Positions 1 through 64,000 of a DNA stretch of 64,000 nt are shown here, one piece after another. The stretch is taken from positions 1-64,000 of the IMG/VR virus record IMGVR_UViG_3300045974_000132. The stretch is one strand, 5' to 3'. How positions within the stretch are numbered: position 1 is the first letter of the stretch; each line of letters starts with the position of its first letter. The notes under the pieces were generated by a model. The model saw nothing but the letters and a program-made list of their open reading frames with translations. It searched no databases and had not been told where the DNA came from. Both the position numbers and the translations under genes were made by a program.

Positions 1-3
1 GCA

Positions 4-3000
4 ATGCAACCTACTATTGCATTCTCGTTTGCTCTTAATCTTCCGATCAACATCGTGCAATACATTGTTCAAGCTAAGGACAAAGTCAGCCTTGCTTCTT
101 TGAACGTATGGGCATCTGTTTGGGCATCTGCTATGATGAAGCCACCCGGTATTAAGGGTACGGGCTTGCAGACAAACAAGATTCCGCGTTACGTGCTTAT
201 GCCTTCTGCTTCTAGCTACCTATCTAAGAAGCGTGAAGAACTCGGCTTGTACTCAGAGCCAGGCCGTTCAAACAAAGACGGTATATATATCACTGAGCGC
301 GGTAACATTTCTTATCTGCCTAAGCAAACAGAAGCAGTAGAAGAGAATGCCAAGGCTTATGAGAAAGTTCTTGAAGACAGCTTGGCTCTAAGCTATGAGG
401 CAGGTACTCCTCTCATTACTAGCCAAGAAGGTAGTGCTGGTTCGATCTTCGATCTAGCTAGTCCTGAGTATAAGAGTAAGATCAGAATGACCAAGAGCCA
501 GTTACATGGCTTCAAGGGTTGTATGCAGACTTACAATTGGGACTTGAATTGCATTATCACGACTTCTGTTGTCAGCCCTGATCGTTTTGTTAGCCAGAAG
601 CTTGTGGGATGCTCTATTCCTGATGAACTAAACCTTGCCAACTACATGAGGACAGACTTCATGAAGGGCATGTGCAACATGTTCTCAGACTCTACGATTA
701 AAGAGGGTGCAAAGCGCATCAAGCCTGAGCCGAAGCACTTTGCTGATCTGCCTTCTGCTATTACCGATAGTTCCTTGTTCCTTAACTTCTCTCAAGCTTA
801 CAACATGCTTGAGAAGCGCAAACTTGTTCCTGGCTTGAAGGAACTAATCGACCGTTCAATGGCATCTTTGAAGCTCAAGTCACTCCGTGATGAAGAAGTT
901 TCCATGTTTGAAATTGATCGCTTCGATAGCAACAAGACTATTTACGGTAACTTCTTAAAGCCCGATCTTGGCTTTAGCTTAGTCGGTGACTCTGATGCAA
1001 ACAATGCGTCATTGCTTCTACCTAATACAGGTAAGACAATTCTGCACTACTTAACGGTTGTTGCAAATGATGCTCGCGCTCTGGGTAGAAGCAACCTAGC
1101 TGCTTACTGCATCAAGGAGAACGTTGATCCTGCTGATACGGGTCGCTTCTTTGACTCACAGACTCATGCAATCCATGAGTTTGAAAACCTATTTAAGTAT
1201 GTAGGTGGTCAAATATTCCTGCAAGCAATGAAAGCTATTGTTGCCGTATCGTCTAAAGACCTTATGACTATCGGGGAAGAAACTGATCCCAATGATAAGA
1301 ACTCTTTCGCAGGCTTCTCTGCGCTACAGTCAGAAGTTGTTCCGTTCTGCTTGATGTTTAGCAAATACGTTACCGACTTGAAGGAAGCTATCTTCAAGAA
1401 GGCTGAAGAGATTGAAGATACAAACAAGCATCCTAAAGTCTCTGAAGAAGAGTTGAACATTGCAGGTAGTCGTGCCCCGACTGCTAATCGTCCGGGTATG
1501 CAGTTGTTCCCGCACCAAGCAGAGTGTTTGGCAATTCTAAAGAACCATCCTCGCTTTGCAGTGCTTGACATTGCACCAGGTGGCGGGAAATGCCTTGTTG
1601 GAGATAGCTTAGTACCTACTTCTGACGGTATTCTTTCCTTGAAGGAAGTATACGCTCGTTCAGACGTTTCTACTAATAAGCGTGGTTTCCAAGAGTATAT
1701 TACATCTGTTGTATCTCACGAAAATCGTGTAGAGAAAACCGACTTTGCTTACTCAACCGTCGGTATTACGCATAAAGTAAAACTATCTGACGGTACTGTG
1801 ACGCAGGGTTTGCCTGAACATAAGCTATGGGCAGTACCTCTTACGTCTAATGCCCCTGAATTTATTAGGTTGGATAACTTACGTAAAGGAGATTGGCTGC
1901 CCAAAGCTTTAGGTACTGAACTCTATCCTAAGAAGACCCCTATTCTGTCTTTCAATGGACAAAAACATACTCTTACAGAAGAATTAGCTGAGATTTTAGG
2001 CTGGCTAGTGGCAGAAGGTTATGTAGTAAAAGACCGTTGTCACTTTGAACAACATAGTCCTGAAATGATGGCCCGTTATATAAACAAAGCAGAAACTTTG
2101 TTTGGTACAGGCTCCGTAGTTATACGTAAAGGTACGACGACCTCGGCTAAATTCTCAGAGAAAGCTGTGTTTGAATTTGTTCGAGACCTTATGACTTTAG
2201 GAACTTCTGCTTTCAAGGAAGTACCTTTGTGCATTCGTACTGCACCTAAGAAGTATCAACAAGCTTTCTTAAGGTCTCTATTTGAGGGTGACGCTAGTAT
2301 CTATCATGGAAGTCAAGGTAGAAACCAGAGTCGTATTTGGAAGTTTGAGTATTGTACAATAAGTAAGACACTTGTGCACCATGTAAAAGCAATGCTTGAC
2401 AACATGGGTATTCTCACTAGCTTAAAAACAGGCAACGCGTACAAGTCTAATGGGCACGATCACGTTAAACGTGTATATCGCTTGTTTATTAATTGGAGAG
2501 CACTGCCTAAGCTTGCACAAGAAATTGGTTTCCTTAGCACTGCTAAAACGTCTTTGCTAGAAGAAGCTGTTAGTCATGTGGAGTTCGTTTCAACCTCTGC
2601 GCAGCAAACTACAAATACTAAAGTAGGTAGTGCAGAAAATCGTATACCTGGCTACGAGCTAGCAACCTTTGTTAATCTTCGTATTCGTGAAGTTCTTAGC
2701 ACATACACGTATGAAGTACCTAAAACAAAGAACGGCGCAGGGGGCAGGACAGAACCTTGGTCTATTATGAAAGTAATGCGTGATGCAGAGCTAGGCCGTA
2801 AGTCACTACCCGCTTCGTACGGAAATGATGCTACAAATAAATACTCAGTTGAGCGCCTTTTCCGTATAATCGAAGGGGTGCCCAAGGAAGCTAAGAAGGA
2901 GCTGCTTTCTGACTATTATGTTGCACAAGCTATTGATTCCTTAAAATACTTTGTAGCCAACACTTGGGTACAGGTTAAGTCTTCACGCAAAGCAAAAGAA

Positions 3001-6000
3001 GAGCAGGTATATGATATTAGTGTACCGGGCCCGCACTCCTACGTAGTTAATGGCATATATGGCCATAACACGACCTTAGGTATTGCTGACATTTCAATGA
3101 CGTATGCTGACGGATTGATTAAGCGTCCGTTTATCATCTGCCCTAACGGTCTTGTAGGTAACTGGGCTGAAGATATTCACAAGCACATGGAAGGACGTTG
3201 GAACGTAATCCCAGTAACTACTGAGACTTACGGGGCTTGGGGTGATGAACGCCTTACTGAAATGATTAAGAGTGCTCCTACGAATACAGTAGTTGTCGTA
3301 GGTAATAGCTTCTTAGGCAATCGTGGCAAGTTCCAACTGATCTTAGGTAATGCTGTAGAGAACGTTTCTGATTCACTAGAGTTCTGCAAGAAGTTCCATC
3401 CGGATTATATCTTTATTGATGAATCCCATCGGATGCGCAACCTAGGCTCTGGTATTCATAAGATCGTTAAGTCTATGATGCAGATTAGTAGCGTAAAGTA
3501 TGGTCGTATCGGTACAGGTACTTTCATTCAGAACGTTCTGTCGGATGCTGTCGGTCAAACTGCTCTTTACAATGCTCAAGTCTTCCGTACTAAGGAAGAG
3601 TTTGATGCAAGCAACAAGGCTATGATTTCATCTATCGGTGGAGAAGATGTGTATGACTACACACCTGATGCTCCTGCTAAGGTGAAACGTCGTTTAAGTG
3701 AGTTTGCAACAATCATTTCTTACAAGCGTAAGGAATGGGCGTTCATGCTTCCGCTGCCTGTAGAAACGTTTATCTCTGTATCGTTTGATGATGCAGAAGA
3801 CCCTGAAATGGGTCGTGCCCATCGTATGTTCTACGATGCTGTACTGAAACAAACTATGGAAGAACTGAAGACTGACAAGGTACTTCAGAAACTTCTAAAG
3901 GGTAGCTCAGAAGACGACGAAGATGACGATGCTGATGATACGCCTGAAGGTAGCACTCCTGATAGCAAGGATGGAAAAGATCGCACTGTAACCACTGCTG
4001 AAGGTACTAAGATTGACGTTACTGACGGTGATGATGACAGTGATAATCTTGATAAGCTCGAAGCTGCTTTAAATCCTTACTTGCAACGGCTTGAGCGCAT
4101 CCTAACGGATCCGTTAGGTGATGAAGACTTAGCAGAAGTTGCTAAAGAGTTCTTCGGAGAAGCAACCCGTGATACTTTCGTAACACCTAAAGTCTCTAAG
4201 GTAATCGAACGTATCAAGAAGAACTTTGAAAGCAATGAGTGGCGTAAGGGCATGGATATTAAGTCCTCTGACATTGTTGATTTCAATGGCAAATCTTATA
4301 TCTTCAAGTCTGAAGAGCCCATGGGCAAGACAAAGACCAAGTCTCTTATTGCCCCTGACGAAGATACCGAAAACTGGAAACCTCAGTCTAAGGGTAAGGT
4401 ACTAGTCTTCTGTCGCTTTACTCGATCTGTCGATGCTATCTATCGTGCACTGCCTGCTGATCTGAAGAAGCAAGCTGTTGTATTCCATGGTGAAGTCGAA
4501 GGTAACAAGTGGGAGAATCTCGAAGCGTTCAAGAATGATCCTAAGATCAATATTCTGATCGCAAATGAAATGGGTATCTCTGAAGGGCACAATCTTCAGA
4601 TGGCTTCACGCTTCATTCGTGTTGAATCTCCTTGGGCACCGGGTGAGCTTGACCAGTCTTCATCGCGTATCTTCCGCCCTGACGTATCAGGTAAGTATGA
4701 ACGTCAAACAATCTTCCTTGATTGGATTATTTGTGACGGTACGCTAGAAGTTGCGAAGATGGGCCGACTGATTTCTAAGATGCTGCGGAAAGCACAGTTC
4801 GATGAACTGGACAATCCTAAATATTACAAGAATCTCAATCCTTTGAACTTGCCTGTTATTAAGATGTCCCTTGACAACATCAAGACATTGAACAAGATGG
4901 CCGATCTTTGTGCTATTGCAGGCGTAGGGGATACGAAAGAGCCTAATTCCAGTAGCTACATTGGGCAGTACGGTTATCTAGTAGGTGAAATGGCTGAAGA
5001 GTTTCGTGAAATGAAGAAGACGAAACGTGCTTACATGATTGATGTTAAGCCTACTCCGATGCCTGATGATGCTAAGGTGATTGAGTTCACACCGTGGGTG
5101 CCTAATATGAAGGTGCCTGATCGTCATGATGAAGGTTTGCTATCGCTCAAGGGTGTTCTACAAGAAGAGGATCATCCTCTGACTATTGCATTCAAGAAAG
5201 ATAAGCGTGCCTTAAACGGTCAGTTTGTCCGATGTGAGTTCGGCTTAGGTACTATCATAGGGGTATCAACTTCAAAGAATTCTTCTAGTGACGAGGATGA
5301 AGATCCCGGAGTATCTGTTAGTAAAGTGAAGATCGAACTTTCTCAGGGTGGTAAGGTTGAATCTTTGTCTGCTTCAAAGGTATATCTGGCAACTAAGATT
5401 ACCGAAAAGACAAAGAGCTCCATGAATAAGAAAGCTCCGAAGATCACGAAAGAAGATAAGGAACGCACTTCTGGTAATGCTAAGAAGGCTGAAGTCGCGC
5501 TTACTCGTGCTGCTAAACGTGAGAAGGACTTTGTCAAGAAGGTGGCTGATGTTAAGCGTAAGCCTAAAGCTGTTGAAGAGCCTGAAGACGCTTCAGAAGA
5601 AACGATGGACATTTCGTTGTATCCTGTAATCTACAACGAATTCTTGGCGCTGGAAGCAGTACCGGAAGATGCCACTGTATCTCTGAAGCAATACGGCTTT
5701 ACGAAGTTTGGCAACTATGCTTGGCTACCTGTTAAGACTTATGCCAACTTTACGAAAGTGTTGGAGTATATTGAATCGAAATATACCCTAGCTCCTAAGA
5801 CGATTAAGCTCCTAGATAGCTTGCACGATAGCTTCAATAGTGGTCGAGGTCGTAAGTTTGCTGTTGAGCTTGCACCTACTTCAATGCTTCCGCAGTTCTA
5901 TCGTCTCCGTCACACAATGACTGTGATTAAGGACAAGCGTAAGCCTGATCTGAAACTATACCCTGTCATCTTGAATGGTAGCTTGCTGTTGGTTGTAGAT

Positions 6001-6231
6001 ATTGCAACCAATCCTGTAATTCGTAAGATCCTGAACAAGACTATTGTGGGTACTTCACCTGCAGTCAAGTTCCAAGAAGCTGACGGTCTTGAGATTGAGT
6101 TCTTTGATCGTAAGTCTAGCTTGGTTAATAAGGTCAAGGAACTTCGTCAAGCAGGCTTCAATGTTATCAACATTGAGGAGTTGAAAGAAGAAGTGGGCTC
6201 GCTTAATCTGAAGCAAGTTTCAACCAAGTAA
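4..6231 (+). CDS. SNF2/SWI2-type SF2 helicase-like ATPase precursor containing an intein; probably 5'-truncated because the frame is open to base 1
   Basis: Q-motif QLFPHQ, Walker A DIAPGGGK|T (split by intein), motif II IFIDESH, motif III GTGTFIQN, motif IV KVLVFCRF, motifs V/VI EGHNLQ...SPWAPGELDQSSSRIFR. Confidence 0.9.
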   Translation: MQPTIAFSFALNLPINIVQYIVQAKDKVSLASLNVWASVWASAMMKPPGIKGTGLQTNKIPRYVLMPSASSYLSKKREELGLYSEPGRSNKDGIYITERGNISYLPKQTEAVEENAKAYEKVLEDSLALSYEAGTPLITSQEGSAGSIFDLASPEYKSKIRMTKSQLHGFKGCMQTYNWDLNCIITTSVVSPDRFVSQKLVGCSIPDELNLANYMRTDFMKGMCNMFSDSTIKEGAKRIKPEPKHFADLPSAITDSSLFLNFSQAYNMLEKRKLVPGLKELIDRSMASLKLKSLRDEEVSMFEIDRFDSNKTIYGNFLKPDLGFSLVGDSDANNASLLLPNTGKTILHYLTVVANDARALGRSNLAAYCIKENVDPADTGRFFDSQTHAIHEFENLFKYVGGQIFLQAMKAIVAVSSKDLMTIGEETDPNDKNSFAGFSALQSEVVPFCLMFSKYVTDLKEAIFKKAEEIEDTNKHPKVSEEELNIAGSRAPTANRPGMQLFPHQAECLAILKNHPRFAVLDIAPGGGKCLVGDSLVPTSDGILSLKEVYARSDVSTNKRGFQEYITSVVSHENRVEKTDFAYSTVGITHKVKLSDGTVTQGLPEHKLWAVPLTSNAPEFIRLDNLRKGDWLPKALGTELYPKKTPILSFNGQKHTLTEELAEILGWLVAEGYVVKDRCHFEQHSPEMMARYINKAETLFGTGSVVIRKGTTTSAKFSEKAVFEFVRDLMTLGTSAFKEVPLCIRTAPKKYQQAFLRSLFEGDASIYHGSQGRNQSRIWKFEYCTISKTLVHHVKAMLDNMGILTSLKTGNAYKSNGHDHVKRVYRLFINWRALPKLAQEIGFLSTAKTSLLEEAVSHVEFVSTSAQQTTNTKVGSAENRIPGYELATFVNLRIREVLSTYTYEVPKTKNGAGGRTEPWSIMKVMRDAELGRKSLPASYGNDATNKYSVERLFRIIEGVPKEAKKELLSDYYVAQAIDSLKYFVANTWVQVKSSRKAKEEQVYDISVPGPHSYVVNGIYGHNTTLGIADISMTYADGLIKRPFIICPNGLVGNWAEDIHKHMEGRWNVIPVTTETYGAWGDERLTEMIKSAPTNTVVVVGNSFLGNRGKFQLILGNAVENVSDSLEFCKKFHPDYIFIDESHRMRNLGSGIHKIVKSMMQISSVKYGRIGTGTFIQNVLSDAVGQTALYNAQVFRTKEEFDASNKAMISSIGGEDVYDYTPDAPAKVKRRLSEFATIISYKRKEWAFMLPLPVETFISVSFDDAEDPEMGRAHRMFYDAVLKQTMEELKTDKVLQKLLKGSSEDDEDDDADDTPEGSTPDSKDGKDRTVTTAEGTKIDVTDGDDDSDNLDKLEAALNPYLQRLERILTDPLGDEDLAEVAKEFFGEATRDTFVTPKVSKVIERIKKNFESNEWRKGMDIKSSDIVDFNGKSYIFKSEEPMGKTKTKSLIAPDEDTENWKPQSKGKVLVFCRFTRSVDAIYRALPADLKKQAVVFHGEVEGNKWENLEAFKNDPKINILIANEMGISEGHNLQMASRFIRVESPWAPGELDQSSSRIFRPDVSGKYERQTIFLDWIICDGTLEVAKMGRLISKMLRKAQFDELDNPKYYKNLNPLNLPVIKMSLDNIKTLNKMADLCAIAGVGDTKEPNSSSYIGQYGYLVGEMAEEFREMKKTKRAYMIDVKPTPMPDDAKVIEFTPWVPNMKVPDRHDEGLLSLKGVLQEEDHPLTIAFKKDKRALNGQFVRCEFGLGTIIGVSTSKNSSSDEDEDPGVSVSKVKIELSQGGKVESLSASKVYLATKITEKTKSSMNKKAPKITKEDKERTSGNAKKAEVALTRAAKREKDFVKKVADVKRKPKAVEEPEDASEETMDISLYPVIYNEFLALEAVPEDATVSLKQYGFTKFGNYAWLPVKTYANFTKVLEYIESKYTLAPKTIKLLDSLHDSFNSGRGRKFAVELAPTSMLPQFYRLRHTMTVIKDKRKPDLKLYPVILNGSLLLVVDIATNPVIRKILNKTIVGTSPAVKFQEADGLEIEFFDRKSSLVNKVKELRQAGFNVINIEELKEEVGSLNLKQVSTK
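1591..3069 (+). mobile_element. Intein (493 aa) with LAGLIDADG homing endonuclease, inserted in the helicase P-loop
   Basis: N-terminal block CLVGDSLV, C-terminal VYDISV...YVVNGIYGHN followed by Thr as +1 nucleophile. LAGLIDADG-like LAEILGWLVAEG and FLRSLFEGDA, block H ISKTLVHHVKAMLDNMGI. Removal restores GGGKT. Confidence 0.93.
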
Positions 6232-6240
6232 TGTAGCAAA

Positions 6241-6269
6241 GGCAGAGGGGTAATTCCCTCTGTCTATTT
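6241..6269 (+). terminator. Probable intrinsic terminator hairpin
   Basis: GGCAGAGGG-gtaatt-CCCTCTGTC 9-bp stem followed by TATTT, just after the helicase stop. Confidence 0.6.
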
Positions 6270-6280
6270 AAGGATGCACT

Positions 6281-6532
6281 ATGAAAAAGATTTTAGGTAG
6301 TGACGAAGCAAAGCATCACGTTTGTTGTATGACGGATCGTAAGTGTGTAGGAACGGCCTGTATGGCGTGGATTCAAGAAACTATTAATGTTTCTACTCCC
6401 TCTCCGTCAACCACACTAACTGTTTCTAAGAAAAAGGGATCTTCAGCAAAAGCTGAAACTGTTCCTCTTTCTACAACTGTTCTTCAAGCAACCAATCGCG
6501 GATTCTGCGGTATGGTTTCTCACAAGGAGTAA
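6281..6532 (+). CDS. Small Cys-rich hypothetical protein (possible Zn-binding)
   Basis: 83 aa ORF with AAGGA RBS; HVCC..C..C..C.AW and C-terminal GFCG. Confidence 0.65.
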   Translation: MKKILGSDEAKHHVCCMTDRKCVGTACMAWIQETINVSTPSPSTTLTVSKKKGSSAKAETVPLSTTVLQATNRGFCGMVSHKE

Positions 6533-6537
6533 CTACA

Positions 6538-6885
6538 ATGCAAACAGGTAGCGAACAACTACGTCGTCAACAAGAGATAATGCGGGCCAAGGGCTTTTAC
6601 GGTGGTAAGCTTGATGGTATTTGGGGTCCGGCAACTGTTGATTCAAAGAAGAAGTGGGAAATGAGCGGCACGTTTGCCCCAGGCTTGCCGAATTTCGGTC
6701 TTCCGCTTTCTAACAAGGGCCCATATCCTAAAGGCGTCATTCTTGATAAAGCAACGGGCATGCTTACATGTACCGAGCTAGAACTTCAAAAGCAGAAGGA
6801 CGCGGATGCAGCGGCTGCTCAAGCTAAACAGGCCACTCTGAGTAAAGCTAAGCCCGTTGAAGATAGACCGTCGTCTGAGGAATAA
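6538..6885 (+). CDS. Peptidoglycan-binding (PG_binding_1-like) domain protein
   Basis: QQEIMRAKGFYGGKLDGIWGPAT matches the Q..L...G.Y.G..DG.(F/W)G..T signature; AAGGAG RBS. Confidence 0.7.
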   Translation: MQTGSEQLRRQQEIMRAKGFYGGKLDGIWGPATVDSKKKWEMSGTFAPGLPNFGLPLSNKGPYPKGVILDKATGMLTCTELELQKQKDADAAAAQAKQATLSKAKPVEDRPSSEE

Positions 6886-6944
6886 AAGAAGTAAACTGTA
6901 AAAGTCATACATAATATAGTAATACAATTGAAAGCGACTTTACT

Positions 6945-7562
6945 GTGAATCCTACATCCTTTATAGGTAGACGATTTCATAAACTAACCGTTCTAAAGTT
7001 TGTAGAACGCACTAAAGGGCATGATATTTATGAGTGCGTTTGCAAATGCGGAACAGTAAAAACAACAAGGCTCTCTTCCTTATTAACAGGTAATACGAAG
7101 AGTTGCGGATGTTTAGCAAAGCCGCACGGGCACCTGTCTGACTGCAAGGTATCTCCAGAGCATAGGACTTACCAAAATATGATGACACGCTGCTATAATC
7201 CTAACAGTGACCGCTACAAGGATTACGGTGCTCGTGGAATCACTGTATGCAAAAGACGGCATACCTTTAAAAATTTCTTAGCTGATATGGGACTTAAGCC
7301 CTTTCTTAGGGCTCAGATCGACAGAAAAGATAACGATAAAAATTATACAAAGTCTAACTGTCATTGGACTACCGCTAAAGAAAATAGTAGTAATAGACGC
7401 AATACACAATACGTAACATACAAAGGTGAAAAGAAAACTGTTGCTCAATGGGCTGAACATTTAGGTATTCCAAATAATGTCCTCCACGGACGTATTTGTA
7501 GATACGGGTGGCCCATCGTTCAAGCTTTTACTACACCTGTTGTACCAAGAAAGCGTCGCTAA
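6945..7562 (+). CDS. Free-standing HNH-family homing endonuclease
   Basis: KLTVL..YECVCKCG..TKSCGC N-terminus, RCYNPN...YKDYGARGITVC, IDRKDNDKNYTKSNCHW; GTG start; abuts the polymerase ATG. Confidence 0.85.
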   Translation: MNPTSFIGRRFHKLTVLKFVERTKGHDIYECVCKCGTVKTTRLSSLLTGNTKSCGCLAKPHGHLSDCKVSPEHRTYQNMMTRCYNPNSDRYKDYGARGITVCKRRHTFKNFLADMGLKPFLRAQIDRKDNDKNYTKSNCHWTTAKENSSNRRNTQYVTYKGEKKTVAQWAEHLGIPNNVLHGRICRYGWPIVQAFTTPVVPRKRR

Positions 7563-10500
7563 ATGAAACACACAAATTTTGATTATGACCTTACCCGTTT
7601 CGAGGCCGACGATGAATATTCATATGTGAAGTTGGCCTACGAGAATAACGGCGATAAGAAGGTGTTGTTTGTCCTCGACGTTATGCCTACGGAGGACCTG
7701 CACAGCGGTAAGCTACTCTCCGGGCAAACTGGAGACTTGTTGAACGTTCTCGTTGCAACAACTAGGCGTCTGTACGCAAAGCAGGCGCCTAGTTTTTCTT
7801 GGCTTGCTGTTACATTCAATGCGTTTCGTACCTTTGGTAAACCGTCTGAGTATCGCGCTCAGGCTGAACAAGCTTTCTCTGAACGTGTAAAGTGCCTTAT
7901 CACTAAGTACCAACCTGACTATGTAGTTGCGTTTGGTACTTCTGTTATGCAAGCTTTGTTGGAAGACAAGATTGTAACAGACGGTAAAGGTAAGACACGC
8001 TTCAGTTATTGGCTAGGTGTTCCTGTTAAGAAGGACATCAAGTATAAGAAGAAAGTACATACCACAACTATTGTTTCCACATTAAGCCTCAATGACATTG
8101 TACGCGGTGATGACGCGGAAGTGAGCTTGCTTGGCTATATGTGCCGCAACTTGTCTGCTGTATATGGGCGACACTATTGTGTTGACGTAGATCGCTTGCA
8201 CAACCATAAGACAATTATGGTCAATACGGTTGCAAAGTTTGACAAGCTTATGGCTGTACTACGTGAGAAGCCCTATGTCTCATGGGATACGGAAGCCAAG
8301 AATCTGCATAAGGTTACGAACAGACTTCTTACTGTCCAAGCTGCTTTTGATATAGATAAAGGGTATTTGATACCTATATATCACAAAGACACACCCTTCA
8401 CACCTGATGAACTCAATTACATTGTTGAGACATTGCAGGATTACTTTGAAGGTAATAATAACAATGATTACCACATCTATGTTAATGCAAAATTTGACTT
8501 AACGTTGATGCGGGCAGAGTGCGGTATCCGTTACTTTGCAAATGATGTATGGGACATTCTTGCAGGCGAGTTCATGCTTGACGAGAACCTTAAGTCTTTG
8601 ATGACAGTGCTTGGCGAGTATTACTATTCCTTGGGTAACTTGTCAGTGCAATACGGTTTCGATGGGTATATCACTGCTGAGTTTAGTAAGCAGCATAGAG
8701 CCAACTTTGAAGCAACAGACCTAAGTGATCCCGCTGTTCAACATTATTGCACCCTCGATGTGGTGGTCCCACTTTCGATCCATTTGCAACAGAAAGAACG
8801 TGCTAAGTATATCAAGTACGCCAAGTATGAACAGGTAGTACGTAATGAGGCTAGTGATACGATCCATGCTTTCTCTAAGATGGAATATACAGGTGCCGGT
8901 CTTGACGTACCTTACTTGTTCTATTTGAAGACTGTTGACTCTCCGATTGAGTTGGAGATTAAGAAGATGGCTGGAGCCCTTCTTAAAACAGATGCTGTTA
9001 AGAAGACCAACTTGCTCTTGTGCAAAGCACAAGGTATGCCTACAGGCAGCTTATTTACAGGCGTTGAAACAGTAGCAGCTTTCAAGCTTAACAAGCCTGA
9101 CCATAAGAAGAAACTATTCTTTGAAGTGCTTGGCTTAGAGCCGCTTGAGAAGGGTGCAGGCGGCGTAGGTAAGCTTGATAAAGGATTCCAGAAAGCGTAT
9201 GCTCACATACCGGAGGTAGCACAATACACTGCACTTGAGAAGGCAAAGAAACTCAAGAATGCGTATGTTAAGAGCTTCATCAACATGCTGGGTTCGAGCG
9301 AAGACCTTCAGAAGGATCATCGCATTCGTCCAAACTATGGCTATCTAGGCGTTGTAACACATCGCGGGTCAGCAAGCGATCCTAACTTGCAACAAGTCCC
9401 AGCACACTCTGCTTTGGGTAAACATATCAAGCGGTTGTTTGTTGCGCGTGAAGGTACTCTATATATCAAGGTCGACTATCGGGTACATGAAGTACGCGGT
9501 TGGGGTCTTATATCGTTTGACAAAGCGGTTGCTGCTGTATTTGCCGCAGCTAAGAAATTGCGTGATGAATATCGTTTGCATCCAACAGCGGAACTTGCGA
9601 AACGTTTGAAGACAGAAGCTGACGTTCACATTCAGAATGCCTCCTACTTCTTCAATGTCGCAATGGAGAAGGTTGATAAGCCTCTTCGTAATGCTGTTAA
9701 GGGTATCATCTTCGGTCTGATCTACGGCATGGGTATGAAGACGCTTGCTAAGAACATCGGGCAGACTGATGACTTCACTAAGACCCTTGTAGATAACTTT
9801 GCCAAACGCTTCCCTAAAGCTATGGCTTGGACGAAAAACGTCAAGAAGTTTGCAGCGGAGAATCTATTCGTAGAAGCACCGACTGGTATTAGACGTAATC
9901 TATTTGGTTATCTACTACCTAGTAGCTTTGAGAGCGCAGGCCAAATGGCCGCTCGTATGGATCGTCAAGCAGGTAATGCTCCGATTCAAGGTATGTGTTC
10001 TAAGTTCATGATGAATGGCATTCGTATTCTTGATTGGCTGATCTTTAAGGAAATCAAGAAGAACAAGAATTTCATGCTATTCATTACCAACTCAGTGCAT
10101 GACTCGCTAGAAAACGAAGCAGGCTATGCAAACTTCCTGAAGTCTCTTGCTATGATTGAATGGGCATTGACAGACGGAGTTAAGAATAAGGTCAAGAAAC
10201 GTTATGGCTTCGACCTAGTAAGCAATCTTGAAATCGACTTTGAAATTGGGGCAACTCTTTCTCAATGTGAAGGCTGGGACTTCAGTATTGCACAGCTTGA
10301 AACACTCGTAATGGATAGCTTGATCTTCCAACGTAATAAGCTTCAGCGCAATATTGTTCCTGACCGCATCATGAAGGTGATCTTCTCTGATCGTGCTGTT
10401 ACTGAAGATGCTCCGGAATGGATGCAGAAACAGATTAGCAACTTGAACTATTCCTTCGAGTTGACAGAGCGCAGTTACATCAAGCGCATGTTAGACGAGG

Positions 10501-10682
10501 GTAAGGCCAAGATTGCAGCAGGTGAGAAAGCAATGGAAGACGTTAAGTTTGTCAAGGGTGACGAACAGAAGAAGGATGCCACTAAAGCTGCTCAAGGTAA
10601 GATTGCAGAAGGCAAAGATACTGTTGAATATGCTCGTGAGTTGATGGACTATCATAAACAATTTTTGAATAGAGGCGAATGA
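7563..10682 (+). CDS. polA: Family A DNA polymerase with N-terminal uracil-DNA-glycosylase-like domain and 3'-5' exonuclease
   Basis: ExoI SWDTEAK, ExoII YVNAKFDL, ExoIII YCTLDV; PNLQQVP, motif A KVDYRVHEVR, motif B RNAVKGIIFGLIYGM, motif C SVHDS. N-terminus KVLFVLD..P.EDLHSG.LLSGQTGDLL ... QPDYVVAFG resembles family 4 UDG. Confidence 0.93.
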   Translation: MKHTNFDYDLTRFEADDEYSYVKLAYENNGDKKVLFVLDVMPTEDLHSGKLLSGQTGDLLNVLVATTRRLYAKQAPSFSWLAVTFNAFRTFGKPSEYRAQAEQAFSERVKCLITKYQPDYVVAFGTSVMQALLEDKIVTDGKGKTRFSYWLGVPVKKDIKYKKKVHTTTIVSTLSLNDIVRGDDAEVSLLGYMCRNLSAVYGRHYCVDVDRLHNHKTIMVNTVAKFDKLMAVLREKPYVSWDTEAKNLHKVTNRLLTVQAAFDIDKGYLIPIYHKDTPFTPDELNYIVETLQDYFEGNNNNDYHIYVNAKFDLTLMRAECGIRYFANDVWDILAGEFMLDENLKSLMTVLGEYYYSLGNLSVQYGFDGYITAEFSKQHRANFEATDLSDPAVQHYCTLDVVVPLSIHLQQKERAKYIKYAKYEQVVRNEASDTIHAFSKMEYTGAGLDVPYLFYLKTVDSPIELEIKKMAGALLKTDAVKKTNLLLCKAQGMPTGSLFTGVETVAAFKLNKPDHKKKLFFEVLGLEPLEKGAGGVGKLDKGFQKAYAHIPEVAQYTALEKAKKLKNAYVKSFINMLGSSEDLQKDHRIRPNYGYLGVVTHRGSASDPNLQQVPAHSALGKHIKRLFVAREGTLYIKVDYRVHEVRGWGLISFDKAVAAVFAAAKKLRDEYRLHPTAELAKRLKTEADVHIQNASYFFNVAMEKVDKPLRNAVKGIIFGLIYGMGMKTLAKNIGQTDDFTKTLVDNFAKRFPKAMAWTKNVKKFAAENLFVEAPTGIRRNLFGYLLPSSFESAGQMAARMDRQAGNAPIQGMCSKFMMNGIRILDWLIFKEIKKNKNFMLFITNSVHDSLENEAGYANFLKSLAMIEWALTDGVKNKVKKRYGFDLVSNLEIDFEIGATLSQCEGWDFSIAQLETLVMDSLIFQRNKLQRNIVPDRIMKVIFSDRAVTEDAPEWMQKQISNLNYSFELTERSYIKRMLDEGKAKIAAGEKAMEDVKFVKGDEQKKDATKAAQGKIAEGKDTVEYARELMDYHKQFLNRGE

Positions 10683-11587
10683 TGAATCTTCAACAAGTAC
10701 CTAAAGATGATCCTACTGCTAAGAAAGCAGAAGTTTTGTTTGCAGGCAGGGTTCGCGTAAGTGAGACATTTCTATCACTTGAGGGAGAAGGGCCTTACAC
10801 TGGATACCCAACTCTTTTTATAAGATTTTTCGGCTGCAACTTTACTTGCTCAGGCTTAGGAACAAAAGAGCCTGCAACTGCTAAAGTTAATGCTTTGAAG
10901 TATGCAAGCCCTGAGACACGCGAAGACTTGTCCAAGTATCAGTTCACGACAGGTTGTGATAGCGCATACTCTTGGGATCCTGCGTTCAAGCACCTTACCG
11001 TAGATCACACTGTTGAGACATTGGCAAAAGCAATCCTTCAGCACATTGAAGGCAAGTATATGATTACTAAGCCTATTCTGTGCTTCACAGGTGGCGAGCC
11101 TATGCTGTATCAAAAATACTTTGGTGCAATATGGGAACTGGTAAAAGAGAAATTCTCGTTTATCTTGATTGAGACAAACGCTTCGATTAAAGCTACCAAC
11201 GAGCTATGGCGAGGACTAGAAGACGCAGGTAATCCAAATTTAGTTTGGAGTCTTAGTCCGAAACTTTCAAACTCTGGTGAGCCTCGTAATAAAGCAATTT
11301 CAAAAGAAGTTGTTGATTCCTACTACGGTCAGAAGTATTGGAAGTTTGTATCAGACGGTAGTGAAGAATCTTTGGTAGAGATACGTCAAGCTCTTGATAC
11401 TTACTCAGGTGGGCATACTACTTACGCCAATGAAGCATGGGCCAAAACGTGGCTGATGCCTGAAGGTGCTTCGCTAGAACAGCAAAATGAAATGCAGCGT
11501 AAGGTAGCCGCCCTATGTTTGAAGTATGGCATTAAGTTCTGTGCACGTGTCCATGTATGGATATGGAAGAATGAAATAGGTACTTGA
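10679..11587 (+). CDS. queE: 7-carboxy-7-deazaguanine synthase (radical SAM)
   Basis: VSETFLSLEGEG.YTG.PTLFIRFFGCNFTC...GCDSAYSW, FTGGEP, IETN, SLSPKL, LMPEG, RVHVWIW are QueE signatures. Confidence 0.92.
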   Translation: MMNLQQVPKDDPTAKKAEVLFAGRVRVSETFLSLEGEGPYTGYPTLFIRFFGCNFTCSGLGTKEPATAKVNALKYASPETREDLSKYQFTTGCDSAYSWDPAFKHLTVDHTVETLAKAILQHIEGKYMITKPILCFTGGEPMLYQKYFGAIWELVKEKFSFILIETNASIKATNELWRGLEDAGNPNLVWSLSPKLSNSGEPRNKAISKEVVDSYYGQKYWKFVSDGSEESLVEIRQALDTYSGGHTTYANEAWAKTWLMPEGASLEQQNEMQRKVAALCLKYGIKFCARVHVWIWKNEIGT

Positions 11588-11588
11588 T

Positions 11589-11972
11589 ATGGCTATAGCA
11601 CCTCCTCAAGGACTTATGCTATTTTCTACAGGTCAGCTAGACGGAGTCTTTTCTAGGTCGTCGGACTTGTATGAAGTAATGGAAATGCGAGCTAGTCAGC
11701 TATACACCGGTTATCTTGTTAGACTTGGTGAAGCACATAGTTTCAAAGAATTTTGGAATGCTTCATTCGATCTAACATACGCACTAAAGGAAGGATTTTC
11801 CTTTTATGTATCTCTAACAAACCTAAAACACTTAATTGAGATAGATAGCCGGATTGTAGTATGCGCTTACATATCCGACCAACAAGTTCTGTGTGCCCAC
11901 TTTGATGTTGTGCCCGAAAATGTAAAAGAACTACATTACATGCACACACCTTTCACTTATACTCGACATTAG
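11589..11972 (+). CDS. Hypothetical protein
   Basis: 127 aa ORF tightly packed between queE and the clamp gene. Confidence 0.6.
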   Translation: MAIAPPQGLMLFSTGQLDGVFSRSSDLYEVMEMRASQLYTGYLVRLGEAHSFKEFWNASFDLTYALKEGFSFYVSLTNLKHLIEIDSRIVVCAYISDQQVLCAHFDVVPENVKELHYMHTPFTYTRH

Positions 11973-11987
11973 TAGGATTAAAATATA

Positions 11988-13124
11988 ATGCTAAACTCTA
12001 AACCCTTTTCATTTATTGCTGACTGCAAGGCACTGGAGGCTACTATCAAGAAGGTAGTAGGTGTTTTAAGTTCTTCCGTAAGTCCTTCATTCTTTATTTT
12101 GGGTAGTAAGAAGAAGACAAGTGTTATCGGTATGAGTGGTGATACATTTGTTATGGCTTCTTTGGCTGATACGAAAGCAGACGCAGAAGGTGCTTTCTGT
12201 TTCGCACCTGATATTCTTACTGGCCTTATCAAGAATCGTAAGGACATGGAGTTTGCTTTTAACGGCAATGAATGCAACTTCAAACAAGTCAAAGGGCCAT
12301 ACAAGGGCCATATTGTCACGCTCCCGATTACAGGTGATCAACAAAGCACCTGTGATACCTTCTTAACAGGTAGCAAGAAGATTGATGCAACCATCCCTGC
12401 TGAAGTGCTGCTGTTATTGAAGGCAGGTTTGAATGCAACCAATGTTAAAGACGTATATCAAGGAAGTACGCTTCTTTCCTTTATCAGTCTTGACAAGAAG
12501 GGCCAGTTGTCTGTATCCTCATTCGACAGTCAGCACTTCGGTATGTTCAAGCTTGACTCTGGCGTAAAGGGTTTGCAGTTCAAAGCAGCACTGCCTGCGT
12601 CGCACTTCTCTCTTATTGACCAAGTCTCTGCTGGTGAAGATGCTAAGTTCTCTATCACTAACGGTAGCATTCGTGTAGAAGGTAAGAGCTTCATTATTGT
12701 GCTCCCTGCTACTCAAGCGGAAGAATCACACTACGAAATGGTTGAGAACTTCGTTGCGGGCTTATCAAAGCCTGTCTTCCGTTGCGGATATGATGCTGCA
12801 CAGCTTTCTACCTTAAGTGAAAACCTGTTCACTCTGTATAACGCGAATACGGCCTTTGTTCTATCTGCAAAAGATGCAGCGACCATCTTGAACATTAGCT
12901 TTACTACTCCTTCGGGTACTGCGTCTGACTCTATGAAGGTGCAACCGGCTAAGGCAAGCAAAGCGTTCAAGGCAAGTGTCGATCCTCGGTTGTTCAAGGA
13001 TATTCTATTCCTTGCTCGTACTATCAAAGAGCCTGAACTCTCTGTTACCGATAAGGTTGTTATCATGCAAGGTAGCACATCGGAAGAAGCAGCTTTGTTC
13101 TTAGCTTGTGCACGGAGCGAATAA
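11988..13124 (+). CDS. DNA polymerase sliding clamp, DnaN (beta)-like
   Basis: 378 aa, beta-clamp size, with three repeats of a beta-alpha-beta pattern (FIADCKALEATIKKV; ATIPAEVLLLLKAGL; CGYDAAQLSTLSENL; ASVDPRLFKDIL); lies two genes after polA. Confidence 0.65.
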   Translation: MLNSKPFSFIADCKALEATIKKVVGVLSSSVSPSFFILGSKKKTSVIGMSGDTFVMASLADTKADAEGAFCFAPDILTGLIKNRKDMEFAFNGNECNFKQVKGPYKGHIVTLPITGDQQSTCDTFLTGSKKIDATIPAEVLLLLKAGLNATNVKDVYQGSTLLSFISLDKKGQLSVSSFDSQHFGMFKLDSGVKGLQFKAALPASHFSLIDQVSAGEDAKFSITNGSIRVEGKSFIIVLPATQAEESHYEMVENFVAGLSKPVFRCGYDAAQLSTLSENLFTLYNANTAFVLSAKDAATILNISFTTPSGTASDSMKVQPAKASKAFKASVDPRLFKDILFLARTIKEPELSVTDKVVIMQGSTSEEAALFLACARSE

Positions 13125-13600
13125 TGGAAATTACAGAAAAGTTTGTTCTGGAGCTTGCTGTTAAAGCTTCTACAGATGCTGCCGGTAACTGCGGTGCTCC
13201 ACATCAACTTATATTTCCTATGGTGTATCTTGCACTTAAGGAAGCTTTGATCGACAATGTTGAGCTAGTACCTACTATCAGTTCTGAATCAACGGTCGGT
13301 GTACTCCCTTCTTCTGCTGAATTTACTTCTGCTTTATGTATTACCAATTCAGAAGGTAAGATTGTTGAAGTTATGCAGGACGGTACTGTCAACATCCATC
13401 AGTTAGGTAGGAATGAAGAAGCTGCTAAAATTTTCTACGAATCTCTTGCTCAGTACGGTTTTACCTTATTAGGTACTCTGAGGGAAGCTATAGCCCTTCT
13501 TAACAGAGTAGACCTTGAAGATGATGCTCAAGAGTCGGCTCTTCGTATTGACATTGAAAACTTTACGAGGCACATCCGTGGCAAGCCCTATAACATTTGA
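13124..13600 (+). CDS. Hypothetical protein
   Basis: ATG at 13124 overlaps the clamp stop (TAATG), preferred over the 13106 start. Confidence 0.6.
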   Translation: MEITEKFVLELAVKASTDAAGNCGAPHQLIFPMVYLALKEALIDNVELVPTISSESTVGVLPSSAEFTSALCITNSEGKIVEVMQDGTVNIHQLGRNEEAAKIFYESLAQYGFTLLGTLREAIALLNRVDLEDDAQESALRIDIENFTRHIRGKPYNI

Positions 13601-13991
13601 TAAGCCTTTCACGCTAACAGACTTTGTTGAACGCCAATTTCATCTGCTTGGTCCTTCTATAGGTAATAAGGGTATCGTACATACCCTTTTCTTATCAAAG
13701 CCTTTAGCTGGTGTTGAAGTAACGGCGCAAGAACCTATTCAACTGAACGGCTTCTGCAAGTATGCGTTCTTGCAAGATCCTGGTGGTATCTGCGGATTTA
13801 TTGTTATCAGCCCTACATCAAACACTCGTGTAAAGAATGTATGCGTAGTAGTCGGCTCTGAATCCGAACACTACAAGACTCTATTCCATCTACAACCTCA
13901 GGGTGTATTGATTGAGGAGTCAACAGACAGTAACACTTTGTTTGTTGCTCTAGGAGTAGAGTCCTCGTTACTTGTGAAAGTAGACCTATGA
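13578..13991 (+). CDS. Hypothetical protein
   Basis: GTG at 13578 with GAGG 7 nt upstream, in frame with the 13515 ORF; fills the gap in the operon. Confidence 0.55.
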   Translation: MASPITFDKPFTLTDFVERQFHLLGPSIGNKGIVHTLFLSKPLAGVEVTAQEPIQLNGFCKYAFLQDPGGICGFIVISPTSNTRVKNVCVVVGSESEHYKTLFHLQPQGVLIEESTDSNTLFVALGVESSLLVKVDL

Positions 13992-14218
13992 CAGTCATTG
14001 GCGATATGGAACTTGTAAAAAACGGCAATGATCGTATCGCTATTTACTTCAAGTACGACAAGGATAAGCCGAAGTGCTGGGTAGTAGATGGCCAGTACCA
14101 GTTCAACAAACAAATAGTTTTCACTGAAAAGCTTTCTCCGTTAAGGATTGATCGTGAATCAAAATCAAATACTGAAGATCAGGGCGCTGGGCACAGAGCA
14201 AGTGCGGGATGTATGTAA
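13988..14218 (+). CDS. Hypothetical protein
   Basis: 76 aa, ATGA overlap with the previous stop. Confidence 0.5.
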   Translation: MTVIGDMELVKNGNDRIAIYFKYDKDKPKCWVVDGQYQFNKQIVFTEKLSPLRIDRESKSNTEDQGAGHRASAGCM

Positions 14219-14438
14219 TATACTGGCTGAACGTATAGGTATACAAGCTTCACCAAATCCAGGTAGTTTTAACGAGTCTCTTAATGTCACCTTGAAACTG
14301 ATAAACGGTGTTACCCTTGATCTTTATTTAATAACTTCATATGAGATAGTACCCGCTGATACACCTGCTAAAATTGATTCGCATGGCAGGCTTGTTAATG
14401 CTGATATAACAATTACCTACCTTGAGGTTGTTAAATGA
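14148..14438 (+). CDS. Hypothetical protein (start uncertain)
   Basis: 96 aa ORF whose stop overlaps the next start (ATGA). Confidence 0.5.
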   Translation: MIVNQNQILKIRALGTEQVRDVCNILAERIGIQASPNPGSFNESLNVTLKLINGVTLDLYLITSYEIVPADTPAKIDSHGRLVNADITITYLEVVK

Positions 14439-14968
14439 AACGCGATTTAAGTCCTATACGCAATAAGCTACGTGAGGACAAGCGATGCCAACGCTTGTTG
14501 GGTATCTTTCAAGACTCAGGTATCTACAAGATTGCTTTCGATTCTCTCACCAAGGAAGTAATGGACATTCATAAGACTCGATCTATTCGTTTCTTATCTA
14601 GGGCGAGTGGGCGATTCATCGAACAAATTGTAGATGCTTCTCTCCGCGATCAATCAAACCGTAGTCGGTTGGCAGAAATCTCAATGAGTTGTTTTAGGGC
14701 TGCTGCTAGTTTAGAGGAAGCCCTAACGCCATTACAAGAGTATCTTATTATGACTTACGGCCCTGAAATGTCTTTTGTACGGACTAAGGATGAGCGTAAG
14801 CAGTTGGTAGAAATGGCACTACGCCCTTTCTACAAGTTCATTAGTCAATGTACTACCTTACGACAATTGACAGACATTGTAATTTTGGATATTGACAAAG
14901 CGGCCTGGGGCCTTCGTCTTTTGGTTAACGCTTATGAACTTCAAAATCGTCCGGAGCAAACAATATGA
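14435..14968 (+). CDS. Helical protein, possibly UvsY-like recombination mediator
   Basis: All-alpha amphipathic pattern; TKDERKQLVEMAL and ILDIDKAAWGLRLL loosely recall the T4 UvsY C-terminal helices; a UvsW-like helicase lies nearby. The functional call is weak. Confidence 0.4.
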   Translation: MKRDLSPIRNKLREDKRCQRLLGIFQDSGIYKIAFDSLTKEVMDIHKTRSIRFLSRASGRFIEQIVDASLRDQSNRSRLAEISMSCFRAAASLEEALTPLQEYLIMTYGPEMSFVRTKDERKQLVEMALRPFYKFISQCTTLRQLTDIVILDIDKAAWGLRLLVNAYELQNRPEQTI

Positions 14969-15897
14969 TTAGCACGTATCTGACCGCCTTTGCCTTAGCA
15001 ACAACAGTGGCCTTTATCATCGCAATGGCTGTATTCAATACACGATTCCTAAAAGCAGAACGCGAGAAGGAAGATAAATATAAGTTTCTGATCGGTAAGC
15101 TATGGAACATTGTTGATGACATTGATACTTATTCTGACGTAGCAAAGTCAGATGATATGTTATATCGGCAGTTGGTTGAAATGAAGCAACGCGAACGTTG
15201 GGAGCTAGTAGGCATTTCACTCAACAAGGATGTGCTTGAATACAACCTAGGTGCTATTCATCTTCAGTTTGAGGATAGTCCCTTGATGGGCGGTGACGGC
15301 AAGGGCTTGCTTCTTAAACAAGCTTTTAACCATATTGATGATGACGCGGACGTTTCTGAAAAAGACGTAGTTGGACTTACAACTGACGTAAGCACAGGGC
15401 TTCCGGTAGAGGGTATACATTGGGATACACAAGAAGTAGCGGATGCTTATAAATTACCTGTAGAAACGCTTATGCCAGTTGCTGTAACTGCAGGTGAAGG
15501 GCTGAAGCTCCCTGAAGCGCCGTCTATTACACTGCTTGAAATAAAGACGGATAACGCTGTTAAAGTATATGGGCCTATCACTTCTACTCAAGAAGACGGT
15601 TTCATGAAGATCGGTACTAATCTATACCTTAAGAACTCTATGCTGTATCGTAAAGAAGGTGACGAGTATATCGAGCAAAAAATGCAGGTAGTGGATGCTT
15701 CGTCTTCAGAAGAAGCTCCTCTTGCTAAGACTGCCGTTACACCTTTATACGGTACAGATATTTCTGCTAGAAAAATGTGGCTGATGCTCTCTGAAAGTCT
15801 TCTTCAGGTGTGTATTCCACCGCAAGCTACTCACCATTGCTTAATCATTCTATCTGACGGTTCTGAGTTTATCTGCCATGCCAAATCAACAAACTGA
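14965..15897 (+). CDS. Membrane-anchored hypothetical protein
   Basis: N-terminal hydrophobic helix YLTAFALATTVAFIIAMAVF followed by an acidic soluble region. Confidence 0.65.
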   Translation: MISTYLTAFALATTVAFIIAMAVFNTRFLKAEREKEDKYKFLIGKLWNIVDDIDTYSDVAKSDDMLYRQLVEMKQRERWELVGISLNKDVLEYNLGAIHLQFEDSPLMGGDGKGLLLKQAFNHIDDDADVSEKDVVGLTTDVSTGLPVEGIHWDTQEVADAYKLPVETLMPVAVTAGEGLKLPEAPSITLLEIKTDNAVKVYGPITSTQEDGFMKIGTNLYLKNSMLYRKEGDEYIEQKMQVVDASSSEEAPLAKTAVTPLYGTDISARKMWLMLSESLLQVCIPPQATHHCLIILSDGSEFICHAKSTN

Positions 15898-16297
15898 AGA
15901 AGTAACACCCGCTGCTAGTTTCCGAATTGTTCACTTTACTGTGCAGGAGTTAGGTAGTCATTCTTTAGTAGGCATCTGTAAGAGTCCTTTTCCACTTAGC
16001 TTTGGAAGTTACTTATCTTTTCTGAATCCAGATAATCGCCAATCTATTGATTTTCGTGACCGCTTAGGTGGGCCTCGCGTTGTCAATATGTGGCATGAGA
16101 ATCTAGTTCACTTATTTGACGAGCAGGGCCTTACTAAAGTTCGTGCTGTTGTATTCGGTACTGCTCCTGAGTGGTTGGCTTTCATTGAAGATGACAATGT
16201 TCCGAAAGACTATTTGAATGATTCTTTATGTATCACAGGTAGTTATGGAAAGTATTTGAAAGCAGTTGAAGCTTACTCGGGCCTACTTCTAATGTAA
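15878..16297 (+). CDS. Hypothetical protein
   Basis: 139 aa ORF overlapping the upstream stop. Confidence 0.6.
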   Translation: MPNQQTEEVTPAASFRIVHFTVQELGSHSLVGICKSPFPLSFGSYLSFLNPDNRQSIDFRDRLGGPRVVNMWHENLVHLFDEQGLTKVRAVVFGTAPEWLAFIEDDNVPKDYLNDSLCITGSYGKYLKAVEAYSGLLLM

Positions 16298-16310
16298 CTA
16301 AGGTGGTATC

Positions 16311-16538
16311 ATGTTTCAACCTCAACATAGTGTTCACCTCAATCCTCCTTTTTGTGCAAAGTGTAAAAAGCAGATAATGCAAGCTAGTATTCAGCAAGAT
16401 CCTATGAGACAAGTTGCTACCTTGCGATATGCGTGTCACGGGGTACAAGGTGAAATGACTTTCACTCAGCAGGAGCTAGTTGAACTAAGTTCTGGCAACA
16501 CCTTAATTGACTTTGTAGAATTCATCAGGCTTGGATAA
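16311..16538 (+). CDS. Small Zn-ribbon-like protein
   Basis: PFCAKCKK...YACHG; AAGGTGG RBS. Confidence 0.6.
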   Translation: MFQPQHSVHLNPPFCAKCKKQIMQASIQQDPMRQVATLRYACHGVQGEMTFTQQELVELSSGNTLIDFVEFIRLG

Positions 16539-18172
16539 TGGCGCTACTACCTAAGATATATGTTCGTGAAAAGGTATTCATACCTATCAAACATATACGC
16601 AGTAAAGAAGACCTGCAAGACGCATATACGAAACGGTTCTTTGATGATAAGGCATGTAAAGCATGTGATTATCTCAAAGACCGTTTTTGCGATATGTGCG
16701 AAGTATGCCCTGCTTACAAAGGTACTGTTAAACTTTACAGCCATAAGAACGTAAGAGGCATAAACTATATAGGTCTTCCTATAGGTGACAAGCGCAACAT
16801 TGAAAAGTATGCAGGCATTGTATTTGAAGACTTTAAGATTGTTGATAGGCGCAAAGTAGTTCCTTTCGATTACAAGATCAAGTTTCTTATTAAGCTACGC
16901 CCGCACCAACAGAAGTTGGTTGATACATTCTTCAAGAAGAAGTACGGTTTGATCGAAGCCCCTCCTCGCTTCGGTAAGACTGTGTGTATGCTGGATATTA
17001 GCATCAAGCTAGGTAACAAAACGCTGGTGCTAGCTTCCCAACATGAATTCCTTCAACAGTATATCTACCATATTGAGGGTAATGAGAAGAAGGGTATTCC
17101 TAAATGTACAAATCTGCCAGAGCTTCAACTAAAGTATAAAAAGAAGCTCTACGGTTTTCCAAAGACCGATGCTGACTTTGAAAATTTCCAAATCTTTACC
17201 ATGACGTATCACCAGTTCATGGATGAAGTATCTGGTAAGAATCGTTTCAAGAAGATTGAGCATAAGATAGGTCTTGTTGAGATTGATGAAGCGCACAAAG
17301 CAGCCGCTGCTGAGTTTAGTAAGGTTGTGTCTATGTTCCCTGCACGTTATCGTCTGGGTGTAACAGGTACTGTTGATCGTAAAGACGGTAGGCACTACGT
17401 TATAAAGAAAGTTATTGGGCCTGTTGTTGCTCGGTCAGCTGTTGAGTCAATGACACCAAAAGTATTCATCCATGAAACAGGTATTAGGATTGCACGGGTA
17501 CCTAAGCAATGGACGTTTGCAATGCTGAATCTAGCGCGTAATAAAAAGCGCAATGATCTACTTATCAAGCAAGCGGTAGCGGATGTTAAAGCAGGGCATA
17601 GCGTTGTGATACCGTTGATGTTCAAGAAGCACGTTATGGACATTGTTAATGGTATTAACGATCTGTACGGCCGACCTATTGCTGAAGCGTTCATGGGTGG
17701 GGGTGGTGATAAGAATAAGGTGCATCGTGACAACATCTTGTCAGGTGTATCTAAAGGTAAGATCAAAGTCGTTGTAGGTATTCGTTCGCTGTTGCAATTA
17801 GGCTTGAATGTACCGCGCTGGTCTATGATCTATACAGCAATGCCCATATCGAACGAACCTAACTACAAGCAAGAAACTTCGCGTGTTCGGACTCCGATGG
17901 AAGGTAAATTACAGCCTGTCATTCGTTTGTTCTATGATGAAGCCATGGGCCCCTCAGTGGGTTGTGCACGTAACTGTGTTACTCACATGCAGAAGTTTAA
18001 GTATGAGTTCTCGAAGGATCAAAAGACAAGGGAAGCTTTAGCCTACTTTGCAACTAAAGGGCGTCGTAGTAATAGTGATAATGACGATGACCAGTTTGCT
18101 CCGTCTCAAGCAAGTCACGATGAAGATGATGCCGGTAGTAACATGGGTCGCGCGAGGGCAGGAAGGCGATAA
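16538..18172 (+). CDS. SF2 DEAH helicase (UvsW/ResIII-like) with Cys-rich N-terminus
   Basis: KLRPHQ, EAPPRFGKT, EIDEAH, LGVTGTVDRKDG, LGLNVP, QETSRVRT; N-terminal CKAC...CDMCEVC. Confidence 0.9.
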   Translation: MALLPKIYVREKVFIPIKHIRSKEDLQDAYTKRFFDDKACKACDYLKDRFCDMCEVCPAYKGTVKLYSHKNVRGINYIGLPIGDKRNIEKYAGIVFEDFKIVDRRKVVPFDYKIKFLIKLRPHQQKLVDTFFKKKYGLIEAPPRFGKTVCMLDISIKLGNKTLVLASQHEFLQQYIYHIEGNEKKGIPKCTNLPELQLKYKKKLYGFPKTDADFENFQIFTMTYHQFMDEVSGKNRFKKIEHKIGLVEIDEAHKAAAAEFSKVVSMFPARYRLGVTGTVDRKDGRHYVIKKVIGPVVARSAVESMTPKVFIHETGIRIARVPKQWTFAMLNLARNKKRNDLLIKQAVADVKAGHSVVIPLMFKKHVMDIVNGINDLYGRPIAEAFMGGGGDKNKVHRDNILSGVSKGKIKVVVGIRSLLQLGLNVPRWSMIYTAMPISNEPNYKQETSRVRTPMEGKLQPVIRLFYDEAMGPSVGCARNCVTHMQKFKYEFSKDQKTREALAYFATKGRRSNSDNDDDQFAPSQASHDEDDAGSNMGRARAGRR

Positions 18173-18792
18173 TGGAAAAACTAATACTAAAACATTTGCC
18201 TAGAGAACGGGAGAAAGTTCTCACAGCAAGAGGGGTACCGCAAGCTGACTTCATTCACGGTAAGGAGCAATATGATGTTGTTCCTAATTTAGTTAAGTAT
18301 GAAGTAGAACTTGCACGTATGCCTACTAGGGCAGTAGGTACTGCAAAGCAACTGAAAGCACTAGAGTCTATCTGTACAAATCCTTTACGTTCAAGTTACG
18401 TGTTGGGTATTAGTAGCTTTCCTAGTGATGCTCTTGCAAAAGCTCTTGCAATCCATATATTCAATCAATCAATGATTTCATGGCAACGAAGGCATCGTCC
18501 AGGTAGAGTACTTCCTATTTGGCATCGTGTATTCGGAGGCTTCAATGATAATCTTCGTGACAAGCCTATTGAAGAAACACCTAGCTTGTTGGTGTTATCG
18601 AATATCAATGAAGCAAGTAGCTCCTACAAGCTTGAGAAGGTGCGAGACATATTGGAGAAGTATTCTCATATACCGCGCATTGTTGTTTTAAGCGGAGCCG
18701 ACCCTTTGACATTCTTTGCAAACAAATTGTACTGCCCTATCAATGCAGGTATATTGATTGGCCCTACAAATCGTGTTAAGGAAATGGGATGA
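18172..18792 (+). CDS. Degenerate DnaC/IstB-like AAA+ protein (possible helicase loader)
   Basis: Layout S-Y-V-L-G...ALAKALAIHI ... PSLLVLSNI.E.S..K...VRDILEKY...PRIVVLS mirrors the DnaC fold but lacks GKT and the Walker B DD. Confidence 0.5.
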   Translation: MEKLILKHLPREREKVLTARGVPQADFIHGKEQYDVVPNLVKYEVELARMPTRAVGTAKQLKALESICTNPLRSSYVLGISSFPSDALAKALAIHIFNQSMISWQRRHRPGRVLPIWHRVFGGFNDNLRDKPIEETPSLLVLSNINEASSSYKLEKVRDILEKYSHIPRIVVLSGADPLTFFANKLYCPINAGILIGPTNRVKEMG

Positions 18793-19019
18793 CAGACGTT
18801 GACAACTTTCTTAAAGACGTTGCAAAGCAAGGTAGGCTCAAGGAGTTTACGGTAGTGTGTGATGAATCCAATAACACACCTGAAGATATAGATCAACGTA
18901 GGCTTAATGTAGATGTTATTTTTTACGGTTCTTTAGCTGAACACGTTCGCAAGCGGTTGGAAGAATCTACTGATAGGACTGCATCGTATGGCTGCCATAC
19001 CACCGAAGACAAAGTATAA
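18789..19019 (+). CDS. 76 aa protein resembling an isolated tail-sheath C-terminal segment
   Basis: FLKDVAKQGRLKEFTVVCDESNNTPEDIDQRRLNVDVIF aligns ungapped (16/39 identical) with the sheath segment encoded at 26068-26184. Confidence 0.65.
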   Translation: MTDVDNFLKDVAKQGRLKEFTVVCDESNNTPEDIDQRRLNVDVIFYGSLAEHVRKRLEESTDRTASYGCHTTEDKV

Positions 19020-19494
19020 TGCTTTAGTCTTAGACTTCGACGGTGCTCTATTCCCACGAAGATTCTTTTTAACTCCGACGGGTGCTGATCCTGTATTGGT
19101 ACAAGTAATAAATACATTGTGCCAACACTATGATTTCCGAATCGTTATCTCAGCAGGCATGCAAGAACAAGGTATAGATAAGTGTAAAGAAGAGTTAAGC
19201 AAAGCAGGTATTAGTGCAGACTATGTTATGCCTAATAACTGGTCGACTCTAAGCGTAGGCTTTCATATACGCGACCGATACAAGCAGGTTGAACGCTGGT
19301 ACGATCAGTATAAAGATTCAATTGGTAGGATGTTGATCTTTGATGATGAACATTGCCCATTCCAATCGCCTATAGCTGCTTACTGGATGAGGTGTGATGA
19401 AGAACACGGATTACGCTTATTCGATCTTACTACTCTGTACGGTGAATACTCAAAATTAATGGAACATAAAGAAGACATAAATGAAAACAAGTGA
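18988..19494 (+). CDS. HAD-superfamily phosphatase (HAD_SAK-like)
   Basis: Motif I LVLDFDGAL, motif II FRIVISAG, motif IV MLIFDDE; ATAGGA RBS. Confidence 0.75.
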   Translation: MAAIPPKTKYNALVLDFDGALFPRRFFLTPTGADPVLVQVINTLCQHYDFRIVISAGMQEQGIDKCKEELSKAGISADYVMPNNWSTLSVGFHIRDRYKQVERWYDQYKDSIGRMLIFDDEHCPFQSPIAAYWMRCDEEHGLRLFDLTTLYGEYSKLMEHKEDINENK

Positions 19495-20143
19495 TATTGT
19501 AAGGCAGCGTATTCTGGAAGCTAATGCTCCTTTCTTTGCAAATGACAACATCGCAAGCTTTGTAACGCCCGAAGAGTTGGCTGGTATTCAAGAAGAAGTT
19601 GAATTTCATATGGACAATCTACTTCGAGCTTTGGTAATCGACGTTGATAACGACCATAACTCGAACGGAACTGCCAAGCGCGTAGCAAAGATGTTTGTGC
19701 GCGAGTTCTACAAAGGCCGTTACGTTGAAATGCCTAACGTTACTGTCTTTCCTAATGCTAAGAAGATTGACCAACTGTATATCGTTGGCCCTGTTAGCGT
19801 TAAGAGTACGTGCAGCCATCATCTAGTACCTATCGTAGGTAAGGTATGGGTCGGTTGCATTCCGGGCGACGATCTAAGCGGCTTATCGAAGTTTGCTCGT
19901 TTAGCTGAATGGATTTTTCGTCGTCCTCAAATTCAAGAAGAAGCTACCCAACAGTTGGCAGAACTTCTTGAAGAGATTCTCAAGCCTAAAGCTTTAGCTC
20001 TCATTGTCAAAGCACAACATATGTGTATGTGCCATCGTGGTGTAGAAGACCCGGACAGTGAGCATACAACCAGTTACATGGGTGGTGCCTTTAAGCAAGA
20101 TCCGGCACTGCGTATGGAATTCTTGACACTGATGAACAAATGA
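19481..20143 (+). CDS. folE: GTP cyclohydrolase I
   Basis: TAKRVAKMF, VKSTCSHHLVPIVG, GLSKFARL...RRPQIQEEAT, AQHMCMCHRGV (Zn ligands intact). Confidence 0.95.
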   Translation: MKTSDIVRQRILEANAPFFANDNIASFVTPEELAGIQEEVEFHMDNLLRALVIDVDNDHNSNGTAKRVAKMFVREFYKGRYVEMPNVTVFPNAKKIDQLYIVGPVSVKSTCSHHLVPIVGKVWVGCIPGDDLSGLSKFARLAEWIFRRPQIQEEATQQLAELLEEILKPKALALIVKAQHMCMCHRGVEDPDSEHTTSYMGGAFKQDPALRMEFLTLMNK

Positions 20144-21075
20144 TTAGCACACTCACACTGCCGTATTTGACTTGTATTGACCATGCTTACGTGGATGATA
20201 TTGGACGTATTCGTGGTCGTTCATACCATGCTTCCTTCACAGTATCGGGTAAGGTTGATGAAGAAGGTGAGAAGGTTGTTGTAGACTTCTCTAAGGTAAA
20301 GAAGCTCATTAAGTCGATTGTCGATGACCATGAGTACGGATTCGACCACAAGCTTTGGGTTGATTCTAATTGCAAAGAAGATGCAAACCCTAGAATTGCT
20401 ACACCCTTTGCACTTCTAAATATTCCAGAGAATGCAATACGCTCTTTCCCTAAAGCTACACATGTACATGCTTCTTCGGCGTGTTTTATCATAGCCCAGC
20501 ATGTACAGGATGTTCTGCTAAATGTTCACGGTATTGAGGTAGACATTAAGTGTGCCCTAAATACCAGCCCTCTGTTTATTCAAGCAGGTGGTGTCTACGG
20601 AATGTTTAGCTACGTTCATGGCCTGCGCGATAGTTCAGCATACGGTTGTCAGAATCTAGCACATGGACATCTTAGTTATCTGCAATTGATTCCTAAGGTG
20701 GACATTATTCGCATGGTCGTTGATCCTGTTCATTGTGCTGATGAAGATAATGCTTTAACAGCCCTTGATAAAGTATGCAATGAAATCTGCAAAGACCTGG
20801 ACGATACGATTTTCATATACGGTGCTAATGTTTGGACAGCAAGCACTGACGAGGTGTCTATTGCTTATACTTCCAAGTCACGCGGATCTATGGGCGGTAA
20901 GTTCAAGAATAACGAGCGTCAAAAGACGGTAGTTCTTGAAACAGAAACTACTGTTGAATACCTTGCAGAATATATCAATGCTAAGTATGGTGAGCTTTTA
21001 CGTGAAGCCGGCGTTGATAAGTTTATCGTAAGTGAGGGCCTTTCTAAGGGTGTTCTGTTTGAAGTAACGTCTTAA
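20140..21075 (+). CDS. queD: QueD-like 6-carboxytetrahydropterin synthase, tandem T-fold type
   Basis: IDHAY...RGRSY.ASFTVSG...VVDFSKVKK.IK...DHKL and a second half FSYVHGL....YGCQNLAHGH; translationally coupled to folE (ATGA). Confidence 0.75.
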   Translation: MISTLTLPYLTCIDHAYVDDIGRIRGRSYHASFTVSGKVDEEGEKVVVDFSKVKKLIKSIVDDHEYGFDHKLWVDSNCKEDANPRIATPFALLNIPENAIRSFPKATHVHASSACFIIAQHVQDVLLNVHGIEVDIKCALNTSPLFIQAGGVYGMFSYVHGLRDSSAYGCQNLAHGHLSYLQLIPKVDIIRMVVDPVHCADEDNALTALDKVCNEICKDLDDTIFIYGANVWTASTDEVSIAYTSKSRGSMGGKFKNNERQKTVVLETETTVEYLAEYINAKYGELLREAGVDKFIVSEGLSKGVLFEVTS

Positions 21076-21087
21076 GGACATTTCAAA

Positions 21088-21633
21088 ATGGAAATATCAA
21101 GACGCGGGTTTCTAAAGCTATTTGCTACGCTACCCGCTGCTTTTGCTGTAACGCAACTAACACCAGCGTTTGCTAAAATCCCGGACTTAACGCCGATAGT
21201 CGTTCCAGAGACCAAAGAAGACTTTGGATTCTTTGATATATCGGACATTGAGATTAGGTTCTCTGACTTTCGCGTGTATGCTTCGTCTATGAATGTTGTT
21301 CATAATCATGGACCATCCTTCAGAACGCCCTATGAAGTTGTATCGGACGAACGTGGCCAATACTTATACTCAGAACTGCGAATACAAACTACTTCCCTAA
21401 CGGGTAGATGCTTTGCCAATCTAGGTGATAAGCTAAGAACTTGGTTTGAAGCGGCTAGGAATATGGGTCCTCCTGACTCTTATAAGAAAGATGCTGAAAT
21501 CTGGTATAAGGGTGAGCGTATTGCTACCTTAAAAGGCGCCTTCCTTAAGTCAATAGAAGCTCAAATGTTCGGTAATCTGATGAACTTTGATTTTACAATG
21601 AGCTATGATGTGTTGGAACATTTAAATGGATAA
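21088..21633 (+). CDS. Twin-arginine (Tat) signal protein with a T4 gp19-like tail-tube-type domain
   Basis: MEI-SRRGFLK-hydrophobic-AFA signal; C-terminal W...A...G.P.SYKKDAEI....LKGAF..SI.....F.FTMSYD resembles the gp19 family. Signal call is strong, tube call moderate. Confidence 0.6.
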   Translation: MEISRRGFLKLFATLPAAFAVTQLTPAFAKIPDLTPIVVPETKEDFGFFDISDIEIRFSDFRVYASSMNVVHNHGPSFRTPYEVVSDERGQYLYSELRIQTTSLTGRCFANLGDKLRTWFEAARNMGPPDSYKKDAEIWYKGERIATLKGAFLKSIEAQMFGNLMNFDFTMSYDVLEHLNG

Positions 21634-22189
21634 CAAACATTACGGTCTAATTGGGGCCCACCGCGTAGGTAAGACGACTTCTGCTCAGAAGTTTGCAGTA
21701 TCACCTCATATAGCCTACTTACAGATTGATACCAATGCAATCTTTGTAGAGCTTGGCTTCAATCCTAAAGATCAATACGATATTGAAACACGATTGACCA
21801 TCCAAGAGCAATTGATTGAGCGTGTAGAACCTCAGTATCGGGATAACAGTTGCAGCATAACAGATCGTACTCCGATAGACTTCTTGATCTACATGCTTGC
21901 GGATGTTACGCGTGACTTTCCTTCACGCTTGGAAGAACGTTTTGCTGCATATCAAAAGCGGTGCATTGATATGTACTTCCAGTACTTCCAACGAGGTTGT
22001 GTTATACAGCCAGGTATCCCGATAATTGATGTTGCAAAGTCGGCTCCACCTAGTGTTGCTTACATAGCACACCTAAATCATATCGCTGTTGGGCTGGCTA
22101 ACGCTCTCAACATTGATGTAATGCCGATTCATATTCTTGATCTTGAAGAACGTGATGAATATCTAACTGCAATCTTTCTTCCTTATTAA
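21626..22189 (+). CDS. P-loop nucleotide kinase-like protein (dNMP kinase/AAA_28-like)
   Basis: YGLIGAHRVGKTT Walker A; ITDRTPIDFLIY (DR motif of dNMP/TMP kinases). Confidence 0.75.
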   Translation: MDNKHYGLIGAHRVGKTTSAQKFAVSPHIAYLQIDTNAIFVELGFNPKDQYDIETRLTIQEQLIERVEPQYRDNSCSITDRTPIDFLIYMLADVTRDFPSRLEERFAAYQKRCIDMYFQYFQRGCVIQPGIPIIDVAKSAPPSVAYIAHLNHIAVGLANALNIDVMPIHILDLEERDEYLTAIFLPY

Positions 22190-22191
22190 AA

Positions 22192-22422
22192 ATGCCCAAT
22201 ACAAATACTGCGGAAGTTCAAGTCCAAACGAAACTGGATCGTTTGAATAAGCTATTGCGTAATCCTAAGTTGAAGCTCCCGTCTTTTCGACAGGAAGTAT
22301 CTTCATCTTTTGGTAATCTACACTGGCTCAAGGCAAAGCTCCCTAAGAATCCAGACTGCGATACTGAGTTGAAAGCTTTGCTCAATCTTGATCCTAAGTC
22401 ATTGCTTGAACCTATCAATTAA
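22192..22422 (+). CDS. Hypothetical protein
   Basis: 76 aa ORF in operon. Confidence 0.55.
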   Translation: MPNTNTAEVQVQTKLDRLNKLLRNPKLKLPSFRQEVSSSFGNLHWLKAKLPKNPDCDTELKALLNLDPKSLLEPIN

Positions 22423-22432
22423 GGTGTAATGT

Positions 22433-22738
22433 ATGTGTGCGTTTCGTCGAGCAGGTCCGCCAAAAGTTAAAACGGTCTCTAAGATCAGACGCACACGTAC
22501 CCAAGCCTATGGTAGTAATTGGGACGCAACTAGCGCACAAACAATTAGTTTAGCGGGACATCGGTGTAGTCGATGCGGTACTGCTGGTAGTAAGACTAAC
22601 AAACTACGGGCACACCATGTAATTCAAGTGTCTAAGGGTGGAAAGACAATACCCTTTTATTTGAAATGCCTGTGCGATAACTGCCATGAACTTCAACCTG
22701 GGCATGGACATCTAAGAGAAAGAAGATTAAAGAAATGA
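22433..22738 (+). CDS. Small Zn-binding HNH endonuclease
   Basis: HRCSRCG...AHHVIQVSKGG.....LKCLCDNCH; the usual Asn before LxxLC is Tyr here. Confidence 0.8.
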   Translation: MCAFRRAGPPKVKTVSKIRRTRTQAYGSNWDATSAQTISLAGHRCSRCGTAGSKTNKLRAHHVIQVSKGGKTIPFYLKCLCDNCHELQPGHGHLRERRLKK

Positions 22739-23043
22739 TAAGCAAGAAACATACACTGCTAACCCTTAAAGCCCTAGCTGTTTGTAAGCCCACATACCGT
22801 GAAGCCCATCAAAGCTTACGGGCTATATCTAAGCTGTGCAACATTGAGGGTGCCACCGGAGAGCTTAAAGTACGAGGAGCTTTAGAGAATCATGTTAAAG
22901 CTCGACGTATGGAACGAGTTACTGACCGGATTACTGATAAGTTTGCATACCGTATTACCCAACAAGGGTTGGATTACATAGAAACAAACAACCTTGAAGC
23001 GTATATTGCGGAGCAAGAAGAAGAGGCTGTTGAAAGTGTCTAA
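22735..23043 (+). CDS. Putative winged-helix DNA-binding protein
   Basis: VRGALENHVKARRMERV...YRITQQGLDYI is typical of a wHTH wing. Confidence 0.55.
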   Translation: MISKKHTLLTLKALAVCKPTYREAHQSLRAISKLCNIEGATGELKVRGALENHVKARRMERVTDRITDKFAYRITQQGLDYIETNNLEAYIAEQEEEAVESV

Positions 23044-23151
23044 ACTTTCTGAAAAATACTAATTTCAGGAAGTAGTCGGACACATCATACTCTTGTGAAT
23101 GCTCTGCGCGTGGTCATGCCGCGTTAGACCTTTAATTGTCACATAAAATTG

Positions 23152-23309
23152 GTGTACGGTGTAGTTGATGTTTCGACAAAAGGTGTCGGGCTTTTAGCCG
23201 GAACGCTCTACACAAGTTGTATACCCATTTTGTTGGGGAACAAAAAGTATGCAGCCGGGGCCTCATTGCAAAGTGAGGCCTTCGAGTGCTTATTTTAGTC
23301 CTCGTACAC
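23152..23309 (+). ncRNA. Candidate structured non-coding RNA or structured leader
   Basis: Nested stems: GTGTACG 23152-58 / CGTACAC 23303-09; GTGTAG 23159-64 / CTACAC 23208-13 enclosing CGACA/TGTCG and GGC/GCC; GTTGTATAC 23216-24 / GTATGCAGC 23247-55 enclosing TTTTGTT/AACAAAA; GGCCTCATT-GCAA-AGTGAGGCC 23259-80. Strand is assumed. Confidence 0.5.
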
Positions 23310-23331
23310 TTACAAGATAAAAGGTCACACT

Positions 23332-23559
23332 ATGGCAACAAAGAACTGCGGCAATTGCAAATACATCCATCTAATTGAAGGCCAAGCTTACCATGATTGC
23401 CGGGAAAGCTCTCCTACTGTTATTGTTCCTTCATTTAAACCCGGTGAAGGCAACCATGCAAAGAGTCAACTAGGTAAGATCATGACGGTATGGCCCCGAG
23501 TTTCAGAAACGGAAAAAGGCTGTGGCAAATTTGCAAGTAAAGAAAGCACAGAGGCCTAA
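23332..23559 (+). CDS. Small Cys-rich hypothetical protein
   Basis: NCGNCKY...CRESSP...WPRV....GCGKF; AAAGG RBS. Confidence 0.7.
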   Translation: MATKNCGNCKYIHLIEGQAYHDCRESSPTVIVPSFKPGEGNHAKSQLGKIMTVWPRVSETEKGCGKFASKESTEA

Positions 23560-23800
23560 GTATAAAGTGCGCGTCTATGTAAGTATTGTGCAGACAGTAC
23601 CGCATGACGAAGAGGGCAGGCTTTCAAAAGTAATTGAGCGGTTTACTGATCGTGTAATTGGAATTCGTAGGATTGTTATACAAGAGTTTGATGCTCTTGC
23701 TAAACGTTCTAGCAAAATACAAGGCTTTACAGACATAAAACTTCTTAATGGGAGTGTTCGGACAATCGCTACTGAGTTCCTTAAATTTAGGGAGCTATAA
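23522..23800 (+). CDS. Hypothetical protein (start uncertain)
   Basis: 92 aa basic ORF filling the gap. Confidence 0.5.
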   Translation: MANLQVKKAQRPKYKVRVYVSIVQTVPHDEEGRLSKVIERFTDRVIGIRRIVIQEFDALAKRSSKIQGFTDIKLLNGSVRTIATEFLKFREL

Positions 23801-23801
23801 T

Positions 23802-24122
23802 ATGGTAGAGGTCTTCAAAGGCCTTACGCAAGAATATAAAGAAATGCTGATGACTCGTTTTAATCCCGAGAGGATTGACGAAGAGTTTAGCCCACATGAA
23901 GTAAGGTTGATTATATTCTTTAACGATTCGCGGGACAGGCAGATTCATTCGCCGGATTTAAGATTTATTTTGTCTGCTCACTTTTCCAATTTTGGCTTTT
24001 TTATACCGTCAGGTAACTCCGTTCTTATTTCGTTTAGATTGAATCCTAAATTTAATAAGTATGATGAACAAGACCTTAGTAAAAAACTTAGTGGGAAAGG
24101 GGCGGGGTATTGTAGCAGTTAA
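23802..24122 (+). CDS. Hypothetical protein
   Basis: ATG at 23802 preceded by GGAG, in frame with the 23748 ORF. Confidence 0.55.
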   Translation: MVEVFKGLTQEYKEMLMTRFNPERIDEEFSPHEVRLIIFFNDSRDRQIHSPDLRFILSAHFSNFGFFIPSGNSVLISFRLNPKFNKYDEQDLSKKLSGKGAGYCSS

Positions 24123-24426
24123 ACGAATTGTAAAAGGCTCCTTGATTGAGTCTTGTCCGGTTGCTCTGTTCTCAGTACCCTTAGGCAGTACTCACATACT
24201 AGAGACATACGCCTTTAGGTGGTCAAAGAATAAAGTAGCTATTGCCTTAGGGAACGGTAGCTTATACAATCACAGTTATACACCCAATGCGGAATACACT
24301 AAAGATATAAAGAATAAGGTATTACTGGTGTATGCTTTAAGAACCATCCTACCGGGTGAAGAAATATGTTTCAACTACAACGGGCATCCAGATAATAAGG
24401 CACCGTTGTGGTTTAAAGTAAAATGA
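24061..24426 (+). CDS. SET-domain protein (putative lysine methyltransferase)
   Basis: GKGRGIVAVKRIVKGSLI, SLYNHSYTPNA, YALRTILPGEEICFNY: GxG, NHS and ELxFxY motifs all present. Confidence 0.9.
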   Translation: MMNKTLVKNLVGKGRGIVAVKRIVKGSLIESCPVALFSVPLGSTHILETYAFRWSKNKVAIALGNGSLYNHSYTPNAEYTKDIKNKVLLVYALRTILPGEEICFNYNGHPDNKAPLWFKVK

Positions 24427-24465
24427 TTATTGGAAGTGAGCGGACTATCTCCTCCGTTCGACATT

Positions 24466-24501
24466 AGAGCAGCCTCCTTAGTTGGACGCTGCTCTTTTTT
24501 T
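24466..24501 (+). terminator. Intrinsic terminator ending the replication block
   Basis: AGAGCAGC...GCTGCTCT 8-bp stem followed by a T run. Confidence 0.75.
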
Positions 24502-24579
24502 GTCCTTGATTTCGTGAAAACAATACAAATTCTAATTTATTGGTAGGGTTACTTATCTATATTCAAATGGAGAAACGTA

Positions 24580-26274
24580 ATGGGTCTTCCATCCTCCCCA
24601 GGTAGTTATGTGATAGAGCGTGATCTATCACAGCGAGTTCGTGCTGTATCCACATCAATCGGTGCTATCGTCGGAGCCTCCAAGAAGGGCCCGATAATGA
24701 CACCTACACTGGTTACAAACAAACAAGAATTTATTGAGACATTCGGACCTCCCGATTGGCGTTTTAGCTTGATGCACTATGCGGCTCTAAAGTTTCTTGA
24801 GAATAGTAGCCAGCTATTAGTTACACGGGTCATCAATGATGATACCAATCACGGCCCTGTGCCGTTAACAGCCGGAGCTTTCTACTCTGTAGATTCAGTT
24901 ACGGCTGTAGCACCGCGTCCTACTCTGTCAGTATTTGACGATGCTAACGGTAATACTCTGGGTAAGTTTGATCCGTTCAATACGTATTCATTCAACCCAA
25001 ATCAACCGGGTATTGCAAACGTCTTATTCTTCATATGTGCTGTCGATCCGGGTGACTGGAATAACACTCTATACATTGAAGTACGCCCAGCTTACAAGGC
25101 AGGCTTGTCTTCATTCGATGAAACATATGATGATCCGTATTCATTCTGGATTGATGTATATGTTAATCATGACAACCCGCGTGATAAGCCTGTTGAGTCA
25201 TGGCTTGTAAAGCGCAACTCAGAGATTAACGGTTTCGGCAATCAGATGTTCATGGAAGATGTTATCAATAAAGCTTCCAAGTATATTCGTGTTCGCAATA
25301 ATGAGTTTGCTCCTACAACTGTTAAGGTTGTAGAACCTGCTAAGGTATTCCTTGAAGGTGGCACTAACGGTCACTATCTAGCTTTCGGTCAAGTAATGAG
25401 AGCATGGGATCTTTATAAGGATACTGAGCATATCAATGTCAATATCTTGATTCAAGGTGGTGCTCCGATCGGCATGAGCAACTTGCAAGATATTTGCGAC
25501 ATCCAACGTAAAATGGCAATCATTGCTGAAGAACGTATGGATGCTGTTGCGATTCTTGACATCCCTTCACCGGAACAAGAAACTGCCCGTGCTGTTGCAT
25601 ATGCTGTTCAAGAGCTAAACCTTGATAGTAGCTATGCTGCCATCTATACTTGTGACATACGAGTACCGGATGTGTACAACGACATGGAAGTCTGGGTTCC
25701 GCCTTCTGGTTATGTTGCTGCAAACTGTGCATTGACTGACGAACAATATGAAGTCTGGTTCTCACCGGCTGGTATGTATCGTGGTCGCATGGATGAAGTC
25801 AACAAATCAAAATACATTTACAACCAAGGTCATCGAGACGCCCTCGACTACGTAAATGTTAACGCTATTCGTTATTTCCCTAAAGGCCAAGGCTGGCGTA
25901 TTTGGGGATCGAATACCCTACAGAGTATGGCGTCTGCTCTGTCGGATCTGAATGTTCGTCGTCTGATGAACTTCATTGAAAAGTCCGTACGCATTGCCAA
26001 TATGTATAGCGTGTTTGACCCGAATGACCAAATTCTTCGTAGTCGGGTTACATCAATCATTGAACGTTTCTTATCTCCAATTAAGAACGCCGGTGGTCTA
26101 TATTGGTTCCAAGTTATTTGTGATGACAGCAATAACACAAGCGACACCATTGCAGCAGGCATTCTTGTTATTGATGCTTACTTCGATCCCGTTATTACTG
26201 CAAAACGAATTCATCTTCGTGCCAACTTAATGGCAACCGGCGCTGACTTTAAGTCCTATCTTATCAATAAATAA
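24580..26274 (+). CDS. Contractile tail sheath protein (T4 gp18-like)
   Basis: SPGSYVIERDLS, GAIVGASKKGP...LVTNK.EF.ETFG.P, WVPPSG.VAA, WFSPAG..RG, NVRRLMNFIEK, FQVICDDSNNT; GGAG RBS. Confidence 0.93.
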   Translation: MGLPSSPGSYVIERDLSQRVRAVSTSIGAIVGASKKGPIMTPTLVTNKQEFIETFGPPDWRFSLMHYAALKFLENSSQLLVTRVINDDTNHGPVPLTAGAFYSVDSVTAVAPRPTLSVFDDANGNTLGKFDPFNTYSFNPNQPGIANVLFFICAVDPGDWNNTLYIEVRPAYKAGLSSFDETYDDPYSFWIDVYVNHDNPRDKPVESWLVKRNSEINGFGNQMFMEDVINKASKYIRVRNNEFAPTTVKVVEPAKVFLEGGTNGHYLAFGQVMRAWDLYKDTEHINVNILIQGGAPIGMSNLQDICDIQRKMAIIAEERMDAVAILDIPSPEQETARAVAYAVQELNLDSSYAAIYTCDIRVPDVYNDMEVWVPPSGYVAANCALTDEQYEVWFSPAGMYRGRMDEVNKSKYIYNQGHRDALDYVNVNAIRYFPKGQGWRIWGSNTLQSMASALSDLNVRRLMNFIEKSVRIANMYSVFDPNDQILRSRVTSIIERFLSPIKNAGGLYWFQVICDDSNNTSDTIAAGILVIDAYFDPVITAKRIHLRANLMATGADFKSYLINK

Positions 26275-26297
26275 TATACAAAAGAAAGACTCACATA

Positions 26298-26597
26298 ATG
26301 GAAAATACACAATCTGTTCCTGTTACCGCTGAACAGCGTAATGCTGAGTTGAACAGTCTCCGTATGCAAACACTACTGGAGACTGTTACTGCTCAAAGGA
26401 ATGACTCTCAAAATAGCGTAGCTAATCTTGCAGCCGATAAAGCTGTATTGAATAAAGCTCTTAATGAGGTTGTTCAGGTAACAAAGATTCAAGAAGAAGC
26501 AATAAACAACTTGAATCACCGGATAGCTGATTTAACACAAGCTCTTTCAGAGGCACAAGAAGCCCTGCGTAAGTTTCAACCTGAATCTATTGATTAA
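26298..26597 (+). CDS. Coiled-coil hypothetical protein
   Basis: 99 aa heptad-rich ORF after the sheath. Confidence 0.65.
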   Translation: MENTQSVPVTAEQRNAELNSLRMQTLLETVTAQRNDSQNSVANLAADKAVLNKALNEVVQVTKIQEEAINNLNHRIADLTQALSEAQEALRKFQPESID

Positions 26598-26610
26598 TTT
26601 GGAGTTTTAA

Positions 26611-28320
26611 ATGGAAAAACGTTTACAGGATTTCATCCTAAGCGTTCAACAGTTAGCAGATGTTCGGAACCTGGACGTATTCAATCCGGTCGTATTCCAA
26701 ATGGAACATCCGATTACTGCGCTGCGCTATACAGTTGTTGGGGCAAAACAAGATCCTAGTTATATGGGAACACCCATAAACGTAACTTGGGTTGTACTTG
26801 ATCCAGCTGATCCTTACTACCTGAGTGCTTTAAAGCTTAAACTTACTCTTGATCCAGCTACTGCTACTACGAAGCCTGAAGTTACGGCTATCAATGCTTG
26901 GTGGCACGTAGTTCGCACCTATGACGAAATCTTCGCTGATCCACAATACTACGTCAACGTAGTCGGTGGTGTCGGTCCTGTTGGTCCTACAGGCCCTGCA
27001 GGCAGTGCAGGCCCAGCTGGTACCGTTGATCTGACAGCTTTCCTTAAGTTGGCTATGGGCCAACTAGGTCAGCTAGCGGGTACTCTTGAGATTCGTGGTG
27101 CCGATACGGTGGCCGCTGCGGGGGCTTCTGTGTATGAGCTATGGCTCACAGAACCTGTAATTGATGCTCAAGGTAATATCACACCTACTACGCGTCAAGT
27201 CTTTGGTCCGATCATTGTTCAAGCAGGTGCCGGTAACACGCTACCTTCAGGTACTGTGATTGATCTCAACGGTACGCTACATGCAGGTAGTTCAAACGTA
27301 GATGTGCCCGTTCAACTTACTGCTGAGTATCCTAGCTGGACACGTATTGTTCAGCAAACGAAGGCTGTAACTATTAGCAGCAAGACTGTTACAGGTATTG
27401 CTATTAACGGGGCTTCGAGTATCTATGCTGGCGCTTCTTCAGCTTATTCTGTTACTGCCACTTACAGCGATAACACTACTGCTACTGTTACACCGACCGG
27501 CTGGGCTGTCGATAACACGACTGCTGCTTCTATCTCTGCCGCTGGTACTTTAGCTGGTGCGAATCCGCTTACTCAAGATACTCCGGTTGTGCTGACAGCT
27601 ACTCTGGGTGGTTTAACAGCTACCAAGAATGTAACGGTTAAGCAACTAGTAGGTACTGTTCTGACGATTAACGGTGCTGCGGCTATTGCAGGCGGTACGT
27701 CTTCGTCTTACGGTGCAATTCTTACACTTAACAGCGGCGCTGCAATCAGTGTTACCCCTACTTGGTCTATGCTTGATGCTACGCACGGTCAGATCACAGC
27801 TGGTGGGGTATTAACTGCTGATAACACTAGCAACCTTCTGACTGTTCAAGCTTCTTACACGTTACCGGGTACTACAGTGCCTGTTACCGCTACGAAGGGT
27901 GTTAATGTGACTGCTGTTGTCGCTCCTGTCTATCCGTTCTACGGTGTAGGCCCTGTGCTTCCGCTGGATTGGCAAGCTTTCATCACAGCCCTTCCGTACC
28001 GTGGCCCTAACGGTAGCGTTAATGCTGAAGTATCTTTTGATGCTATCGGCCAAACGTCTTACATGTACTTTGCGTATCCGAAGTCTTACGGTAAAGCTCA
28101 GTTCTTCGACAAGCTTAGCCAGTTCTTCGGCGGCTGGGGTGGTGCAGGTAATAGCGGCCCTGGTCCTTCTGCTGCTTCTATTGCTGCTTCACTAGATGAA
28201 CCCTTTGAAACTACAGTCGTCATTAACGGTACTTCGTATCCGTTCTATGTGTATCGTTCTGAGTATGCAAATCTAGGTGTAGCTTCTTCTAATCAGTGGA
28301 CAGTTTCGCCTGCCCCTTAA
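26611..28320 (+). CDS. Virion structural protein with Ig-like (Big-2-type) repeats and a short collagen stretch
   Basis: [16 protein letters not shown]; VTGIAINGASSI..G.S..YS repeats; C-terminal FAYPKSYGKAQF domain. Confidence 0.75.
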   Translation: MEKRLQDFILSVQQLADVRNLDVFNPVVFQMEHPITALRYTVVGAKQDPSYMGTPINVTWVVLDPADPYYLSALKLKLTLDPATATTKPEVTAINAWWHVVRTYDEIFADPQYYVNVVGGVGPVGPTGPAGSAGPAGTVDLTAFLKLAMGQLGQLAGTLEIRGADTVAAAGASVYELWLTEPVIDAQGNITPTTRQVFGPIIVQAGAGNTLPSGTVIDLNGTLHAGSSNVDVPVQLTAEYPSWTRIVQQTKAVTISSKTVTGIAINGASSIYAGASSAYSVTATYSDNTTATVTPTGWAVDNTTAASISAAGTLAGANPLTQDTPVVLTATLGGLTATKNVTVKQLVGTVLTINGAAAIAGGTSSSYGAILTLNSGAAISVTPTWSMLDATHGQITAGGVLTADNTSNLLTVQASYTLPGTTVPVTATKGVNVTAVVAPVYPFYGVGPVLPLDWQAFITALPYRGPNGSVNAEVSFDAIGQTSYMYFAYPKSYGKAQFFDKLSQFFGGWGGAGNSGPGPSAASIAASLDEPFETTVVINGTSYPFYVYRSEYANLGVASSNQWTVSPAP

Positions 28321-28333
28321 TTGAGAGAACATC

Positions 28334-31219
28334 ATGCCTATTGCAATTGCCTCTTATTTCATCCCACGCGCAGGTAATAGCTACGCTCTGATGGAAGACG
28401 TATATATTAAGGGCGGCTTCCGTATCGTATCAGACGTTAATGCGCGTAACGCTATTGATGCGTCTGCTCTTAAAGAAGGTATGTGGGTTGTTACTCGTGT
28501 GGATGGTAAAGTCTATACACTAGGTAGCGATCTTGTAACATGGACTGAAAAGTCCTTTGCTGGTAATATTGGTCCTGTAGGTCCCACTGGCCTTCAAGGG
28601 GTTGCGGGTACTCAAGGCCTACCTGGCGTTGCTGGACCGATGGGACCTACTGGTTACACTGGTCAGCAAGGCTACACGGGTGCTCAAGGTAATACTGGGC
28701 CCGTCGGCCCCACTGGTACTACAGGAACTACTGGTAGCACTGGACCCGTCGGTCCTACAGGTGCTCAAGGGGCAACTGGTGCCAATGGTTATACTGGTCC
28801 CGTCGGGCCTACGGGTTCCGGCGGCCCTCAGGGGGCAACTGGTTCTCAGGGTGACTTAGGTCCGATTGGTCCCACAGGTAGTCAGGGTATCAAGGGTGAC
28901 ACTGGCTCAACAGGCAGTACTGGACCCGTCGGTCCTACTGGTATCCAAGGTGACTTAGGCCCTGTTGGACCTACTGGTCTTCAAGGCAGTACAGGCTTAA
29001 CGGGTTCTCCTGGAGATACAGGTCCTGTCGGTCCTACTGGCTTTCAGGGTGATACAGGTCCCGTTGGTCCTACTGGATTCCAAGGCGTCCAAGGCAATCT
29101 AGGGCCTGTCGGGCCTACTGGCCCACAGGGTGTTCAAGGTATCCAAGGTAATGCTGGTGTTGTCGGAGATACAGGTCCGATTGGTCCCACAGGTATCCAA
29201 GGTGAATTAGGTCCCGTTGGGCCTACTGGTACTCAGGGTATCAAGGGTGACTTAGGGGATGCTGGCCCTGTTGGTCCTACTGGCGCAACTGGTGCTAAGG
29301 GTGACTCAGGCACGGGTATAGTCTATCAAGGCATATGGGCTGCAGGTGAGTATGCTGCTGACTCTTCTGTTCTGGCCCCATCTAGTGCTAATCCTGCTGT
29401 AAACTCTATCTGGATTTTAGCTAGTGCAAGTTCATACAACTCTACCTTAGAGCCTTCTTCTGATCTTACTCATTGGGTTGAATATACTTCTGTTCAAGGC
29501 CCAGCTGGTGTAGACGGTGCACCTGGCGTTGCTGGTCCTGTAGGCCCTACAGGGGTTGCTGGATCTGTTGGCGCAACTGGTTCAACTGGACCCGTCGGTC
29601 CTACTGGTCTTCAAGGCTTAACAGGTCCCGTTGGTCCTACTGGAGCTATAGGTCTTCAAGGTGTCCAGGGTGTTCAAGGTATTGATGGTCCTGTCGGTCC
29701 TACTGGTAGTGAAGGTACTCAAGGTAGTACTGGCCCAATTGGACCTACGGGTACTCAAGGTGCAACAGGCAGCACTGGTAGTGTAGGGCCCGTCGGACCC
29801 ACCGGACAACAAGGTACTACAGGCCTAACCGGTCCTGTCGGTCCTACTGGTGTTCAAGGCAATATCGGTCTTACAGGAACTACTGGTGATACAGGCCCGA
29901 TCGGCCCGACAGGCCCACAGGGTGCCACTGGGCCTGCTGGCCCCACAGGAGTTCAGGGTAATACAGGTATCCAAGGTGTCGTCGGCCCCGTTGGGCCTAC
30001 TGGTGTTCAAGGCACTGCTGGTGATGTCGGTCCTGTTGGACCTACTGGTAGCATAGGTCTTACTGGACCAGTCGGACCCACAGGTGTTCAAGGCGTTGCA
30101 GGTACTGACGGCTTAACAGGTCCCGTTGGTCCTACTGGTACGCAAGGTAGTACGGGTGTTGCAGGGCCCGTTGGCCCAACAGGTGTTGCAGGATCCGCTG
30201 GCCCTGTGGGTCCCACAGGTGTTCAAGGTAGTACAGGGGTTACTGGTAGTGTCGGTCCTGTTGGACCTACTGGTAATGCTGGAGCAGCAGGCTCAACTGG
30301 CCCCGTAGGACCAACTGGCGTCGCAGGTAGCCTAGGTCCTGTAGGCCCAACAGGTAGTCAGGGTGTTGCAGGTACTACTGGAACTACAGGTAGTACTGGA
30401 CCAGTAGGCCCAACAGGCGTTGCTGGTTCAACTGGCCCTGTTGGACCTACTGGTCTTCAAGGCCTTGCTGGTAGTACTGGTCCCGTCGGCCCTACAGGCC
30501 TTCAAGGAACCACAGGTAATACGGGTGCCACTGGTAATACGGGGCCTGTAGGTCCTACTGGAAACACAGGTAGTATCGGTTTAACAGGTCCTGTAGGTCC
30601 CACTGGCACTCAAGGTGCTACGGGTACTACAGGTAGCGTTGGCCCCGCTGGACCTACAGGCCCACAGGGTACTTCTTCTTTGTGGCGTGAAGGTGCTGTT
30701 GTTCCTGCAAGCGGCTTAGGTGTTGACAACGATCTATACTTGAATACTGCAACTTCTGACGTATATCAGAAGCAATCAGGTGCTTGGGCATTGGTCGCAA
30801 ACATTAAGGGTGCTCAGGGTGCTAGTTATGATCCTAACACTACTATCTTGTCACTGCCCTACGACATTTCGATGTTCGTCTATGGTAACATGGATGCTGC
30901 TAGTACAACTGTTGCTGAGTTTGTTGCACCGCGTAAGATTTCGTTGAAACAGAACTTAACAGGAAGCTTGGCTTACGCGAAGTCTGCCCCGTCGAATTCT
31001 GTCTCATACGCAATCAATGTTAACGGTGTCAATAAGGGTAGCGTAAACTTCGGTATCGGTTCTACTATAGGTACTTTCACATGGGCAACAGGCTTAAACT
31101 TGCTAGTGGGTGATCTCCTTGAAATCGTTACTCCTGCTTCAGTAGAACCTGCTATCGCAAACGTAACAATTTGTTTAGTGGGTGTAGCACAAGCTCCTAA
31201 CACTGCCATGCTTCCTTAA
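28334..31219 (+). CDS. Collagen-like (Gly-X-Y) fibre protein
   Basis: Two long Gly-X-Y tracts (about 28562-29317 and 29498-30672) dominated by GPVGPTG, flanked by globular N- and C-terminal domains. Confidence 0.9.
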
Positions 31220-31238
31220 CTTTGAGTAGGAGTATGTA

Positions 31239-31685
31239 ATGCCTATTCAAGTCTCCTCAAACCTAATCCCAAAGAGTGGTGCGAAGTGGCCTGTTGTAGA
31301 AGACGTATATATTAAAGGTGGTCTCCGTGTTGTTGCTGACGCAGCGGCACGGGACTCTATTTATTTAGACGCTACAGCAAAGCTAGGCTTGAAAAATGGT
31401 ATGTTGCTGGTGACTGCATCGGATAACAAGCTCTGGCAATATCAAGGTCTTGGTGTTTGGACGGCATTTAAAAGTTCCGCAACATATACGTTTCAAAAAG
31501 CTACTCCTGCTGCTGAGTGGGATATCGTACATAACTTGAATTCAACCTTTTTTACATACACAGTTTTTGATGCGGACGGTTATCAGATACTACCTTCTGA
31601 GTGTCATATTGTTGATGTTAATAATTTAGTAGTATATTTCTCTGCTCCAATAGCAGGTCATGCTACCTTTGTTTTCGACGTTTGA
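31239..31685 (+). CDS. Virion structural/fibre-associated protein
   Basis: [12 protein letters not shown]-terminal module plus W.I.HNL C-terminal module; AGGAG RBS. Confidence 0.7.
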   Translation: MPIQVSSNLIPKSGAKWPVVEDVYIKGGLRVVADAAARDSIYLDATAKLGLKNGMLLVTASDNKLWQYQGLGVWTAFKSSATYTFQKATPAAEWDIVHNLNSTFFTYTVFDADGYQILPSECHIVDVNNLVVYFSAPIAGHATFVFDV

Positions 31686-31735
31686 TTGTTTAATTGTTTA
31701 ATTTGTAGTAGGTAGTGAATACGGTGTTCAAACGG

Positions 31736-31764
31736 TTGACCACCTCTGGTTATAAAGATATAAC
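31736..31764 (+). promoter_or_regulatory. Sigma70-like promoter
   Basis: TTGACC (31736-41) - 17 nt - TATAAC (31759-64) in the 129-nt intergenic gap before 31815. Confidence 0.55.
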
Positions 31765-31814
31765 ACAATACAATATTTTATGTAATACTCATTTATCCCT
31801 AGGAGATATTTCAA

Positions 31815-33986
31815 ATGAGAAGTGTTGGCGATATTATCCTGGCTGGTTTCAGCCAGTTGAAGAATGCTCGTATCGAAAATCTAGCCTCTGATCCGTCGCA
31901 GCCCCAAGCTGGTCAGATTTGGTATAACACCACTGATGGTGTTTATCGTGGCTTTAACGGTACTGCTACCATTACTTTTGCAACGGGTGGCTCTACTGCT
32001 GTTCTGCTGCAAGAGATTGATGCTATTGAAACTTCTGTTGGCCTGGCTTCGGATGGCACGTATGTTGCTCCGAGCGGTTCGACTTATCTTGGCTCGGCTA
32101 CTTCGGTTGCTGATGCTGCTTCCAAGCTCGACACTGCTATCAAGTCTGCTTCTGATGCTGTCGCTGCTGAAACCACCCGTGCTACTGGTGTTGAATCGAC
32201 TCTGACTGCAAACCTGGCCGCGGAAGTTAGTCGTGCTGGTGCTGCCGAAGGTACTATCGCTTCTGATCTGGCCGCTGAAACCACCCGTGCTACTGGTGTT
32301 GAATCGACTCTGACTGCAAACCTGGCCGCGGAAGTTAGTCGTGCTGGTGCTGCCGAAGGTACGCTTACTGCTGCTGTTGCTGCTGAAGTTACCCGTGCCG
32401 GTGCTGCTGAAGCTTCTATCGCTGCTGATCTGGCTTCTGAAGTTACGCGTTCCGGCATTGCCGAAACGTCTATCGCTTCTGGCCTGGCTGCTGAAGTTAC
32501 TCGTGCAACTGCCGCCGAAGGTAGCGTTGCTGCTGCTCTCGCAGGTGAAGTTACACGCGCTACTGGTGTTGAATCGACTATCGCTGCCAACCTGGCTGCT
32601 GAAACGACTCGCGCTTCTGGCGTCGAAGCTGGTCTTGACACCCGTCTGGCCACTGTCGAAGGTGCTTTCATCAACAAGGACGGCTCTGTTGCTTTCACGG
32701 GTAACCAATCCCTGGGTGGCAATCTGCTGACCAACGTTGGTACTGCTGTTGCTAACGGTGATGCTGCCAACAAGCTGTACGTTGATACGAAGGTCGGCGC
32801 TCTGGGTGCTGCTTTCTCGTACATCGGTACGCTGGCTGGTGGTGTTGATGCTGGTACTGCTTTCGATCTGACTGGTGTTTCCTCAGTTGTTCCGGGTTCC
32901 TACTACAAGGTTACGACTGCTGGCTTCTTCATTCTGGCTCCTGGTGCTGCTTTCTACGCCAACGCTAATGACGGTCTGGTCTTCAACACGCTTGATGGTG
33001 TCGACATTATCGACAACACCAACTCGCAAGTTCAAGGTACTCTGAACTTCGTTACCGTTTCGGGTTCGTCTGATCTGGGTTACACTGTTGACCTGGATAC
33101 TACGTTCAAGGCTCGCGTTTCTACTGTTGAAACTGACCTGGCTGCTGAAGTTACTCGTGCAACTGCTGCTGAATCAACTCTGACTGCCAACCTGGCTTCG
33201 GAAGTTACTCGCGCTGGTGCTGCTGAAGGTACGATTGCTGCCAACCTGGCTGCTGAAATCACTCGTGCCGGTGGTGCAGAAACCTCCATCGCTGCTGACC
33301 TGGCCTCGGAAGTTACCCGTGCTGGTATCGCTGAAACTTCAATTGCTGCTTCGGTTGCTGCTGAAGTTACTCGCGCTGGTGCTGCTGAAGCTTCTGTTGC
33401 TGCTTCGGTTGCTGCTGAAACGACCCGTGCTACTACCGCAGAAGGCTCTATCGCTGCCGACCTAGCTGGTGAAGTTACGCGTGCTACTGGTGCTGAAGGT
33501 TCTATCTCGGCTGCTCTGTCTGACGAAACCACCCGCGCTACTGGTGCTGAAGGTTCGATCAGTGCTGCTCTGTCTGCTGAAGTCACCCGTGCTACTGGTG
33601 TAGAAGCTGGCCTGCAAACTGAACTGGACGCTGCTGAAGCTGCTGTTGGTCTGGCTGCCGATGGTTCGTTCGTTGCTTTCTCTGGCACCAACTACATCGA
33701 CACTGCTGCTACAGTAGTTGACGGTGAAGTTAAGCTGGATACGGCTCTGGCTGCGCTGGCTGCTCGTTTCGCTGGCTCTACGTTCGTTTACGATGGTTCG
33801 ACTGCTTCTGCTTCGCACACCGTTACGCACAACCTGGGTCAGAAGTACGCTCAAGTCACTGTTGTTGACAGCGCCGACAAGGTCATTCTTGCTGATGCTA
33901 TCACCTTCAACACTAACAATCAATTGACGGTTGACTTCAGTTCAGCTATCACTTGTAAGGTTATTGTTACTGCTGCTAAGGTCTAA
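31815..33986 (+). CDS. Coiled-coil fibre protein with 18-aa AAEVTRA.AAE repeats
   Basis: Two tracts of (L/V)AAE(V/T)TRA..(A/V)E repeats, GDAANKLYVDT motif, strong codon bias (GCT, CTG); AGGAG RBS. Confidence 0.85.
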   Translation: MRSVGDIILAGFSQLKNARIENLASDPSQPQAGQIWYNTTDGVYRGFNGTATITFATGGSTAVLLQEIDAIETSVGLASDGTYVAPSGSTYLGSATSVADAASKLDTAIKSASDAVAAETTRATGVESTLTANLAAEVSRAGAAEGTIASDLAAETTRATGVESTLTANLAAEVSRAGAAEGTLTAAVAAEVTRAGAAEASIAADLASEVTRSGIAETSIASGLAAEVTRATAAEGSVAAALAGEVTRATGVESTIAANLAAETTRASGVEAGLDTRLATVEGAFINKDGSVAFTGNQSLGGNLLTNVGTAVANGDAANKLYVDTKVGALGAAFSYIGTLAGGVDAGTAFDLTGVSSVVPGSYYKVTTAGFFILAPGAAFYANANDGLVFNTLDGVDIIDNTNSQVQGTLNFVTVSGSSDLGYTVDLDTTFKARVSTVETDLAAEVTRATAAESTLTANLASEVTRAGAAEGTIAANLAAEITRAGGAETSIAADLASEVTRAGIAETSIAASVAAEVTRAGAAEASVAASVAAETTRATTAEGSIAADLAGEVTRATGAEGSISAALSDETTRATGAEGSISAALSAEVTRATGVEAGLQTELDAAEAAVGLAADGSFVAFSGTNYIDTAATVVDGEVKLDTALAALAARFAGSTFVYDGSTASASHTVTHNLGQKYAQVTVVDSADKVILADAITFNTNNQLTVDFSSAITCKVIVTAAKV
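32166..32362 (+). repeat. 89-bp exact direct repeat (32166-32254 and 32274-32362; period 108 nt)
   Basis: GCTGAAACCACCCGTGCTACTGGTGTTGAATCG...GCCGAAGGTAC read identically twice. Confidence 0.85.
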
Positions 33987-34010
33987 GTCATTTAGGTACT
34001 TATAAGCATG

Positions 34011-34044
34011 AAAGGAGGGTAGCAGGAATGTTATCCTCCTTTTT
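34011..34044 (+). terminator. Intrinsic terminator
   Basis: AAAGGAGGGTAGCA-GGAA-TGTTATCCTCCTTT 14-bp stem with T tail. Confidence 0.8.
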
Positions 34045-34067
34045 CTTAATATACTGAGGCGATAGTC

Positions 34068-34676
34068 ATGGATGTTATTGGCAATTTAGACTTTAAAGGC
34101 ATGGGCGGTAAGCTAAAGCGTGCTGTTTTAGCAAGCGGTGATTTTCCACTTAATCCCTCTGAAGGTGAGTTCTTATTTAAGGATCAACGCGTGTTTCTTT
34201 GCGTTAAGATTCTTAACGGTCTGCCCTTTTGGATTCCACTGACTCAAGTTCTTAACACCGTTCGTTTCGACCAAGCAACTCCGGCTCTCGAATGGTCTAT
34301 CAACCATAATCTAGGTGTCAATCTTGGTCTTGTCCAAGTATATGATGCTAGTGGTAAACAAATTCTTCCTGAAGATATTGATTGCAGCCAGAAAGACACT
34401 GCACTGATAGTCTTCAATGTTCCTACAGCAGGTAGTGCTGTAATCATGTACGGTGATGCTCTAGTAGGCGGTGATCGTCCGGTCACTGCATATGAGCAAT
34501 CCTATACTTCTGCTTCGACTACGTGGGTTGTTGCACACGGTCTAGGTTACTATCCCGCGATCACTTGCATCGTAGACAACTATGTTGTTCAGCCAGAAGC
34601 TGTCGTTAATGATAGCGTGATGCAAACAACTATTACGTTCTCTACCGCGCAGGTTGGTTCTGTTCGTTGCGTCTAA
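34068..34676 (+). CDS. Virion structural protein with two W.I.H.L modules
   Basis: EWSINHNLG and TWVVAHGLG modules; GAGG RBS. Confidence 0.7.
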   Translation: MDVIGNLDFKGMGGKLKRAVLASGDFPLNPSEGEFLFKDQRVFLCVKILNGLPFWIPLTQVLNTVRFDQATPALEWSINHNLGVNLGLVQVYDASGKQILPEDIDCSQKDTALIVFNVPTAGSAVIMYGDALVGGDRPVTAYEQSYTSASTTWVVAHGLGYYPAITCIVDNYVVQPEAVVNDSVMQTTITFSTAQVGSVRCV

Positions 34677-34690
34677 AGGAGGTATCTAAC

Positions 34691-34912
34691 ATGCCTCGCT
34701 TATTTGCCAGCAACATGCAGTTTGACCAAACTGAAGCTGCCTCTACCTGGACTATCAATCACGGGCTAAACTGTAAGCCTGTTGTAGCAGTCTATGTAAA
34801 CTACGAAAATAAACTTCAAGAAATTCTTCCGGGTAGCATTGAGTATCCGTCTGACTCACAAGTTGTGATTCGGTTTTCGCAACCGTTCTCAGGTGTTGCA
34901 CGTTTAGTTTAA
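34691..34912 (+). CDS. Single W.I.H.L-module protein
   Basis: ATG 34691 with AAGGAGG RBS, preferred over 34667; TWTINHGLN. Confidence 0.7.
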   Translation: MPRLFASNMQFDQTEAASTWTINHGLNCKPVVAVYVNYENKLQEILPGSIEYPSDSQVVIRFSQPFSGVARLV

Positions 34913-34929
34913 ACGCAAAGGGGTTTATA

Positions 34930-35343
34930 ATGGGGTTTCAATCTGTTCAAATTCGTTACCGTACAAAGCCTGCAGCGGTTCCTTCGATTGCACCTTATTA
35001 TGGCATGAGTACCCTTGCGCTGCCTACAGAGTCAATGATCTTGAATCTATCAGGTCGCGGCCCTACAGCAGGTATAATTGATACAACATTTACGTTGAAT
35101 GCTACTGTCGGTCAAGGCTTGTACCAATGGTTTGCATATCCCGCTGCTTACGGAACTGCTCAATTCTTGGACACCGACTCTAACTTCTACGGTGGTTGGG
35201 ATGGCGCCCACGATGATCCTCAAAACATATATGGGCCTACTTCTGTCGATGTTCATGTAGGCGGAAACCTAATTCCGTTCTATGTGTATCGTACAGACTA
35301 TCCAGATTTAGGCACCTGCCACTGGAAGTCCAGTCAAGGCTGA
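34930..35343 (+). CDS. Virion structural protein, paralog of the C-terminal domain of 26611-28320
   Basis: PYYG...WFAYPAAYGTAQF...FYGGWDGA...PFYVYRTDY. Confidence 0.7.
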   Translation: MGFQSVQIRYRTKPAAVPSIAPYYGMSTLALPTESMILNLSGRGPTAGIIDTTFTLNATVGQGLYQWFAYPAAYGTAQFLDTDSNFYGGWDGAHDDPQNIYGPTSVDVHVGGNLIPFYVYRTDYPDLGTCHWKSSQG

Positions 35344-35356
35344 TAGGTAGACTACA

Positions 35357-35986
35357 ATGCCCATTAATTTAGCTTCGTTCATACAACCTAGAAACGCTAC
35401 TAATCCAGATCCTGCTTTAAGAAATACCTACTACTTGTTAGAAGATATTTATGTCAAAGGTGGCTATCAAGTTCGCACTAATATTGCTGAACGGGATGCG
35501 ATAAACCCTTTGAATGTTAAAGAAGGCATGCTTGTATATACCCAAGCTGATAAGAAACTTTGGATTCTTGGTAACGATTTACACACATGGTCTGAATTTA
35601 AAACAGGTGGTAGTGCACCTGCTAGAACATCAATAACACATACAACAGATTCCTTATCACCTAATGGCTTTGTAGACTTTACGCTTCCGTTAGGCAGTAC
35701 TGTTTTAATTGAGAGTTTATCCGTAGATAAGCCTATTACAGTAGAAGCTTTCGATAGTCCTGCTCGCAACAATTCAAATCCTTACAAATTTATTGCCACT
35801 GCTAGTCACTTAGCTGATGACGGATCTACACTCATGTCAGACGGTAGCGTAGTTAAAGGTAGACGTTATTCGATCTTAGCAAACGGTGAAAGCCCTTTGA
35901 CTAATCTGATTTACTTTAGGATTACGAATAGTAGTCCTGTCGCAACTGCTGTAATCCTAAACATTTCATATTTACCGTTAGAATAA
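35357..35986 (+). CDS. Virion structural protein with MPI..ED.Y.KGG module
   Basis: MPINLASFIQPR...LLEDIYVKGGYQV...KEGMLVY. Confidence 0.7.
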   Translation: MPINLASFIQPRNATNPDPALRNTYYLLEDIYVKGGYQVRTNIAERDAINPLNVKEGMLVYTQADKKLWILGNDLHTWSEFKTGGSAPARTSITHTTDSLSPNGFVDFTLPLGSTVLIESLSVDKPITVEAFDSPARNNSNPYKFIATASHLADDGSTLMSDGSVVKGRRYSILANGESPLTNLIYFRITNSSPVATAVILNISYLPLE

Positions 35987-35995
35987 GGAGTAGTT

Positions 35996-37156
35996 ATGTC
36001 CTCAGGTTTTTCTGTTCAACGTAATGGTTTTGTCAAAGTTGGTGACATCATTGGCTCCGTCATTACTGATCTTGAAGCAAACGGCTTTACTTTAAAGTTC
36101 CCAGCCGTTGCTCCCATTAACTGGGCTTCACCCTATAAGGTTACACTAGAAGCAGGTAGTACTGTTGATCCGCTTGCTACTACTCAGAAGTGGCGTATTC
36201 AATTCACTGTCATTGATGACTTCCAGTGCAAGATGTATGTTGCTGCTGATCTTCAGCTTCCAGATGACGGCAGCGTTGCAAAGCTCAACGTTGATTTCAA
36301 TACTGCTGTTGACAATGCTGGTGTTATCGGTACTGATCTAGTGTACCCCTATAAGCTAGATGGTACAACGCTCATTGTTCCAGATACTCCGTACAATGCG
36401 AGCACTCCTACTACTCTTGCAATGGTTCAACGAAGCAAGCGTATTAATAATGCGGATAGCCAATTCATTGATCGCTCTATTCGTATTCCCGATCTAGCAA
36501 CTGCTGCAAACTACCCAATGAGCTATCTGCTCAATGTTACACCGCGTGGTTTCTCGTTGTGTATTTGGGAAGAAGCTCAAGACATTACAGCTGGTCAAAA
36601 CTTCTCGTGGGTTGTTGTTCAGCGCCCAGTTGATCGTACTACGGGTCAAGCTTTGGTCGATACTGCAACTAAGTGTCCTTTGTTCTGCGTATATGGTCTT
36701 CAGGATATGTATGTACCTGCTGCTATTAAACCGAAGGACAGTGCTGATACTAATGGTCACGCTATCATTATCTATCCAGAGCGTTGGGAAAGTGGTATTA
36801 AGAAGTTTGTAGTGCGTGAGTCTGATGTTGTTAAGCCTACTCCTTCTATGCCTGCTACGTATGATTCTGTTGACAGTAACGGTATCATGAATGCAGGTAA
36901 GCAAGTAACGATCACGGAAGATAACAAGTACGTTGTTACTTTCCCAAACAAACTTAATACCTACCGTTATGCTTATACGCAAGAGCTTGACTTAGTTGGT
37001 TATACTTCTGCCAGCGTCATTGCTCAATATGCTAAGGTTCCTCTCACTGTTTACGGTGAAAGCTCTGCACGTACTTACCAGGCGATGTTAGCAAACGGTA
37101 TCAACAATACGAAGATGCGCGTTCTATTCCTTACGAACGGCGGCGGTATTTCTTGA
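35996..37156 (+). CDS. Putative virion structural protein
   Basis: 386 aa, beta-rich, strong codon bias, AAGGAG RBS, followed by a terminator. Confidence 0.7.
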   Translation: MSSGFSVQRNGFVKVGDIIGSVITDLEANGFTLKFPAVAPINWASPYKVTLEAGSTVDPLATTQKWRIQFTVIDDFQCKMYVAADLQLPDDGSVAKLNVDFNTAVDNAGVIGTDLVYPYKLDGTTLIVPDTPYNASTPTTLAMVQRSKRINNADSQFIDRSIRIPDLATAANYPMSYLLNVTPRGFSLCIWEEAQDITAGQNFSWVVVQRPVDRTTGQALVDTATKCPLFCVYGLQDMYVPAAIKPKDSADTNGHAIIIYPERWESGIKKFVVRESDVVKPTPSMPATYDSVDSNGIMNAGKQVTITEDNKYVVTFPNKLNTYRYAYTQELDLVGYTSASVIAQYAKVPLTVYGESSARTYQAMLANGINNTKMRVLFLTNGGGIS

Positions 37157-37170
37157 TAAAGTACCTAATG

Positions 37171-37205
37171 AGCCTGGGAGAGTGATTTCCCAGGCTTTTT
37201 CTTTT
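37171..37205 (+). terminator. Intrinsic terminator
   Basis: AGCCTGGGAGA-GTGA-TTTCCCAGGCT followed by TTTTCTTTT. Confidence 0.8.
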
Positions 37206-37217
37206 TAGGCGACTCAA

Positions 37218-40200
37218 ATGTATAATTTCGGTCAATCAATAAATCAAAACCCGTCTACTACCGCAATATCTTCTGCTGTAGTTATGGCAGTTGCCCAAAC
37301 ACTTACTACTAGTCTGGGTGTATTTGTTGTTAACGGTATTGTTAAAACCAATTCTGTTGCTGTAGTTGCTAATGACTCTGTTCAGGTTCAGCTAACTACG
37401 TCAGCCGCAAATGCTACTACGGTATTTGCAGTTATATCCAACTCTTTAAATAATGAGTTGGGTTACTACCTAGCTACAACTAAGTCTATTATAGCACATT
37501 CCCTGTCTACTCAGGTATATTTTACAACACCTCAGTTTCTTAATAGAAACTCTTTAATATCAACATCGCTCATTACGGTTGCAGGCATTGCTAGTGATAT
37601 AACTGTTCCTGTAGTAATACCTAATGTTTACGGAGCTTACATATTAAAGAACGGTGTGAATTCAGGGCAGACAACTAATGCTGCATTGAACGATACTTTG
37701 CAAATTGCGTTTACTACGCCCTCTTATTCTAGCCTAGCTATCAGCATACCCATAGCTGTGGGTAATATGAATACCTGGTTTAGTGCAGTAACGCGCTCAA
37801 TTACTACTCAGCCTACTCCCTTTTACTTAAGCCCTAGCGTAGGATGTACGCCGGGAACTACTTACTCAACGCCCTCTATAACTATAAGTGGCCTTGATGC
37901 AGATGCTTCAATACCTGTACAAACACCCACGGGTAGCATAACAAAAAATGGAATACTGGTAGGAACCTATACAACAGTGGTTAACGGTGATCATCTTATC
38001 TTTACAGCGCTATCACCCTTGAACAGTAAGGATTCTGCGTTTATTACAATAACTGCAGGTAGCTATCTGACAATATGGTCTATTACTAATAAGAGTTCTT
38101 CTACATACGTTAGTGACTCTTACTTAGGAGTACAACCGATTAACTATCCTGTTACTACCCTAAATACAGATATAAGTTTAAAGTATCTTAATGGTACTAC
38201 TACAGGCTATATATCTTTAGCTACACCCACTAACACTATAGTATCAGGTAATGATGCTATAGTGCTGCTAAACTATTCTTTGGCTACTGCTCAAATTGTA
38301 GACTCTGTAACAAACAAGTTGGTTAAGAACTTAACGTTTGCCGCAAATAGTAAACCTATAGCTTCAGACTACTATCCTAAAGCAAGCAGCGGTGCTACTT
38401 CTTTAGTTGTTGCACTCAACGGTACTAATACAATAGCAGTATATGATAGTGATTACAACCTATCAAATACTTTTACTCTTCCTTTTAGCCCAGACGGTAT
38501 GTGCGTGGGCTTAGACAACCTAGTGTATGTATCAAATAAAGCATCTAATGTAGTTCAAAAATACTCGATCACAGGCTCATTCGTTGCTAGTTTAACAATA
38601 CCTTCACCTACTCTGTTAAAGTGTATAGATGAGGTATACATTATTTCAGCATCTGGTGGCGTTTATACACCTACTTCCGTTACACCTCTAGTAGCAAGCA
38701 TCTATTGTACAGACCTAGACGTTTTGAACGATCAAAAAGTATTTCTAAATGTCTATGATAATTCTGTCTTAGTTTATCAATTAGGTATACTAGTTCAGAC
38801 AATTTATCTATCTTTTATACCTACTGCTGTAACGCAAGCTAGCAACGGTAACATATATGTAACAGATACGTATAGATCCTTGTATGTAATCAATGGTAAC
38901 ACTATTACTCAGTATGCAACAGGTGCTATGGTTGTAGGTCTAGGCTGTAAAAATTCAATTGTCTATGCTATTGAAACATTGAAGAATGTAAATCTTGCAG
39001 CCTTCACAGTAACAAGCAGTGAACCTACACTCACATATACACCCTCTGACATAGTTAATAGTGCTTTAGGTATAAGCTGTACTTCCTCTACTTTAACTGT
39101 TTCAAATGTTTTGCGGACTAATCAGATTAATATCGAACCTTATCCGGGTTTGAGTGTATCTAAAAACGGTACCGGTATTGCAACGTCTGGTGGAAAGATA
39201 CCTGTATCAAACGGAGATATAATTCAATTTAATGTCAATAGTTCTCAGAGCTATAATACGTTGGAAAAGATAAATGCCAGTATAGGGGCTTCTGCTTATA
39301 CTTTATCAATAACAACTGCACCTGATATTATACCTGAGACCCTCACCTTTAATAACTTGTTGAACAAAGCAATTGATACTGTTGTATCAACAGAGCCTAT
39401 GCTTATAGCAGGGCTGTCCAACGGTTTTACAGCCGTTTTAAATATAGTTAGTAGTTCACCTGTTTATGGGTTTATACTGAACGGAACGTATGTAGGCACT
39501 ACTGCATCTGTTGTTAATGGTGACTTACTTGCTGTTTCCCTAACAGTCGAGGGCTTATACGGTGTGCAGACAGACTATACGATAACAGCATCTGACTATT
39601 TTAATACTACTACTACGGTAGGCGGTGTATCTGTTACGTCATTGTTATTAGATGGGCCTATCACGTGGCCGGTATTTGCTACCTTAACGCAAGATGCAGC
39701 ATTCAAACTTATAGAGTATTCTGCATCTGATGCTGTTATAAGTACACCAAACTTCATAGAAGTAGGCCGTACAGATAGAGCAGTGTCAAATCTTAAGGTA
39801 GGCCGCGTAGTACATAGCCCTATACCTACTTCAGGTGTAACACGTACTCCGATTAAGTCAGATAGTCCTATTAGTTTCTTCAATGAGACAACTCCGTTAA
39901 ATGAAATAAGATGGGCATTAAAGGAAACACCTATAAAGCCCATATTGACATTGTATCAGAATAATAGAATCCACCTAGTTCCTTACTTTATCTCGGCTGT
40001 CTTACAAAAAGCAGCGTTGGAAAAAGCAGGATTGAATACTGGCTTAGTATTCAAGAATTCTATTCCTACATTGAATACTTTGAGTACAGGTGCTATTGCT
40101 CAACATAGTTCTAGTAAAGCTTCAGTAGAGGGCTTCGGCGTATATGTTAATGCGTCCCAACATACTTCTGCTCAAAACTTCGGTAAAGCTCTATCTATTA

Positions 40201-40967
40201 CTGTATATGAGGCAACCGCGAACTACGGAGATGCACCCAAAGCAACCGGTTATATGTATCAACCCTTAGTTGTTCTGTATGAGTATAATACACAAAGACC
40301 TGTAGATCAAATATTTGAACCTAGACCTATATTTGTCTCTCCTGAATACACATTGGACAATTATGTGTTTAGTGAGTATGGGTACTTTATTGAACCTTTA
40401 GTTGGTCTAAATATAAAGGCACAGGAGTATTACTTTACTTACGGCAACCTACTAGATAAGACACAATTTATTGAAATAACAGTGGAAGGATTTGAGTTTA
40501 CACCTAAACCTTATGAAATAGAAGCAAATGCAGCAACCGACTCAGTTAAGTGGGTAGCACACTCTACCGATCAAACCTTTAAGGTGGCAGATTATAATCT
40601 GCATCCTGTAGCATTTGCACATTTTATACACTCAGCATTGTCAACGTATTCTACGGCTATTGCTAATTTTATAAAAGTAACAGATTTAGTTGTATTTGAT
40701 CCTACACCTATAGCTTGCAACTTACATGGGTTGTTTACTAGTCCTAGTTCCCTATATGCAGATGCTCTATTCCAAGGTTTTACCCAGGATCAAGTTTCTA
40801 TAGTTGACTATAAAGGGTGCAAACTGTGGACAGTTCCGCCTGTTGCAGAAACAATCAATTGCGGTTCTTCGGGCTCTTTAACACCTATAGCGTGGGATGT
40901 AAATCAAGGTATAAGTCCTTTGTTCATAGGCGTGACTAAAGACACTGGTTGGGTTAGCGGGGGTTGA
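37218..40967 (+). CDS. Large virion protein with about five Ig-like repeats and an NHL/YVTN-like beta-propeller
   Basis: Repeats T(I/V)(S/A)G...(K/L)NG....V.NGD; propeller-like PDGMCVGLDNLVYVSN and PTAVTQASNGNIYVTD. Confidence 0.7.
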   Translation: MYNFGQSINQNPSTTAISSAVVMAVAQTLTTSLGVFVVNGIVKTNSVAVVANDSVQVQLTTSAANATTVFAVISNSLNNELGYYLATTKSIIAHSLSTQVYFTTPQFLNRNSLISTSLITVAGIASDITVPVVIPNVYGAYILKNGVNSGQTTNAALNDTLQIAFTTPSYSSLAISIPIAVGNMNTWFSAVTRSITTQPTPFYLSPSVGCTPGTTYSTPSITISGLDADASIPVQTPTGSITKNGILVGTYTTVVNGDHLIFTALSPLNSKDSAFITITAGSYLTIWSITNKSSSTYVSDSYLGVQPINYPVTTLNTDISLKYLNGTTTGYISLATPTNTIVSGNDAIVLLNYSLATAQIVDSVTNKLVKNLTFAANSKPIASDYYPKASSGATSLVVALNGTNTIAVYDSDYNLSNTFTLPFSPDGMCVGLDNLVYVSNKASNVVQKYSITGSFVASLTIPSPTLLKCIDEVYIISASGGVYTPTSVTPLVASIYCTDLDVLNDQKVFLNVYDNSVLVYQLGILVQTIYLSFIPTAVTQASNGNIYVTDTYRSLYVINGNTITQYATGAMVVGLGCKNSIVYAIETLKNVNLAAFTVTSSEPTLTYTPSDIVNSALGISCTSSTLTVSNVLRTNQINIEPYPGLSVSKNGTGIATSGGKIPVSNGDIIQFNVNSSQSYNTLEKINASIGASAYTLSITTAPDIIPETLTFNNLLNKAIDTVVSTEPMLIAGLSNGFTAVLNIVSSSPVYGFILNGTYVGTTASVVNGDLLAVSLTVEGLYGVQTDYTITASDYFNTTTTVGGVSVTSLLLDGPITWPVFATLTQDAAFKLIEYSASDAVISTPNFIEVGRTDRAVSNLKVGRVVHSPIPTSGVTRTPIKSDSPISFFNETTPLNEIRWALKETPIKPILTLYQNNRIHLVPYFISAVLQKAALEKAGLNTGLVFKNSIPTLNTLSTGAIAQHSSSKASVEGFGVYVNASQHTSAQNFGKALSITVYEATANYGDAPKATGYMYQPLVVLYEYNTQRPVDQIFEPRPIFVSPEYTLDNYVFSEYGYFIEPLVGLNIKAQEYYFTYGNLLDKTQFIEITVEGFEFTPKPYEIEANAATDSVKWVAHSTDQTFKVADYNLHPVAFAHFIHSALSTYSTAIANFIKVTDLVVFDPTPIACNLHGLFTSPSSLYADALFQGFTQDQVSIVDYKGCKLWTVPPVAETINCGSSGSLTPIAWDVNQGISPLFIGVTKDTGWVSGG

Positions 40968-41659
40968 TGCGTATGATGTATATCACAAAAGGAGATTTTA
41001 GACATTTTATACCTGCAGCGCCGGCTAGAAACTATTACCTACCTGTATATGATTTATATGGAGATAAGATTCTTCATTATGAATTCTCCTCAGACGGTAC
41101 AGGCGTTGCAACTATGCCTGATTTCTTTAACGGAGTAGAAGGTTCTATTTCTGTAACATGCAACGGTATTGACCTAAAACAAACTGACTATAAATACGAT
41201 ACTTATTTTTTAACGGTATCTTCCTACTATGAACTTCAAGTTACAGTTTTGACAGATTCACAAGATCCTACAAAAGTAACTACAAAGTCTGAAAATGTCC
41301 CTGTAGGTGCAATACCTCCTATCGGTAAGCTAATAGAAGTCAATGTCTCTATACCTACTCCTATAGGTGATACGGGATGGCAATATTTTGATTTTAGCGA
41401 ACTGTTAATCCAAGGAGCGAATCCTACAGATCAAACAGTGTTGGACGAATATCATAACTTTCAAGGTGGGTACAGATTAATGTTGGAGATAATATCTCAA
41501 CCTGCTTTTGGAGAAGCTGTAATTAGCGACTACAAATTAGGTATTAGATATAAAGCCCCTGTAGGCTTCAAAGGGCTTGATAGTTTTTCATACCGGCTTG
41601 TAACAGAGTTTGGTCAAAAATCGGAGCCTGCTTGTATTTCATTGCACGTAGGTATGTAG
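40967..41659 (+). CDS. Structural protein with C-terminal Big_9/cadherin-like Ig domain
   Basis: QPAFG......IRYKAPVGFKGLDSFSYRL; ATG overlaps the upstream TGA. Confidence 0.65.
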   Translation: MRMMYITKGDFRHFIPAAPARNYYLPVYDLYGDKILHYEFSSDGTGVATMPDFFNGVEGSISVTCNGIDLKQTDYKYDTYFLTVSSYYELQVTVLTDSQDPTKVTTKSENVPVGAIPPIGKLIEVNVSIPTPIGDTGWQYFDFSELLIQGANPTDQTVLDEYHNFQGGYRLMLEIISQPAFGEAVISDYKLGIRYKAPVGFKGLDSFSYRLVTEFGQKSEPACISLHVGM

Positions 41660-41702
41660 TTATTTCTAATTTAAGTCTACGCTATTGATCTCGGAGATTC
41701 AA

Positions 41703-44507
41703 ATGCTTATAGATGGTGCAAAATTTACCGCTACTGGTAATCAACTAAACTCAGGTGTCGAACTAGTTACGTCACTTCCGGCAACAGGCAACTTTGAAGG
41801 ACGTGAAGTAGCTCTAACCCAAACAGACGGTGATAACGGCGCAGGTATTTATACCTATATTAATGGTGCTTGGGTTGGTTCAGCCGATAGTGCTAAGATT
41901 ACAGCCCTTGTTAATTCCCTTATTACCAATAAAGCAGACAAGGGTACTTCTCTTACTGCTTACGGTATCGGTGATGCTTATAGCAAGACCGAAGTAAATA
42001 CACTACTTGAAAACTTTACACCGGTTGCTTCATACTCTAAAATAGAAGTCGATGGTATGTTTACCAACTTGGTGGGTCTTGCACCTACTACGTTGGATAC
42101 AATTCATGAACTAGCTGCCCAGATGCAAGCTGATGAAAGCGGTGCAGCGGCTCTTGTTACAACGGTTGGCGGTAAAGCTGACAAAGGTACTACTCTAACA
42201 GCTTACGGTATTACGGATGCTTACACCAAGTCTGAAGTGAATTCAGCTATTGCTTCCGCTGTACCTACTGTTACTTTTGCCAACTTATCAGGTAAGCCAA
42301 CGACTGTCGTTGGCTATGGTATTACGGATGCTTACACCAAGACTGAAGTTCAAGCCTTCTTTACGGGCTTAGATCAAAATACTTTTGGTAATGCAATTCG
42401 TTCATACATTGATGATGGTGATGCTTCTACTGCGGCAGGCGTTGCTGCTCAGATTACCGCAGCTAATGCAGACTTGCTGCAAACGGCATTGAACTACTCA
42501 ACGGTAGCAGGTAACAATGCTTCTACTGGTGCTAAGGCTTACGCTGTTTCACAAGATGCTCTCACCCTAGCTGCTGCAAAGAGTTATGCTGATACCCACT
42601 CGGTTGCTTTAGCTGCTGCCCAAGCTGCAACGGCTGCGGGTCTTGCTGACAATGTTATATTGGCCCAAGCAAAGACCTACGCAGACAGTATCAATCTAGT
42701 TGCTACCAATGAAAAGAACTATGTTGACTCCAGCGTTGCTACAGCCGTAAGTACGTTGCGCGGTGAAGCAAACACTATTGCAACAACGGCTGCACAAAAT
42801 CTTTCCGATGCCCATACTGCATTGGATACTCGTATTGATAGTCTGACTACCTCAGCCGCTTTAAGCTTATCCAACGCTGATTATAACATACGCTATGATT
42901 TAAACTCGCGTATGAATCATATGGATGCAGACATCCGTACGTATGCTGATGACAAGGTTGCTGCGTCCTACACAACAACCATGCAAAATGTTACAGACTA
43001 TCTTGCTGCGCGAGTACCTACTTCCAATGAAGTACTGGCTTATGTAGATCAACAGGTTGCTGCTTCTATTGTAACAACTGAAAATGCTGATAACGCCTAC
43101 ACCGACACTAAGGTAGCTGCTTTACATACAGTGGTTGGCACTGAAACTGCTGCTTCGGTCCTGGCTTCTTTAAATACTGCCAAAGCTTATGCGGATAGTA
43201 ATCTTGCGCTTGCAAATCAACACGCTGATGACAACCTGAATCGTGTATTTGCAGGTGGATTTGCTCAGTATGCAACAGACCAATTAACTGCAACCCAAAC
43301 AGCTTCTGTTGCTGCTGCAAAAACGTACACCGATACTCGGGAAACAGCAATAACTACTGCTTATACAAATTTAGTGGCAAGTACCGCTAACGGTATATCT
43401 ACTGCTTATCATTATGCAGATGGCGAACTAAGCAAAGATATTGCTAAGTGCTTAGTTGATGCTAAGGATTATGTTGATACTCAGACCTTAGGTTCTGTCC
43501 GTAAGACATACGTTGATAGCAATGATACTCGCGTCTTGTCTTCTGCCCATGCTTACACGGACACGCAGTTGGTTACTACAGAGTCCAACCTACAACTGTA
43601 TGCTGAATCCCAAGCTTCAACTGCCCAGCAAGCTGCAACGGATTACGCGGATACAGTTGCTGCAAACACTCTGAATGCTGCCAAGGCATACGCTGATAGT
43701 TCTGTGGTCAGCAGCATTACGTCCTACGTTGATTCTACGGTTGCTACTGCAAAGACGGCTGCTAATACTCACTCTGATGCAGCGGTTGCGGCTCTTGCTC
43801 AAACAATTGCAGATGCAGGTTATCAAAACGCTACTCAAGTTGCTTCAGCAATCACTGCTGCGGCATACTCACTCCCTACTGCAAGTAATTCAGTATTAGG
43901 TGGTGTAAAGGTTGACGGTACTACGATTACTATCAGTAACGGTGTGATTAGCTCTGCTGCTTCCTACAACTTACCTACTGCTTCTACTTCAACACTAGGA
44001 GGTGTTAAGATTGACGGCACTACGATTAGTATTGACGGTAACGGTGTGATTAGTGCGGCTGCTACAAGCTTATCAATCGCCTCTACTTCAACACTAGGCG
44101 GTATAAAGGTCGGAGCTGGTCTTGCTATCAATGCAGCTACAGGCGTTCTGACAACAGACGTTACTGTTCAACCGTATGACTTCGCTAGTAATCTTGCAGG
44201 TAAGCCGACAGCAGGCGCAACAGTTATGATGGCAGTTGCTCCACGTAACTGCACGCTGCCCGCAAACTTTGCAAGTAGCTTCGCTAAATCTTTAGCTGCC
44301 GCTACTGCAACGGCAACGTTCTCGATTAACAAGAACGGTACTCAGATAGCAACCTTCGCGTTTGCAGCAAGTTCAACTTCTGCAACATTTAGCACACAGT
44401 CGGCACTCAGTATTGCAGCCGGTGATATTATTACTGTTACCTCCCCTGCTACTCAAGATGCTACACTGTCTGATCTATCTTGGACGTTTGCTGCGTTCCT
44501 GGCATAA
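41703..44507 (+). CDS. Tail-fibre-like repeat protein
   Basis: GI(T/G)DAY(T/S)K x3, many AK.Y(A/T)D coiled-coil repeats, AS.S.LGG(V/I)K x3, C-terminal PYD domain; ATG 41703 with GGAG RBS. Confidence 0.8.
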   Translation: MLIDGAKFTATGNQLNSGVELVTSLPATGNFEGREVALTQTDGDNGAGIYTYINGAWVGSADSAKITALVNSLITNKADKGTSLTAYGIGDAYSKTEVNTLLENFTPVASYSKIEVDGMFTNLVGLAPTTLDTIHELAAQMQADESGAAALVTTVGGKADKGTTLTAYGITDAYTKSEVNSAIASAVPTVTFANLSGKPTTVVGYGITDAYTKTEVQAFFTGLDQNTFGNAIRSYIDDGDASTAAGVAAQITAANADLLQTALNYSTVAGNNASTGAKAYAVSQDALTLAAAKSYADTHSVALAAAQAATAAGLADNVILAQAKTYADSINLVATNEKNYVDSSVATAVSTLRGEANTIATTAAQNLSDAHTALDTRIDSLTTSAALSLSNADYNIRYDLNSRMNHMDADIRTYADDKVAASYTTTMQNVTDYLAARVPTSNEVLAYVDQQVAASIVTTENADNAYTDTKVAALHTVVGTETAASVLASLNTAKAYADSNLALANQHADDNLNRVFAGGFAQYATDQLTATQTASVAAAKTYTDTRETAITTAYTNLVASTANGISTAYHYADGELSKDIAKCLVDAKDYVDTQTLGSVRKTYVDSNDTRVLSSAHAYTDTQLVTTESNLQLYAESQASTAQQAATDYADTVAANTLNAAKAYADSSVVSSITSYVDSTVATAKTAANTHSDAAVAALAQTIADAGYQNATQVASAITAAAYSLPTASNSVLGGVKVDGTTITISNGVISSAASYNLPTASTSTLGGVKIDGTTISIDGNGVISAAATSLSIASTSTLGGIKVGAGLAINAATGVLTTDVTVQPYDFASNLAGKPTAGATVMMAVAPRNCTLPANFASSFAKSLAAATATATFSINKNGTQIATFAFAASSTSATFSTQSALSIAAGDIITVTSPATQDATLSDLSWTFAAFLA

Positions 44508-44520
44508 TTGGTAATACCTA

Positions 44521-44552
44521 ACTACGGATGCTGTAAGGTGTCCGTAGTTTTC
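44521..44552 (+). terminator. Intrinsic terminator
   Basis: ACTACGGATGCT-GTAA-GGTGTCCGTAGT followed by TTTC. Confidence 0.75.
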
Positions 44553-44575
44553 TCCACTTGAATTGGGAAAACACC

Positions 44576-47500
44576 ATGCTTTTAACAGTTAAACCATTCT
44601 ACATGGCTGTCGCACAGACTCTTTCAGGGTTTGATCCGTACTATGATGCGGTAACTCTTTTGCTCCATGCAGAAGGTGCTAACGGCAGTCAAGTTATTAC
44701 CGACGAAAAAGGCCATACAGCAACGGTTGGTTCCGGAGTAACTCTTTCTACAGCTACTAGCATGTTTGGCAGTAGCTGTTTGAAGTTTGACAACACCGCA
44801 ACTGCAACCATGTACTATAACGGTAGTTCGGATTTCGCTTTTGGTTATGATGACTTCACTATCGAGGCATTTGTAAAAACAAACTCCTTTGGCACGACGC
44901 TACAGACCATCTTTGACACGCGGCCTGCGAATGTTAATGGGGCTTACATCTGTCTGTATCTGGAGACTACAGGTGCTATTTCTACCTACGTCAACTCTGT
45001 TGTGCAGCTAACCTCTGCGACAAAACTGTCAACTAACACGTGGGCACACGTTGCACTAAGCCGCACCAACCAAGTAACAAGTTTGTTTATTAACGGTGCA
45101 CTTCAAGGCAGCGTAGTAGATGCAACAAACTACCTCAACGGTGCAAGCCGTCCAAGTATCGGTAATAGTGGGTACTACTCTGGAGGTACGACTCCTTGGA
45201 ATGGTTACATTGATGAACTTCGTGTGACTAAGGGAGTTGGTCGCTATATCGCAGGGGCGGTCCCGGCGTTTACGACCGATGCAAACACGAAACTGCTTGC
45301 ACACTTTGAAAACAACCTGACAGACGTTGTTGGTAACACGATCACCAATTCTGGCGCGACGTTCTCAAGCACGATCTCGAAGAGCGGTTCTTACAGCGCA
45401 TACTTCAACGGTGCTTCTTATGCTGCTGCCCCTGCCGCTGTCGGTCAATTCGGCTCCGGCGAGTTTACGGTTGAAGGTTGGGCATATCTACCTGCCAACG
45501 GTGGCTATCAAACGTTGTTCGGTACGTTGAACCACCCAACAGATGGTTGGGCAGTCCAGCAAAATCGTGTAATGTGGTTTGACGGTAGCGGTTTCCACAC
45601 GGGTACTTATTCAGCGTCGGTTCCAGCAAATTCTTGGGCGCACGTTGCTTTTGTGCGACTTGGTAACACTATCACCGTCTACATTAACGGTGCTTCTGTC
45701 TTCTCCGGTGCTGTTTCTGGAGCATTGACGTCAAACGCTGCATTGCGCTTCGGTTATCGTCCTGACGGTAACGAGTTCATGACAGGGTATTTGGACGAAG
45801 TTCGTGTCAGCAACGTGGCTAGATACACGGCCAACTACACGGTGGCGATGCCCGCACCAACCACGATCCCGACTTCGACAATGCAATCTACTCTTGAGGG
45901 CGCATTCGATCCGTATTACGGTAATACGGTCTTAATGATTCACGGTAATGATACCGTTGGTTTAGATACAACCTTTGTAGATAGTTCTATCAACCAAGCT
46001 GCGATAACGCGGTACGGTAATGTGCGTCAAGGTCTAAATAATCCATTTGGTACTACAACTGATGGCAGTATTTACTTCAATGGTAGTACTGATTATTTAA
46101 CACTACCTTATTCTAATATAGCTACCCAGTGGTGGAATAGTGCGGGATTTACTATAGAAGCTTGGGTATACCCTATTGCGTATACCTCCTCTACTTTAAA
46201 CTCTAATACCGACCCTGTATTAGTAGGTAATCAGACTGTAGGTAGTGCGTCAAGCTTCTGGTCTTTCGGTTTAGATAGTGCCGGTCATGTAAAGCTGTAT
46301 TACTTTACCGGCTCACAAAATCGTATAATAGGTACAGGTGTAGTTGCTCTCAATACCTGGACACATATTGCAATGGTTGTTTCTGGTACCACTGTTAAGT
46401 TTTATATTAACGGTGTTCTTGATACTACTAGCGCAATATCAGGTACTCCGCAAAGCGGTTCAACCTCACCCTTTGTTGTAGGTGCTGGCGGTAACGGTTA
46501 CTTCAACGGTTTTATTTCTAATATGCGGATAGTTGCAGGTACCTCTATATACACTACAGGGTTTATACCTCCTACGTCCTCCTTGACAAACATCGCAGGT
46601 ACGCAGCTTCTGTTAAATACCAAAAACAATGGGTATGTTAGTGATAACACTCAGGTATTAGACTATTCCTCTAATACGCTACTCTTGACTAATGCTGGTA
46701 GTACATCACTAGTACCTGCTTCACCTTTCGGTACATTAGGTCAATCTTTATCCTTCAATGGTAGCACACAGAAGCTGACTACCTCGGCGAACGCAGGTCT
46801 TGCGTTCGGTACGGGTGACTTCACTGTTGAGTTTTGGTTGTTCCCGCTGTCTTTTGTAAACTACATTACCTATGTAAGTACTCGTACCGGTGCTAATACA
46901 ACTAGCTGGTCTATAGGTACTCAAGCTGCTGGACAGATACTGTTCTACGCAGGTAGCGAAATCTTGAGGTCTAGTGCAACCTTAACTCTAAATGCTTGGC
47001 AGCACATTGCAATCGTTCGTAAGAACGGTGTTATTAGCGGCTACATCAATGGGGTTAAGTATGCAGCAGACGTAGCCAATACTTACAACTTTACAGCCAA
47101 CGTTGCTACAGTTGGTGGTGATCCGACTTTTGGTGAGTTTGCTCCAGCTTATCTCAGCAACGTTCGTATTACCAACAATGCTGTATATTCGGCTCCGTTT
47201 ACTCCTTCAACAACCCCGTTGACTGCTGTATCTGGTACTCAACTGCTAGCGGCCAACAAGCCTTACTCGTTCCTGAGCAATACTGCATTGATGGAAGCAG
47301 GCTCTGGCTTACCTATAGCAGTTAACGGGGCACCTATTAATACGGGTGTATATCCTTTTGCAACACAAAGTAGCTCAATCTTCTTCACAGGTGCTACACC
47401 TGACTATCTGAAGATGACAGCACCTACTACTATCGGTTTTGGTACAGGTGACTATACTGTCGAGTACTGGTTGTTCCCAACAGCTTATGGTGCGACCACA

Positions 47501-50500
47501 AGTGTCATTACAGACATGCGGGCTCAATCTACCGGTGTATATTGGGTAGACCAGCTTAGTACAGCTGGTAAGTATTTGATGTACAATGTAGCAACAGCTA
47601 CTACGTACTACACCAGTACAACTGTTATTCCTCTTAACAAGTGGACACATGTTGCATCTGTACGCACTAGCGGTATCCTTCGTGTTTATATCAACGGTAT
47701 TCTCGACGGTCAACAAGCTGACGTTCAGAACTGGACACTTCCTTCTGTTGCAAACAACGTTACAGTAGGTATATCTAATTGGGCTGGTCAGCTAACTTCT
47801 GCTTTTGCGTATTATGGTTATCTGTCTGCTCGCTTTGTTAAGGGCAGTGCACTATATTCAGGACTTAGTTTTGCACTACCTACTACTCCGTTTACCGCAG
47901 TTGCAGGTACTGTGTTGATGTTGCGTGGAGACACACCTTATACTATTGACTCACTGGGTGGTACTTACGTCAATGTTTCAGGTAGTGCGGTAGTAACAAA
48001 GGCAAAGTCCCGTCAAGGTGCAACTTCCTTATACTTTGACGGTGCAGCAGCAACTAGGTTGGTCGTGAAGTCCCCGTGTGCTGCTTCTCCCTTCCTAGGT
48101 AACTTTACAATTGAAATGTGGTTCTACGGTTTAAGCGGAGCTGCTTCTTGGAACTTTTTGCTTGATAGCGAGTATGTAGTCAATGATGTATTAGGTTTAA
48201 GTATTGGTTTTAACAGTTCCTATCAATTATGGATGGGCTATAGTTCAGGACCGACCTATACAATTGCCGCTAGTGCCGCAACTGCTTTTTCACCAAATCA
48301 GTGGAATCATATTGCTCTGACTCGTCAAGGTAATTACTACTATCTTTGGTTGAACGGTAGACAAATAGGCTCTTATCTTAGTGCACAGACATTTACTTCT
48401 AACACAATATGGACTATAGGTAACCAGGTAGCAGGCAATTATGGAGTTAAGGGTTATATTGATGAATTCCGAGTTACTGCAGGTATTGCACGCTATACTT
48501 CTACGTTCTCTCCGAAGCAACAGTCTGCTTTTGCAGATGCGGGCCCAACATATGATCCGTTCTATGCACAAAACGAATTGGTTATTACTGGCGGTACGGC
48601 AACTGCTCAGGTTGATACCACCTTCAATGACAACTCTGGTACGCAACTAGCTGTCTTGAAAGCAGGTAGTCCTTATCAAGGTATTATCAATCCGTTTAGC
48701 ACTTCTACTGACGGTAGCATATACTTCAATGGAACAACTGATTACTTATCAATTCCTAATAGTAAGAGCTATCTAAATCTTAATAGCAACAATTTTACTA
48801 TAGAAGGTTGGTTCAACCGTCAAGCAACTGGAGTTGTGCAGGATATTCTTGATGCGCGAGGTATTGTAGGTGATACTAATAGTACTTGGTGTTTGAGTAT
48901 CGGTGGCGGTTCCTACAGCGCAGATAATAAGTTGCTATTTACTGCTGCCGCAACAAACGCAGGAACTAGTGGATCACCGTTTGTAACTCTTCACGGAACT
49001 ACTGCTTTCCAAGTCGGAGTATGGTATCACTTCGCAATTGTTCGCAACGGCAATGTGTGGACAATGTATGTGAACGGAGCTTCTGAAGCAACTGCAACTA
49101 ATAGTTCAACGGTCGGAAATAGCGCTTCTCTTGTATACCTCGGGGCAGGCTGTAATGGGGCCGGCACTATCGGATACTATAATAAGAGCTACTTCTCAAA
49201 CATTCGTGTTGTTAATGGTACTGCTGTTTATACCAGCAACTTCACAGTGCCTGCTGCTTCTTTGCCTGTAGTTTCAAATACTGTTCTGTTATTGAATACA
49301 AAGAACTCAGGTTTTATTGTAATACCTTCAGCAAATACAATAAAAGAGTGGTCAGGTTCAGGTAGAACTTTCACACAACCGGGTACTCCTACTATACAAG
49401 CTGCTTCACCCTTTGCATCTGGCGTAGGTCAGTCATTGTCACTCAACGGTACTACTCAGTACATCAGCATGTCGCAAACGATGAACTTTGCAGCAGACTT
49501 CACGATTGAGTGTTGGTTTAATGCAAACACAGTTACTCCTGCAACCCAAGGCATTATCGGTGACAACTACAGCAACGCAGGACCTTTCAAGATACAGCTA
49601 GCAACCAACACATTGGTAGCGTACGTACCGTCAAATTCAGGAGTCGTAAATTTAGGCACTGTGGTGGCAGGTACTTGGTATCACGTTGCAGTCGTTCGGA
49701 TAGGAACAGCAGTATCGTTCTACCTTAACGGTGCTAAGGTCGCGACCACTTCTGTAGGTGGTGCGCTCAACTCTGCAAACTCTCCGCAGATCGGTGCGAT
49801 GTATGCCAACACTACGGTAACAAACTTCTTCAATGGGTTTATCAGCAACGTTCGTATCGTAATCGGTACTGGTGTATATACCGGTGCGTTTACTGTTCCG
49901 ACTACACCACTGACGGCAGTTGCAAATACCCAGTTATTGATGTTCAATCAGAATTATTTGCTGACCAGCAATCAAGTGTTTGTTGATAATTCAGCTAATA
50001 ACTTCCCAGTAATTGCAACAGGAGCTCCTTCTCAATGTAGTATTTCTCCTTTTGCAGCCGGTGGGTATTCTGCATACTTTAATGGTAGCACTGACTACCT
50101 AAGTGCGGGTACGTTTGCAGCATCAACAATAGGTAGTTCTGACTTTACCGCAGAAGCTTGGTTTAACGTATCCTCATTCGGTACTGCCGGTACGGCACGA
50201 GGCTATATAATCGGTACGGCTTCCTCTAGTTACTTCCCAATAGGTATTGCTACTTATGTAGATTCTAGTGGTAGAAATATTTTGCAAGCGTGGCTATCAA
50301 GCACAGGCACTTCATGGGATATGATTTCAGGTGTCGGTCAAGACAGCTCCCAGATTACAACTGTAGGTAGTAGTTTATCTACAGGTATTTGGTATCATAT
50401 TGCTCTAGTTCGCAGCGGTAATACTTTTACTTCATACCTGAACGGTGTTCAGCAAGTGCAGTGGACTAAATCGACTGCTTTGATGGCACCTACACAAGCA

Positions 50501-51952
50501 GGGTTTATAGTAGGCGGTATAGGTAATGCAAATAACTGGTTGAAGGGTTATATAGCAAGTGCCCGTTTTGTTAAGGGAAGTGCTGTTTATGTAGGTGCTT
50601 TTACTCCTTCTACTACACCTCTTACTTCTATTACAAATACTCAAGTCCTGTTCAACTTCAGTAATGTTGCAGTTCAGGATGCTACAGGTAATCGAAGTTT
50701 AGCTTTAATAGGAAGTACTCAGGCTAGCACAGCAGTAGCGAAGTTCGGCACTAACTCTATTGCCTTTAATGGTAGTACAGATTATATATCTATACCTGAC
50801 TACAAATACTTAGAGTTTGGTGCAGCGGACTTCACTATTGAAATGTGGGTGTATCCATCATCAAGCACTAATGCAATGACGTTATTTAGTAAGCGTGCTA
50901 CTTCAGCAGGATTGACATCTTTGGTTATTCATAAGATTGCTAGTTCTACTCAGGTGAGCTACTGGGCTTCTAGCAATGGTACTTCTTTTGATATAGCTAA
51001 CGGTGTTTCGATGGGTAGTATGGTTCTGAATCAGTGGAATCATATTGCTCTAGTTCGCAGCGGAGGTGTATTTATACCGTTTGTTAACGGAGCTGCAGGT
51101 ACTGCTACTAATAGCACTGCTACAATAATTGCTGCTGCGAATCCTGTATTAATAGGCGGTGATACGGATGCAATGAAGTTCCAAGGCTTTATGGATGACA
51201 TTCGTATCACGAAGGGTGTTGCTCGCTACCTTGCAAACTTTAAGCTGCCTTCTGCTTCGTATAACAGCTTACTGGCTATAGCGGCTACTGATTATGATCC
51301 TTATGAGCAGAACGTTGTATTTGCACTCCAAGGGTCGATTAGTGATCTGAAACAACATGCTGTAACAGTAACAGGTAGTCCTGCTGTATCAACGGCTGTA
51401 GCTAAGTTCGGTGCTAAGTCTTTGTATCTCAATGGAAGTAGTACGAAGTTGACGTATGCTGCATCTATTGATTGGTACTTGGCAGACACGTTTACTATAG
51501 AGTTCTGGATGTATCCTACTGTGGCACCCGCTTCAGGTAATCAGTGCCGTCTACTGCTCTTAGGTGCTAATGCAACGTCAAGTGCCCTTTATGTAGGCTA
51601 TGGTAATGATGGGTCTATCGGAATGTGGGTTCCTAATACTGGAATCACTGGAATAATGGCACCAGCTGGTACTATAGTTCTGAATACATGGCAACACATT
51701 GCAATATCTGTTCAGAACGGTATTGCAACTATATACAAAAACGGTGTTCAGGTTGCACAGGTTGTAGGTATTACAGCTCAGACACTTTTAGCTACCAATA
51801 CTCTGATCTTAGGGTATGACACAGTAGCAACAGTTAATGCTCAATACACTGGGTACCTGCAAGACTTCCGTATCACTAAGGGTGTTGCTCGCTACCTTGC
51901 AAACTTTACTGCACCTACTCTTGCTAATCCGACTTATGGACTAGATGCTTAA
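44576..51952 (+). CDS. Giant multi-LamG (concanavalin A-like) putative receptor-binding virion protein, 11 domains
   Basis: Eleven copies of FT(I/V)E.W ... W.H(V/I/F)A......(Y/F/W).NG ... R...(A/G).Y; ATG 44576 preferred over TTG 44558. Confidence 0.88.
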   Translation: MLLTVKPFYMAVAQTLSGFDPYYDAVTLLLHAEGANGSQVITDEKGHTATVGSGVTLSTATSMFGSSCLKFDNTATATMYYNGSSDFAFGYDDFTIEAFVKTNSFGTTLQTIFDTRPANVNGAYICLYLETTGAISTYVNSVVQLTSATKLSTNTWAHVALSRTNQVTSLFINGALQGSVVDATNYLNGASRPSIGNSGYYSGGTTPWNGYIDELRVTKGVGRYIAGAVPAFTTDANTKLLAHFENNLTDVVGNTITNSGATFSSTISKSGSYSAYFNGASYAAAPAAVGQFGSGEFTVEGWAYLPANGGYQTLFGTLNHPTDGWAVQQNRVMWFDGSGFHTGTYSASVPANSWAHVAFVRLGNTITVYINGASVFSGAVSGALTSNAALRFGYRPDGNEFMTGYLDEVRVSNVARYTANYTVAMPAPTTIPTSTMQSTLEGAFDPYYGNTVLMIHGNDTVGLDTTFVDSSINQAAITRYGNVRQGLNNPFGTTTDGSIYFNGSTDYLTLPYSNIATQWWNSAGFTIEAWVYPIAYTSSTLNSNTDPVLVGNQTVGSASSFWSFGLDSAGHVKLYYFTGSQNRIIGTGVVALNTWTHIAMVVSGTTVKFYINGVLDTTSAISGTPQSGSTSPFVVGAGGNGYFNGFISNMRIVAGTSIYTTGFIPPTSSLTNIAGTQLLLNTKNNGYVSDNTQVLDYSSNTLLLTNAGSTSLVPASPFGTLGQSLSFNGSTQKLTTSANAGLAFGTGDFTVEFWLFPLSFVNYITYVSTRTGANTTSWSIGTQAAGQILFYAGSEILRSSATLTLNAWQHIAIVRKNGVISGYINGVKYAADVANTYNFTANVATVGGDPTFGEFAPAYLSNVRITNNAVYSAPFTPSTTPLTAVSGTQLLAANKPYSFLSNTALMEAGSGLPIAVNGAPINTGVYPFATQSSSIFFTGATPDYLKMTAPTTIGFGTGDYTVEYWLFPTAYGATTSVITDMRAQSTGVYWVDQLSTAGKYLMYNVATATTYYTSTTVIPLNKWTHVASVRTSGILRVYINGILDGQQADVQNWTLPSVANNVTVGISNWAGQLTSAFAYYGYLSARFVKGSALYSGLSFALPTTPFTAVAGTVLMLRGDTPYTIDSLGGTYVNVSGSAVVTKAKSRQGATSLYFDGAAATRLVVKSPCAASPFLGNFTIEMWFYGLSGAASWNFLLDSEYVVNDVLGLSIGFNSSYQLWMGYSSGPTYTIAASAATAFSPNQWNHIALTRQGNYYYLWLNGRQIGSYLSAQTFTSNTIWTIGNQVAGNYGVKGYIDEFRVTAGIARYTSTFSPKQQSAFADAGPTYDPFYAQNELVITGGTATAQVDTTFNDNSGTQLAVLKAGSPYQGIINPFSTSTDGSIYFNGTTDYLSIPNSKSYLNLNSNNFTIEGWFNRQATGVVQDILDARGIVGDTNSTWCLSIGGGSYSADNKLLFTAAATNAGTSGSPFVTLHGTTAFQVGVWYHFAIVRNGNVWTMYVNGASEATATNSSTVGNSASLVYLGAGCNGAGTIGYYNKSYFSNIRVVNGTAVYTSNFTVPAASLPVVSNTVLLLNTKNSGFIVIPSANTIKEWSGSGRTFTQPGTPTIQAASPFASGVGQSLSLNGTTQYISMSQTMNFAADFTIECWFNANTVTPATQGIIGDNYSNAGPFKIQLATNTLVAYVPSNSGVVNLGTVVAGTWYHVAVVRIGTAVSFYLNGAKVATTSVGGALNSANSPQIGAMYANTTVTNFFNGFISNVRIVIGTGVYTGAFTVPTTPLTAVANTQLLMFNQNYLLTSNQVFVDNSANNFPVIATGAPSQCSISPFAAGGYSAYFNGSTDYLSAGTFAASTIGSSDFTAEAWFNVSSFGTAGTARGYIIGTASSSYFPIGIATYVDSSGRNILQAWLSSTGTSWDMISGVGQDSSQITTVGSSLSTGIWYHIALVRSGNTFTSYLNGVQQVQWTKSTALMAPTQAGFIVGGIGNANNWLKGYIASARFVKGSAVYVGAFTPSTTPLTSITNTQVLFNFSNVAVQDATGNRSLALIGSTQASTAVAKFGTNSIAFNGSTDYISIPDYKYLEFGAADFTIEMWVYPSSSTNAMTLFSKRATSAGLTSLVIHKIASSTQVSYWASSNGTSFDIANGVSMGSMVLNQWNHIALVRSGGVFIPFVNGAAGTATNSTATIIAAANPVLIGGDTDAMKFQGFMDDIRITKGVARYLANFKLPSASYNSLLAIAATDYDPYEQNVVFALQGSISDLKQHAVTVTGSPAVSTAVAKFGAKSLYLNGSSTKLTYAASIDWYLADTFTIEFWMYPTVAPASGNQCRLLLLGANATSSALYVGYGNDGSIGMWVPNTGITGIMAPAGTIVLNTWQHIAISVQNGIATIYKNGVQVAQVVGITAQTLLATNTLILGYDTVATVNAQYTGYLQDFRITKGVARYLANFTAPTLANPTYGLDA

Positions 51953-51970
51953 TTAAGTAATAAACTTTAA

Positions 51971-52006
51971 TGGCTACCGAGGATTAAGTTTCTCGGTAGC
52001 TATTTT
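51971..52006 (+). terminator. Intrinsic terminator
   Basis: TGGCTACCGAGGA-ttaagt-TTCTCGGTAGCTA followed by TTTT. Confidence 0.8.
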
Positions 52007-52046
52007 CACGTCGGCTTAAAATCTCATAAAATGAAAGGTGCATATC

Positions 52047-52490
52047 ATGGAGTACGCTCTAGTAATAAAATTTTTGAAAGATAACTGGAAACCTATAGCA
52101 GGCGTTCTTACTACCTTATTGATTATTCTTGCAGCTAACATGTATCTCGATCATGTATTTGCACAAGGTGAACAAAAGGGTATTGAGGATACAACAAAAC
52201 TCTGGTCTGCAAAATATAATAAGGATGTTAAAGCTCTAAACGGTAAGATAGCTGAAGTTGAACTTGACTCCAAGAATAATGCTGAGATTGCGAGGATAAA
52301 GTTAGACACAGCAAACTTCAAGATAGACAACCTTCTTAAAGAAATTGATAAACAACGTAACAAGTATGACCAATATGTTTACGATCAAAAAGGTAGACGT
52401 ATTTGCGGTTCTGAAACTTCAGGTCCTATATACCTAGGACCTGACTTTAGTACAGAATGGAATATCTTAAATAAGGGAGCGCTACAATGA
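52047..52490 (+). CDS. Inner-membrane spanin (Rz-like)
   Basis: N-terminal TM (IAGVLTTLLIILAANMYL), periplasmic coiled coil, followed by a lipoprotein gene; ATG 52047 with AAAGGTG RBS. Confidence 0.75.
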   Translation: MEYALVIKFLKDNWKPIAGVLTTLLIILAANMYLDHVFAQGEQKGIEDTTKLWSAKYNKDVKALNGKIAEVELDSKNNAEIARIKLDTANFKIDNLLKEIDKQRNKYDQYVYDQKGRRICGSETSGPIYLGPDFSTEWNILNKGALQ

Positions 52491-52777
52491 AAACGATATT
52501 CATAGCTATGTTAGTTACAGTCTTTGCAGGTTGTGCTTCAGTTAAGCCTCCTGTTATACCAGGTACTCTTGAAGGTGTCAAGACTGAAGTTAATATAGAC
52601 CCACGACTACTAGAAGATTGCGATCCTTTATCGGATATAGATAGCAACGTTAGGCCTAGCGATGTTTTAGACCAACACGCAAAAGATGTAAAGGTAGTAA
52701 ATTGCTTGCGGTCTAAGAACAAAGCTCTTGTCAAAACAATGAAGGAAGCTTTCAATCTAAAGGATGCCCCCAAATGA
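52487..52777 (+). CDS. Outer-membrane spanin lipoprotein (Rz1-like)
   Basis: Signal with lipobox FAG-C, Pro-rich start, ATGA overlap with the i-spanin. Confidence 0.8.
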   Translation: MKTIFIAMLVTVFAGCASVKPPVIPGTLEGVKTEVNIDPRLLEDCDPLSDIDSNVRPSDVLDQHAKDVKVVNCLRSKNKALVKTMKEAFNLKDAPK

Positions 52778-53301
52778 ACTCTTATGCTTACGATCAGCTT
52801 AGAGGTAGTGTAAAAGCAGGACAGTTAGTGTTCTTTAAAGCAACTAAGTGGAATCAAAAACTTATTACTTTAATTACAGGTGGAAAGTATTCCCACTGTG
52901 GTATGGCTGTATGGTTGACAGACGGTGTGTCTTCCCGTTTGATGCTGATCGAAGCAACTAACGGTGGGCGTAGAATTATCTCCCTAAGTCATTATGCAGA
53001 TCGCTCATTTGAAGTAATTGACGTAAAGTTGAACTACCCAGATATAGCAGAAGAGGTTTTGGAACATACTGGACTTCCATATAGCTATATTGACTTTATC
53101 AAGATTGGTATTCGTGACATTATGTTACGTTTCGGTATTAAAACACATCTACCTAATAGTGTAGGTGAAGTATGCAGTGAGTTCTTGTCGAATACTGTTC
53201 AGAAGGCTGGTATTAAGGTATCTGATGCTCTAATATCTCCATCTGCTTTGTATAAAGAAATGAAAGCACTAGGGACTGTAATTGCTGCGTATAAACCCTA
53301 A
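52774..53301 (+). CDS. Permuted papain-like NlpC/P60 (YiiX/YebB-like) amidase
   Basis: KAGQLVFFK, YSHCGM (His), LIEAT, LPYSY and VCSEF (Cys after His, the permuted order). Confidence 0.85.
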   Translation: MNSYAYDQLRGSVKAGQLVFFKATKWNQKLITLITGGKYSHCGMAVWLTDGVSSRLMLIEATNGGRRIISLSHYADRSFEVIDVKLNYPDIAEEVLEHTGLPYSYIDFIKIGIRDIMLRFGIKTHLPNSVGEVCSEFLSNTVQKAGIKVSDALISPSALYKEMKALGTVIAAYKP

Positions 53302-53314
53302 TTCATGGACATGG

Positions 53315-53353
53315 AAAAGCCCAGCAATCCTTAATTGGAGGCTGGGCTTTTTT
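53315..53353. terminator. Bidirectional terminator at the convergence of the + and - blocks
   Basis: AAAAGCCCAGC...GCTGGGCTTTTTT with A and T tails on both sides. Confidence 0.8.
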
Positions 53354-53374
53354 ACGACCGTGTTCTTGGAGCAG

Positions 53375-54175
53375 TTATATAGTCTTCTTTCTATACATAC
53401 CCATAGTGATAGCTGCCTTTAATGGGCCGCCTGTAATGTCAGGATCTGCTTCAAGGGTATAGCGTAAAAAATAAGGGTAGACCATCATAAACGGTTCCGG
53501 AGACTGAATGCTATTAAGATTGTCTGATCCTACTAGGTGCATTTGATTTATAAATCTAAACAACTTAACTTCTACAGGAGCCGTCATGTATGCTCCTGTG
53601 TTAGTTGTATTAGGAACAAAACCAGTTGCCGTTAGATCAAGAGTACCTTGATGGGTAGGATGGGGGAAAGGTGTATTAGGTGGACAATATACTTCAATTG
53701 ACAGATGACTATCAAAGCCCGCATTTAGATAACGAACTTCTCCATCACGGATATAAACGTCATCTGCAAAGTGTATATCAATCGTAGCTGTTTGACCAGC
53801 TTCTGCAATCAAATGAATATGCGGGCCTGCACCGATCTTTTTAGGATTGGAAGTTACATCATCACCGTTGCCTGTGAAGTGCCGATAGAAACCAGCAGGG
53901 CGATCAGAAGAAGTTGTAATCTGCTTACCATCTTTTGTGAATTGCGTACTCAAGCCCTTCAAGAAATTCACAGCATCCATCTTAATGTACGTTTGGATAC
54001 CGTCATTGATCTGAAGATCACCGTTAAGGATGTGAATAATTAAGCTGGCTGAGTTGATAAGAGTATTTTCATCGAAAGCCAATCCATTAGCCGTAGCACC
54101 TGCGTCGATGACTAAGCCATTCATATCAGTTATAGTAACAGAACTTCCTGTTACGTTGATAATATTACGAATCAT
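53375..54175 (-). CDS. Putative virion structural protein
   Basis: 266 aa beta-rich ORF, GGGGA RBS, last gene of the minus-strand cluster. Confidence 0.65.
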   Translation of the reverse strand: MIRNIINVTGSSVTITDMNGLVIDAGATANGLAFDENTLINSASLIIHILNGDLQINDGIQTYIKMDAVNFLKGLSTQFTKDGKQITTSSDRPAGFYRHFTGNGDDVTSNPKKIGAGPHIHLIAEAGQTATIDIHFADDVYIRDGEVRYLNAGFDSHLSIEVYCPPNTPFPHPTHQGTLDLTATGFVPNTTNTGAYMTAPVEVKLFRFINQMHLVGSDNLNSIQSPEPFMMVYPYFLRYTLEADPDITGGPLKAAITMGMYRKKTI

Positions 54176-54191
54176 TTAATTCCCCTAAGTG

Positions 54192-54785
54192 TTAGTTACG
54201 CGCAGCCGTATCGACTAAGATAACAGGATTGGATATATCAGACGTAGATTCAATAGAGAAACTAAGTTCTTCACCTTCAGCAAGTTGGATTGCTAAGTTT
54301 GTAAACTTACGAACCTCAGCAGTTACATTAAACCTGGTAGATTCTACACCGTTGATCTTTGCAACTAGGTCGTAGTTATCTGCACCGGCTGAAGAAACTG
54401 CAACACTCATAATCAAACGATTACGTTCGACTGAAAATGTGCTACCTGTAGTAACAAAAGGTATATCAAACTTACGAACATTTGCAGCCTTAACTGCAAA
54501 CACCAGAGTAGTTACATTGACGCTCACAACAATATCCTGATATACAAAAGAAGGGGTTCCGTCTGAAAGCTTATTAGTTGGGATTACAACGTGTGCTGCA
54601 TCATAAGCAGCTTTTTCTTCGACAGTCATTTCCCTAACACTGTCACCTTCTACCAACCAGTAACAAGGTGCCACGCCGGCTACCGCACTTAGATCAGGAT
54701 TGATAATCCAATCTGTCTCGGGGTAGTCAGGTGTATTAACAGAGGCCAAGTAAGCACCTGTAGTTCTACTTAATACGTTTGCCAC
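54192..54785 (-). CDS. Putative virion structural protein
   Basis: 197 aa, GTG start with AGGAG RBS; YWLVEGDSVREMT.EEKAAYDA motif. Confidence 0.65.
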   Translation of the reverse strand: MANVLSRTTGAYLASVNTPDYPETDWIINPDLSAVAGVAPCYWLVEGDSVREMTVEEKAAYDAAHVVIPTNKLSDGTPSFVYQDIVVSVNVTTLVFAVKAANVRKFDIPFVTTGSTFSVERNRLIMSVAVSSAGADNYDLVAKINGVESTRFNVTAEVRKFTNLAIQLAEGEELSFSIESTSDISNPVILVDTAARN

Positions 54786-54804
54786 AATATAACTCCTTGT
54801 TCTC

Positions 54805-55512
54805 TTACATAGTATTAGTCATTCTACGCAACCCATGCACTGAAGGGCCATAGACACAACTACCATAGGGTGTTCCGTGCATTCCTAACAGTCCACTATC
54901 TTTAATACTGTTAGTGCCGCTTGCTATCGTACCTGAAGGTTGTTCGTCAAGAGCAAACCTAAATAACAGCCCGTTGTAGATACTGTCACGCCCCTCACAA
55001 TTACGAATAGTTGTAATCTCGTTTTGAGCCAAAGCTCTATTGTAAAGGCGTAAGTCTTCTAAAGACCCTTGTAGGAATTCAGTAATCCCTGTGTCACCAG
55101 CAGCTTGAGCGTTAGCTCCGACTACTACACCTGTTGTGTCTGTTGTGAAAGTTTGAGTACGTGCAGCACTACCTACTTGTAGTGCATCTTGATAGATCAA
55201 CATTGTAGTACCATCATAGGTCATAACCATATGATACCAAGTATTGATAGCTAAAGCAGGAGCAGTTGTTGCACTAGCTGTAGATACCGAAGCAGCACTA
55301 CCTATCAAGCCTCGTAAGCTATTACCGTACGCATCTAATGCCCACCATTCATTACCAGGTGTAGCGGATACCATACGATTAATAAACATCCCCATACCTG
55401 CAAGTGCTGAGAAGTTCACCCAACATGCAATAGTTAGCGGGCCTGTTAGCGTATCGAATCCTGCATTGTGTGGTATATACACATAGTTGTTTAAGTTGAA
55501 TGCCAGGCTCAT
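54805..55512 (-). CDS. Single LamG-domain protein
   Basis: LTIACWV, NTWYHMVMTYDG....YQD, GSLEDLRLYNRAL. Confidence 0.85.
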   Translation of the reverse strand: MSLAFNLNNYVYIPHNAGFDTLTGPLTIACWVNFSALAGMGMFINRMVSATPGNEWWALDAYGNSLRGLIGSAASVSTASATTAPALAINTWYHMVMTYDGTTMLIYQDALQVGSAARTQTFTTDTTGVVVGANAQAAGDTGITEFLQGSLEDLRLYNRALAQNEITTIRNCEGRDSIYNGLLFRFALDEQPSGTIASGTNSIKDSGLLGMHGTPYGSCVYGPSVHGLRRMTNTM

Positions 55513-55514
55513 AG

Positions 55515-56168
55515 CTATCTCCTTTGTAAGAATAAAGAAGATTGGGCTACAGGGTAGGCAGTACCAACTAATGTCGCCACAAGATTCGACTGTGTTTCTT
55601 TGATAGCAGGTGTCCCATTAAAGACACTACCTACTTGATATTCACACATAGGCCAAAGAGCAAGCAAACTGTAGTCCATAAAGTCACGCTGCTTACTATT
55701 CATTATGGTAAGTATGTCATTAACAGTCAGGGCACGATTGTACAGACGCATATCTTCCATCTGATAATTGACTGCATTCTCATTCCACTGATTACCACCT
55801 ATTTGACATACTGTAGGCTGCCCTGTTTGAGGAGCTGTCGTAGAAGTAACTTGACTTACCCCGTTGTAGTACAAGGTATGCGTAGTACCATCAAAGGTGT
55901 ACGCTATATGTACCCAAGTATTAATCGCAGGAGGGTTGGCTGAGACTAAAGCATTACCACCGTAGCTCCATACAGCAAAACTAGTAGAGCTGCGGAGTCC
56001 TACCTGATAACCCCACCCATTAGTTGGATCGACACTATTGATAAAGGATTGTAGGGTAGCATTGTCACTCAAGTTCAGCCAAAAGCATATTGTTCTAGCT
56101 GCTTGAGATAACGGAAAAGCTGTTGCAGGGTATTGATGATAGTGCGTACCGTTGAATAAGATACTCAT
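55515..56168 (-). CDS. Single LamG-domain protein (tandem paralog)
   Basis: RTICFWL, NTWVHIAYTFDG....YYNG, MEDMRLYNRAL. Confidence 0.85.
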   Translation of the reverse strand: MSILFNGTHYHQYPATAFPLSQAARTICFWLNLSDNATLQSFINSVDPTNGWGYQVGLRSSTSFAVWSYGGNALVSANPPAINTWVHIAYTFDGTTHTLYYNGVSQVTSTTAPQTGQPTVCQIGGNQWNENAVNYQMEDMRLYNRALTVNDILTIMNSKQRDFMDYSLLALWPMCEYQVGSVFNGTPAIKETQSNLVATLVGTAYPVAQSSLFLQRR

Positions 56169-56177
56169 ATCTCCTCC

Positions 56178-57314
56178 TTAGGAGTAAGATACAGTAGCAT
56201 TCAACAGATGAAAGTCACCTACTAAAGTATCCGCAACATTACTACCTTGGCGCGTAAATTCAAGTTGATATATACTACCTGCTGACATACCAAGAGAAGC
56301 AAGTGATATAGTCTGTTGGAAGGCTTGATAGTACGCATTAGTAGGTATGTTAAGAGCAGATAGAATAAGCCCTGCTGACCAAGAACCCACCGCTGCATTC
56401 ATAGGAATAGCACGAGTAAATAGTCTAGGTAGTACTACCTTAGCAGTTGCGGGTGCTGTTGCACACTTACCTGTAAGATTTAAAATAAGGTTGGTCGCTC
56501 CTGCTGGAACATTCAGAGTAAACCCAATGCCTTCTTCAGCAGTATCGTCGAACGCTCTAACAAGAATACCTGCGTTGGTAGTATCTGCAATAACTGGAGC
56601 AAGGACAGTAACAGCCCAGTTAGAGTTATTCGGATTGTCGAACTGAGCAGCAGAGAACAAGCTTGTACTTTGTCCACCCGCAACACCGGCTGGCCCTTGT
56701 GCACCGGTTAAGCTCAGTGCAGAAAGAGTACAACCTATTTGTAGCGTACCTGACGTACCTGTGTTGCTTGAAGCAGCGACCGTGATATAGTCGTTTGCAT
56801 TCAAGTACAGCGGGATTACCTTAGTTGAATGCTCTCGTGCTGACCGTGTGTTTGTGGTAATCAAACCGTTCGGAACCGCAGTACCATTCACTTTGATTTG
56901 GAACAGGTTGAGGTTGGCGGTCGTCGTATTGATGTCCTCTGTTTCGAGTATTACCAGATATAAACCAGCGACCTTGGCAATCAGTTGGCTTGTCGTAGCA
57001 CCTTGAACTAATACATTGGTGTTATTAGCGTAGTCAACCGTGTTGAATGTGATGTCAGTGGCTGTTGTCGTCAACGCCAAAGTTGTCGTCCGGCGCAGAG
57101 CGCACGCGACTAGATTGCTACTACCCAATACGAACTGCTGCCACGAGCCATTAACTAAACCTTCAAATGTTATTAGGTCCGTGCTGTAGCGAAAGGCACC
57201 GTCCAATGCACCCGTCTTACGCTGTGCAGTTGGGCCAGCAGGTAGGTTCACACCACCCGTACCCGGCAAGGAAAGATCAGGCAGAAGGTTGTCACCGTCT
57301 ATTAGTGTTCTCAT
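56178..57314 (-). CDS. Virion structural protein with C1q/TNF-like jelly-roll domain
   Basis: DITFNTV...LIAKVAGLYLV...IKVNG...LYLNANDYITV. Confidence 0.6.
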   Translation of the reverse strand: MRTLIDGDNLLPDLSLPGTGGVNLPAGPTAQRKTGALDGAFRYSTDLITFEGLVNGSWQQFVLGSSNLVACALRRTTTLALTTTATDITFNTVDYANNTNVLVQGATTSQLIAKVAGLYLVILETEDINTTTANLNLFQIKVNGTAVPNGLITTNTRSAREHSTKVIPLYLNANDYITVAASSNTGTSGTLQIGCTLSALSLTGAQGPAGVAGGQSTSLFSAAQFDNPNNSNWAVTVLAPVIADTTNAGILVRAFDDTAEEGIGFTLNVPAGATNLILNLTGKCATAPATAKVVLPRLFTRAIPMNAAVGSWSAGLILSALNIPTNAYYQAFQQTISLASLGMSAGSIYQLEFTRQGSNVADTLVGDFHLLNATVSYS

Positions 57315-57325
57315 AGCTAAACCTT

Positions 57326-57358
57326 TAAAATAGCTAGGGGAACTTAATCCCCCTAGCT
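57326..57358 (-). terminator. Probable intrinsic terminator
   Basis: AGCTAGGGG/CCCCTAGCT 9-bp stem; ATTTT follows on the minus strand. Confidence 0.65.
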
Positions 57359-57378
57359 TGTTACAGACTAACTACCTA

Positions 57379-59172
57379 TTACTTCCAGTAAGAGACACGA
57401 ATCTTGTCAGTGCCGCTTAGAACATACAGCATAGTGATAGCAGTACCGGAGATCGTGTAGTCATTACCTGCGCCAGCATCTTGCAGTTGGCCGTTAACAA
57501 ATACCATTTCAGTACCGACAACTGGTGTATTAGCCAGTGTGTAAGTAACGTTGACACCATCAACTGTACCAGCAGGGGTTTCACTACGAACGAAACGAGT
57601 AGTACGAAGAACGTTTGCATTCAAAGTAACAGCACCCGTGTTGTCCATAGTTGCATCACCTGATAGGGTATGTGCAACAACATTGGAAGCGCCTTGGCCG
57701 ATCAGAATTGCACCAGTTGCTTGTTGCTTGGTGACAGTTTCGTCAATAGCATTCAGAGCAAGCTTGGCAGTAGTAACTGAAGCACCGGCTAGCTTTGCAG
57801 TAGTTACAGCATTGTTGGCAATAGTGATAACGCCAGCGGCTGTAATAGTTGCATCACCCGACAGAGCAACTGCTAGTGAGTTAGTACCTGCACCTTGACC
57901 AACGATCAAAGTACCAGCAGCTTGTTGAGCCATCTTGCTAAGGTCTACAGCATTAGCTGCAAGCTTACCAGTAGTGATAGCCAGAGCAGCAATAGTAAGA
58001 GCACCTGTAGCAGCAAGAGTTGCATCGCCTGACAGAGCTTGAGCAACAACATTGGAAGCGCCTTGACCAACCAGCAGAGAACCCGAAGCGATCTGAGCAA
58101 GCTTGGTTACATCAACTGAGTTATTTGCAAGCTTGGCCGTAGATACGGCACCTGCTGCAATAGTCAGAGCGCCCGTAGCTGCTAGAGTTGCATCACCCGA
58201 AATTGCTTGAGCGATAACATTGGTACCCGAACCTTGACCGACGAATACAGTACCTGCAGCGGTCTGCTTAAGGATTGTTTCATCCACAGCGTTCAGGGCA
58301 AGCTTGGCAGTAGTAACCGACAGAGCAGCCAACTTAGCAGTAGTGATTGCCAGTGCAGCAATAGTCAGAGCACCTGCGTTGGTGATAGTAGCATCGCCCG
58401 ACAGAGCAACACCCGTTGCAACATTTGTACCGTTGCCTACTAAGATGTTACCAGAAGTCAGAGCAGCCAACTTCAGACCAGTACTACCGACAGACAGTGT
58501 GCTGTCTGCAAGTGTCAGGGCAATTTGACCAGCAGTGCTTGAAATACCACCGTTAGCTGATATAACATTGAACTGACTACCGGTAAGCGTTAAGCCGTTA
58601 CCTGCTGAGTAAGTGCCTGAACCGCTAAACTGTGCGAAGGCTAGTGACGTAGTACCCAGAACGATCGGATTAGCCGTAGCCAACACCCAACCGCTAGTTG
58701 CATTTATCGTACCTTGTTCAACGAAAGTATGCAGACCAGCAGTGACTTCACCAGTAATGCTATTATCAGCATCAGAAGAACGTGCCCAAGCACCGGCAGC
58801 TACAATGTAGATACCGTTTTGGGTTGCAGTAGTTTGGTTCTTGACCAGAACACGATCACCGGCGATAACAGCTATACCGTCAATAGTCTGGGTACCAGTA
58901 AGGGCGATGTTTGCAGTAGTAGCAACACGAACAGATGCTTTTACATCCAAGCCGACTGCGATAGAATCAACGTAGTTCTTGGTTGCAAGATGTGCAGGGA
59001 GTGTCGGATCAATACCGGCAACAACTGCGGTGAAAGGAACGCTACCGTCATTCTTAACTAGCGAAGTACCGCCAGCAATCTTTGACAGAGCGATATTAGC
59101 TCCAGCTGCAACTAGCGCATCGGAAATGATGCCTGGTGAGAGTTGCTTGGCTGTAAATTGACTTTGCGACAT
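57379..59172 (-). CDS. Fibre/decoration protein with SGDAT repeats
   Basis: ATKNYVD..GLDVKASVRVATTANI.L.G.QTIDG..V..GDRVLVKNQ..NGIY head; five SGDAT..GALTI..TTAKLA-type repeats; C-terminal VFVNG..DYT module. Confidence 0.85.
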   Translation of the reverse strand: MSQSQFTAKQLSPGIISDALVAAGANIALSKIAGGTSLVKNDGSVPFTAVVAGIDPTLPAHLATKNYVDSIAVGLDVKASVRVATTANIALTGTQTIDGIAVIAGDRVLVKNQTTATQNGIYIVAAGAWARSSDADNSITGEVTAGLHTFVEQGTINATSGWVLATANPIVLGTTSLAFAQFSGSGTYSAGNGLTLTGSQFNVISANGGISSTAGQIALTLADSTLSVGSTGLKLAALTSGNILVGNGTNVATGVALSGDATITNAGALTIAALAITTAKLAALSVTTAKLALNAVDETILKQTAAGTVFVGQGSGTNVIAQAISGDATLAATGALTIAAGAVSTAKLANNSVDVTKLAQIASGSLLVGQGASNVVAQALSGDATLAATGALTIAALAITTGKLAANAVDLSKMAQQAAGTLIVGQGAGTNSLAVALSGDATITAAGVITIANNAVTTAKLAGASVTTAKLALNAIDETVTKQQATGAILIGQGASNVVAHTLSGDATMDNTGAVTLNANVLRTTRFVRSETPAGTVDGVNVTYTLANTPVVGTEMVFVNGQLQDAGAGNDYTISGTAITMLYVLSGTDKIRVSYWK

Positions 59173-59185
59173 ATTTTACCTTCCC

Positions 59186-59557
59186 TTATTTAACAAAGAT
59201 ATCTAGGACTACATTGTTTATGTCAGCTAGCTCATAGTTGTGAATTACCAATTCTGTATCTGACAGTTCGGTATAATCAACACCTGGAGCCATCCGCATA
59301 CCGTTTATATAAAGTTTCGTTGTATTAGGTTGAAATGCAACCGAACTTACTACCACAAAGATATTGTCAATGTACGTAAAAGTGGTTGCCACATTAGGAA
59401 GTTCACTACTTCCTACTTCGACAATACGGACACCCGTACTGAAGTAAAGTTTTGCATCTGCGGTGTTTATAGCAAGTTCACCTGCCTGCAGTTGTGCAGT
59501 AGTAGGGACCTTACCCGGTACATTTGACCGTTTAACCAACACTGGATTATAGCTCAT
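59186..59557 (-). CDS. Small fibre-associated protein
   Basis: KRSNVPGKVPTTAQLQAGELAINTADAKLYF N-terminal module; LYINGMRMAPGVDYT. Confidence 0.7.
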   Translation of the reverse strand: MSYNPVLVKRSNVPGKVPTTAQLQAGELAINTADAKLYFSTGVRIVEVGSSELPNVATTFTYIDNIFVVVSSVAFQPNTTKLYINGMRMAPGVDYTELSDTELVIHNYELADINNVVLDIFVK

Positions 59558-59575
59558 TTAGTCTATTCCTTTATG

Positions 59576-59791
59576 TTAGTATGTGCCAGCGTCTATATAG
59601 TCGCCGTCTAATATTAACTGTACCCATTCATTAGCTCTGCGTATGTACGGTGTTTCTTGATTACAATTATCACCATCGTTACATAGCAGCGTAAAAATAT
59701 CACCGTCTTCTGCATCTGGGGGAAGAGTATTACCTTTTCGTACACTCCGAGCAGTCGGATCATCTTGTTTAATCTTACCGTATACCTGCAT
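59576..59791 (-). CDS. Small hypothetical structural protein
   Basis: 71 aa, AGGA RBS, ends in IDAGTY like the neighbouring DGG.F termini. Confidence 0.6.
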   Translation of the reverse strand: MQVYGKIKQDDPTARSVRKGNTLPPDAEDGDIFTLLCNDGDNCNQETPYIRRANEWVQLILDGDYIDAGTY

Positions 59792-59812
59792 ACGTTCATC
59801 CTTCTATAAACG

Positions 59813-59844
59813 AAAATGGAGCGACTATCTAAGCCGCCCCATTT
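59813..59844 (-). terminator. Possible terminator hairpin
   Basis: Minus strand AAATGGGGCG...CGCTCCATTTT with one mismatch. Confidence 0.45.
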
Positions 59845-59856
59845 AATAACGTTAGC

Positions 59857-61059
59857 TTAGAAGACACCACCGTCAATTGTGTAAGATTGAAGGAACTGAA
59901 GCGTAACAGCTTCCATAGCACCGACTGGGTCTTGCGACATGTACAGAGCACCTAGCATAGTGTCACCGGCCTTGTTGACCGCCGTGTAGCCCAGAGCAGC
60001 TTGCTTGCCATCCAGTTGTGACTGAATAGAAGAAGTAACACCGACCAGGTAGTTAACTTCAGCAGCACTGGCATTGACAGCATCAAGCCAAGTGTTTTGA
60101 GCAGAAGTCAGGTGAAGAGCATAGTCAGCCAAGTGAGCATCGTAGCCGTTCTTTTCAGCAGTCGTCAAGTGAAGGTGATCACCAGCAGCGCCGCCTTGAA
60201 GATTCTTCAAAGATTCATGGGACTGGGTAGCAGCTTGAACCTTGATCCAGCGGCCAGCAGCACCTGCATCAGCGGGTTCAACAACGTCAGTACCATCAGT
60301 AGCGATAGTAGATTGAGCATCGAAGCGGAAGATAGCGCCTTCATCTTCAACCAAACGCATTTGCTTGTCTTGAAGTGTTGCAATAGCAATAGCCGTTAAG
60401 TCAGCAATGGCTTGAACCGGTGCAGCATACTCACCAGCCATAATACCAATAGAATTGTCAACGTATTGCTTAGTAGCTGCACCGAGAGCTTGAGCTGGAT
60501 CAGCAGAAAGTACAAGCAAGCCAGACATAGTATCGCCAGACTTACTAACCAGACCAGAAGCAGCAGCATCAACGTAGCCCTTAGTAGCAGCACCGTTAGT
60601 TACAGTTGGGACACCGGCTAAGACCAACGGGCCTTGCATAGTGTCGCCAGCTTGGTTTACCGGAACATAACCGATAGCATCTTGCTTGGCTACAAAAGTA
60701 GCGAAGTCAGCAGATGACAGAAGGCCAGTATCAGTAGCTGAAGCAACCTTCAGACTAATAACACCTGCAGCATCAACATCAATGTTAGCACCGACTTTAA
60801 CGCCACCCAGAACAGAAGCGGAAGCGATAGGCAGAGTATAACCAGCAGTCCAGCTAGAGATTTGAGCATCAGTGACGAAACGATGGGTACTATCTGTGGA
60901 GATGTTTGCAGCAGCATTGATAGTGAAAACTTCAGTGCCTGTATTGGCAAATAGTTTCTTATCAACAAGATTGAGACCGAGTTCGCCCAGAAGCATTTCT
61001 GCTACTGACGGGGTATAACCGGGGGTAGAACTGCGGCGTAATTGAACGCGATTAGTCAT
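59857..61059 (-). CDS. Fibre-like virion protein
   Basis: RRSSTPG.TP....LLGELGLN, LPIASASVLGGVK, AATK.YVD and (K/Q)(A/S)GDTM repeats; CAGGAG RBS. Confidence 0.8.
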   Translation of the reverse strand: MTNRVQLRRSSTPGYTPSVAEMLLGELGLNLVDKKLFANTGTEVFTINAAANISTDSTHRFVTDAQISSWTAGYTLPIASASVLGGVKVGANIDVDAAGVISLKVASATDTGLLSSADFATFVAKQDAIGYVPVNQAGDTMQGPLVLAGVPTVTNGAATKGYVDAAASGLVSKSGDTMSGLLVLSADPAQALGAATKQYVDNSIGIMAGEYAAPVQAIADLTAIAIATLQDKQMRLVEDEGAIFRFDAQSTIATDGTDVVEPADAGAAGRWIKVQAATQSHESLKNLQGGAAGDHLHLTTAEKNGYDAHLADYALHLTSAQNTWLDAVNASAAEVNYLVGVTSSIQSQLDGKQAALGYTAVNKAGDTMLGALYMSQDPVGAMEAVTLQFLQSYTIDGGVF

Positions 61060-61136
61060 TTAAAAACTCCTGAAAGTTGAGAATATGTAGATTTTATTAT
61101 GTAGTTTAAAGTACCTACAATGTAGGCAGTAGAAAG

Positions 61137-61727
61137 TTAAAACATCCCGCCGTCAAGGTTTGTAACTGTCCCTGACGCATTTGATACTAAAAGCCAACGG
61201 CCTACACCGCTAGCTGGAACAATAACACCTGCGCCTGATGCAATACTTGTAGAGTCGTAACCATAAATGGCACGTTCATTCTCTACATAAATTAGAGTCT
61301 TATCTGGAAGACCTGCTGTATCCATTGCTACCAGATCAGAAGTAGCTGCTACTGGTTGACCGATAGCTGTACCGCCGCCCGTACCACTTCCACCAGCAGC
61401 CCCGCCGCCTCCTTGATCTTCTGCTACAGAATTATAAGGAGAGAACAAGTCTGCAAATGAATAGATTGAATACCATTCTTTAGCAAAAGGATCAGATTTA
61501 AAGATTAATCTGTTCGTAGGATTAACCCATAGTTGAGTTTCAATCCCGATAACAGGCTTTGCATAGGAAATAGTTACATAGCGTTCAGGTGCTGCTAGAT
61601 CACCTTGCGATGTACTACCTTGGAGCTTAATCTTTACAGGAGTAATTGCATTAAGACCCTGTTCCTTCGCAGCATTAATCAAATTTAGCACAGCTTGTGC
61701 TAGGCGCCCTTGTAGTGAAGCAGTCAT
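61137..61727 (-). CDS. Putative virion structural protein
   Basis: Gly linker; module DL.A......DK....VE.E.AI...D...GRW shared with 59857-61059. Confidence 0.7.
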   Translation of the reverse strand: MTASLQGRLAQAVLNLINAAKEQGLNAITPVKIKLQGSTSQGDLAAPERYVTISYAKPVIGIETQLWVNPTNRLIFKSDPFAKEWYSIYSFADLFSPYNSVAEDQGGGGAAGGSGTGGGTAIGQPVAATSDLVAMDTAGLPDKTLIYVENERAIYGYDSTSIASGAGVIVPASGVGRWLLVSNASGTVTNLDGGMF

Positions 61728-62942
61728 TTACTTTCCTTCCTGTAGTTTCTTAACGAGTGCAGGTATATCCTGCGTCTGTAGCCAGTCTTCAAGTCTGTCT
61801 GTAAAGTCAGTAGGCTCAAAGGAATCTGCATCACCTAAAGGAACTATCTTACCCTTAGTTTCACTCTTGTGACCTGCACTCTCACTTCGATCAGAACTTT
61901 CAGAATTATTACCTGATAACAGATTCAAGAAATGCTCACCTAGTTCAGGAGCCATACCTGCAAGAGGCGTAAATAATGCAGCGCCCACTGCTACACCTAC
62001 TACGAGTTTAGCGGCCATGCCAGCCCAACTCTTAGCCATAAGCTTTTCTTTATCGTTTAAGTTCCCACCCTTCAAGAACTTACCAACAGCTTTCATACCT
62101 ACGCGATTGGCTTTCAACGCATGATTAATCTTCTTACGTGCATGGTAGTACGCTTTATGGAAGATTGACTTATGCCTTACGGCTTGTGTCCTTTGATTAG
62201 TATCAAGTTCCGCATCTTGATCTTGCTTAGATGGGCCCCCTGCGGGCATTACTTTAGGAGCAGGTATAGGATTGTTGATAATAGGCTTAGGTGCCGGACC
62301 GGTAGAGTCCTTGTTAGCTTGCTTAACGCTAACAGGTGACTTACTTCCTTCAGGAGGTTTCATCTTCTTGATCTGATCGTTGACCTTTTTAGGGTCACGC
62401 TCAAGATTAGAAGTAGGGGAGGGCTTTATTCCAGCTTTCTTCTGTGCTGCCTTTAGTGTCTTCTCTAAAGCAGGATTGCCTTTAGCACCCTCTTTGCTAT
62501 ACTTACTAGCAGGGTGTTGCTCAATGTACTTCTTCTTACCCAATTCAGTCTTTTTAACCCACCACTCTGGAAGTTTCACTGCTTTAGACTTGCGAGTAGT
62601 TTTAGCCTTAGCTTTCGGCTTGGCTTTTGTCTTCGTTGTTGAAGCTTTCTTTTTAACCGGATAGTTTGGTTTCTTTCTAGCGGGCTTAACAGGTTTCTTA
62701 GGTTTGGCAGGCTTCTTGAGATTGGATACGCGCTTTGAGATTGACTCATACGCAGCCGACACTGATACGCCGTTCAAACTTGCAACATTCTTGAAAATAC
62801 CCATTACGTATTTCCAGTAGTCTTCACCTTGAGGATCTTTATTCTTCTTAGCCAAATCTTTGGCTTTATTCCAGTATTCTTCTAGTTTCTTCAGAGCTAC
62901 ACCTCGCTCGTCAGCAACTTTCTTTAGGTAGGCTGTAGGCAT
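61728..62942 (-). CDS. Lys/Pro-rich basic protein, possibly virion-internal
   Basis: 404 aa; KPAKPKKP tracts, hydrophobic LVVGVAVGAALFTPLAGM segment near the C-terminus. Confidence 0.7.
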   Translation of the reverse strand: MPTAYLKKVADERGVALKKLEEYWNKAKDLAKKNKDPQGEDYWKYVMGIFKNVASLNGVSVSAAYESISKRVSNLKKPAKPKKPVKPARKKPNYPVKKKASTTKTKAKPKAKAKTTRKSKAVKLPEWWVKKTELGKKKYIEQHPASKYSKEGAKGNPALEKTLKAAQKKAGIKPSPTSNLERDPKKVNDQIKKMKPPEGSKSPVSVKQANKDSTGPAPKPIINNPIPAPKVMPAGGPSKQDQDAELDTNQRTQAVRHKSIFHKAYYHARKKINHALKANRVGMKAVGKFLKGGNLNDKEKLMAKSWAGMAAKLVVGVAVGAALFTPLAGMAPELGEHFLNLLSGNNSESSDRSESAGHKSETKGKIVPLGDADSFEPTDFTDRLEDWLQTQDIPALVKKLQEGK

Positions 62943-63094
62943 AGTTATCTCAACTCACATGCACATCGTTCTGCAACGGTTTACCTTGAAGTGTCGAGAC
63001 AGTATTCGACCATAGCACCCAAGGAAGCGTTACATAGTATTTCATTGCTTCACAAGCTCTACGAAAAGGAAGCATCCTGTAGTATTCTTTAGTT

Positions 63095-63103
63095 ATTATA
63101 CCA
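63095..63103 (-). promoter_or_regulatory. Extended -10 promoter candidate (TGnTATAAT)
   Basis: Minus strand reads TGGTATAAT just after the 63105 stop; no -35 match. Confidence 0.45.
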
Positions 63104-63104
63104 G

Positions 63105-63998
63105 TCATGATGCTTCACTCCTTGGGTAGTATTTATCGAATAGCGCATCTAGGAATTGCTTAGGCGTAAATTTATTAGTACGCATAATACCTATAAGCTT
63201 GTCTAGCATTTCACGTTCTTTTGATATGTCACCCGCTTTAGCACCCTTTGCATTATGCAGGTCTGCACTAAAGCCATGAACAGCATCTGCATACCTTAGA
63301 CGCTGAAAAGCATCGTAGGCTTTACCGCCTAAAGCTCTTGCTGCCATGTAAGGGTCTTGCCCGGGCTTTATCTTAGCAAACCAAAGTTCCAACCAAGGGC
63401 GAATTGAATTCTGCCTATTACGATACTTGAAATCGTACTCACTATTAAGTCTGTTAGCTGGGGCAAAAGCCGACTTATCAAACTTAACAGGGACTGCTTT
63501 AGCTTTATTCAACAGCATTAGTTCTTTGGTATCTTCATAAAACCAAATCTTTACACCGTGAAGTAATGCTGCCTTCTTTAAGGAAAACATTAAGTGTGTT
63601 CTTTCGTTCACATGGCAATGTATTTCCTTTATATACTTAAAAGCAGGTATCACAGGCTTGCGTGAGAATACGCGATCTTCTGATTCATACCTATCACGAC
63701 GAAGATGATACGCATCATCGGTATTGTAAGGAGCCGCATTTGCTTTATCAAGAGTTGCCCAGTAGTCTACCGGAGCAATCTTATATGACTGGCCAAGCTT
63801 ATACCCATCTAAAACAAATATAACACTTGATGACCAAACATGTTGTCTTGTATAGCTACCTACCTTAGTGCGTGTTGTACTAAGGTAGTAAGCTCCTTTA
63901 CCTAATGCTTCCTCTGCTGAAGTACCTTCACTAGGCTTTAGATAAAACTTATCCTGCGTAACGATTTGAGCAGCTGGACTTAAGGTAGTCAGATGGTA
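63105..63998 (-). CDS. 5'-truncated ORF with ADP-ribosyltransferase-like motifs; runs off the window
   Basis: Manual translation shows the frame is open from 63998: YHLTTLSPAAQIV...YYLSTTR...VIFVLDG...RYESEDRVFSRKPVIPAFKY, joining the 63653 ORF. Confidence 0.6.
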   Translation of the reverse strand, partial: YHLTTLSPAAQIVTQDKFYLKPSEGTSAEEALGKGAYYLSTTRTKVGSYTRQHVWSSSVIFVLDGYKLGQSYKIAPVDYWATLDKANAAPYNTDDAYHLRRDRYESEDRVFSRKPVIPAFKYIKEIHCHVNERTHLMFSLKKAALLHGVKIWFYEDTKELMLLNKAKAVPVKFDKSAFAPANRLNSEYDFKYRNRQNSIRPWLELWFAKIKPGQDPYMAARALGGKAYDAFQRLRYADAVHGFSADLHNAKGAKAGDISKEREMLDKLIGIMRTNKFTPKQFLDALFDKYYPRSEAS

Positions 63999-64000
63999 TA

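What the first reader, a model, noticed from the sequence alone, without database searches (positions are those of the whole stretch)
10679..21075. FolE + QueD-like + QueE pathway with no QueC or DpdA in the window
Established chemistry: GTP -> H2NTP (FolE) -> CPH4 (QueD) -> CDG (QueE). In phages such genes usually feed 7-deazaguanine DNA modification through a DpdA transglycosylase, which protects against restriction. Here they are embedded among replication genes, but no QueC, QueF, Gat-QueC or DpdA/TGT-like ORF is recognisable in these 64 kb. Either those genes lie elsewhere in the genome, or the pathway stops at CDG or a CDG derivative, or it uses an unrecognised insertase among the nearby hypothetical ORFs (11589, 13124-16538).
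Basis: partly seen in the sequence, partly recalled or inferred. Interest (0 to 1): 0.7.

Follow-up and report, generated by a model that had tools for sequence, protein, structure and literature searches.

The report
Split 7-deazaguanine DNA-modification system, jumbo phage
The three genes in the window are the first half of a phage system that most likely swaps guanine in its own DNA for a 7-deazaguanine base; the "missing" inserting enzyme and a decarboxylase lie 200 kb away in the same genome, next to sugar-transferase and purine-salvage genes whose role nobody has described.

Summary
FolE (19481-20143), a two-module QueD-like protein (20140-21075) and a phage-type QueE (10679-11587) sit in the replication module, and the window has no QueC or TGT-like gene.

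The window is the first 64 kb of a complete 286,393-bp pond-metagenome jumbo phage. At 202-209 kb (minus strand) that genome carries:
- a 463-aa TGT-superfamily enzyme with the DSGGxQ motif, a second catalytic Asp and the CxCxxC...H zinc site. Its AF2 model (pLDDT 89.8) matches only TGTs. It is remotely related to validated DpdA2.
- a DpdL homologue (the proposed CDG decarboxylase).
- an XGPRT-like phosphoribosyltransferase, two glycosyltransferases and an NDP-sugar SDR.

QueC is absent genome-wide, and the same test finds it in the relatives NCTB and GR7B.

So this is a QueC-independent, DpdL-type 7-deazaguanine system with post-replicative insertion. That kind is known (phiST dDG), but here the DpdA is unclassified.

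The new point is a GT4-type glycosyltransferase fused to the module. In 160 IMG/VR loci it lies directly beside DpdL (118/118 pairs on the same strand), usually with DpdA, FolE, QueE and the PRTase, and never with QueC. PA5oct carries the same module and is reported to have modified G. The final base may therefore be more than plain dDG.

The parts
10679..11587 (+). QueE-like radical-SAM enzyme (CPH4 -> 7-carboxy-7-deazaguanine, CDG). Its start overlaps the DNA polymerase A stop by 4 nt.
   Evidence: phrog_2076, E 4.2e-50. Five NCBIfam QueE models hit, all below cut-off. 32-36% identical to QueE-like genes of 217 phage records, including Campylobacter, Cellulophaga, Mycobacterium and Vibrio phages. 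Cysteine spacing C53x3C57x35C93.
19481..20143 (+). FolE, GTP cyclohydrolase I (GTP -> H2NTP)
   Evidence: PF01227, E 3.9e-46, 157 bits, full-length match.
20140..21075 (+). Bimodular QueD-like T-fold protein (H2NTP -> CPH4, inferred). It is the only PTPS-like gene in the genome.
   Evidence: PF01242 30 bits. TIGR03367 hit. Only PTPS hit in the genome. Full-length homologues in nt-1 and KVP40. Two PTPS matches per ORF in the nt-1, NCTB and GR7B homologues. CQNLAHGH motif.
18988..19494 (+). HAD-family phosphatase overlapping the FolE start by 14 nt. Possible accessory; its link to the pathway is unproven.
   Evidence: PF18143 HAD_SAK_2, E 5.4e-9. No homologue in the 160 DpdL/GT loci.
21626..22189 (+). 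P-loop nucleotide-kinase-like protein two genes after QueD. Possible accessory; its link to the pathway is unproven.
   Evidence: phrog_2107 'thymidylate kinase', 1.6e-6. AAA_28 weak hit. No homologue in the 160 loci.
7563..10682 (+). Family-A DNA polymerase. This is context: it heads the operon that contains QueE.
   Evidence: PF00476, E 5.4e-46. phrog_17, 8.9e-101.
11988..13124 (+). Sliding-clamp homologue. This is context and is not part of the pathway; it rules this ORF out as an insertase.
   Evidence: tblastn to the PaBG 'DNA pol III beta' and Lu11 'sliding clamp' proteins, E 3e-32.

Best explanation
The window holds the base-synthesis half of a split 7-deazaguanine DNA-modification system that works without QueC.

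Proposed steps:
1. FolE, the bimodular QueD-like protein and QueE convert GTP to 7-carboxy-7-deazaguanine (CDG). This chemistry is established for the families. Assigning it to these divergent copies is an inference.
2. The genome has no QueC, so CDG is not turned into preQ0.
3. A DpdL homologue at 203 kb acts on CDG. The published proposal is decarboxylation to 7-deazaguanine. That activity has not been shown biochemically anywhere.
4. A 463-aa TGT-superfamily enzyme at 207 kb (DpdA-like) exchanges guanine in replicated phage DNA for the deazaguanine base. This is inferred from fold, catalytic motifs and remote homology to validated DpdA2.
5. An XGPRT-like phosphoribosyltransferase in the same island most likely converts the released guanine to GMP. 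That would remove a competing substrate and refill the GTP pool that feeds FolE (inference).
6. A GT4-type glycosyltransferase is tied to DpdL and DpdA in many viruses. In this phage a GT2-like transferase and an NDP-sugar dehydratase/epimerase-type SDR join it. They either decorate the inserted base or act at a step not yet understood.

The expected result is restriction-resistant phage DNA.
For: Base synthesis genes.

QueC absence:
- The genome is complete: direct terminal repeats, CheckV 100%.
- QueC is absent, while the same test finds it in NCTB and GR7B.

DpdL:
- phmmer to phiST DpdL, 1.7e-12.
- phrog_17812, 1.3e-25.
- Family HMM, 2.5e-46.
- It keeps all residues invariant across its family: H22, H38, R39, H40, E58, the S79-C80-E81 motif and E106.

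DpdA-like enzyme:
- 34% identical (E 2e-73) to the NCTB ORF that passes the Pfam TGT cut-off.
- Seven of 78 family members carry PF01702.
- Invariant D123-S-G-G-x-Q128, D280 and C324xC326xxC329...H352.
- The family profile hits archaeosine TGT 1iq8, E 1.3e-7.
- AF2 model pLDDT 89.8. All 50 matches listed by Foldseek are TGTs, probability 1.0.
- hhalign gives 96% to nt-1 DpdA2, the validated YP_008125322 (PMC6884629).

Module conservation:
- 74 of 80 DpdL-seeded loci hold a DpdA-like ORF.
- 66 of 80 GT-seeded loci hold DpdL.
- The PRTase is present in 27 and 46 of the two sets.
- QueC is in none.

Experimental anchors:
- phiST (QueD, QueE, FolE, DpdL, DpdA3) has all its G replaced by dDG (PMC10516641).
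- PA5oct carries DpdA-like gp168, GT-B gp167, DpdL gp166, PRTase gp163 and QueE gp162. Its virion DNA resists G-containing restriction sites and is attacked by nucleases that sense modified DNA (PMC12191111).
Against: - No chemistry exists for this uncultured phage.
- DpdL decarboxylase activity has never been demonstrated. Co-expressing dpdL with dpdA from phiST or ACP17 in E. coli gave no dDG (PMC10516641).
- Sequence cannot show whether the TGT-like enzyme acts on DNA rather than tRNA.
- The QueD-like and QueE proteins are divergent and fall below curated equivalog cut-offs.
- The QueD N-terminal module lacks the canonical CxxxHGH motif.
- The tight GT-B link is not explained by a plain dDG end product.
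- A PRTase and kinase-like genes are also what a nucleotide-level route would need.
Confidence: 0.7

Rival explanations
1. Pre-replicative route. The XGPRT-like phosphoribosyltransferase couples 7-deazaguanine (or CDG) to PRPP, as the PRTases of the tubercidin and toyocamycin pathways do. Kinases and ribonucleotide reductase then produce 7-deaza-dGTP, and the family-A polymerase encoded next to QueE incorporates it. The TGT-like enzyme would be secondary.
For: - A 6-oxopurine-type PRTase lies in the island.
- It belongs to a family found in 27/80 and 46/80 DpdL/GT loci. It is embedded between QueE and QueD in BUCT-ZZ01 and present in PA5oct.
- A kinase-like gene follows QueD.
- QueE overlaps the polymerase gene.
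- From general knowledge, 7-deaza-dGTP is a good polymerase substrate.
Against: - A DpdA-like transglycosylase accompanies DpdL in 74/80 loci, while the PRTase is present in only a third to a half.
- No convincing dGTP-clearing enzyme was found, only a sub-threshold MazG-like hit and an HD protein at 226-230 kb.
- The restriction pattern reported for PA5oct suggests motif-limited modification (GA/GG), which is typical of transglycosylases (PMC12191111).
- Cui et al. conclude that all known cases are post-replicative (PMC10516641).
Confidence: 0.12
2. The inserted base is not plain 7-deazaguanine but a sugar-bearing derivative. DpdA, DpdL and the GT4-type transferase would build a glycosylated 7-deazaguanine in DNA, helped here by a GT2-like transferase and an NDP-sugar SDR. 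This refines the best explanation rather than excluding it.
For: - GT-B lies beside DpdL in 118/118 co-occurring pairs on the same strand, with a median gap of 242 bp.
- 66 of 80 GT-seeded loci hold DpdL. Most of the rest are cut at the contig end, or have GT-B directly upstream of a DpdA-like gene.
- GT-B, DpdL and DpdA form an overlapping trio in Magnetospirillum contigs.
- The family keeps an EX7E-type motif and has a GT4 fold.
- The island also holds a GT-A protein and a dTDP-glucose-dehydratase-like SDR, and these are conserved in a relative.
- The E. coli dpdA + dpdL experiments lacking these genes failed (PMC10516641).
Against: - 7-deazaguanine has no obvious hydroxyl acceptor.
- phiST-type clusters make dDG with no GT.
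- No mass-spectrometry evidence exists.
- The GTs could instead glycosylate a protein or a small molecule.
- The GT-B/DpdL complex prediction gave no answer.
Confidence: 0.3
3. Auxiliary metabolism rather than DNA modification. The genes would boost host queuosine or archaeosine-type tRNA modification, or make a pterin or pterin glycoside (FolE + PTPS-like + SDR + GT, as in cyanobacterial biopterin glucoside).
For: - The family profile's best solved relative is a tRNA enzyme.
- UDP-glucose:tetrahydrobiopterin glucosyltransferase appears among the structural matches of GT-B, at rank 23.
- Hutinet 2019 raised tRNA-Q boosting for phages without DpdA (PMC6884629).
Against: - QueE, which commits to 7-deazapurines, co-occurs in 50/80 GT loci, and a DpdA-like gene in 60-74/80.
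- There is no QueC or QueF, so neither preQ0 nor preQ1 for tRNA can be made.
- The SDR is of the extended NDP-sugar type, not a sepiapterin reductase, and is present in few loci.
- DpdL-containing phiST and PA5oct have modified DNA (PMC10516641, PMC12191111).
Confidence: 0.05

Closest known systems
Cellulophaga phage phiST dDG system (QueD, QueE, FolE, DpdL, DpdA3; Cui, Hutinet et al. 2023, PMC10516641)
   Same: FolE, QueD and QueE are present, QueC is absent, and a DpdL homologue (32% identity) and a TGT-superfamily insertase are present. The genes lie beside the replication genes.
   Different: - The insertase is not DpdA3: hhalign 1.5%, and neither the DpdA3 HMM nor the PHROG models hit.
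- phiST has MazG and an ATPase but no glycosyltransferase, SDR or PRTase.
- Here the system is split into two loci about 185 kb apart.
Vibrio phage nt-1 / VH7D DpdA2 systems (Hutinet 2019, PMC6884629; Cui 2023)
   Same: They share the same unusual ~310-aa bimodular QueD (31% identity). DpdA2 is the closest experimentally validated relative of the 463-aa enzyme (hhalign 96%).
   Different: - nt-1 has QueC and ArcS and makes dPreQ0/dG+. This phage has neither.
- The similarity to DpdA2 is visible only at profile level, with no BLAST hit.
- nt-1 has no DpdL or GT-B.
Pseudomonas jumbo phage PA5oct (Wroclawvirus)
   Same: It has the same module: DpdA-like gp168, GT-B gp167, DpdL gp166, PRTase gp163 and QueE gp162, beside the DNA polymerase. 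Genome size is similar. Modified G in virion DNA is reported experimentally (PMC12191111).
   Different: - It is a different phage lineage, and its genes form one locus.
- No GT-A or SDR was seen in that locus.
- The chemical identity of its modification is still unknown.
Phage NCTB and Vibrio phages GR7B/GR11A (nearest sequenced relatives of the replication module)
   Same: The PolA-QueE junction is syntenic, and the helicase and FolE are also conserved. They carry the same DpdA family (30-34% identity), followed by the same 179-aa gene and sigma factor.
   Different: They carry QueC and no detectable DpdL, GT-B or PRTase. In this phage a six-gene island (GT-A, PRTase, 137-aa ORF, GT-B, SDR, DpdL) sits between DpdA and the 179-aa gene, and QueC is gone.
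Bacterial/archaeal tRNA-guanine transglycosylases (TGT, ArcTGT)
   Same: TIM-barrel fold, the DSGGxQ catalytic motif, a second catalytic Asp and the CxCxxC...H zinc site.
   Different: - About 15% identity.
- The protein itself does not reach the Pfam or NCBIfam thresholds.
- It has extra N-terminal strands and a C-terminal helical extension.
- Its genomic context is that of a DNA-modification system.

Membership tests
Phage 7-deazaguanine DNA-modification systems (Hutinet 2019 / Cui 2023) | Genes for CDG synthesis: FolE, QueD, QueE | tested here: met
   FolE is strong. QueE is supported by PHROG and many phage homologues. QueD is bimodular and is the type found in nt-1. QueD and QueE fall below curated equivalog cut-offs.
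Phage 7-deazaguanine DNA-modification systems (Hutinet 2019 / Cui 2023) | A DpdA-type transglycosylase of the TGT superfamily encoded by the virus | tested here: met
   The 463-aa ORF at genome 207354-208745. The evidence is family homology to ORFs that pass Pfam TGT, conserved catalytic and zinc motifs, a profile hit to 1iq8, and an AF2 model whose listed Foldseek matches are all TGTs.
Phage 7-deazaguanine DNA-modification systems (Hutinet 2019 / Cui 2023) | A 7-deazaguanine derivative is present in virion DNA | not testable with these tools
   The phage is uncultured. The two public runs that hold the sequence are pond metagenomes kept as contigs only.
preQ0 / ADG / G+ / preQ1 subtypes | QueC (or Gat-QueC) converting CDG to preQ0 | tested here: not met
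   PF06508 finds nothing in the complete genome. phmmer with nt-1 QueC finds nothing. The same Pfam search finds QueC in NCTB and GR7B.
dDG subtype (DpdL-dependent) | A DpdL homologue (T-fold, HxH... SCE motif) together with FolE, QueD, QueE and DpdA, without QueC | tested here: met
   DpdL biochemistry itself is unproven (PMC10516641).
DpdA2 subfamily | Sequence-level (BLAST/PSI-BLAST) membership with nt-1 DpdA2 | tested here: inconclusive
   There is no BLAST or tblastn hit. A small DpdA2 HMM gives E 0.06. hhalign of the family profile gives 96%, E 3.6e-9, over 191 columns. It is best treated as a sister or unclassified subfamily.
DpdA3 subfamily | Homology to phiST CGPG_00065 (~260 aa) | tested here: not met
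   phmmer, phrog_20335, phrog_19058 and a 25-sequence DpdA3 HMM find nothing. hhalign gives 1.5%.
Nucleotide-level base replacement (Z-genome-like logic; tubercidin-type PRTase step) | A PRTase acting on the modified base, a dGTP-specific hydrolase, and a polymerase taking the modified dNTP | tested here: inconclusive
   A PRTase is present, but its specificity is unknown. Only a sub-threshold MazG-like hit and an HD protein were found. Polymerase selectivity cannot be tested.

The most novel reading that the evidence does not exclude
Many aquatic, soil and jumbo phages share a module not previously described: DpdA-like + DpdL + a dedicated GT4 glycosyltransferase + an XGPRT-like PRTase, with FolE, QueD and QueE and never QueC. 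There are at least ~590 IMG/VR loci each for DpdL and GT-B, and the phages include PA5oct, ACP17 and BUCT-ZZ01. On this reading the module makes a sugar-decorated 7-deazaguanine in DNA, a class of purine hypermodification not yet reported. The PRTase would close a guanine -> GMP -> GTP -> deazaguanine recycling loop.
Probability: 0.3. Interest if true: 0.85.

Novelty: new variant of a known kind. Interest (0 to 1): 0.55.

Why it matters
The apparent puzzle of a deazaguanine pathway with no insertase disappears once the whole genome is read. This supports the published view that phages encoding 7-deazaguanine synthesis also encode a transglycosylase. It also shows that Pfam-level screens miss such enzymes.

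More usefully, the case exposes a large, coherent gene module that is experimentally untouched. In it, DpdL is almost always partnered with a specific glycosyltransferase and often with a purine phosphoribosyltransferase. That may explain why DpdL + DpdA alone failed in E. coli. It points to PA5oct, ACP17 and BUCT-ZZ01 as culturable test cases, and it may lead to a new purine hypermodification relevant to restriction evasion and to modification-sensing defence nucleases.

Tried and rejected
- Pfam TGT and QueC scans of the genome. The TGT negative turned out to be uninformative, because the same scan misses validated nt-1 DpdA2 and phiST DpdA3. The QueC negative is meaningful, because it has positive controls.
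- DpdA3 searched by phmmer, PHROG models and my own HMM: absent.
ORF 11988-13124 is a sliding clamp. ORF 14435-14968 is a conserved unknown shared with NCTB. None has a homologue in the 160 DpdL/GT loci or any TGT signal. They were rejected as insertase candidates, but their structures were not predicted.
- I first took the GT-B 397-aa protein for a possible TGT because of its size. It is a GT4 glycosyltransferase.
- NCTB's 306-aa gene after FolE looked like a syntenic QueD. It is not homologous; NCTB's QueD lies elsewhere.
- Complex prediction for GT-B + DpdL gave no answer, so it counts neither way.
- Public reads: only two pond-metagenome runs, kept as contigs, so no modification signal could be read and read laying was not used.
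- Supplementary tables of Cui 2023 are not held.
I re-ran it without those rows.
- The 137-aa and 179-aa island ORFs remain uncharacterised.

Full report
**What the window is.** The window is bases 1-64000 of a single 286,393-bp virus record. The record has direct terminal repeats and a CheckV completeness of 100%. The only public runs that hold it are pond metagenomes. GC content is about 42-43%. The region in question is one tightly packed plus-strand replication operon, in which most genes overlap or abut.

**The observation.** It is confirmed.
- FolE (19481-20143) is unambiguous: PF01227, E 3.9e-46.
- The next gene (20140-21075, 311 aa) overlaps FolE by 4 nt. It matches PTPS/QueD only in residues 22-73. 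Over its full length it is about 31% identical to the ~300-aa 'PTPS-like' proteins of KVP40, nt-1, VH7D and phi-Grn1.
- In nt-1, NCTB and GR7B those homologous ORFs give two PTPS matches each, so this is a bimodular T-fold QueD. Our copy has a CQNLAHGH motif at residue 170. It is the only PTPS-like gene in the genome.
- The QueE-like gene (10679-11587) overlaps the stop of the family-A DNA polymerase by 4 nt. It matches phrog_2076 'QueE-like radical SAM' at 4.2e-50 and five NCBIfam QueE models below their cut-offs.
- It has homologues in 217 phage records. These include Campylobacter, Cellulophaga, Mycobacterium and Vibrio phages, groups with proven 7-deazaguanine DNA (PMC6884629, PMC10516641).
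- Nothing in the window resembles QueC or TGT.

**The nearby hypothetical ORFs.**
- ORF 11988-13124 is a sliding-clamp homologue of PaBG and Lu11.
- ORF 16538-18172 is a helicase, and 18172-18792 matches a PHROG annotated as a DNA-polymerase family.
- ORF 14435-14968, the helicase and 18172-18792 are shared with NCTB and GR7B.
- The remaining small ORFs have no family.
- None of them has a homologue in 160 deazaguanine loci from other viruses, and none matches the DpdA-family profile. I therefore reject the idea of a hidden insertase here.

**Where the missing parts are.**
- phmmer with the phiST proteins found a clear DpdL homologue at genome 202967-203329, minus strand, E 1.7e-12. The phiST coordinates came from KC821604 and the protein roles from PMC10516641. 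phrog_17812 and a 136-sequence HMM (2.5e-46) confirm the hit.
- Pfam TGT found nothing in this genome. It did hit a 531-aa ORF in the syntenic phage NCTB (31 bits, above cut-off) and a 563-aa ORF in GR7B.
- Those ORFs are 34% and 30% identical (E 2e-73 and 6e-65) to a 463-aa ORF at genome 207354-208745, minus strand.

**Evidence that the 463-aa protein is a transglycosylase.**
- Its family has 78 members in the large protein database, seven with precomputed PF01702.
- The family has invariant D123-S-G-G-x-Q128, D280 and C324-x-C326-x-x-C329...H352. These are the TGT catalytic and zinc signatures.
- The family profile hits archaeosine TGT 1iq8 at 1.3e-7, on exactly those motifs.
- The AF2 model (pLDDT 89.8, pTM 0.89) has only TGT structures among its 50 listed Foldseek matches, each at probability 1.0.
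- hhalign links the family to nt-1 ORF390 (96%), ACP17 gp123 (94.6%) and BUCT-ZZ01's 416-aa protein (93.8%), but not to phiST DpdA3 (1.5%).
- nt-1 ORF390 is YP_008125322, the experimentally validated DpdA2 (PMC6884629).
- As a control, the Pfam TGT scan also misses nt-1 DpdA2 and phiST DpdA3. Its negative result on this genome therefore meant nothing.

**QueC.** It is absent. PF06508 and nt-1 QueC find nothing, while the same Pfam search finds QueC in NCTB and GR7B. QueC was found in none of the 160 DpdL/GT loci, and the three DpdL-carrying phages scanned (ACP17, BUCT-ZZ01, Ahp1) lack it. This lineage appears to have exchanged a QueC-type (preQ0) chemistry for a DpdL-type one.

**The island.** On the minus strand, in transcription order and in genome coordinates:

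| Gene | Coordinates |
|---|---|
| DpdA-like | 207354-208745 |
| GT2-like glycosyltransferase, 282 aa | 206509-207357 |
| Phosphoribosyltransferase, 156 aa | 206042-206512 |
| Unknown, 137 aa | 205642-206055 |
| GT4-type glycosyltransferase, 397 aa | 204270-205463 |
| Extended SDR | 203317-204270 |
| DpdL | 202967-203329 |
| Unknown, 179 aa | 202378-202917 |
| Sigma factor | 201208-202320 |
| SSB | follows the sigma factor |

- The PRTase matches PF00156 at 2.7e-8. Its nearest relatives are xanthine/guanine and archaeal purine PRTases.
- The GT4-type protein has an AF2 model at pLDDT 92.7 and resembles BshA, MshA and glycogen synthase.
- The SDR matches PF01370 at 1.6e-52, and its best NCBIfam model is dTDP-glucose 4,6-dehydratase.
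- In NCTB and GR7B the DpdA gene is followed directly by the 179-aa homologue (GR7B also shows the sigma-factor homologue next). The six genes in between are therefore an insertion in this lineage.
- A metagenomic relative with 65% identical DpdA carries DpdA, DpdL, GT-B, SDR, GT-A, PRTase and the 137-aa homologue in a different order.

**How general the module is.** I seeded IMG/VR with DpdL (at least 595 loci, best 80 kept) and with the GT-B family (at least 586 loci, best 80 kept). I then scored the flanks with HMMs built from the loci.

| Feature | DpdL-seeded (of 80) | GT-B-seeded (of 80) |
|---|---|---|
| Any DpdA-like | 74 (51 of this family, 22 DpdA3) | 60 |
| DpdL | 80 | 66 |
| GT-B | 52 | 80 |
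| FolE | 50 | 56 |
| QueE | 29 | 50 |
| PRTase | 27 | 46 |
| ACP17-gp122-like small ORF | 37 | 57 |
| QueD | 25 | 3 |
| QueC | 0 | 0 |

- Most GT-B-seeded loci without DpdL are cut at the contig end. About five show a third layout: QueD, QueE, FolE and PRTase, then GT-B followed directly by a ~400-aa DpdA-like gene.
- All 118 DpdL/GT-B pairs lie on the same strand, with a median gap of 242 bp.
- Two main architectures emerge. One is compact and phiST-like: QueE, QueD, PRTase, FolE, DpdL, DpdA3, with no GT. The other is a GT type: DpdA (~500 aa), gp122-like, DpdL, GT-B, FolE/PRTase/QueE. Our phage belongs to the GT type.
- Our PRTase scores 3.8e-25 against the HMM of the PRTases in those loci.
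- Across one genome for each of 185,579 prokaryotic species, DpdL is rare. Only 34 loci were found, mostly MAG contigs with the same viral module, plus Magnetospirillum loci with an overlapping GT-B, DpdL, DpdA, QueD set.
- Cultured carriers of the GT type include ACP17 (gp123 DpdA2-like, gp124 GT-B, gp125 DpdL), BUCT-ZZ01 and PA5oct.

**Experimental anchors from the literature.**
- phiST, phi19:2 and phi13:1 replace G by dDG, and DpdL was proposed as the CDG decarboxylase. However, dpdL + dpdA from phiST or ACP17 gave no dDG in E. coli, and the authors suggested further enzymes may be needed (PMC10516641).
- PA5oct virion DNA resists several G-containing restriction enzymes, which suggests modified G in GA/GG contexts. 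It is also restricted by END nucleases that sense modified DNA (PMC12191111).
- I found no paper in the searchable library that links DpdL with a glycosyltransferase or a PRTase.

**Mechanism, and what is shown versus inferred.**
- Shown by sequence and structure: the gene set, the TGT fold and motifs, the absence of QueC, and the conserved module.
- Inferred: GTP -> H2NTP -> CPH4 -> CDG through FolE, QueD and QueE; CDG processing by DpdL; post-replicative guanine exchange by the DpdA-like enzyme.
- My reading of the PRTase is guanine salvage. Each exchange releases free guanine, which competes for the TGT base pocket. Converting it to GMP with PRPP removes it and refills the GTP pool that FolE consumes.
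- The alternative is that the PRTase makes a deaza-nucleotide for the polymerase. This cannot be excluded. It is less likely because DpdA is nearly universal in these loci while the PRTase is not.
- The dedicated GT-B, and here also the GT-A and a sugar-nucleotide SDR, are not explained by a plain dDG product. They are the most interesting loose end.

**Verdict.** The finding is real but largely explained. It is one half of a split, QueC-independent, DpdL-type 7-deazaguanine DNA-modification system whose transglycosylase lies elsewhere in the genome. It is a new variant of a known kind, because the DpdA subfamily is unclassified and the QueD is bimodular. The conserved glycosyltransferase/PRTase partnership, not described in the papers I could search, deserves experimental follow-up in PA5oct, ACP17 or BUCT-ZZ01.

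Noticed in passing
window 28334-33986 (also 26611-28320): The jump in GC content (0.53 against 0.42) and the strongly negative AT skew at 28-34 kb come from collagen-like (Gly-X-Y) tail-fibre genes: a 961-aa ORF with dozens of tail-fibre PHROG hits and a 723-aa ORF. It is not a foreign island.
   Followed up: partly
window 24580-26274 and 35996-37156: Two separate tail-sheath genes (phrog_23 and phrog_12249) flank the fibre genes, about 10 kb apart.
   Followed up: no
genome 202378-208745 (outside the window; L004:9379-15746): A six-gene island (GT2-like, XGPRT-like PRTase, 137-aa ORF, GT4-like, NDP-sugar SDR, DpdL) is inserted between DpdA and a 179-aa gene. Those two genes are adjacent in NCTB and GR7B.
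   Followed up: yes
L002, L217 (NCTB) and L001, L216, L218 (GR7B): The nearest sequenced relatives carry QueC (GR7B has two copies) and lack DpdL, GT-B and the PRTase. In every genome and locus examined, QueC and DpdL were never found together.
   Followed up: partly
L096, L100, L103, L138 (IMG/VR): A third architecture without DpdL: QueD, QueE, FolE and PRTase, then GT-B directly followed by a ~400-aa DpdA-like gene. The glycosyltransferase is therefore tied to the transglycosylase as well as to DpdL.
   Followed up: partly
L008:9236-10387 (Vibrio phage Bakedbeans gp176): DpdL is fused to the C-terminus of an unknown ~255-aa domain. That domain matched neither the DpdA family profile nor Pfam.
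   Followed up: partly
L014-L174 and L007:7138-7536: A small ORF related to ACP17 gp122 (~130-180 aa, no family) lies just upstream of DpdL in 37/80 and 57/80 loci. This phage has no detectable copy.
   Followed up: partly
genome 226012-229886 (L215:13-3887): A run of nucleotide hydrolase-like genes: an HD-domain protein, a metallo-beta-lactamase with a weak Apyc1 (anti-Pycsar) hit, a DHH/DHHA1-like protein and a sub-threshold MazG-like protein. They might clear dGTP or degrade defence signalling nucleotides.
   Followed up: no
genome 211219-211908 (L004:18220-18909): A dCTP-deaminase/dUTPase-fold gene (PF22769, E 2.3e-31) lies about 2.5 kb upstream of DpdA on the opposite strand, beyond a PD-(D/E)XK nuclease gene and beside a Toprim primase-like gene and a small ORF.
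   Followed up: no
genome 193898-197689 (L004:899-4690): A MoxR-type AAA+ ATPase and a vWA-domain protein form a pair next to a RecA-like gene.
   Followed up: no
L012:16336-18282: In a relative's island the gene after the PRTase region carries an intein with a LAGLIDADG domain.
   Followed up: no

What the first reader, a model, noticed from the sequence alone, without database searches (positions are those of the whole stretch)
18789..19019. Stand-alone tail-sheath C-terminal fragment inside the nucleotide-metabolism operon
39 residues of this 76 aa ORF align without gaps to the phage's own sheath C-terminus (16 identities, including CD.SNNT). Its VVCDESNNTPEDID is closer to the T4 gp18-family consensus as I recall it (VVCD..NNTP..ID) than to the local sheath (CDDSNNTSDTIA), suggesting capture from another phage. 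It overlaps both neighbours, so it is probably translated. Possible roles (inference): a decoy for a structural-protein-sensing defence system, a dominant-negative poison of a competitor's sheath assembly, or a remnant.
Basis: partly seen in the sequence, partly recalled or inferred. Interest (0 to 1): 0.7.

Follow-up and report, generated by a model that had tools for sequence, protein, structure and literature searches.

The report
Free-standing tail-sheath hairpin mini-protein
A 76-residue gene in an uncultured jumbo phage is a real, conserved small protein built from the "handshake" hairpin of the tail sheath; it always travels with a phosphatase gene, belongs to an undescribed family, and its function is unknown.

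Summary
Window 18789-19019 (+) is an intact 76-aa ORF. Residues 4-45 align without gaps to residues 494-535 of the phage's own 564-aa sheath (16/42 identical) and to tail-sheath profiles (phrog_10581, E 5e-10). It overlaps both neighbouring genes.

It is not a decaying remnant and not a recent capture. Orthologues occupy the same slot in eight related uncultured lineages, directly upstream of a HAD_SAK_2 phosphatase gene and overlapping its start. Amino-acid identity is 43-57% while synonymous sites are saturated, and codon-position identities are 0.63/0.78/0.41. ORF76 and the HAD gene are present together or absent together.

The conserved core is the sheath helix and beta-hairpin, followed by a family-specific F-x-G-S-L-A-x-x-V helix that sheaths lack. 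More distant free-standing relatives sit near another HAD_SAK_2, are fused or adjacent to a dNMP kinase, or lie between an RNA ligase and a phosphoesterase. None was found in 50,697 GenBank phage records.

In T4 gp18 the matching segment holds the C-terminal domain's only two strands, the docking platform for sheath arms and the tail terminator.

My best reading, which is inference, is an exapted protein-binding module working with the HAD enzyme. The rival is a soluble mimic that binds sheath arms. Function is untested: complex prediction gave no answer and no RNA data exist.

The parts
18789..19019 (+). ORF76: 76-aa free-standing sheath-hairpin mini-protein gene (stop included)
   Evidence: ORF list and sequence; Shine-Dalgarno-like AAGGA 7-12 nt upstream; eight orthologues in the same slot
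18798..18923 (+). Residues 4-45: segment homologous to the tail-sheath C-terminal domain (helix, strand, C-D-x-S-N-N loop, strand)
   Evidence: tblastn to own sheath, 16/42 identical, E 3e-6; phrog_10581 E 5e-10; T4 gp18 585-623 E 1e-7; AF2 model H2-13, E20-23, H31-35, E42-45; Foldseek top hits are all sheaths
18921..18980 (+). Residues 45-64: family-specific amphipathic helix (F45, G47, S48, L49, A50 and V53 invariant in orthologues); sheaths have no counterpart
   Evidence: Alignment A3 invariant columns; AF2 helix 47-64; the own sheath continues with strands instead
18172..18792 (+). Upstream 206-aa backbone gene (phrog_20094, annotated 'DNA polymerase' in RefSeq relatives); its stop overlaps the ORF76 start (ATGA)
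   Evidence: conserved in Lu11, Alexandra, Y3 and many IMG/VR jumbo phages
18988..19494 (+). HAD_SAK_2 phosphatase gene; its start lies 32 nt inside ORF76; constant partner of ORF76
   Evidence: Pfam PF18143 E 5e-9; DxDG and DD motifs invariant; present or absent together with ORF76
19481..21075 (+). GTP cyclohydrolase I (19481-20143) and PTPS/QueD-like (20140-21075): variable members of the cassette
   Evidence: Pfam and PHROG hits; absent from L011 and L122, and FolE absent from L134
21626..22189 (+). P-loop kinase-like gene (AAA_28; phrog_2107 'thymidylate kinase', weak match)
24580..26274 (+). Resident tail sheath gene (564 aa); residues 494-535 (26059-26184) are the segment homologous to ORF76

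Best explanation
ORF76 is a genuine, translated small gene. It belongs to an undescribed family of free-standing mini-proteins made from the second helix and the beta-hairpin of the tail-sheath C-terminal (domain I, 'handshake') domain, closed by a new amphipathic helix. Shown: it is under purifying selection. It is inherited as a two-gene module with a HAD_SAK_2 phosphatase gene whose start it overlaps, so the two are probably translationally coupled. The module sits in a variable cassette between backbone genes of a PaBG/Lu11-like jumbo phage. Inferred: the hairpin, which in sheaths is a beta-sheet-augmentation docking platform, has been exapted as a small protein-binding module. It would work with the neighbouring phosphotransfer enzyme, for example as a trans-acting specificity, cap or regulatory subunit of the capless HAD, in nucleotide or nucleic-acid-end metabolism rather than in tail assembly. 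Roughly 0.9 confidence that it is a real conserved gene and family; roughly 0.4 that its working partner is the HAD or a related enzyme.
For: Gene reality. Eight orthologues occupy the identical slot between the 206-aa gene and HAD, with intact frames, lengths of 58-76 aa (two with N-terminal extensions), and conserved 8-53 nt overlaps into HAD. NG86 dN is 0.35-0.63, like HAD (0.23-0.53), while dS is saturated. Identity by codon position is 0.63/0.78/0.41. The invariant residues include a non-sheath helix motif.

Linkage. ORF76 and HAD are co-present in all 8 close lineages and co-absent in 30 more distant relatives' loci, whereas FolE, PTPS and w181 come and go. In L134 the 206-aa protein is 92% identical to the window's, but identity falls to 52% (ORF76) and 62% (HAD) exactly at the ORF76 start.

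Independent contexts of distant homologues. P0006 lies one gene from a HAD_SAK_2 that is only 24% identical to the window's. P0022 is a fusion of the mini-domain to a dNMP kinase (phrog_139 E 4e-18) within a DCD/Y16D/ThyA cluster, and P0025 lies directly upstream of a separate dNMP kinase. P0012 lies between an Rnl1-like RNA ligase and a phosphoesterase. No free-standing member examined lay in a recognisable tail-gene block.
Against: There is no direct evidence of binding: the three-chain prediction (sheath + HAD + ORF76) returned 'no answer'. Some family members have contexts without such enzymes (P0075 among an HTH protein, a PTH2-LysM protein and unknowns; P0005 after a C5-methylase fragment). 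Phage genes are tightly packed, so adjacency and overlap alone are weak evidence. The eight orthologous loci count as one evolutionary observation of linkage. The Cys and two Asn residues that are invariant in sheaths are also invariant here, which could mean the original sheath-type contact is retained. No biochemical precedent is known to me for a sheath-derived subunit of a HAD enzyme.
Confidence: 0.4

Rival explanations
1. Soluble handshake-acceptor mimic. [quoted passage not shown] It would act either as a holdase or cap that tunes the phage's own sheath assembly, or as a dominant-negative poison of co-infecting myoviruses, induced prophages or tailocins.
For: The family aligns to T4 gp18 585-623. 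The gp18 C-terminal domain 548-631 holds just two antiparallel strands and two helices, and these strands form the shared sheet with terminator gp15 (PMC12929629). In P1 and Mu the domain-I hairpin accepts the N-arm and C-arm pair of the adjacent ring (PMC10304247; PMC11915804). C24, N28 and N29 are invariant in mini-proteins and in 22 diverse sheaths. The gene lies 5.5 kb upstream of the sheath on the same strand. In Lu11 the homologue of the upstream gene carries an annotated putative middle/late promoter.
Against: Most relatives with the same two sheath paralogues lack the gene, so it is not a core assembly factor. It travels with HAD, not with tail genes. Short orthologues (58 aa) lack the N-terminal sheath helix. 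Its motif matches the resident sheaths less well than foreign ones. The fusion to a dNMP kinase is hard to explain. Complex prediction gave no support, though that is also no evidence against.
Confidence: 0.25
2. Decoy for a host defence system that senses the conserved sheath C-terminal motif, soaking up the sensor before late proteins appear.
For: The most conserved epitope of all contractile sheaths is kept, while the rest of the protein is free to vary. Many jumbo-phage genomes carry several free-standing copies.
Against: My literature searches surfaced no sheath-sensing defence system. Nothing in the contexts points to anti-defence loci. The strict linkage to HAD is unexplained. The hypothesis is entirely untested.
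Confidence: 0.07
3. Non-functional remnant of a sheath gene 3' end left by the insertion of the enzyme cassette, or a recent capture from a T4-like phage.
For: The origin may well have been such a remnant: the homologous piece is the 3'-proximal part of a sheath gene and sits at the 5' edge of a mobile cassette.
Against: The frame is intact in eight lineages despite saturated synonymous divergence. Codon-position identities show the coding pattern. A new helix motif is conserved, and dN is as low as in the neighbouring enzyme. A single synonymous change and no replacement separate L007 and L008, while the flanking genes differ by 5-6%.
Confidence: 0.03

Closest known systems
Tail sheath protein C-terminal domain (Pfam PF17482 Phage_sheath_1C; T4 gp18 residues 548-631)
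   Same: Homologous helix, strand, C-D-x-x-N-N loop and strand, with the same invariant Cys and two Asn residues. The predicted fold matches solved sheaths from phages, pyocin, AFP/PVC and other contractile injection systems.
   Different: ORF76 covers only profile positions 46-86 of 104. It lacks the first helix region, the final strands and C-terminal arm, and everything N-terminal (Phage_sheath_1). It ends in a conserved helix that sheaths do not have. It scores below the Pfam cut-off and is encoded away from tail genes, linked to a phosphatase.
PHROG families of small sheath-C-like proteins of unknown function (phrog_16736, 101 positions; phrog_13288, 208 positions), and the many ~100-aa complete-domain proteins in metagenomes
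   Same: Free-standing proteins carrying the sheath C-terminal domain. The resident sheath matches both families.
   Different: Those carry the whole domain with the sheath-type strand tail. ORF76 matches phrog_16736 only weakly (E 0.02) and has the helix tail instead. Many such database entries may be fragments of sheath genes on short contigs.
Sheath initiator gp25/TssE and tail terminator gp15/gp37/gp24 (small proteins that dock on the sheath by beta-sheet augmentation)
   Same: Conceptually, small proteins that take part in the same four- or five-stranded shared sheets at the ends of the sheath (PMC12929629, PMC11915804, PMC10304247).
   Different: Those proteins supply strands to, or mimic, the handshake and are encoded in tail modules. 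ORF76 is homologous to the acceptor hairpin itself, has no Pfam match to GPW_gp25 or terminator families, and is not in a tail module.
T4 Pnkp-type end-healing enzymes and 'Swiss Army Knife' RNA-repair proteins (source of the HAD_SAK_2 model); T4 gp1 dNMP kinase
   Same: The enzymes that ORF76-family genes accompany or are fused to are of these kinds: HAD phosphatase, P-loop kinase, RNA ligase with phosphoesterase.
   Different: I know of no described member of these systems that contains a sheath-derived domain. The fused N-terminal mini-domain of P0022 has no counterpart in GenBank phage dNMP kinases.

Membership tests
Functional tail sheath subunit (T4 gp18 family) | N-terminal and middle sheath domains (Pfam Phage_sheath_1, PF04984) | tested here: not met
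   No PF04984 match. The protein is 76 aa, and the open frame extends only 3 codons upstream of the ATG.
Functional tail sheath subunit (T4 gp18 family) | Complete C-terminal domain scoring above the Pfam PF17482 gathering cut-off | tested here: not met
   15-17 bits against a 26.9-bit cut-off; only profile positions 46-86 of 104 are matched.
Functional tail sheath subunit (T4 gp18 family) | C-terminal arm and strands after the hairpin, needed for the handshake | tested here: not met
   After the second strand, ORF76 and all orthologues continue as a G-S-L-A helix. The resident sheath continues with strand-type sequence.
Homologue of the sheath C-terminal domain hairpin (partial PF17482) | Significant profile similarity plus the invariant Cys and Asn-Asn of the C-D-x-x-N-N loop | tested here: met
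   phrog_10581 E 5e-10; phrog_23 E 4.9e-7; T4 gp18 E 1e-7 with the family profile. C24, N28 and N29 are invariant in 20 mini-proteins, and the equivalent residues in 22 sheaths.
Free-standing hairpin-plus-helix mini-protein family (proposed here) | Own start and stop on contigs where the gene is internal; small size; hairpin motif followed by a G-x-[LFM]-[AT] helix; not part of a sheath gene | tested here: met
   The eight orthologues, together with P0005, P0006, P0011, P0012, P0022, P0036, P0043 and P0072, give 14 cluster representatives with this build among the hits. The loci show complete flanking genes.
Free-standing hairpin-plus-helix mini-protein family (proposed here) | Purifying selection on the protein | tested here: met
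   dN 0.35-0.63 with dS saturated; codon-position identities 0.63/0.78/0.41.
Free-standing hairpin-plus-helix mini-protein family (proposed here) | Expression of the protein | not testable with these tools
   Only DNA metagenome runs hold the sequence, and no RNA run was found.
gp25/TssE sheath initiator (Pfam GPW_gp25) | Sequence membership in PF04965 and location in a baseplate module | tested here: not met
   No such Pfam hit at E <= 1, and the neighbours are enzymes.
phrog_16736 (small sheath-C-like proteins, function unknown) | Significant match to the family profile | tested here: inconclusive
   E 0.02, 15.9 bits, profile positions 32-73 of 101.
Anti-defence decoy or dominant-negative assembly poison | Binding to a host sensor or to a sheath or terminator protein | tested here: inconclusive
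   The three-chain complex prediction scored 0.00 with the verdict 'no answer'. It is not evidence either way.

The most novel reading that the evidence does not exclude
The sheath's universal docking hairpin has been released as a family of free-standing mini-proteins that phages use as soluble mimics. They would cap the handshake arms or terminators of rival contractile machines (co-infecting myoviruses, induced prophages, tailocins), or titrate a host sensor of the sheath motif. Copies are spread through jumbo-phage genomes and expressed from enzyme operons, away from the phage's own tail genes.
Probability: 0.12. Interest if true: 0.8.

Novelty: new variant of a known kind. Interest (0 to 1): 0.5.

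Why it matters
The C-terminal hairpin is the single most conserved element of contractile sheaths and the platform on which every sheath ring, initiator and terminator docks. This half-domain has been cut loose, given a new helix, kept under selection for a long time, and repeatedly placed beside or fused to nucleotide and nucleic-acid phosphotransfer enzymes. That gives a concrete, cheap test case for how structural-protein pieces are exapted in phages. If it binds sheath arms, it would be a natural inhibitor or chaperone of contractile-tail assembly. If it binds the HAD or the kinase, it would be a new accessory subunit for phage nucleotide or RNA-end metabolism. Either way it names a family that is invisible in cultured-phage databases.

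Tried and rejected
- **Megablast of the region against GenBank phages:** no match.
- **Length-limited word search with ORF76 alone:** found only itself. The exhaustive HMMER search was needed to find the family.
- **IMG/VR scans seeded with the family alignment or with P0036:** returned almost only full-length sheath genes, because the seed motif is shared. They were of no use for finding free-standing genes, apart from P0075.
- **Alexandra_165 and the L092 75-aa gene:** these small genes lie near the 206-aa homologue but are unrelated to ORF76.
- **dN/dS between orthologues:** dS is saturated or undefined, so only an upper-bound argument is possible. The close pair L007/L008 has one synonymous change in the gene, too few to use.
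- **Read laying:** only the source pond metagenome holds the stretch. There are no variants and no RNA.
- **Complex prediction with sheath and HAD:** no answer.
- **Donor inference by tree and AU test:** 32 columns cannot resolve it.
- **Lu11 middle/late promoter motif:** not found near the gene. Three matches in the window against 1.3 expected, none relevant.
- **Sigma-70 and terminator scan:** no more hits than in shuffled sequence.
- **Search for the deazaguanine transglycosylase family (TGT/DpdA):** none in the genome. The RNA-ligase family search was uninformative because its control failed.
- **tblastn of P0022, P0043 and P0036 against GenBank phages:** no free-standing or fused mini-domain found.

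Full report
**Setting.** The window is the first 64 kb of a 286,393-bp IMG/VR virus record with direct terminal repeats and 43.7% G+C. It is an uncultured jumbo phage from a pond metagenome. Its sheath, helicase and 206-aa gene place it with the PaBG, Lu11 and Erwinia Alexandra/Y3 group of jumbo myoviruses. Like them it has two full-length sheath paralogues: window 24580-26274, and genome 90771-92360 on the minus strand, 39% identical.

- ORF 18789-19019 (+) encodes 76 residues.
- Residues 4-45 align without gaps to residues 494-535 of the resident 564-aa sheath, with 16/42 identities and E 3e-6 in a window-wide tblastn. The next hit is noise.
- Profile searches confirm homology to tail sheaths: phrog_10581 E 5e-10 and phrog_23 E 4.9e-7. 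Pfam Phage_sheath_1C matches below threshold, over positions 46-86 of 104.
- The ATGA start overlaps the stop of the upstream gene. The last 32 nt overlap the only possible start of the downstream HAD gene.

**It is a conserved gene, not debris.** The exhaustive HMMER search of 1.84 billion representatives returned small proteins as the best hits, ahead of any sheath. Their similarity runs past the sheath-like part into residues 46-63.

Fetching their contigs, and those of closer HAD homologues, gave eight lineages with the same arrangement. In each, a small ORF begins at or within a few bases of the stop of the 206-aa gene and ends 8-53 nt inside a HAD_SAK_2 gene.
- Amino-acid identity to ORF76 is 43-57%.
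- Synonymous sites are saturated, while dN (0.35-0.63) is like that of the HAD neighbour.
- Over the 40-codon core, identity is 0.63/0.78/0.41 at codon positions 1/2/3.
- Invariant residues are V22, C24, N28, N29, L39, V41 and D42 (shared with sheaths) and F45, G47, S48, L49, A50 and V53 (absent from sheaths).

A decaying fragment would not keep a frame, a length and a new motif through this much divergence.

**It belongs to the HAD cassette.** Among loci holding a homologue of the 206-aa gene, ORF76 and HAD are both present in all eight close lineages. Both are absent from 30 more distant loci, including Lu11, Alexandra and Y3. FolE, the PTPS-like gene and the 181-aa gene vary. In L134 the helicase and the 206-aa protein are 83% and 92% identical to the window's. 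Identity then drops to 52% (ORF76), 62% (HAD) and 48% (PTPS-like) from the ORF76 start onward. This marks ORF76 as the first gene of a faster-evolving or exchanged module.

**What part of the sheath it is.** The family profile aligns to T4 gp18 585-623. The in-situ T4 structure paper states that the gp18 C-terminal domain (548-631) consists of two alpha-helices and two antiparallel beta-strands. These are conserved in myoviruses and contractile injection systems. The strands form a shared sheet with the terminator gp15, and a helix of the domain contacts gp3 (PMC12929629). In P1 and Mu the domain-I hairpin accepts the N-arm and C-arm pair of the next ring (PMC10304247; PMC11915804).

ORF76 therefore carries the second helix and the only hairpin of that domain, which is the docking platform, but not the arms. 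This mapping rests on sequence alignment plus the papers; I did not inspect coordinates.
- The AF2 model (15-row alignment, pLDDT 72.6) gives helix 2-13, strand 20-23, short helix 31-35, strand 42-45 and helix 47-64.
- Its best PDB matches are all sheaths, with weak E-values as expected for 76 residues.
- The 58-aa orthologues lack the first helix, so the minimal unit is the hairpin plus the new helix.

**A wider family.** Beyond the orthologues, 14 cluster representatives have the hairpin followed by a G-x-L-A-type helix. About 30 more have the hairpin with unrelated tails. About 95 small hits look like complete sheath C-termini, many probably fragments on short contigs.

Contexts of the non-orthologous hairpin-plus-helix members I could fetch:
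- P0006 lies one gene from a HAD_SAK_2 that is only 24% identical to the window's.
- P0022 is fused to a dNMP kinase in a DCD/Y16D/ThyA cluster.
- P0025 lies directly upstream of a separate dNMP kinase.
- P0012 lies between an Rnl1-like RNA ligase and a phosphoesterase.
- P0005 lies after a C5-methylase fragment.

P0075, a member with a different tail, sits among unknown genes next to another free-standing sheath-C-like gene in a 314-kb phage.

No free-standing member was found in 50,697 GenBank phage records: every ORF76 hit listed or inspected there fell in a sheath gene, some of them unannotated or misannotated. The only paper hits for the Pfam domain were incidental.

**Mechanism.** Two readings remain.
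- *Enzyme partner.* Conserved two-gene linkage, a second linkage to a very divergent HAD_SAK_2, and the fusion or adjacency to a P-loop kinase all point this way. The hairpin would be reused as a protein-binding module that works with phosphotransfer enzymes. For a capless HAD it might act as a trans-acting specificity or regulatory subunit. I put this at about 0.4.
- *Soluble mimic.* The retained platform and the invariant Cys/Asn/Asn point to a soluble mimic that binds sheath arms or terminator strands. It could be an assembly holdase or cap, or a competitor poison. I put this at about 0.25.
- *Others.* A defence decoy is possible but has no support (about 0.07). A remnant is contradicted (about 0.03).

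The single complex prediction, which offered ORF76 both the sheath and the HAD, gave no answer. No RNA data exist.

**Origin.** ORF76 resembles some foreign sheaths more than the resident ones:
- 50% over 40 aa to 121Q/PBECO4-type sheaths.
- 69% over 32 aa to a metagenomic sheath.
- 38% and 46% to the two resident sheaths.

The resident sheaths form a well-supported clade without it. However, the AU test does not reject a common clade (p 0.50). The donor is unresolved. In any case the event predates the divergence of the eight lineages.

**Verdict.** This is a real, conserved gene and a new architectural variant of a known domain. It is the founder observation for an undescribed family, and its function is open. 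Interest is moderate.

Noticed in passing
window 24580-26274 (+) and genome G000:C1:90771-92360 (-): There are two full-length tail sheath paralogues (564 and 529 aa, 39% identical). GenBank relatives (PaBG, Lu11, Erwinia jumbo phages) also show two sheath places per record, so a double sheath gene is a lineage trait.
   Followed up: partly
window 21088-21633 (+); genome G000:C1:222482-223387 (+) = L223:4483-5388: Phage proteins have twin-arginine-like N-termini (M..RRGFLKL...AFA). The 301-aa protein joins this signal to a sheath C-terminal domain (PF17482, 27.5-29.4 bits, above cut-off). That domain is followed by a sheath-like G-x-x-x-W segment, possibly a permuted sheath core, and the gene lies two genes upstream of a ThyA-like gene. 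Metagenomic proteins P0019, P0032 and P0086 have the same signal-plus-domain build.
   Followed up: partly
window 19481-21075 (+): GTP cyclohydrolase I and a 311-aa double PTPS/QueD-like gene are present, but no TGT/DpdA family match exists anywhere in the 286-kb genome. A DpdA-type 7-deazaguanine DNA modification pathway is therefore not evident, and the product of this pair is unclear.
   Followed up: partly
L007 vs L008 (ENA and Logan contigs of a related phage): Divergence is mosaic. The FolE gene is identical over 813 nt while flanking genes differ by 3-6% (206-aa gene 36/618, HAD 30/465). This suggests recent recombination or a sweep of FolE.
   Followed up: no
L127:5001-5849 (P0022) and L133:5001-5842: The mini-domain is fused to a dNMP kinase in one phage (eight wastewater and other contigs). 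In another phage the same two parts are adjacent separate genes with a 4-nt overlap.
   Followed up: partly
P0035 (187 aa, metagenomic): One small protein carries two copies of the C-D-x-x-N-N hairpin motif in tandem.
   Followed up: no
L139:4001-4186 and L139:6453-6890 (314-kb IMG/VR phage): Two different free-standing sheath-C-like genes (61 aa and 146 aa) lie 2.3 kb apart among an HTH gene and a PTH2-LysM gene. Multiple copies per jumbo-phage genome seem common.
   Followed up: partly
Database hits P0047, P0051-P0053, P0059, P0081, P0085, P0087, P0095, P0096 and others: Many proteins of exactly 101-103 aa have the motif at position ~52 and a full sheath-type tail. One Tara record is flagged as a complete gene. 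They may be a genuine free-standing whole-domain family (compare phrog_16736) or products of split sheath genes.
   Followed up: no
L133:1656-3738: A thymidylate synthase gene is split into 247-aa and 73-aa parts by a GIY-YIG/I-TevI-like homing endonuclease gene. This is the classic td-intron arrangement, here in an uncultured phage.
   Followed up: no
window 18172-18792 (+): RefSeq calls the homologues of this 206-aa protein 'DNA polymerase' (phrog_20094). It has no Pfam match, and in Lu11 it lies behind an annotated putative middle/late promoter just upstream of the sheath. The name looks unreliable.
   Followed up: no
window 4-6231 (+) and 44558-51952 (+): There are very large ORFs of 2075 and 2464 aa. 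I did not examine them.
   Followed up: no

What the first reader, a model, noticed from the sequence alone, without database searches (positions are those of the whole stretch)
21088..21633. Twin-arginine export signal fused to a tail-tube-like domain
The N-terminus is a perfect Tat consensus (S-R-R-G-F-L-K, hydrophobic core, A-F-A cleavage site). The C-terminal half, TWFEAARNMGPPDSYKKDAEIWYKGERIATLKGAFLKSIEAQMFGNLMNFDFTMSYD, follows the T4 gp19-family pattern W...A...G.P..YKK.A.(I/V)....(L/I)KG.(F/W)...(I/V)....F..T...D. Tail tubes assemble in the cytoplasm, so a folded tube subunit sent to the periplasm is unexpected. With the sheath fragment at 18789 in the same operon, this suggests a repurposed tail-mimic module. 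Inferred roles: superinfection exclusion by capping incoming tubes or occupying their periplasmic/inner-membrane partner, a channel-forming ring, or a decoy. This is my top candidate for an undescribed system.
Basis: partly seen in the sequence, partly recalled or inferred. Interest (0 to 1): 0.82.

Follow-up and report, generated by a model that had tools for sequence, protein, structure and literature searches.

The report
Phage tube-like protein with export signal
A giant phage that already has normal tail-tube genes carries an extra small gene for a tail-tube-shaped protein with a conserved twin-arginine export signal, so the protein probably acts in the host cell envelope, which has not been described for this fold; what it does there is unknown.

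Summary
ORF 21088..21633 (+, 181 aa) is a real, conserved gene.

**Export signal.** Residues 1-29 form a textbook twin-arginine (Tat) signal: SRRGFLK, a moderately hydrophobic core, then AFA|K. It reaches NCBIfam's TIGR01409 cut-off. It is the best-conserved part of the protein in the only two homologues found among billions of proteins.

**Fold.** Residues ~53-181 are predicted by two AlphaFold runs and the ESM Atlas to adopt the tail-tube/Hcp fold. Nearly all top Foldseek hits are tube or Hcp proteins. Sequence similarity to gp19-type tubes is collinear but not significant.

**Not the virion tube.** The same 286-kb contig encodes a canonical capsid, sheath-2, tube, tube module about 68 kb away. 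The Tat gene is therefore an extra, non-virion copy of the fold. It sits in a replication/nucleotide-metabolism block and is translationally coupled to a QueD-like gene upstream and a P-loop kinase-like gene downstream.

**Function.** Untested. My best inference is a periplasmic tube mimic that interferes with incoming tube-based injection machines (superinfection exclusion). Rivals are a Tat carrier for a partner protein, a membrane-anchored form, a minor virion protein, and a cytoplasmic decoy.

I rate it a new variant of a known kind, of moderately high interest.

The parts
21074..21078 (+). Shine-Dalgarno-like AAGGA, 9 nt upstream of the ATG; overlaps the TAA stop (21073-21075) of the upstream QueD-like gene
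   Evidence: Read directly from the sequence. Equivalent TAAGGG and TAAGGAG sites are found in L001 and L002.
21088..21174 (+). Tat-type signal peptide, residues 1-29. The twin-arginine motif S4-K10 is at 21097-21117, the h-region spans L11-V21, and the predicted signal-peptidase I site A27-F28-A29|K30 is at 21166-21174.
   Evidence: TIGR01409 scores 16.9 bits (cut-off 16.7). The motif positions are invariant in 3 homologues. This is the most conserved segment of the protein.
21175..21243 (+). Linker, residues 30-52. It is Pro/Thr/acidic-rich, predicted disordered, and poorly conserved.
   Evidence: pLDDT is below 50 in both models. Identity to the two homologues is 43% and 10%.
21244..21630 (+). 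Tube/Hcp-fold domain, residues 53-181: three strands, a variable loop (residues 74-93), a long helix (residues ~106-125), then four strands. It contains W119, the PPDSYKKDAE motif and the C-terminal FxFxxSYD motif.
   Evidence: AF2 models. Foldseek against PDB and BFVD. ESM Atlas. Collinear hhalign alignment to the phage's own tube families.
21626..22189 (+). Downstream P-loop kinase-like gene (AAA_28 / thymidylate-kinase-like). Its ATG overlaps the Tat gene's last codons (AATGGATAA) and its SD lies inside the LE codons. The overlap is conserved in all three contigs.
20140..21075 (+). Upstream QueD/PTPS-like gene (311 aa); conserved neighbour in all three contigs
   Evidence: PF01242 E=5.7e-7 and TIGR03367 E=1.7e-7. 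phrog_14221 E=8e-42. Synteny.
19481..20143 (+). GTP cyclohydrolase I (FolE), same gene array
   Evidence: PF01227 E=3.9e-46.
18789..19019 (+). 76-aa ORF resembling the last ~67 residues of a tail sheath (C-terminal domain), same gene array, 2 kb upstream
   Evidence: phrog_10581 E=5e-10. BLASTP to the phage's sheath-1 gives 38% over 42 aa (E=2e-7), and to sheath-2 gives 44% over 36 aa.
24580..26274 (+). Full-length tail sheath-1 (564 aa), 3 kb downstream; context only
   Evidence: phrog_23 E=1.6e-92. It is 43% identical to PaBG gp273.

Best explanation
**Shown by computation.**
- The gene encodes an accessory, non-virion protein of 181 aa.
- It has a conserved twin-arginine signal peptide (residues 1-29), a flexible linker (30-52), and a ~130-residue domain predicted to have the contractile-tail tube / Hcp fold.
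- The phage's real tube genes lie elsewhere on the contig.
- This gene sits in a replication/nucleotide-metabolism gene array and is translationally coupled to its neighbours.

**Inferred from how Tat substrates behave.**
- The protein folds in the cytoplasm.
- The host TatABC translocase exports it to the periplasm.
- It is cleaved after A-F-A, giving a 17.5-kDa acidic protein.

**Inferred from the fold (weakest step).**
- In the envelope it forms a tube-like ring, or docks as a tube-subunit mimic.
- It docks onto something that normally binds tube rings: the tip or hub of an incoming contractile tail, a tailocin or a T6SS tube, or their envelope partner.
- It thereby protects the infected cell from secondary injection (superinfection exclusion or envelope protection).
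For: **Tat signal.**
- Strict consensus, h-region and AxA site are read directly from the sequence.
- TIGR01409 scores 16.9 bits, at or above its 16.7 cut-off.
- The motif positions are invariant across homologues at 63% and 28-30% identity.
- The signal is more conserved than the core or the linker.
- There are no strict motifs in 5190 ORFs of related phages.

**Fold.**
- Two AF2 models and an independent ESMFold model in the Atlas all retrieve tube, Hcp or eCIS tube proteins.
- The mature length of 152 aa and pI of 4.6-5.2 are typical of tube subunits.
- hhalign puts W, AR, Y-K-x-D-A and the C-terminal F-x-F-x-x-x-Y-D in register with the phage's own gp19-like tubes.

**Extra copy, not the virion tube.**
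- The same contig (L093) carries MCP, sheath-2, a gp075-like tube and a gp074-like tube.

**Context.**
- The QueD-like, Tat-tube, kinase order and the stop/start overlaps are conserved in three contigs.
- Against L002 it is the most divergent gene of the block: 28% identity versus 43-83% for its neighbours. That fits a host- or competitor-facing protein.

**Precedents (my own knowledge).**
- Exported phage proteins that block entry at the envelope include T4 Sp, TP-J34 Ltp and T5 Llp.
- A periplasmic bacterial factor that blocks phage DNA entry is described in PMC13128918.
Against: - No export, cleavage, oligomer or phenotype data exist.
- SignalP and TatP could not be run.
- Pfam TAT_signal is below threshold, and TIGR01409 is below threshold for two of the three homologues.
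- The structural models are only medium confidence (pLDDT 52.6 and 69.4; TM 0.4-0.55).
- No tube family HMM matches.
- A ring with an open lumen is not an obvious plug.
- The accelerated divergence is seen in only one of two comparisons.
- The host is unknown, so a Tat system in it is assumed from relatives that infect Pseudomonas and Erwinia.
- The tight coupling to FolE, QueD-like and kinase genes has no place in the exclusion model.
Confidence: 0.4

Rival explanations
1. Tat carrier or periplasmic Hcp-like chaperone. The signal-bearing tube-fold ring carries a signal-less partner across the membrane by the Tat 'hitchhiker' route, or binds a ligand or protein in the periplasm as Hcp rings bind effectors. 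The partner could be the co-translated QueD-like enzyme or the kinase-like protein. This would link the gene to the pterin/7-deazapurine genes beside it.
For: - The QueD-like, Tat-tube, kinase order and the translational coupling are conserved in all three contigs.
- FolE and an HAD phosphatase lie in the same array.
- Tat exports folded complexes, and Hcp rings hold cargo in their lumen (my own knowledge).
Against: - There is no evidence of interaction.
- Only three closely related phages are known, so conserved order may just reflect recent common descent.
- QueD/FolE products are normally used in the cytoplasm.
- No periplasmic role for them in phages is known to me.
Confidence: 0.13
2. Membrane-anchored form. 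The N-terminal segment is not cleaved and acts as a signal-anchor. It holds the tube-fold domain at the inner membrane on the periplasmic side, for example as a docking or blocking site at the point of DNA entry, or as part of the lysis machinery.
For: - The hydrophobic N-terminus is more conserved than is usual for cleaved signals: 79% and 52% identity, against 65% and 29% for the core.
- A 23-residue flexible linker follows it.
Against: - The invariant T-P-A-F-A with small residues at -3 and -1 and Pro at -5 is a classical signal-peptidase I site.
- The h-region is short (11-19 uncharged residues) and only moderately hydrophobic.
Confidence: 0.12
3. Minor virion tail protein. It would be a tube-family paralogue such as a tube initiator, terminator or completion protein, with an N-terminus that resembles a Tat signal by accident or serves as a propeptide.
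For: - The fold is that of tube, tube-initiator and terminator proteins. Foldseek hits include neck and cap chains and a 'tail completion protein'.
- Sheath-1 lies 3 kb downstream.
- This phage group duplicates tail genes: it has two sheaths and two tubes.
Against: - The full Tat consensus is conserved at 28% overall identity, and no such motif occurs in 5190 related ORFs.
- The canonical tube pair, with a T4_baseplate-like gene next to it, lies in the structural module elsewhere.
- PaBG, Lu11 and 80 related loci have no homologue.
- The gene sits among replication and nucleotide-metabolism genes.
Confidence: 0.1
4. Cytoplasmic decoy for host defences that sense tail-tube proteins (as DSR2 does). 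It would be made early and soak up or mis-trigger the sensor.
For: - It has a tube fold.
- It sits in a replication/nucleotide-metabolism gene block, not among the late structural genes.
- A DSR2-tube complex (8ygc) appears among the weak Foldseek hits.
- It diverges fast.
Against: - A conserved export signal makes no sense for a cytoplasmic decoy.
- No PADLOC or other anti-defence signal was found.
Confidence: 0.06

Closest known systems
T4 gp19-type / PaBG-type myophage tail tube proteins (Pfam PF06841 Phage_T4_gp19, PF23849 Phage_TTP_2)
   Same: - Predicted fold and size: the mature protein is 152 aa, against 164-189 aa for these tubes.
- Acidic pI.
- The same order of features in register: a helix, then a Y-K-x-D motif, then strands, then a C-terminal F-x-x-x-Y/F-D motif.
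   Different: - It has an N-terminal Tat signal and a linker.
- No HMM membership: no PF06841 or PF23849 hit; hhalign probability 1-3%.
- It lies outside the tail module.
- The phage already has two canonical tubes.
Hcp (TssD) of type VI secretion and eCIS/PVC/AFP tube proteins
   Same: - Same fold family by Foldseek and the Atlas.
- Hcp also works outside a virion, and its ring can bind cargo.
   Different: - Hcp leaves the cell by T6SS firing, has no signal peptide, and is encoded in T6SS clusters.
- No sequence similarity was detected.
Bacterial Tat substrates (TIGR01409 / PF10518 signal)
   Same: S/T-R-R-x-F-L-K motif, weakly hydrophobic h-region, AxA site, and a basic c-region residue in one homologue.
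   Different: - Typical substrates are cofactor-containing redox enzymes, amidases or phospholipases.
- No tube-fold Tat substrate, and no such phage-encoded substrate, turned up in my literature searches.
Exported phage superinfection-exclusion proteins (T4 Sp, T5 Llp, phi80 Cor, TP-J34 Ltp); comparison from my own knowledge
   Same: They are small phage-encoded proteins sent to the envelope, made outside the structural module, and act on incoming phage at the periplasm or membrane.
   Different: - Those use Sec or lipoprotein signals and unrelated folds.
- An exclusion function for this protein is only inferred.

Membership tests
Tat (twin-arginine) signal peptide | Consensus S/T-R-R-x-F-L-K near the N-terminus | tested here: met
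   S4-R-R-G-F-L-K10 in P0001, T-R-R-G-L-L-K in P0002 and S-R-R-S-F-L-K in P0003.
Tat (twin-arginine) signal peptide | Uncharged, moderately hydrophobic h-region followed by an A-x-A signal-peptidase site | tested here: met
   There are 19 uncharged residues after K10. Mean Kyte-Doolittle hydropathy is 1.8-2.2. T-P-A-F-A is invariant at residues 25-29.
Tat (twin-arginine) signal peptide | Curated HMM score above threshold (TIGR01409 / PF10518) | tested here: inconclusive
   TIGR01409 scores 16.9 bits against a 16.7 cut-off for P0001, 12.8 for P0003, and gives no hit for P0002. PF10518 scores 14.6 bits against 22.7.
Tat (twin-arginine) signal peptide | TatABC-dependent export and cleavage | not testable with these tools
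   This needs fractionation in wild-type versus tatC cells and an RR->KK mutant. SignalP and TatP were not available.
Contractile-tail tube / Hcp superfamily (PF06841, PF23849, PF05638) | Family HMM match | tested here: not met
   No tube family appears at E<=0.1 in Pfam or PHROGs. hhalign to the phage's own tube families gives E 0.02-0.04 and probability 1-3%.
Contractile-tail tube / Hcp superfamily (PF06841, PF23849, PF05638) | Tube fold (beta-sandwich with one long helix) | tested here: met
This is a predicted model only: pLDDT 69.4, pTM 0.64. BFVD and the Atlas agree.
Contractile-tail tube / Hcp superfamily (PF06841, PF23849, PF05638) | Encoded next to sheath and baseplate genes and used as the virion tube | tested here: not met
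   The canonical sheath-2, tube, tube module is at L093:14544-18234, which is contig ~88.7-92.4 kb. This gene lies among FolE, QueD-like and kinase genes.
Contractile-tail tube / Hcp superfamily (PF06841, PF23849, PF05638) | Hexameric ring that stacks into a tube | not testable with these tools
   No multimer prediction or experiment was available.
Phage superinfection-exclusion proteins | Expression protects the cell from secondary infection at the entry step | not testable with these tools
   This needs plating and adsorption/DNA-entry assays in a laboratory host.

The most novel reading that the evidence does not exclude
A jumbo phage has copied the tail-tube fold, put a Tat signal on it, and sends the folded subunit or ring into the periplasm of the cell it infects. 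There it acts as a structural mimic that neutralises incoming tube-based injection devices: superinfecting myophages, R-type tailocins or T6SS. This would be the first exported 'tail-part decoy', and the first tube/Hcp-fold protein that works in the periplasm from the inside.
Probability: 0.25. Interest if true: 0.85.

Novelty: new variant of a known kind. Interest (0 to 1): 0.62.

Why it matters
Tube and Hcp proteins are known only as cytoplasmically assembled parts of injection machines. A version that the Tat pathway exports in folded form would place this fold in a new compartment. It would also imply a new kind of phage accessory function at the envelope, whether exclusion, protection from tailocins or T6SS, or cargo carriage.

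The hypothesis is cheap to test, because a single RR->KK mutation or a tatC host gives a clean control. If exclusion is confirmed, it would show that phages recycle their own structural folds as decoys against competitors.

The family is extremely rare, with three members among billions of proteins. It may therefore be a recent, lineage-specific invention, not a widespread system.

Tried and rejected
**Homologue searches**
- megablast of the block and tblastn of the protein against 50,697 phage records found no match.
- The word-indexed search and the exhaustive profile search of 1.84 billion representatives found only two homologues.
- A metagenome scan found nothing further. The IMG/VR scan returned only the window's own contig.

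**Solved structures and defence families**
- A PDB sequence search gave only noise.
- PADLOC gave nothing for the gene or its neighbours.

**Paralogues and the real tube**
- A search for a paralogue in the window, in PaBG and in L093 with the family HMM found none.
- I considered that the gene might be the phage's only tube. I rejected this after locating the canonical module on the same contig.
  - Three attempts failed to recover it.
  - The last large protein search listed no tube from a 286,393-bp contig.
  - An MCP-anchored scan then fetched L093.
- I considered PaBG gp272 ('structural tail protein') as the local tube. I rejected this because it shares only a fibre-type N-terminal domain with ORF 26611.

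**Other checks**
- I considered a T-fold enzyme, given the FolE and QueD neighbours. I rejected this because no T-fold structure appears among the Foldseek hits.
- The promoter/terminator scan and the composition profile gave nothing above background and no sign of a foreign island.
- Literature searches for Tat-exported tube or Hcp proteins, or for Tat-dependent phage exclusion proteins, found no precedent.

Full report
**1. What is in the sequence**

The window is the first 64 kb of IMG/VR contig IMGVR_UViG_3300045974_000132 (286,393 bp), so window and contig coordinates coincide.

An AAGGA Shine-Dalgarno sequence at 21074-21078 sits 9 nt before the ATG and overlaps the TAA stop of the upstream gene. 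The last codons overlap the ATG of the downstream gene (AATGGATAA). They also contain that gene's GGAA/GGAG Shine-Dalgarno sequence. Both arrangements are conserved in the two other contigs that carry a homologue. No downstream in-frame start would keep the domain intact, and all three homologues are 181 aa. Translation therefore starts upstream of the signal.

**2. The N-terminal signal**

The N-terminus is MEISRRGFLKLFATLPAAFAVTQLTPAFA|K.
- It fits the Tat consensus S/T-R-R-x-F-L-K.
- A 19-residue uncharged stretch follows, of moderate hydrophobicity (mean Kyte-Doolittle 1.8).
- It has Pro at -4 and A-F-A at -3 to -1.

The family models give a borderline result. NCBIfam TIGR01409 scores 16.9 bits, just above its 16.7 cut-off. 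P0003 scores 12.8 and P0002 gives no hit. Pfam PF10518 scores 14.6 bits, below its 22.7 cut-off.

The stronger argument is conservation.
- M1, R5, R6, L9, K10, L15, P16, V21 and T25-P-A-F-A29 are invariant in homologues that are 63% and 28-30% identical overall.
- The signal is 79% and 52% identical in those two homologues. The folded core is 65% and 29%, and the linker 43% and 10%.
- The most distant homologue also has a Lys in the c-region. From my own knowledge this is a typical Sec-avoidance feature.
- The strict motif occurs in no other ORF of the window. It occurs in none of 5190 ORFs in 1.65 Mb of related jumbo-phage loci.
- There is no Cys, so this is not a lipoprotein signal.

I conclude that a functional Tat-type signal is very likely. 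SignalP and TatP were not available, and export itself is untested.

**3. The C-terminal domain**

No Pfam, PHROG, NCBIfam or PDB sequence search identifies the mature part. The evidence for the fold comes from predicted structures.
- An AlphaFold2 model of the full protein from two sequences was poor (pLDDT 52.6).
- A model of residues 30-181 from three sequences was better (pLDDT 69.4, pTM 0.64, core blocks 78-87).
- The second model's topology is three strands, a disordered loop, one long helix, then four strands.
- Foldseek against the PDB returns, for both models, tail-tube, eCIS/PVC/AFP tube and Hcp superfamily chains.
- BFVD gives the same picture.
- The ESM Atlas holds an independent ESMFold model (pLDDT 0.64). 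Its nearest neighbours by structure and by language-model features are gp19, Phage_TTP_2, Phi812 tube, Hcp and TssD clusters.
- With the commoner tube and Hcp families masked, the next Atlas neighbours are mostly further tail-tube and other phage tail families. They also include a TAT_signal cluster and a periplasmic hydrogenase small subunit.

hhalign aligns residues ~107-181 collinearly with both tube families of this phage lineage. In that alignment W119, A123-R124, Y132-K-K-D-A136 and F169..Y173-D174 sit opposite conserved tube positions. The scores are only E 0.02-0.04 and probability 1-3%.

The fold assignment is therefore well supported for a prediction. Family membership by sequence is not met.

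**4. It is not the phage's tube**

By sheath and polymerase similarity, the nearest cultured relatives are Pseudomonas phages PaBG and NCTB (43%) and Lu11 (37%). PaBG has two sheaths (PMC7412058). Its RefSeq record places two tube genes (gp075, gp074) directly after one of its annotated sheath genes, gp076, near the major capsid gene.

Pattern scans with tube alignments did not recover the window's contig. The last big protein search listed no tube from a 286,393-bp contig. A scan anchored on a broad capsid alignment then fetched contig 85,812-106,903 as L093. L093 carries the following:
- a capsid gene, 54% identical to PaBG gp080
- sheath-2 (529 aa)
- a GIY-YIG endonuclease
- a gp075-like tube (185 aa, 43% identical)
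- a gp074-like tube (HMM E=1.7e-35)
- a gp073-like gene

Both tubes hit PF06841 weakly, and neither has a signal peptide. The phage therefore has a complete canonical tube set at about 88.7-89.9 kb. The Tat gene is a third, divergent copy of the fold.

**5. Context**

Window 1-18.8 kb is syntenic with PaBG: lysozyme, Pol I, clamp, UvsW helicase and gp275. In PaBG a single gene (gp274) separates gp275 from sheath-1. This phage instead has a 5.7-kb co-directional block with overlaps or tiny gaps. In order, the block contains:
- a 76-aa sheath C-terminal fragment
- an HAD phosphatase
- FolE
- a 311-aa QueD/PTPS-like protein
- the Tat protein
- a P-loop AAA_28/thymidylate-kinase-like protein
- small ORFs
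- an HNH endonuclease
- a SET-domain protein

GC content is uniform. Consensus promoter and terminator hits do not exceed shuffles.

The order from the QueD-like gene through the sheath is conserved in L002, and the QueD-like, Tat, kinase trio is conserved in L001. Against L002 the Tat protein is the most diverged gene of the block: 28% identity, versus 43-83% for its neighbours and 83% for the sheath. Against L001 it is no more diverged than its neighbours.

**6. Rarity**

Two homologues exist among 5.8 billion clusters and 1.84 billion representatives. There are none in 50,697 phage genomes, none in other IMG/VR contigs, and none in JGI metagenome contigs.

**7. Interpretation**

Three points are shown by computation: a conserved Tat-type signal, a predicted tube/Hcp fold, and an accessory status outside the virion module. 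Export of a folded protein and cleavage at K30 are inferred from established Tat biology.

The function is the weakest step. I commit to a periplasmic tube mimic that interferes with tube-based injection into the infected cell. The reasons are:
- The fold's known partners are tube ends, hubs and sheaths.
- The protein is sent to the compartment that incoming tails cross.
- It is encoded among replication and nucleotide-metabolism genes, not late structural genes.
- It diverges quickly in one lineage.
- Exported phage exclusion proteins are an established class.

I put about 0.25-0.3 on that specific role and 0.4 on the whole statement. The rivals are:
- A Tat carrier or Hcp-like chaperone tied to the coupled QueD-like and kinase genes.
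- An uncleaved membrane-anchored form.
- A minor virion protein.
- A cytoplasmic decoy for tube-sensing defences. The signal contradicts this one.

**8. Verdict**

The functional half is untested.

I found no precedent for a Tat-targeted tube/Hcp-fold protein in the literature searched. It is best classed as a new variant of a known kind: the tube/Hcp fold combined with a known export signal. It is of moderately high interest and easy to test.

Noticed in passing
window 18789-19019 (+): An intact 76-aa ORF reproduces the last ~67 residues (C-terminal domain) of a tail sheath. It is 38% identical to sheath-1 and 44% to sheath-2 over 36-42 aa. Its ATG overlaps the stop of the preceding gene, and its end overlaps the HAD gene by 31 nt. 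It could be a relic of a sheath duplication or rearrangement, or an expressed 'handshake-domain' fragment.
   Followed up: partly
window 4-6231 (+): A 2075-aa SNF2-type helicase is interrupted by an intein with a LAGLIDADG homing-endonuclease domain (residues ~581-1022).
   Followed up: no
window 19481-21075 (+): FolE (GTP cyclohydrolase I) lies next to a 311-aa QueD/PTPS-like protein carrying a C-x4-HGH motif, with an HAD phosphatase upstream and a P-loop kinase-like gene downstream. No QueC, QueE or DpdA was seen in the ORFs I scanned, so the product (a pterin or a 7-deazapurine precursor) is unclear.
   Followed up: partly
window 24061-24426 (+): A SET-domain (protein lysine methyltransferase-like) gene lies just upstream of sheath-1 and is conserved in L002.
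   Followed up: no
L093:16282-17007 (contig ~89.9-90.6 kb): A GIY-YIG homing-endonuclease-like gene is inserted between sheath-2 and the first tube gene. PaBG has no gene at that position.
   Followed up: no
window 21600-21633 and L001/L002 equivalents: The invariant C-terminal L-E-x-L-N-G of the Tat protein coincides with the Shine-Dalgarno sequence (GGAG/GGAA) and the ATG of the downstream kinase-like gene. Part of that conservation is therefore nucleotide-level constraint, not protein function.
   Followed up: yes
window 28334-31219 (+) and L002:6053-8077: Long collagen-like (G-x-y repeat) tail-fibre genes lie downstream of sheath-1. Several fibre genes share a common N-terminal attachment domain with PaBG gp270-gp272.
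   Followed up: partly
L003:10984-11817 (PaBG gp274): The PaBG gene occupying the position of this phage's inserted block gives weak hits to a T6SS IglI-family model (E=0.008) and to PADLOC JukB (E=0.004). Both are far below threshold and probably noise.
   Followed up: no
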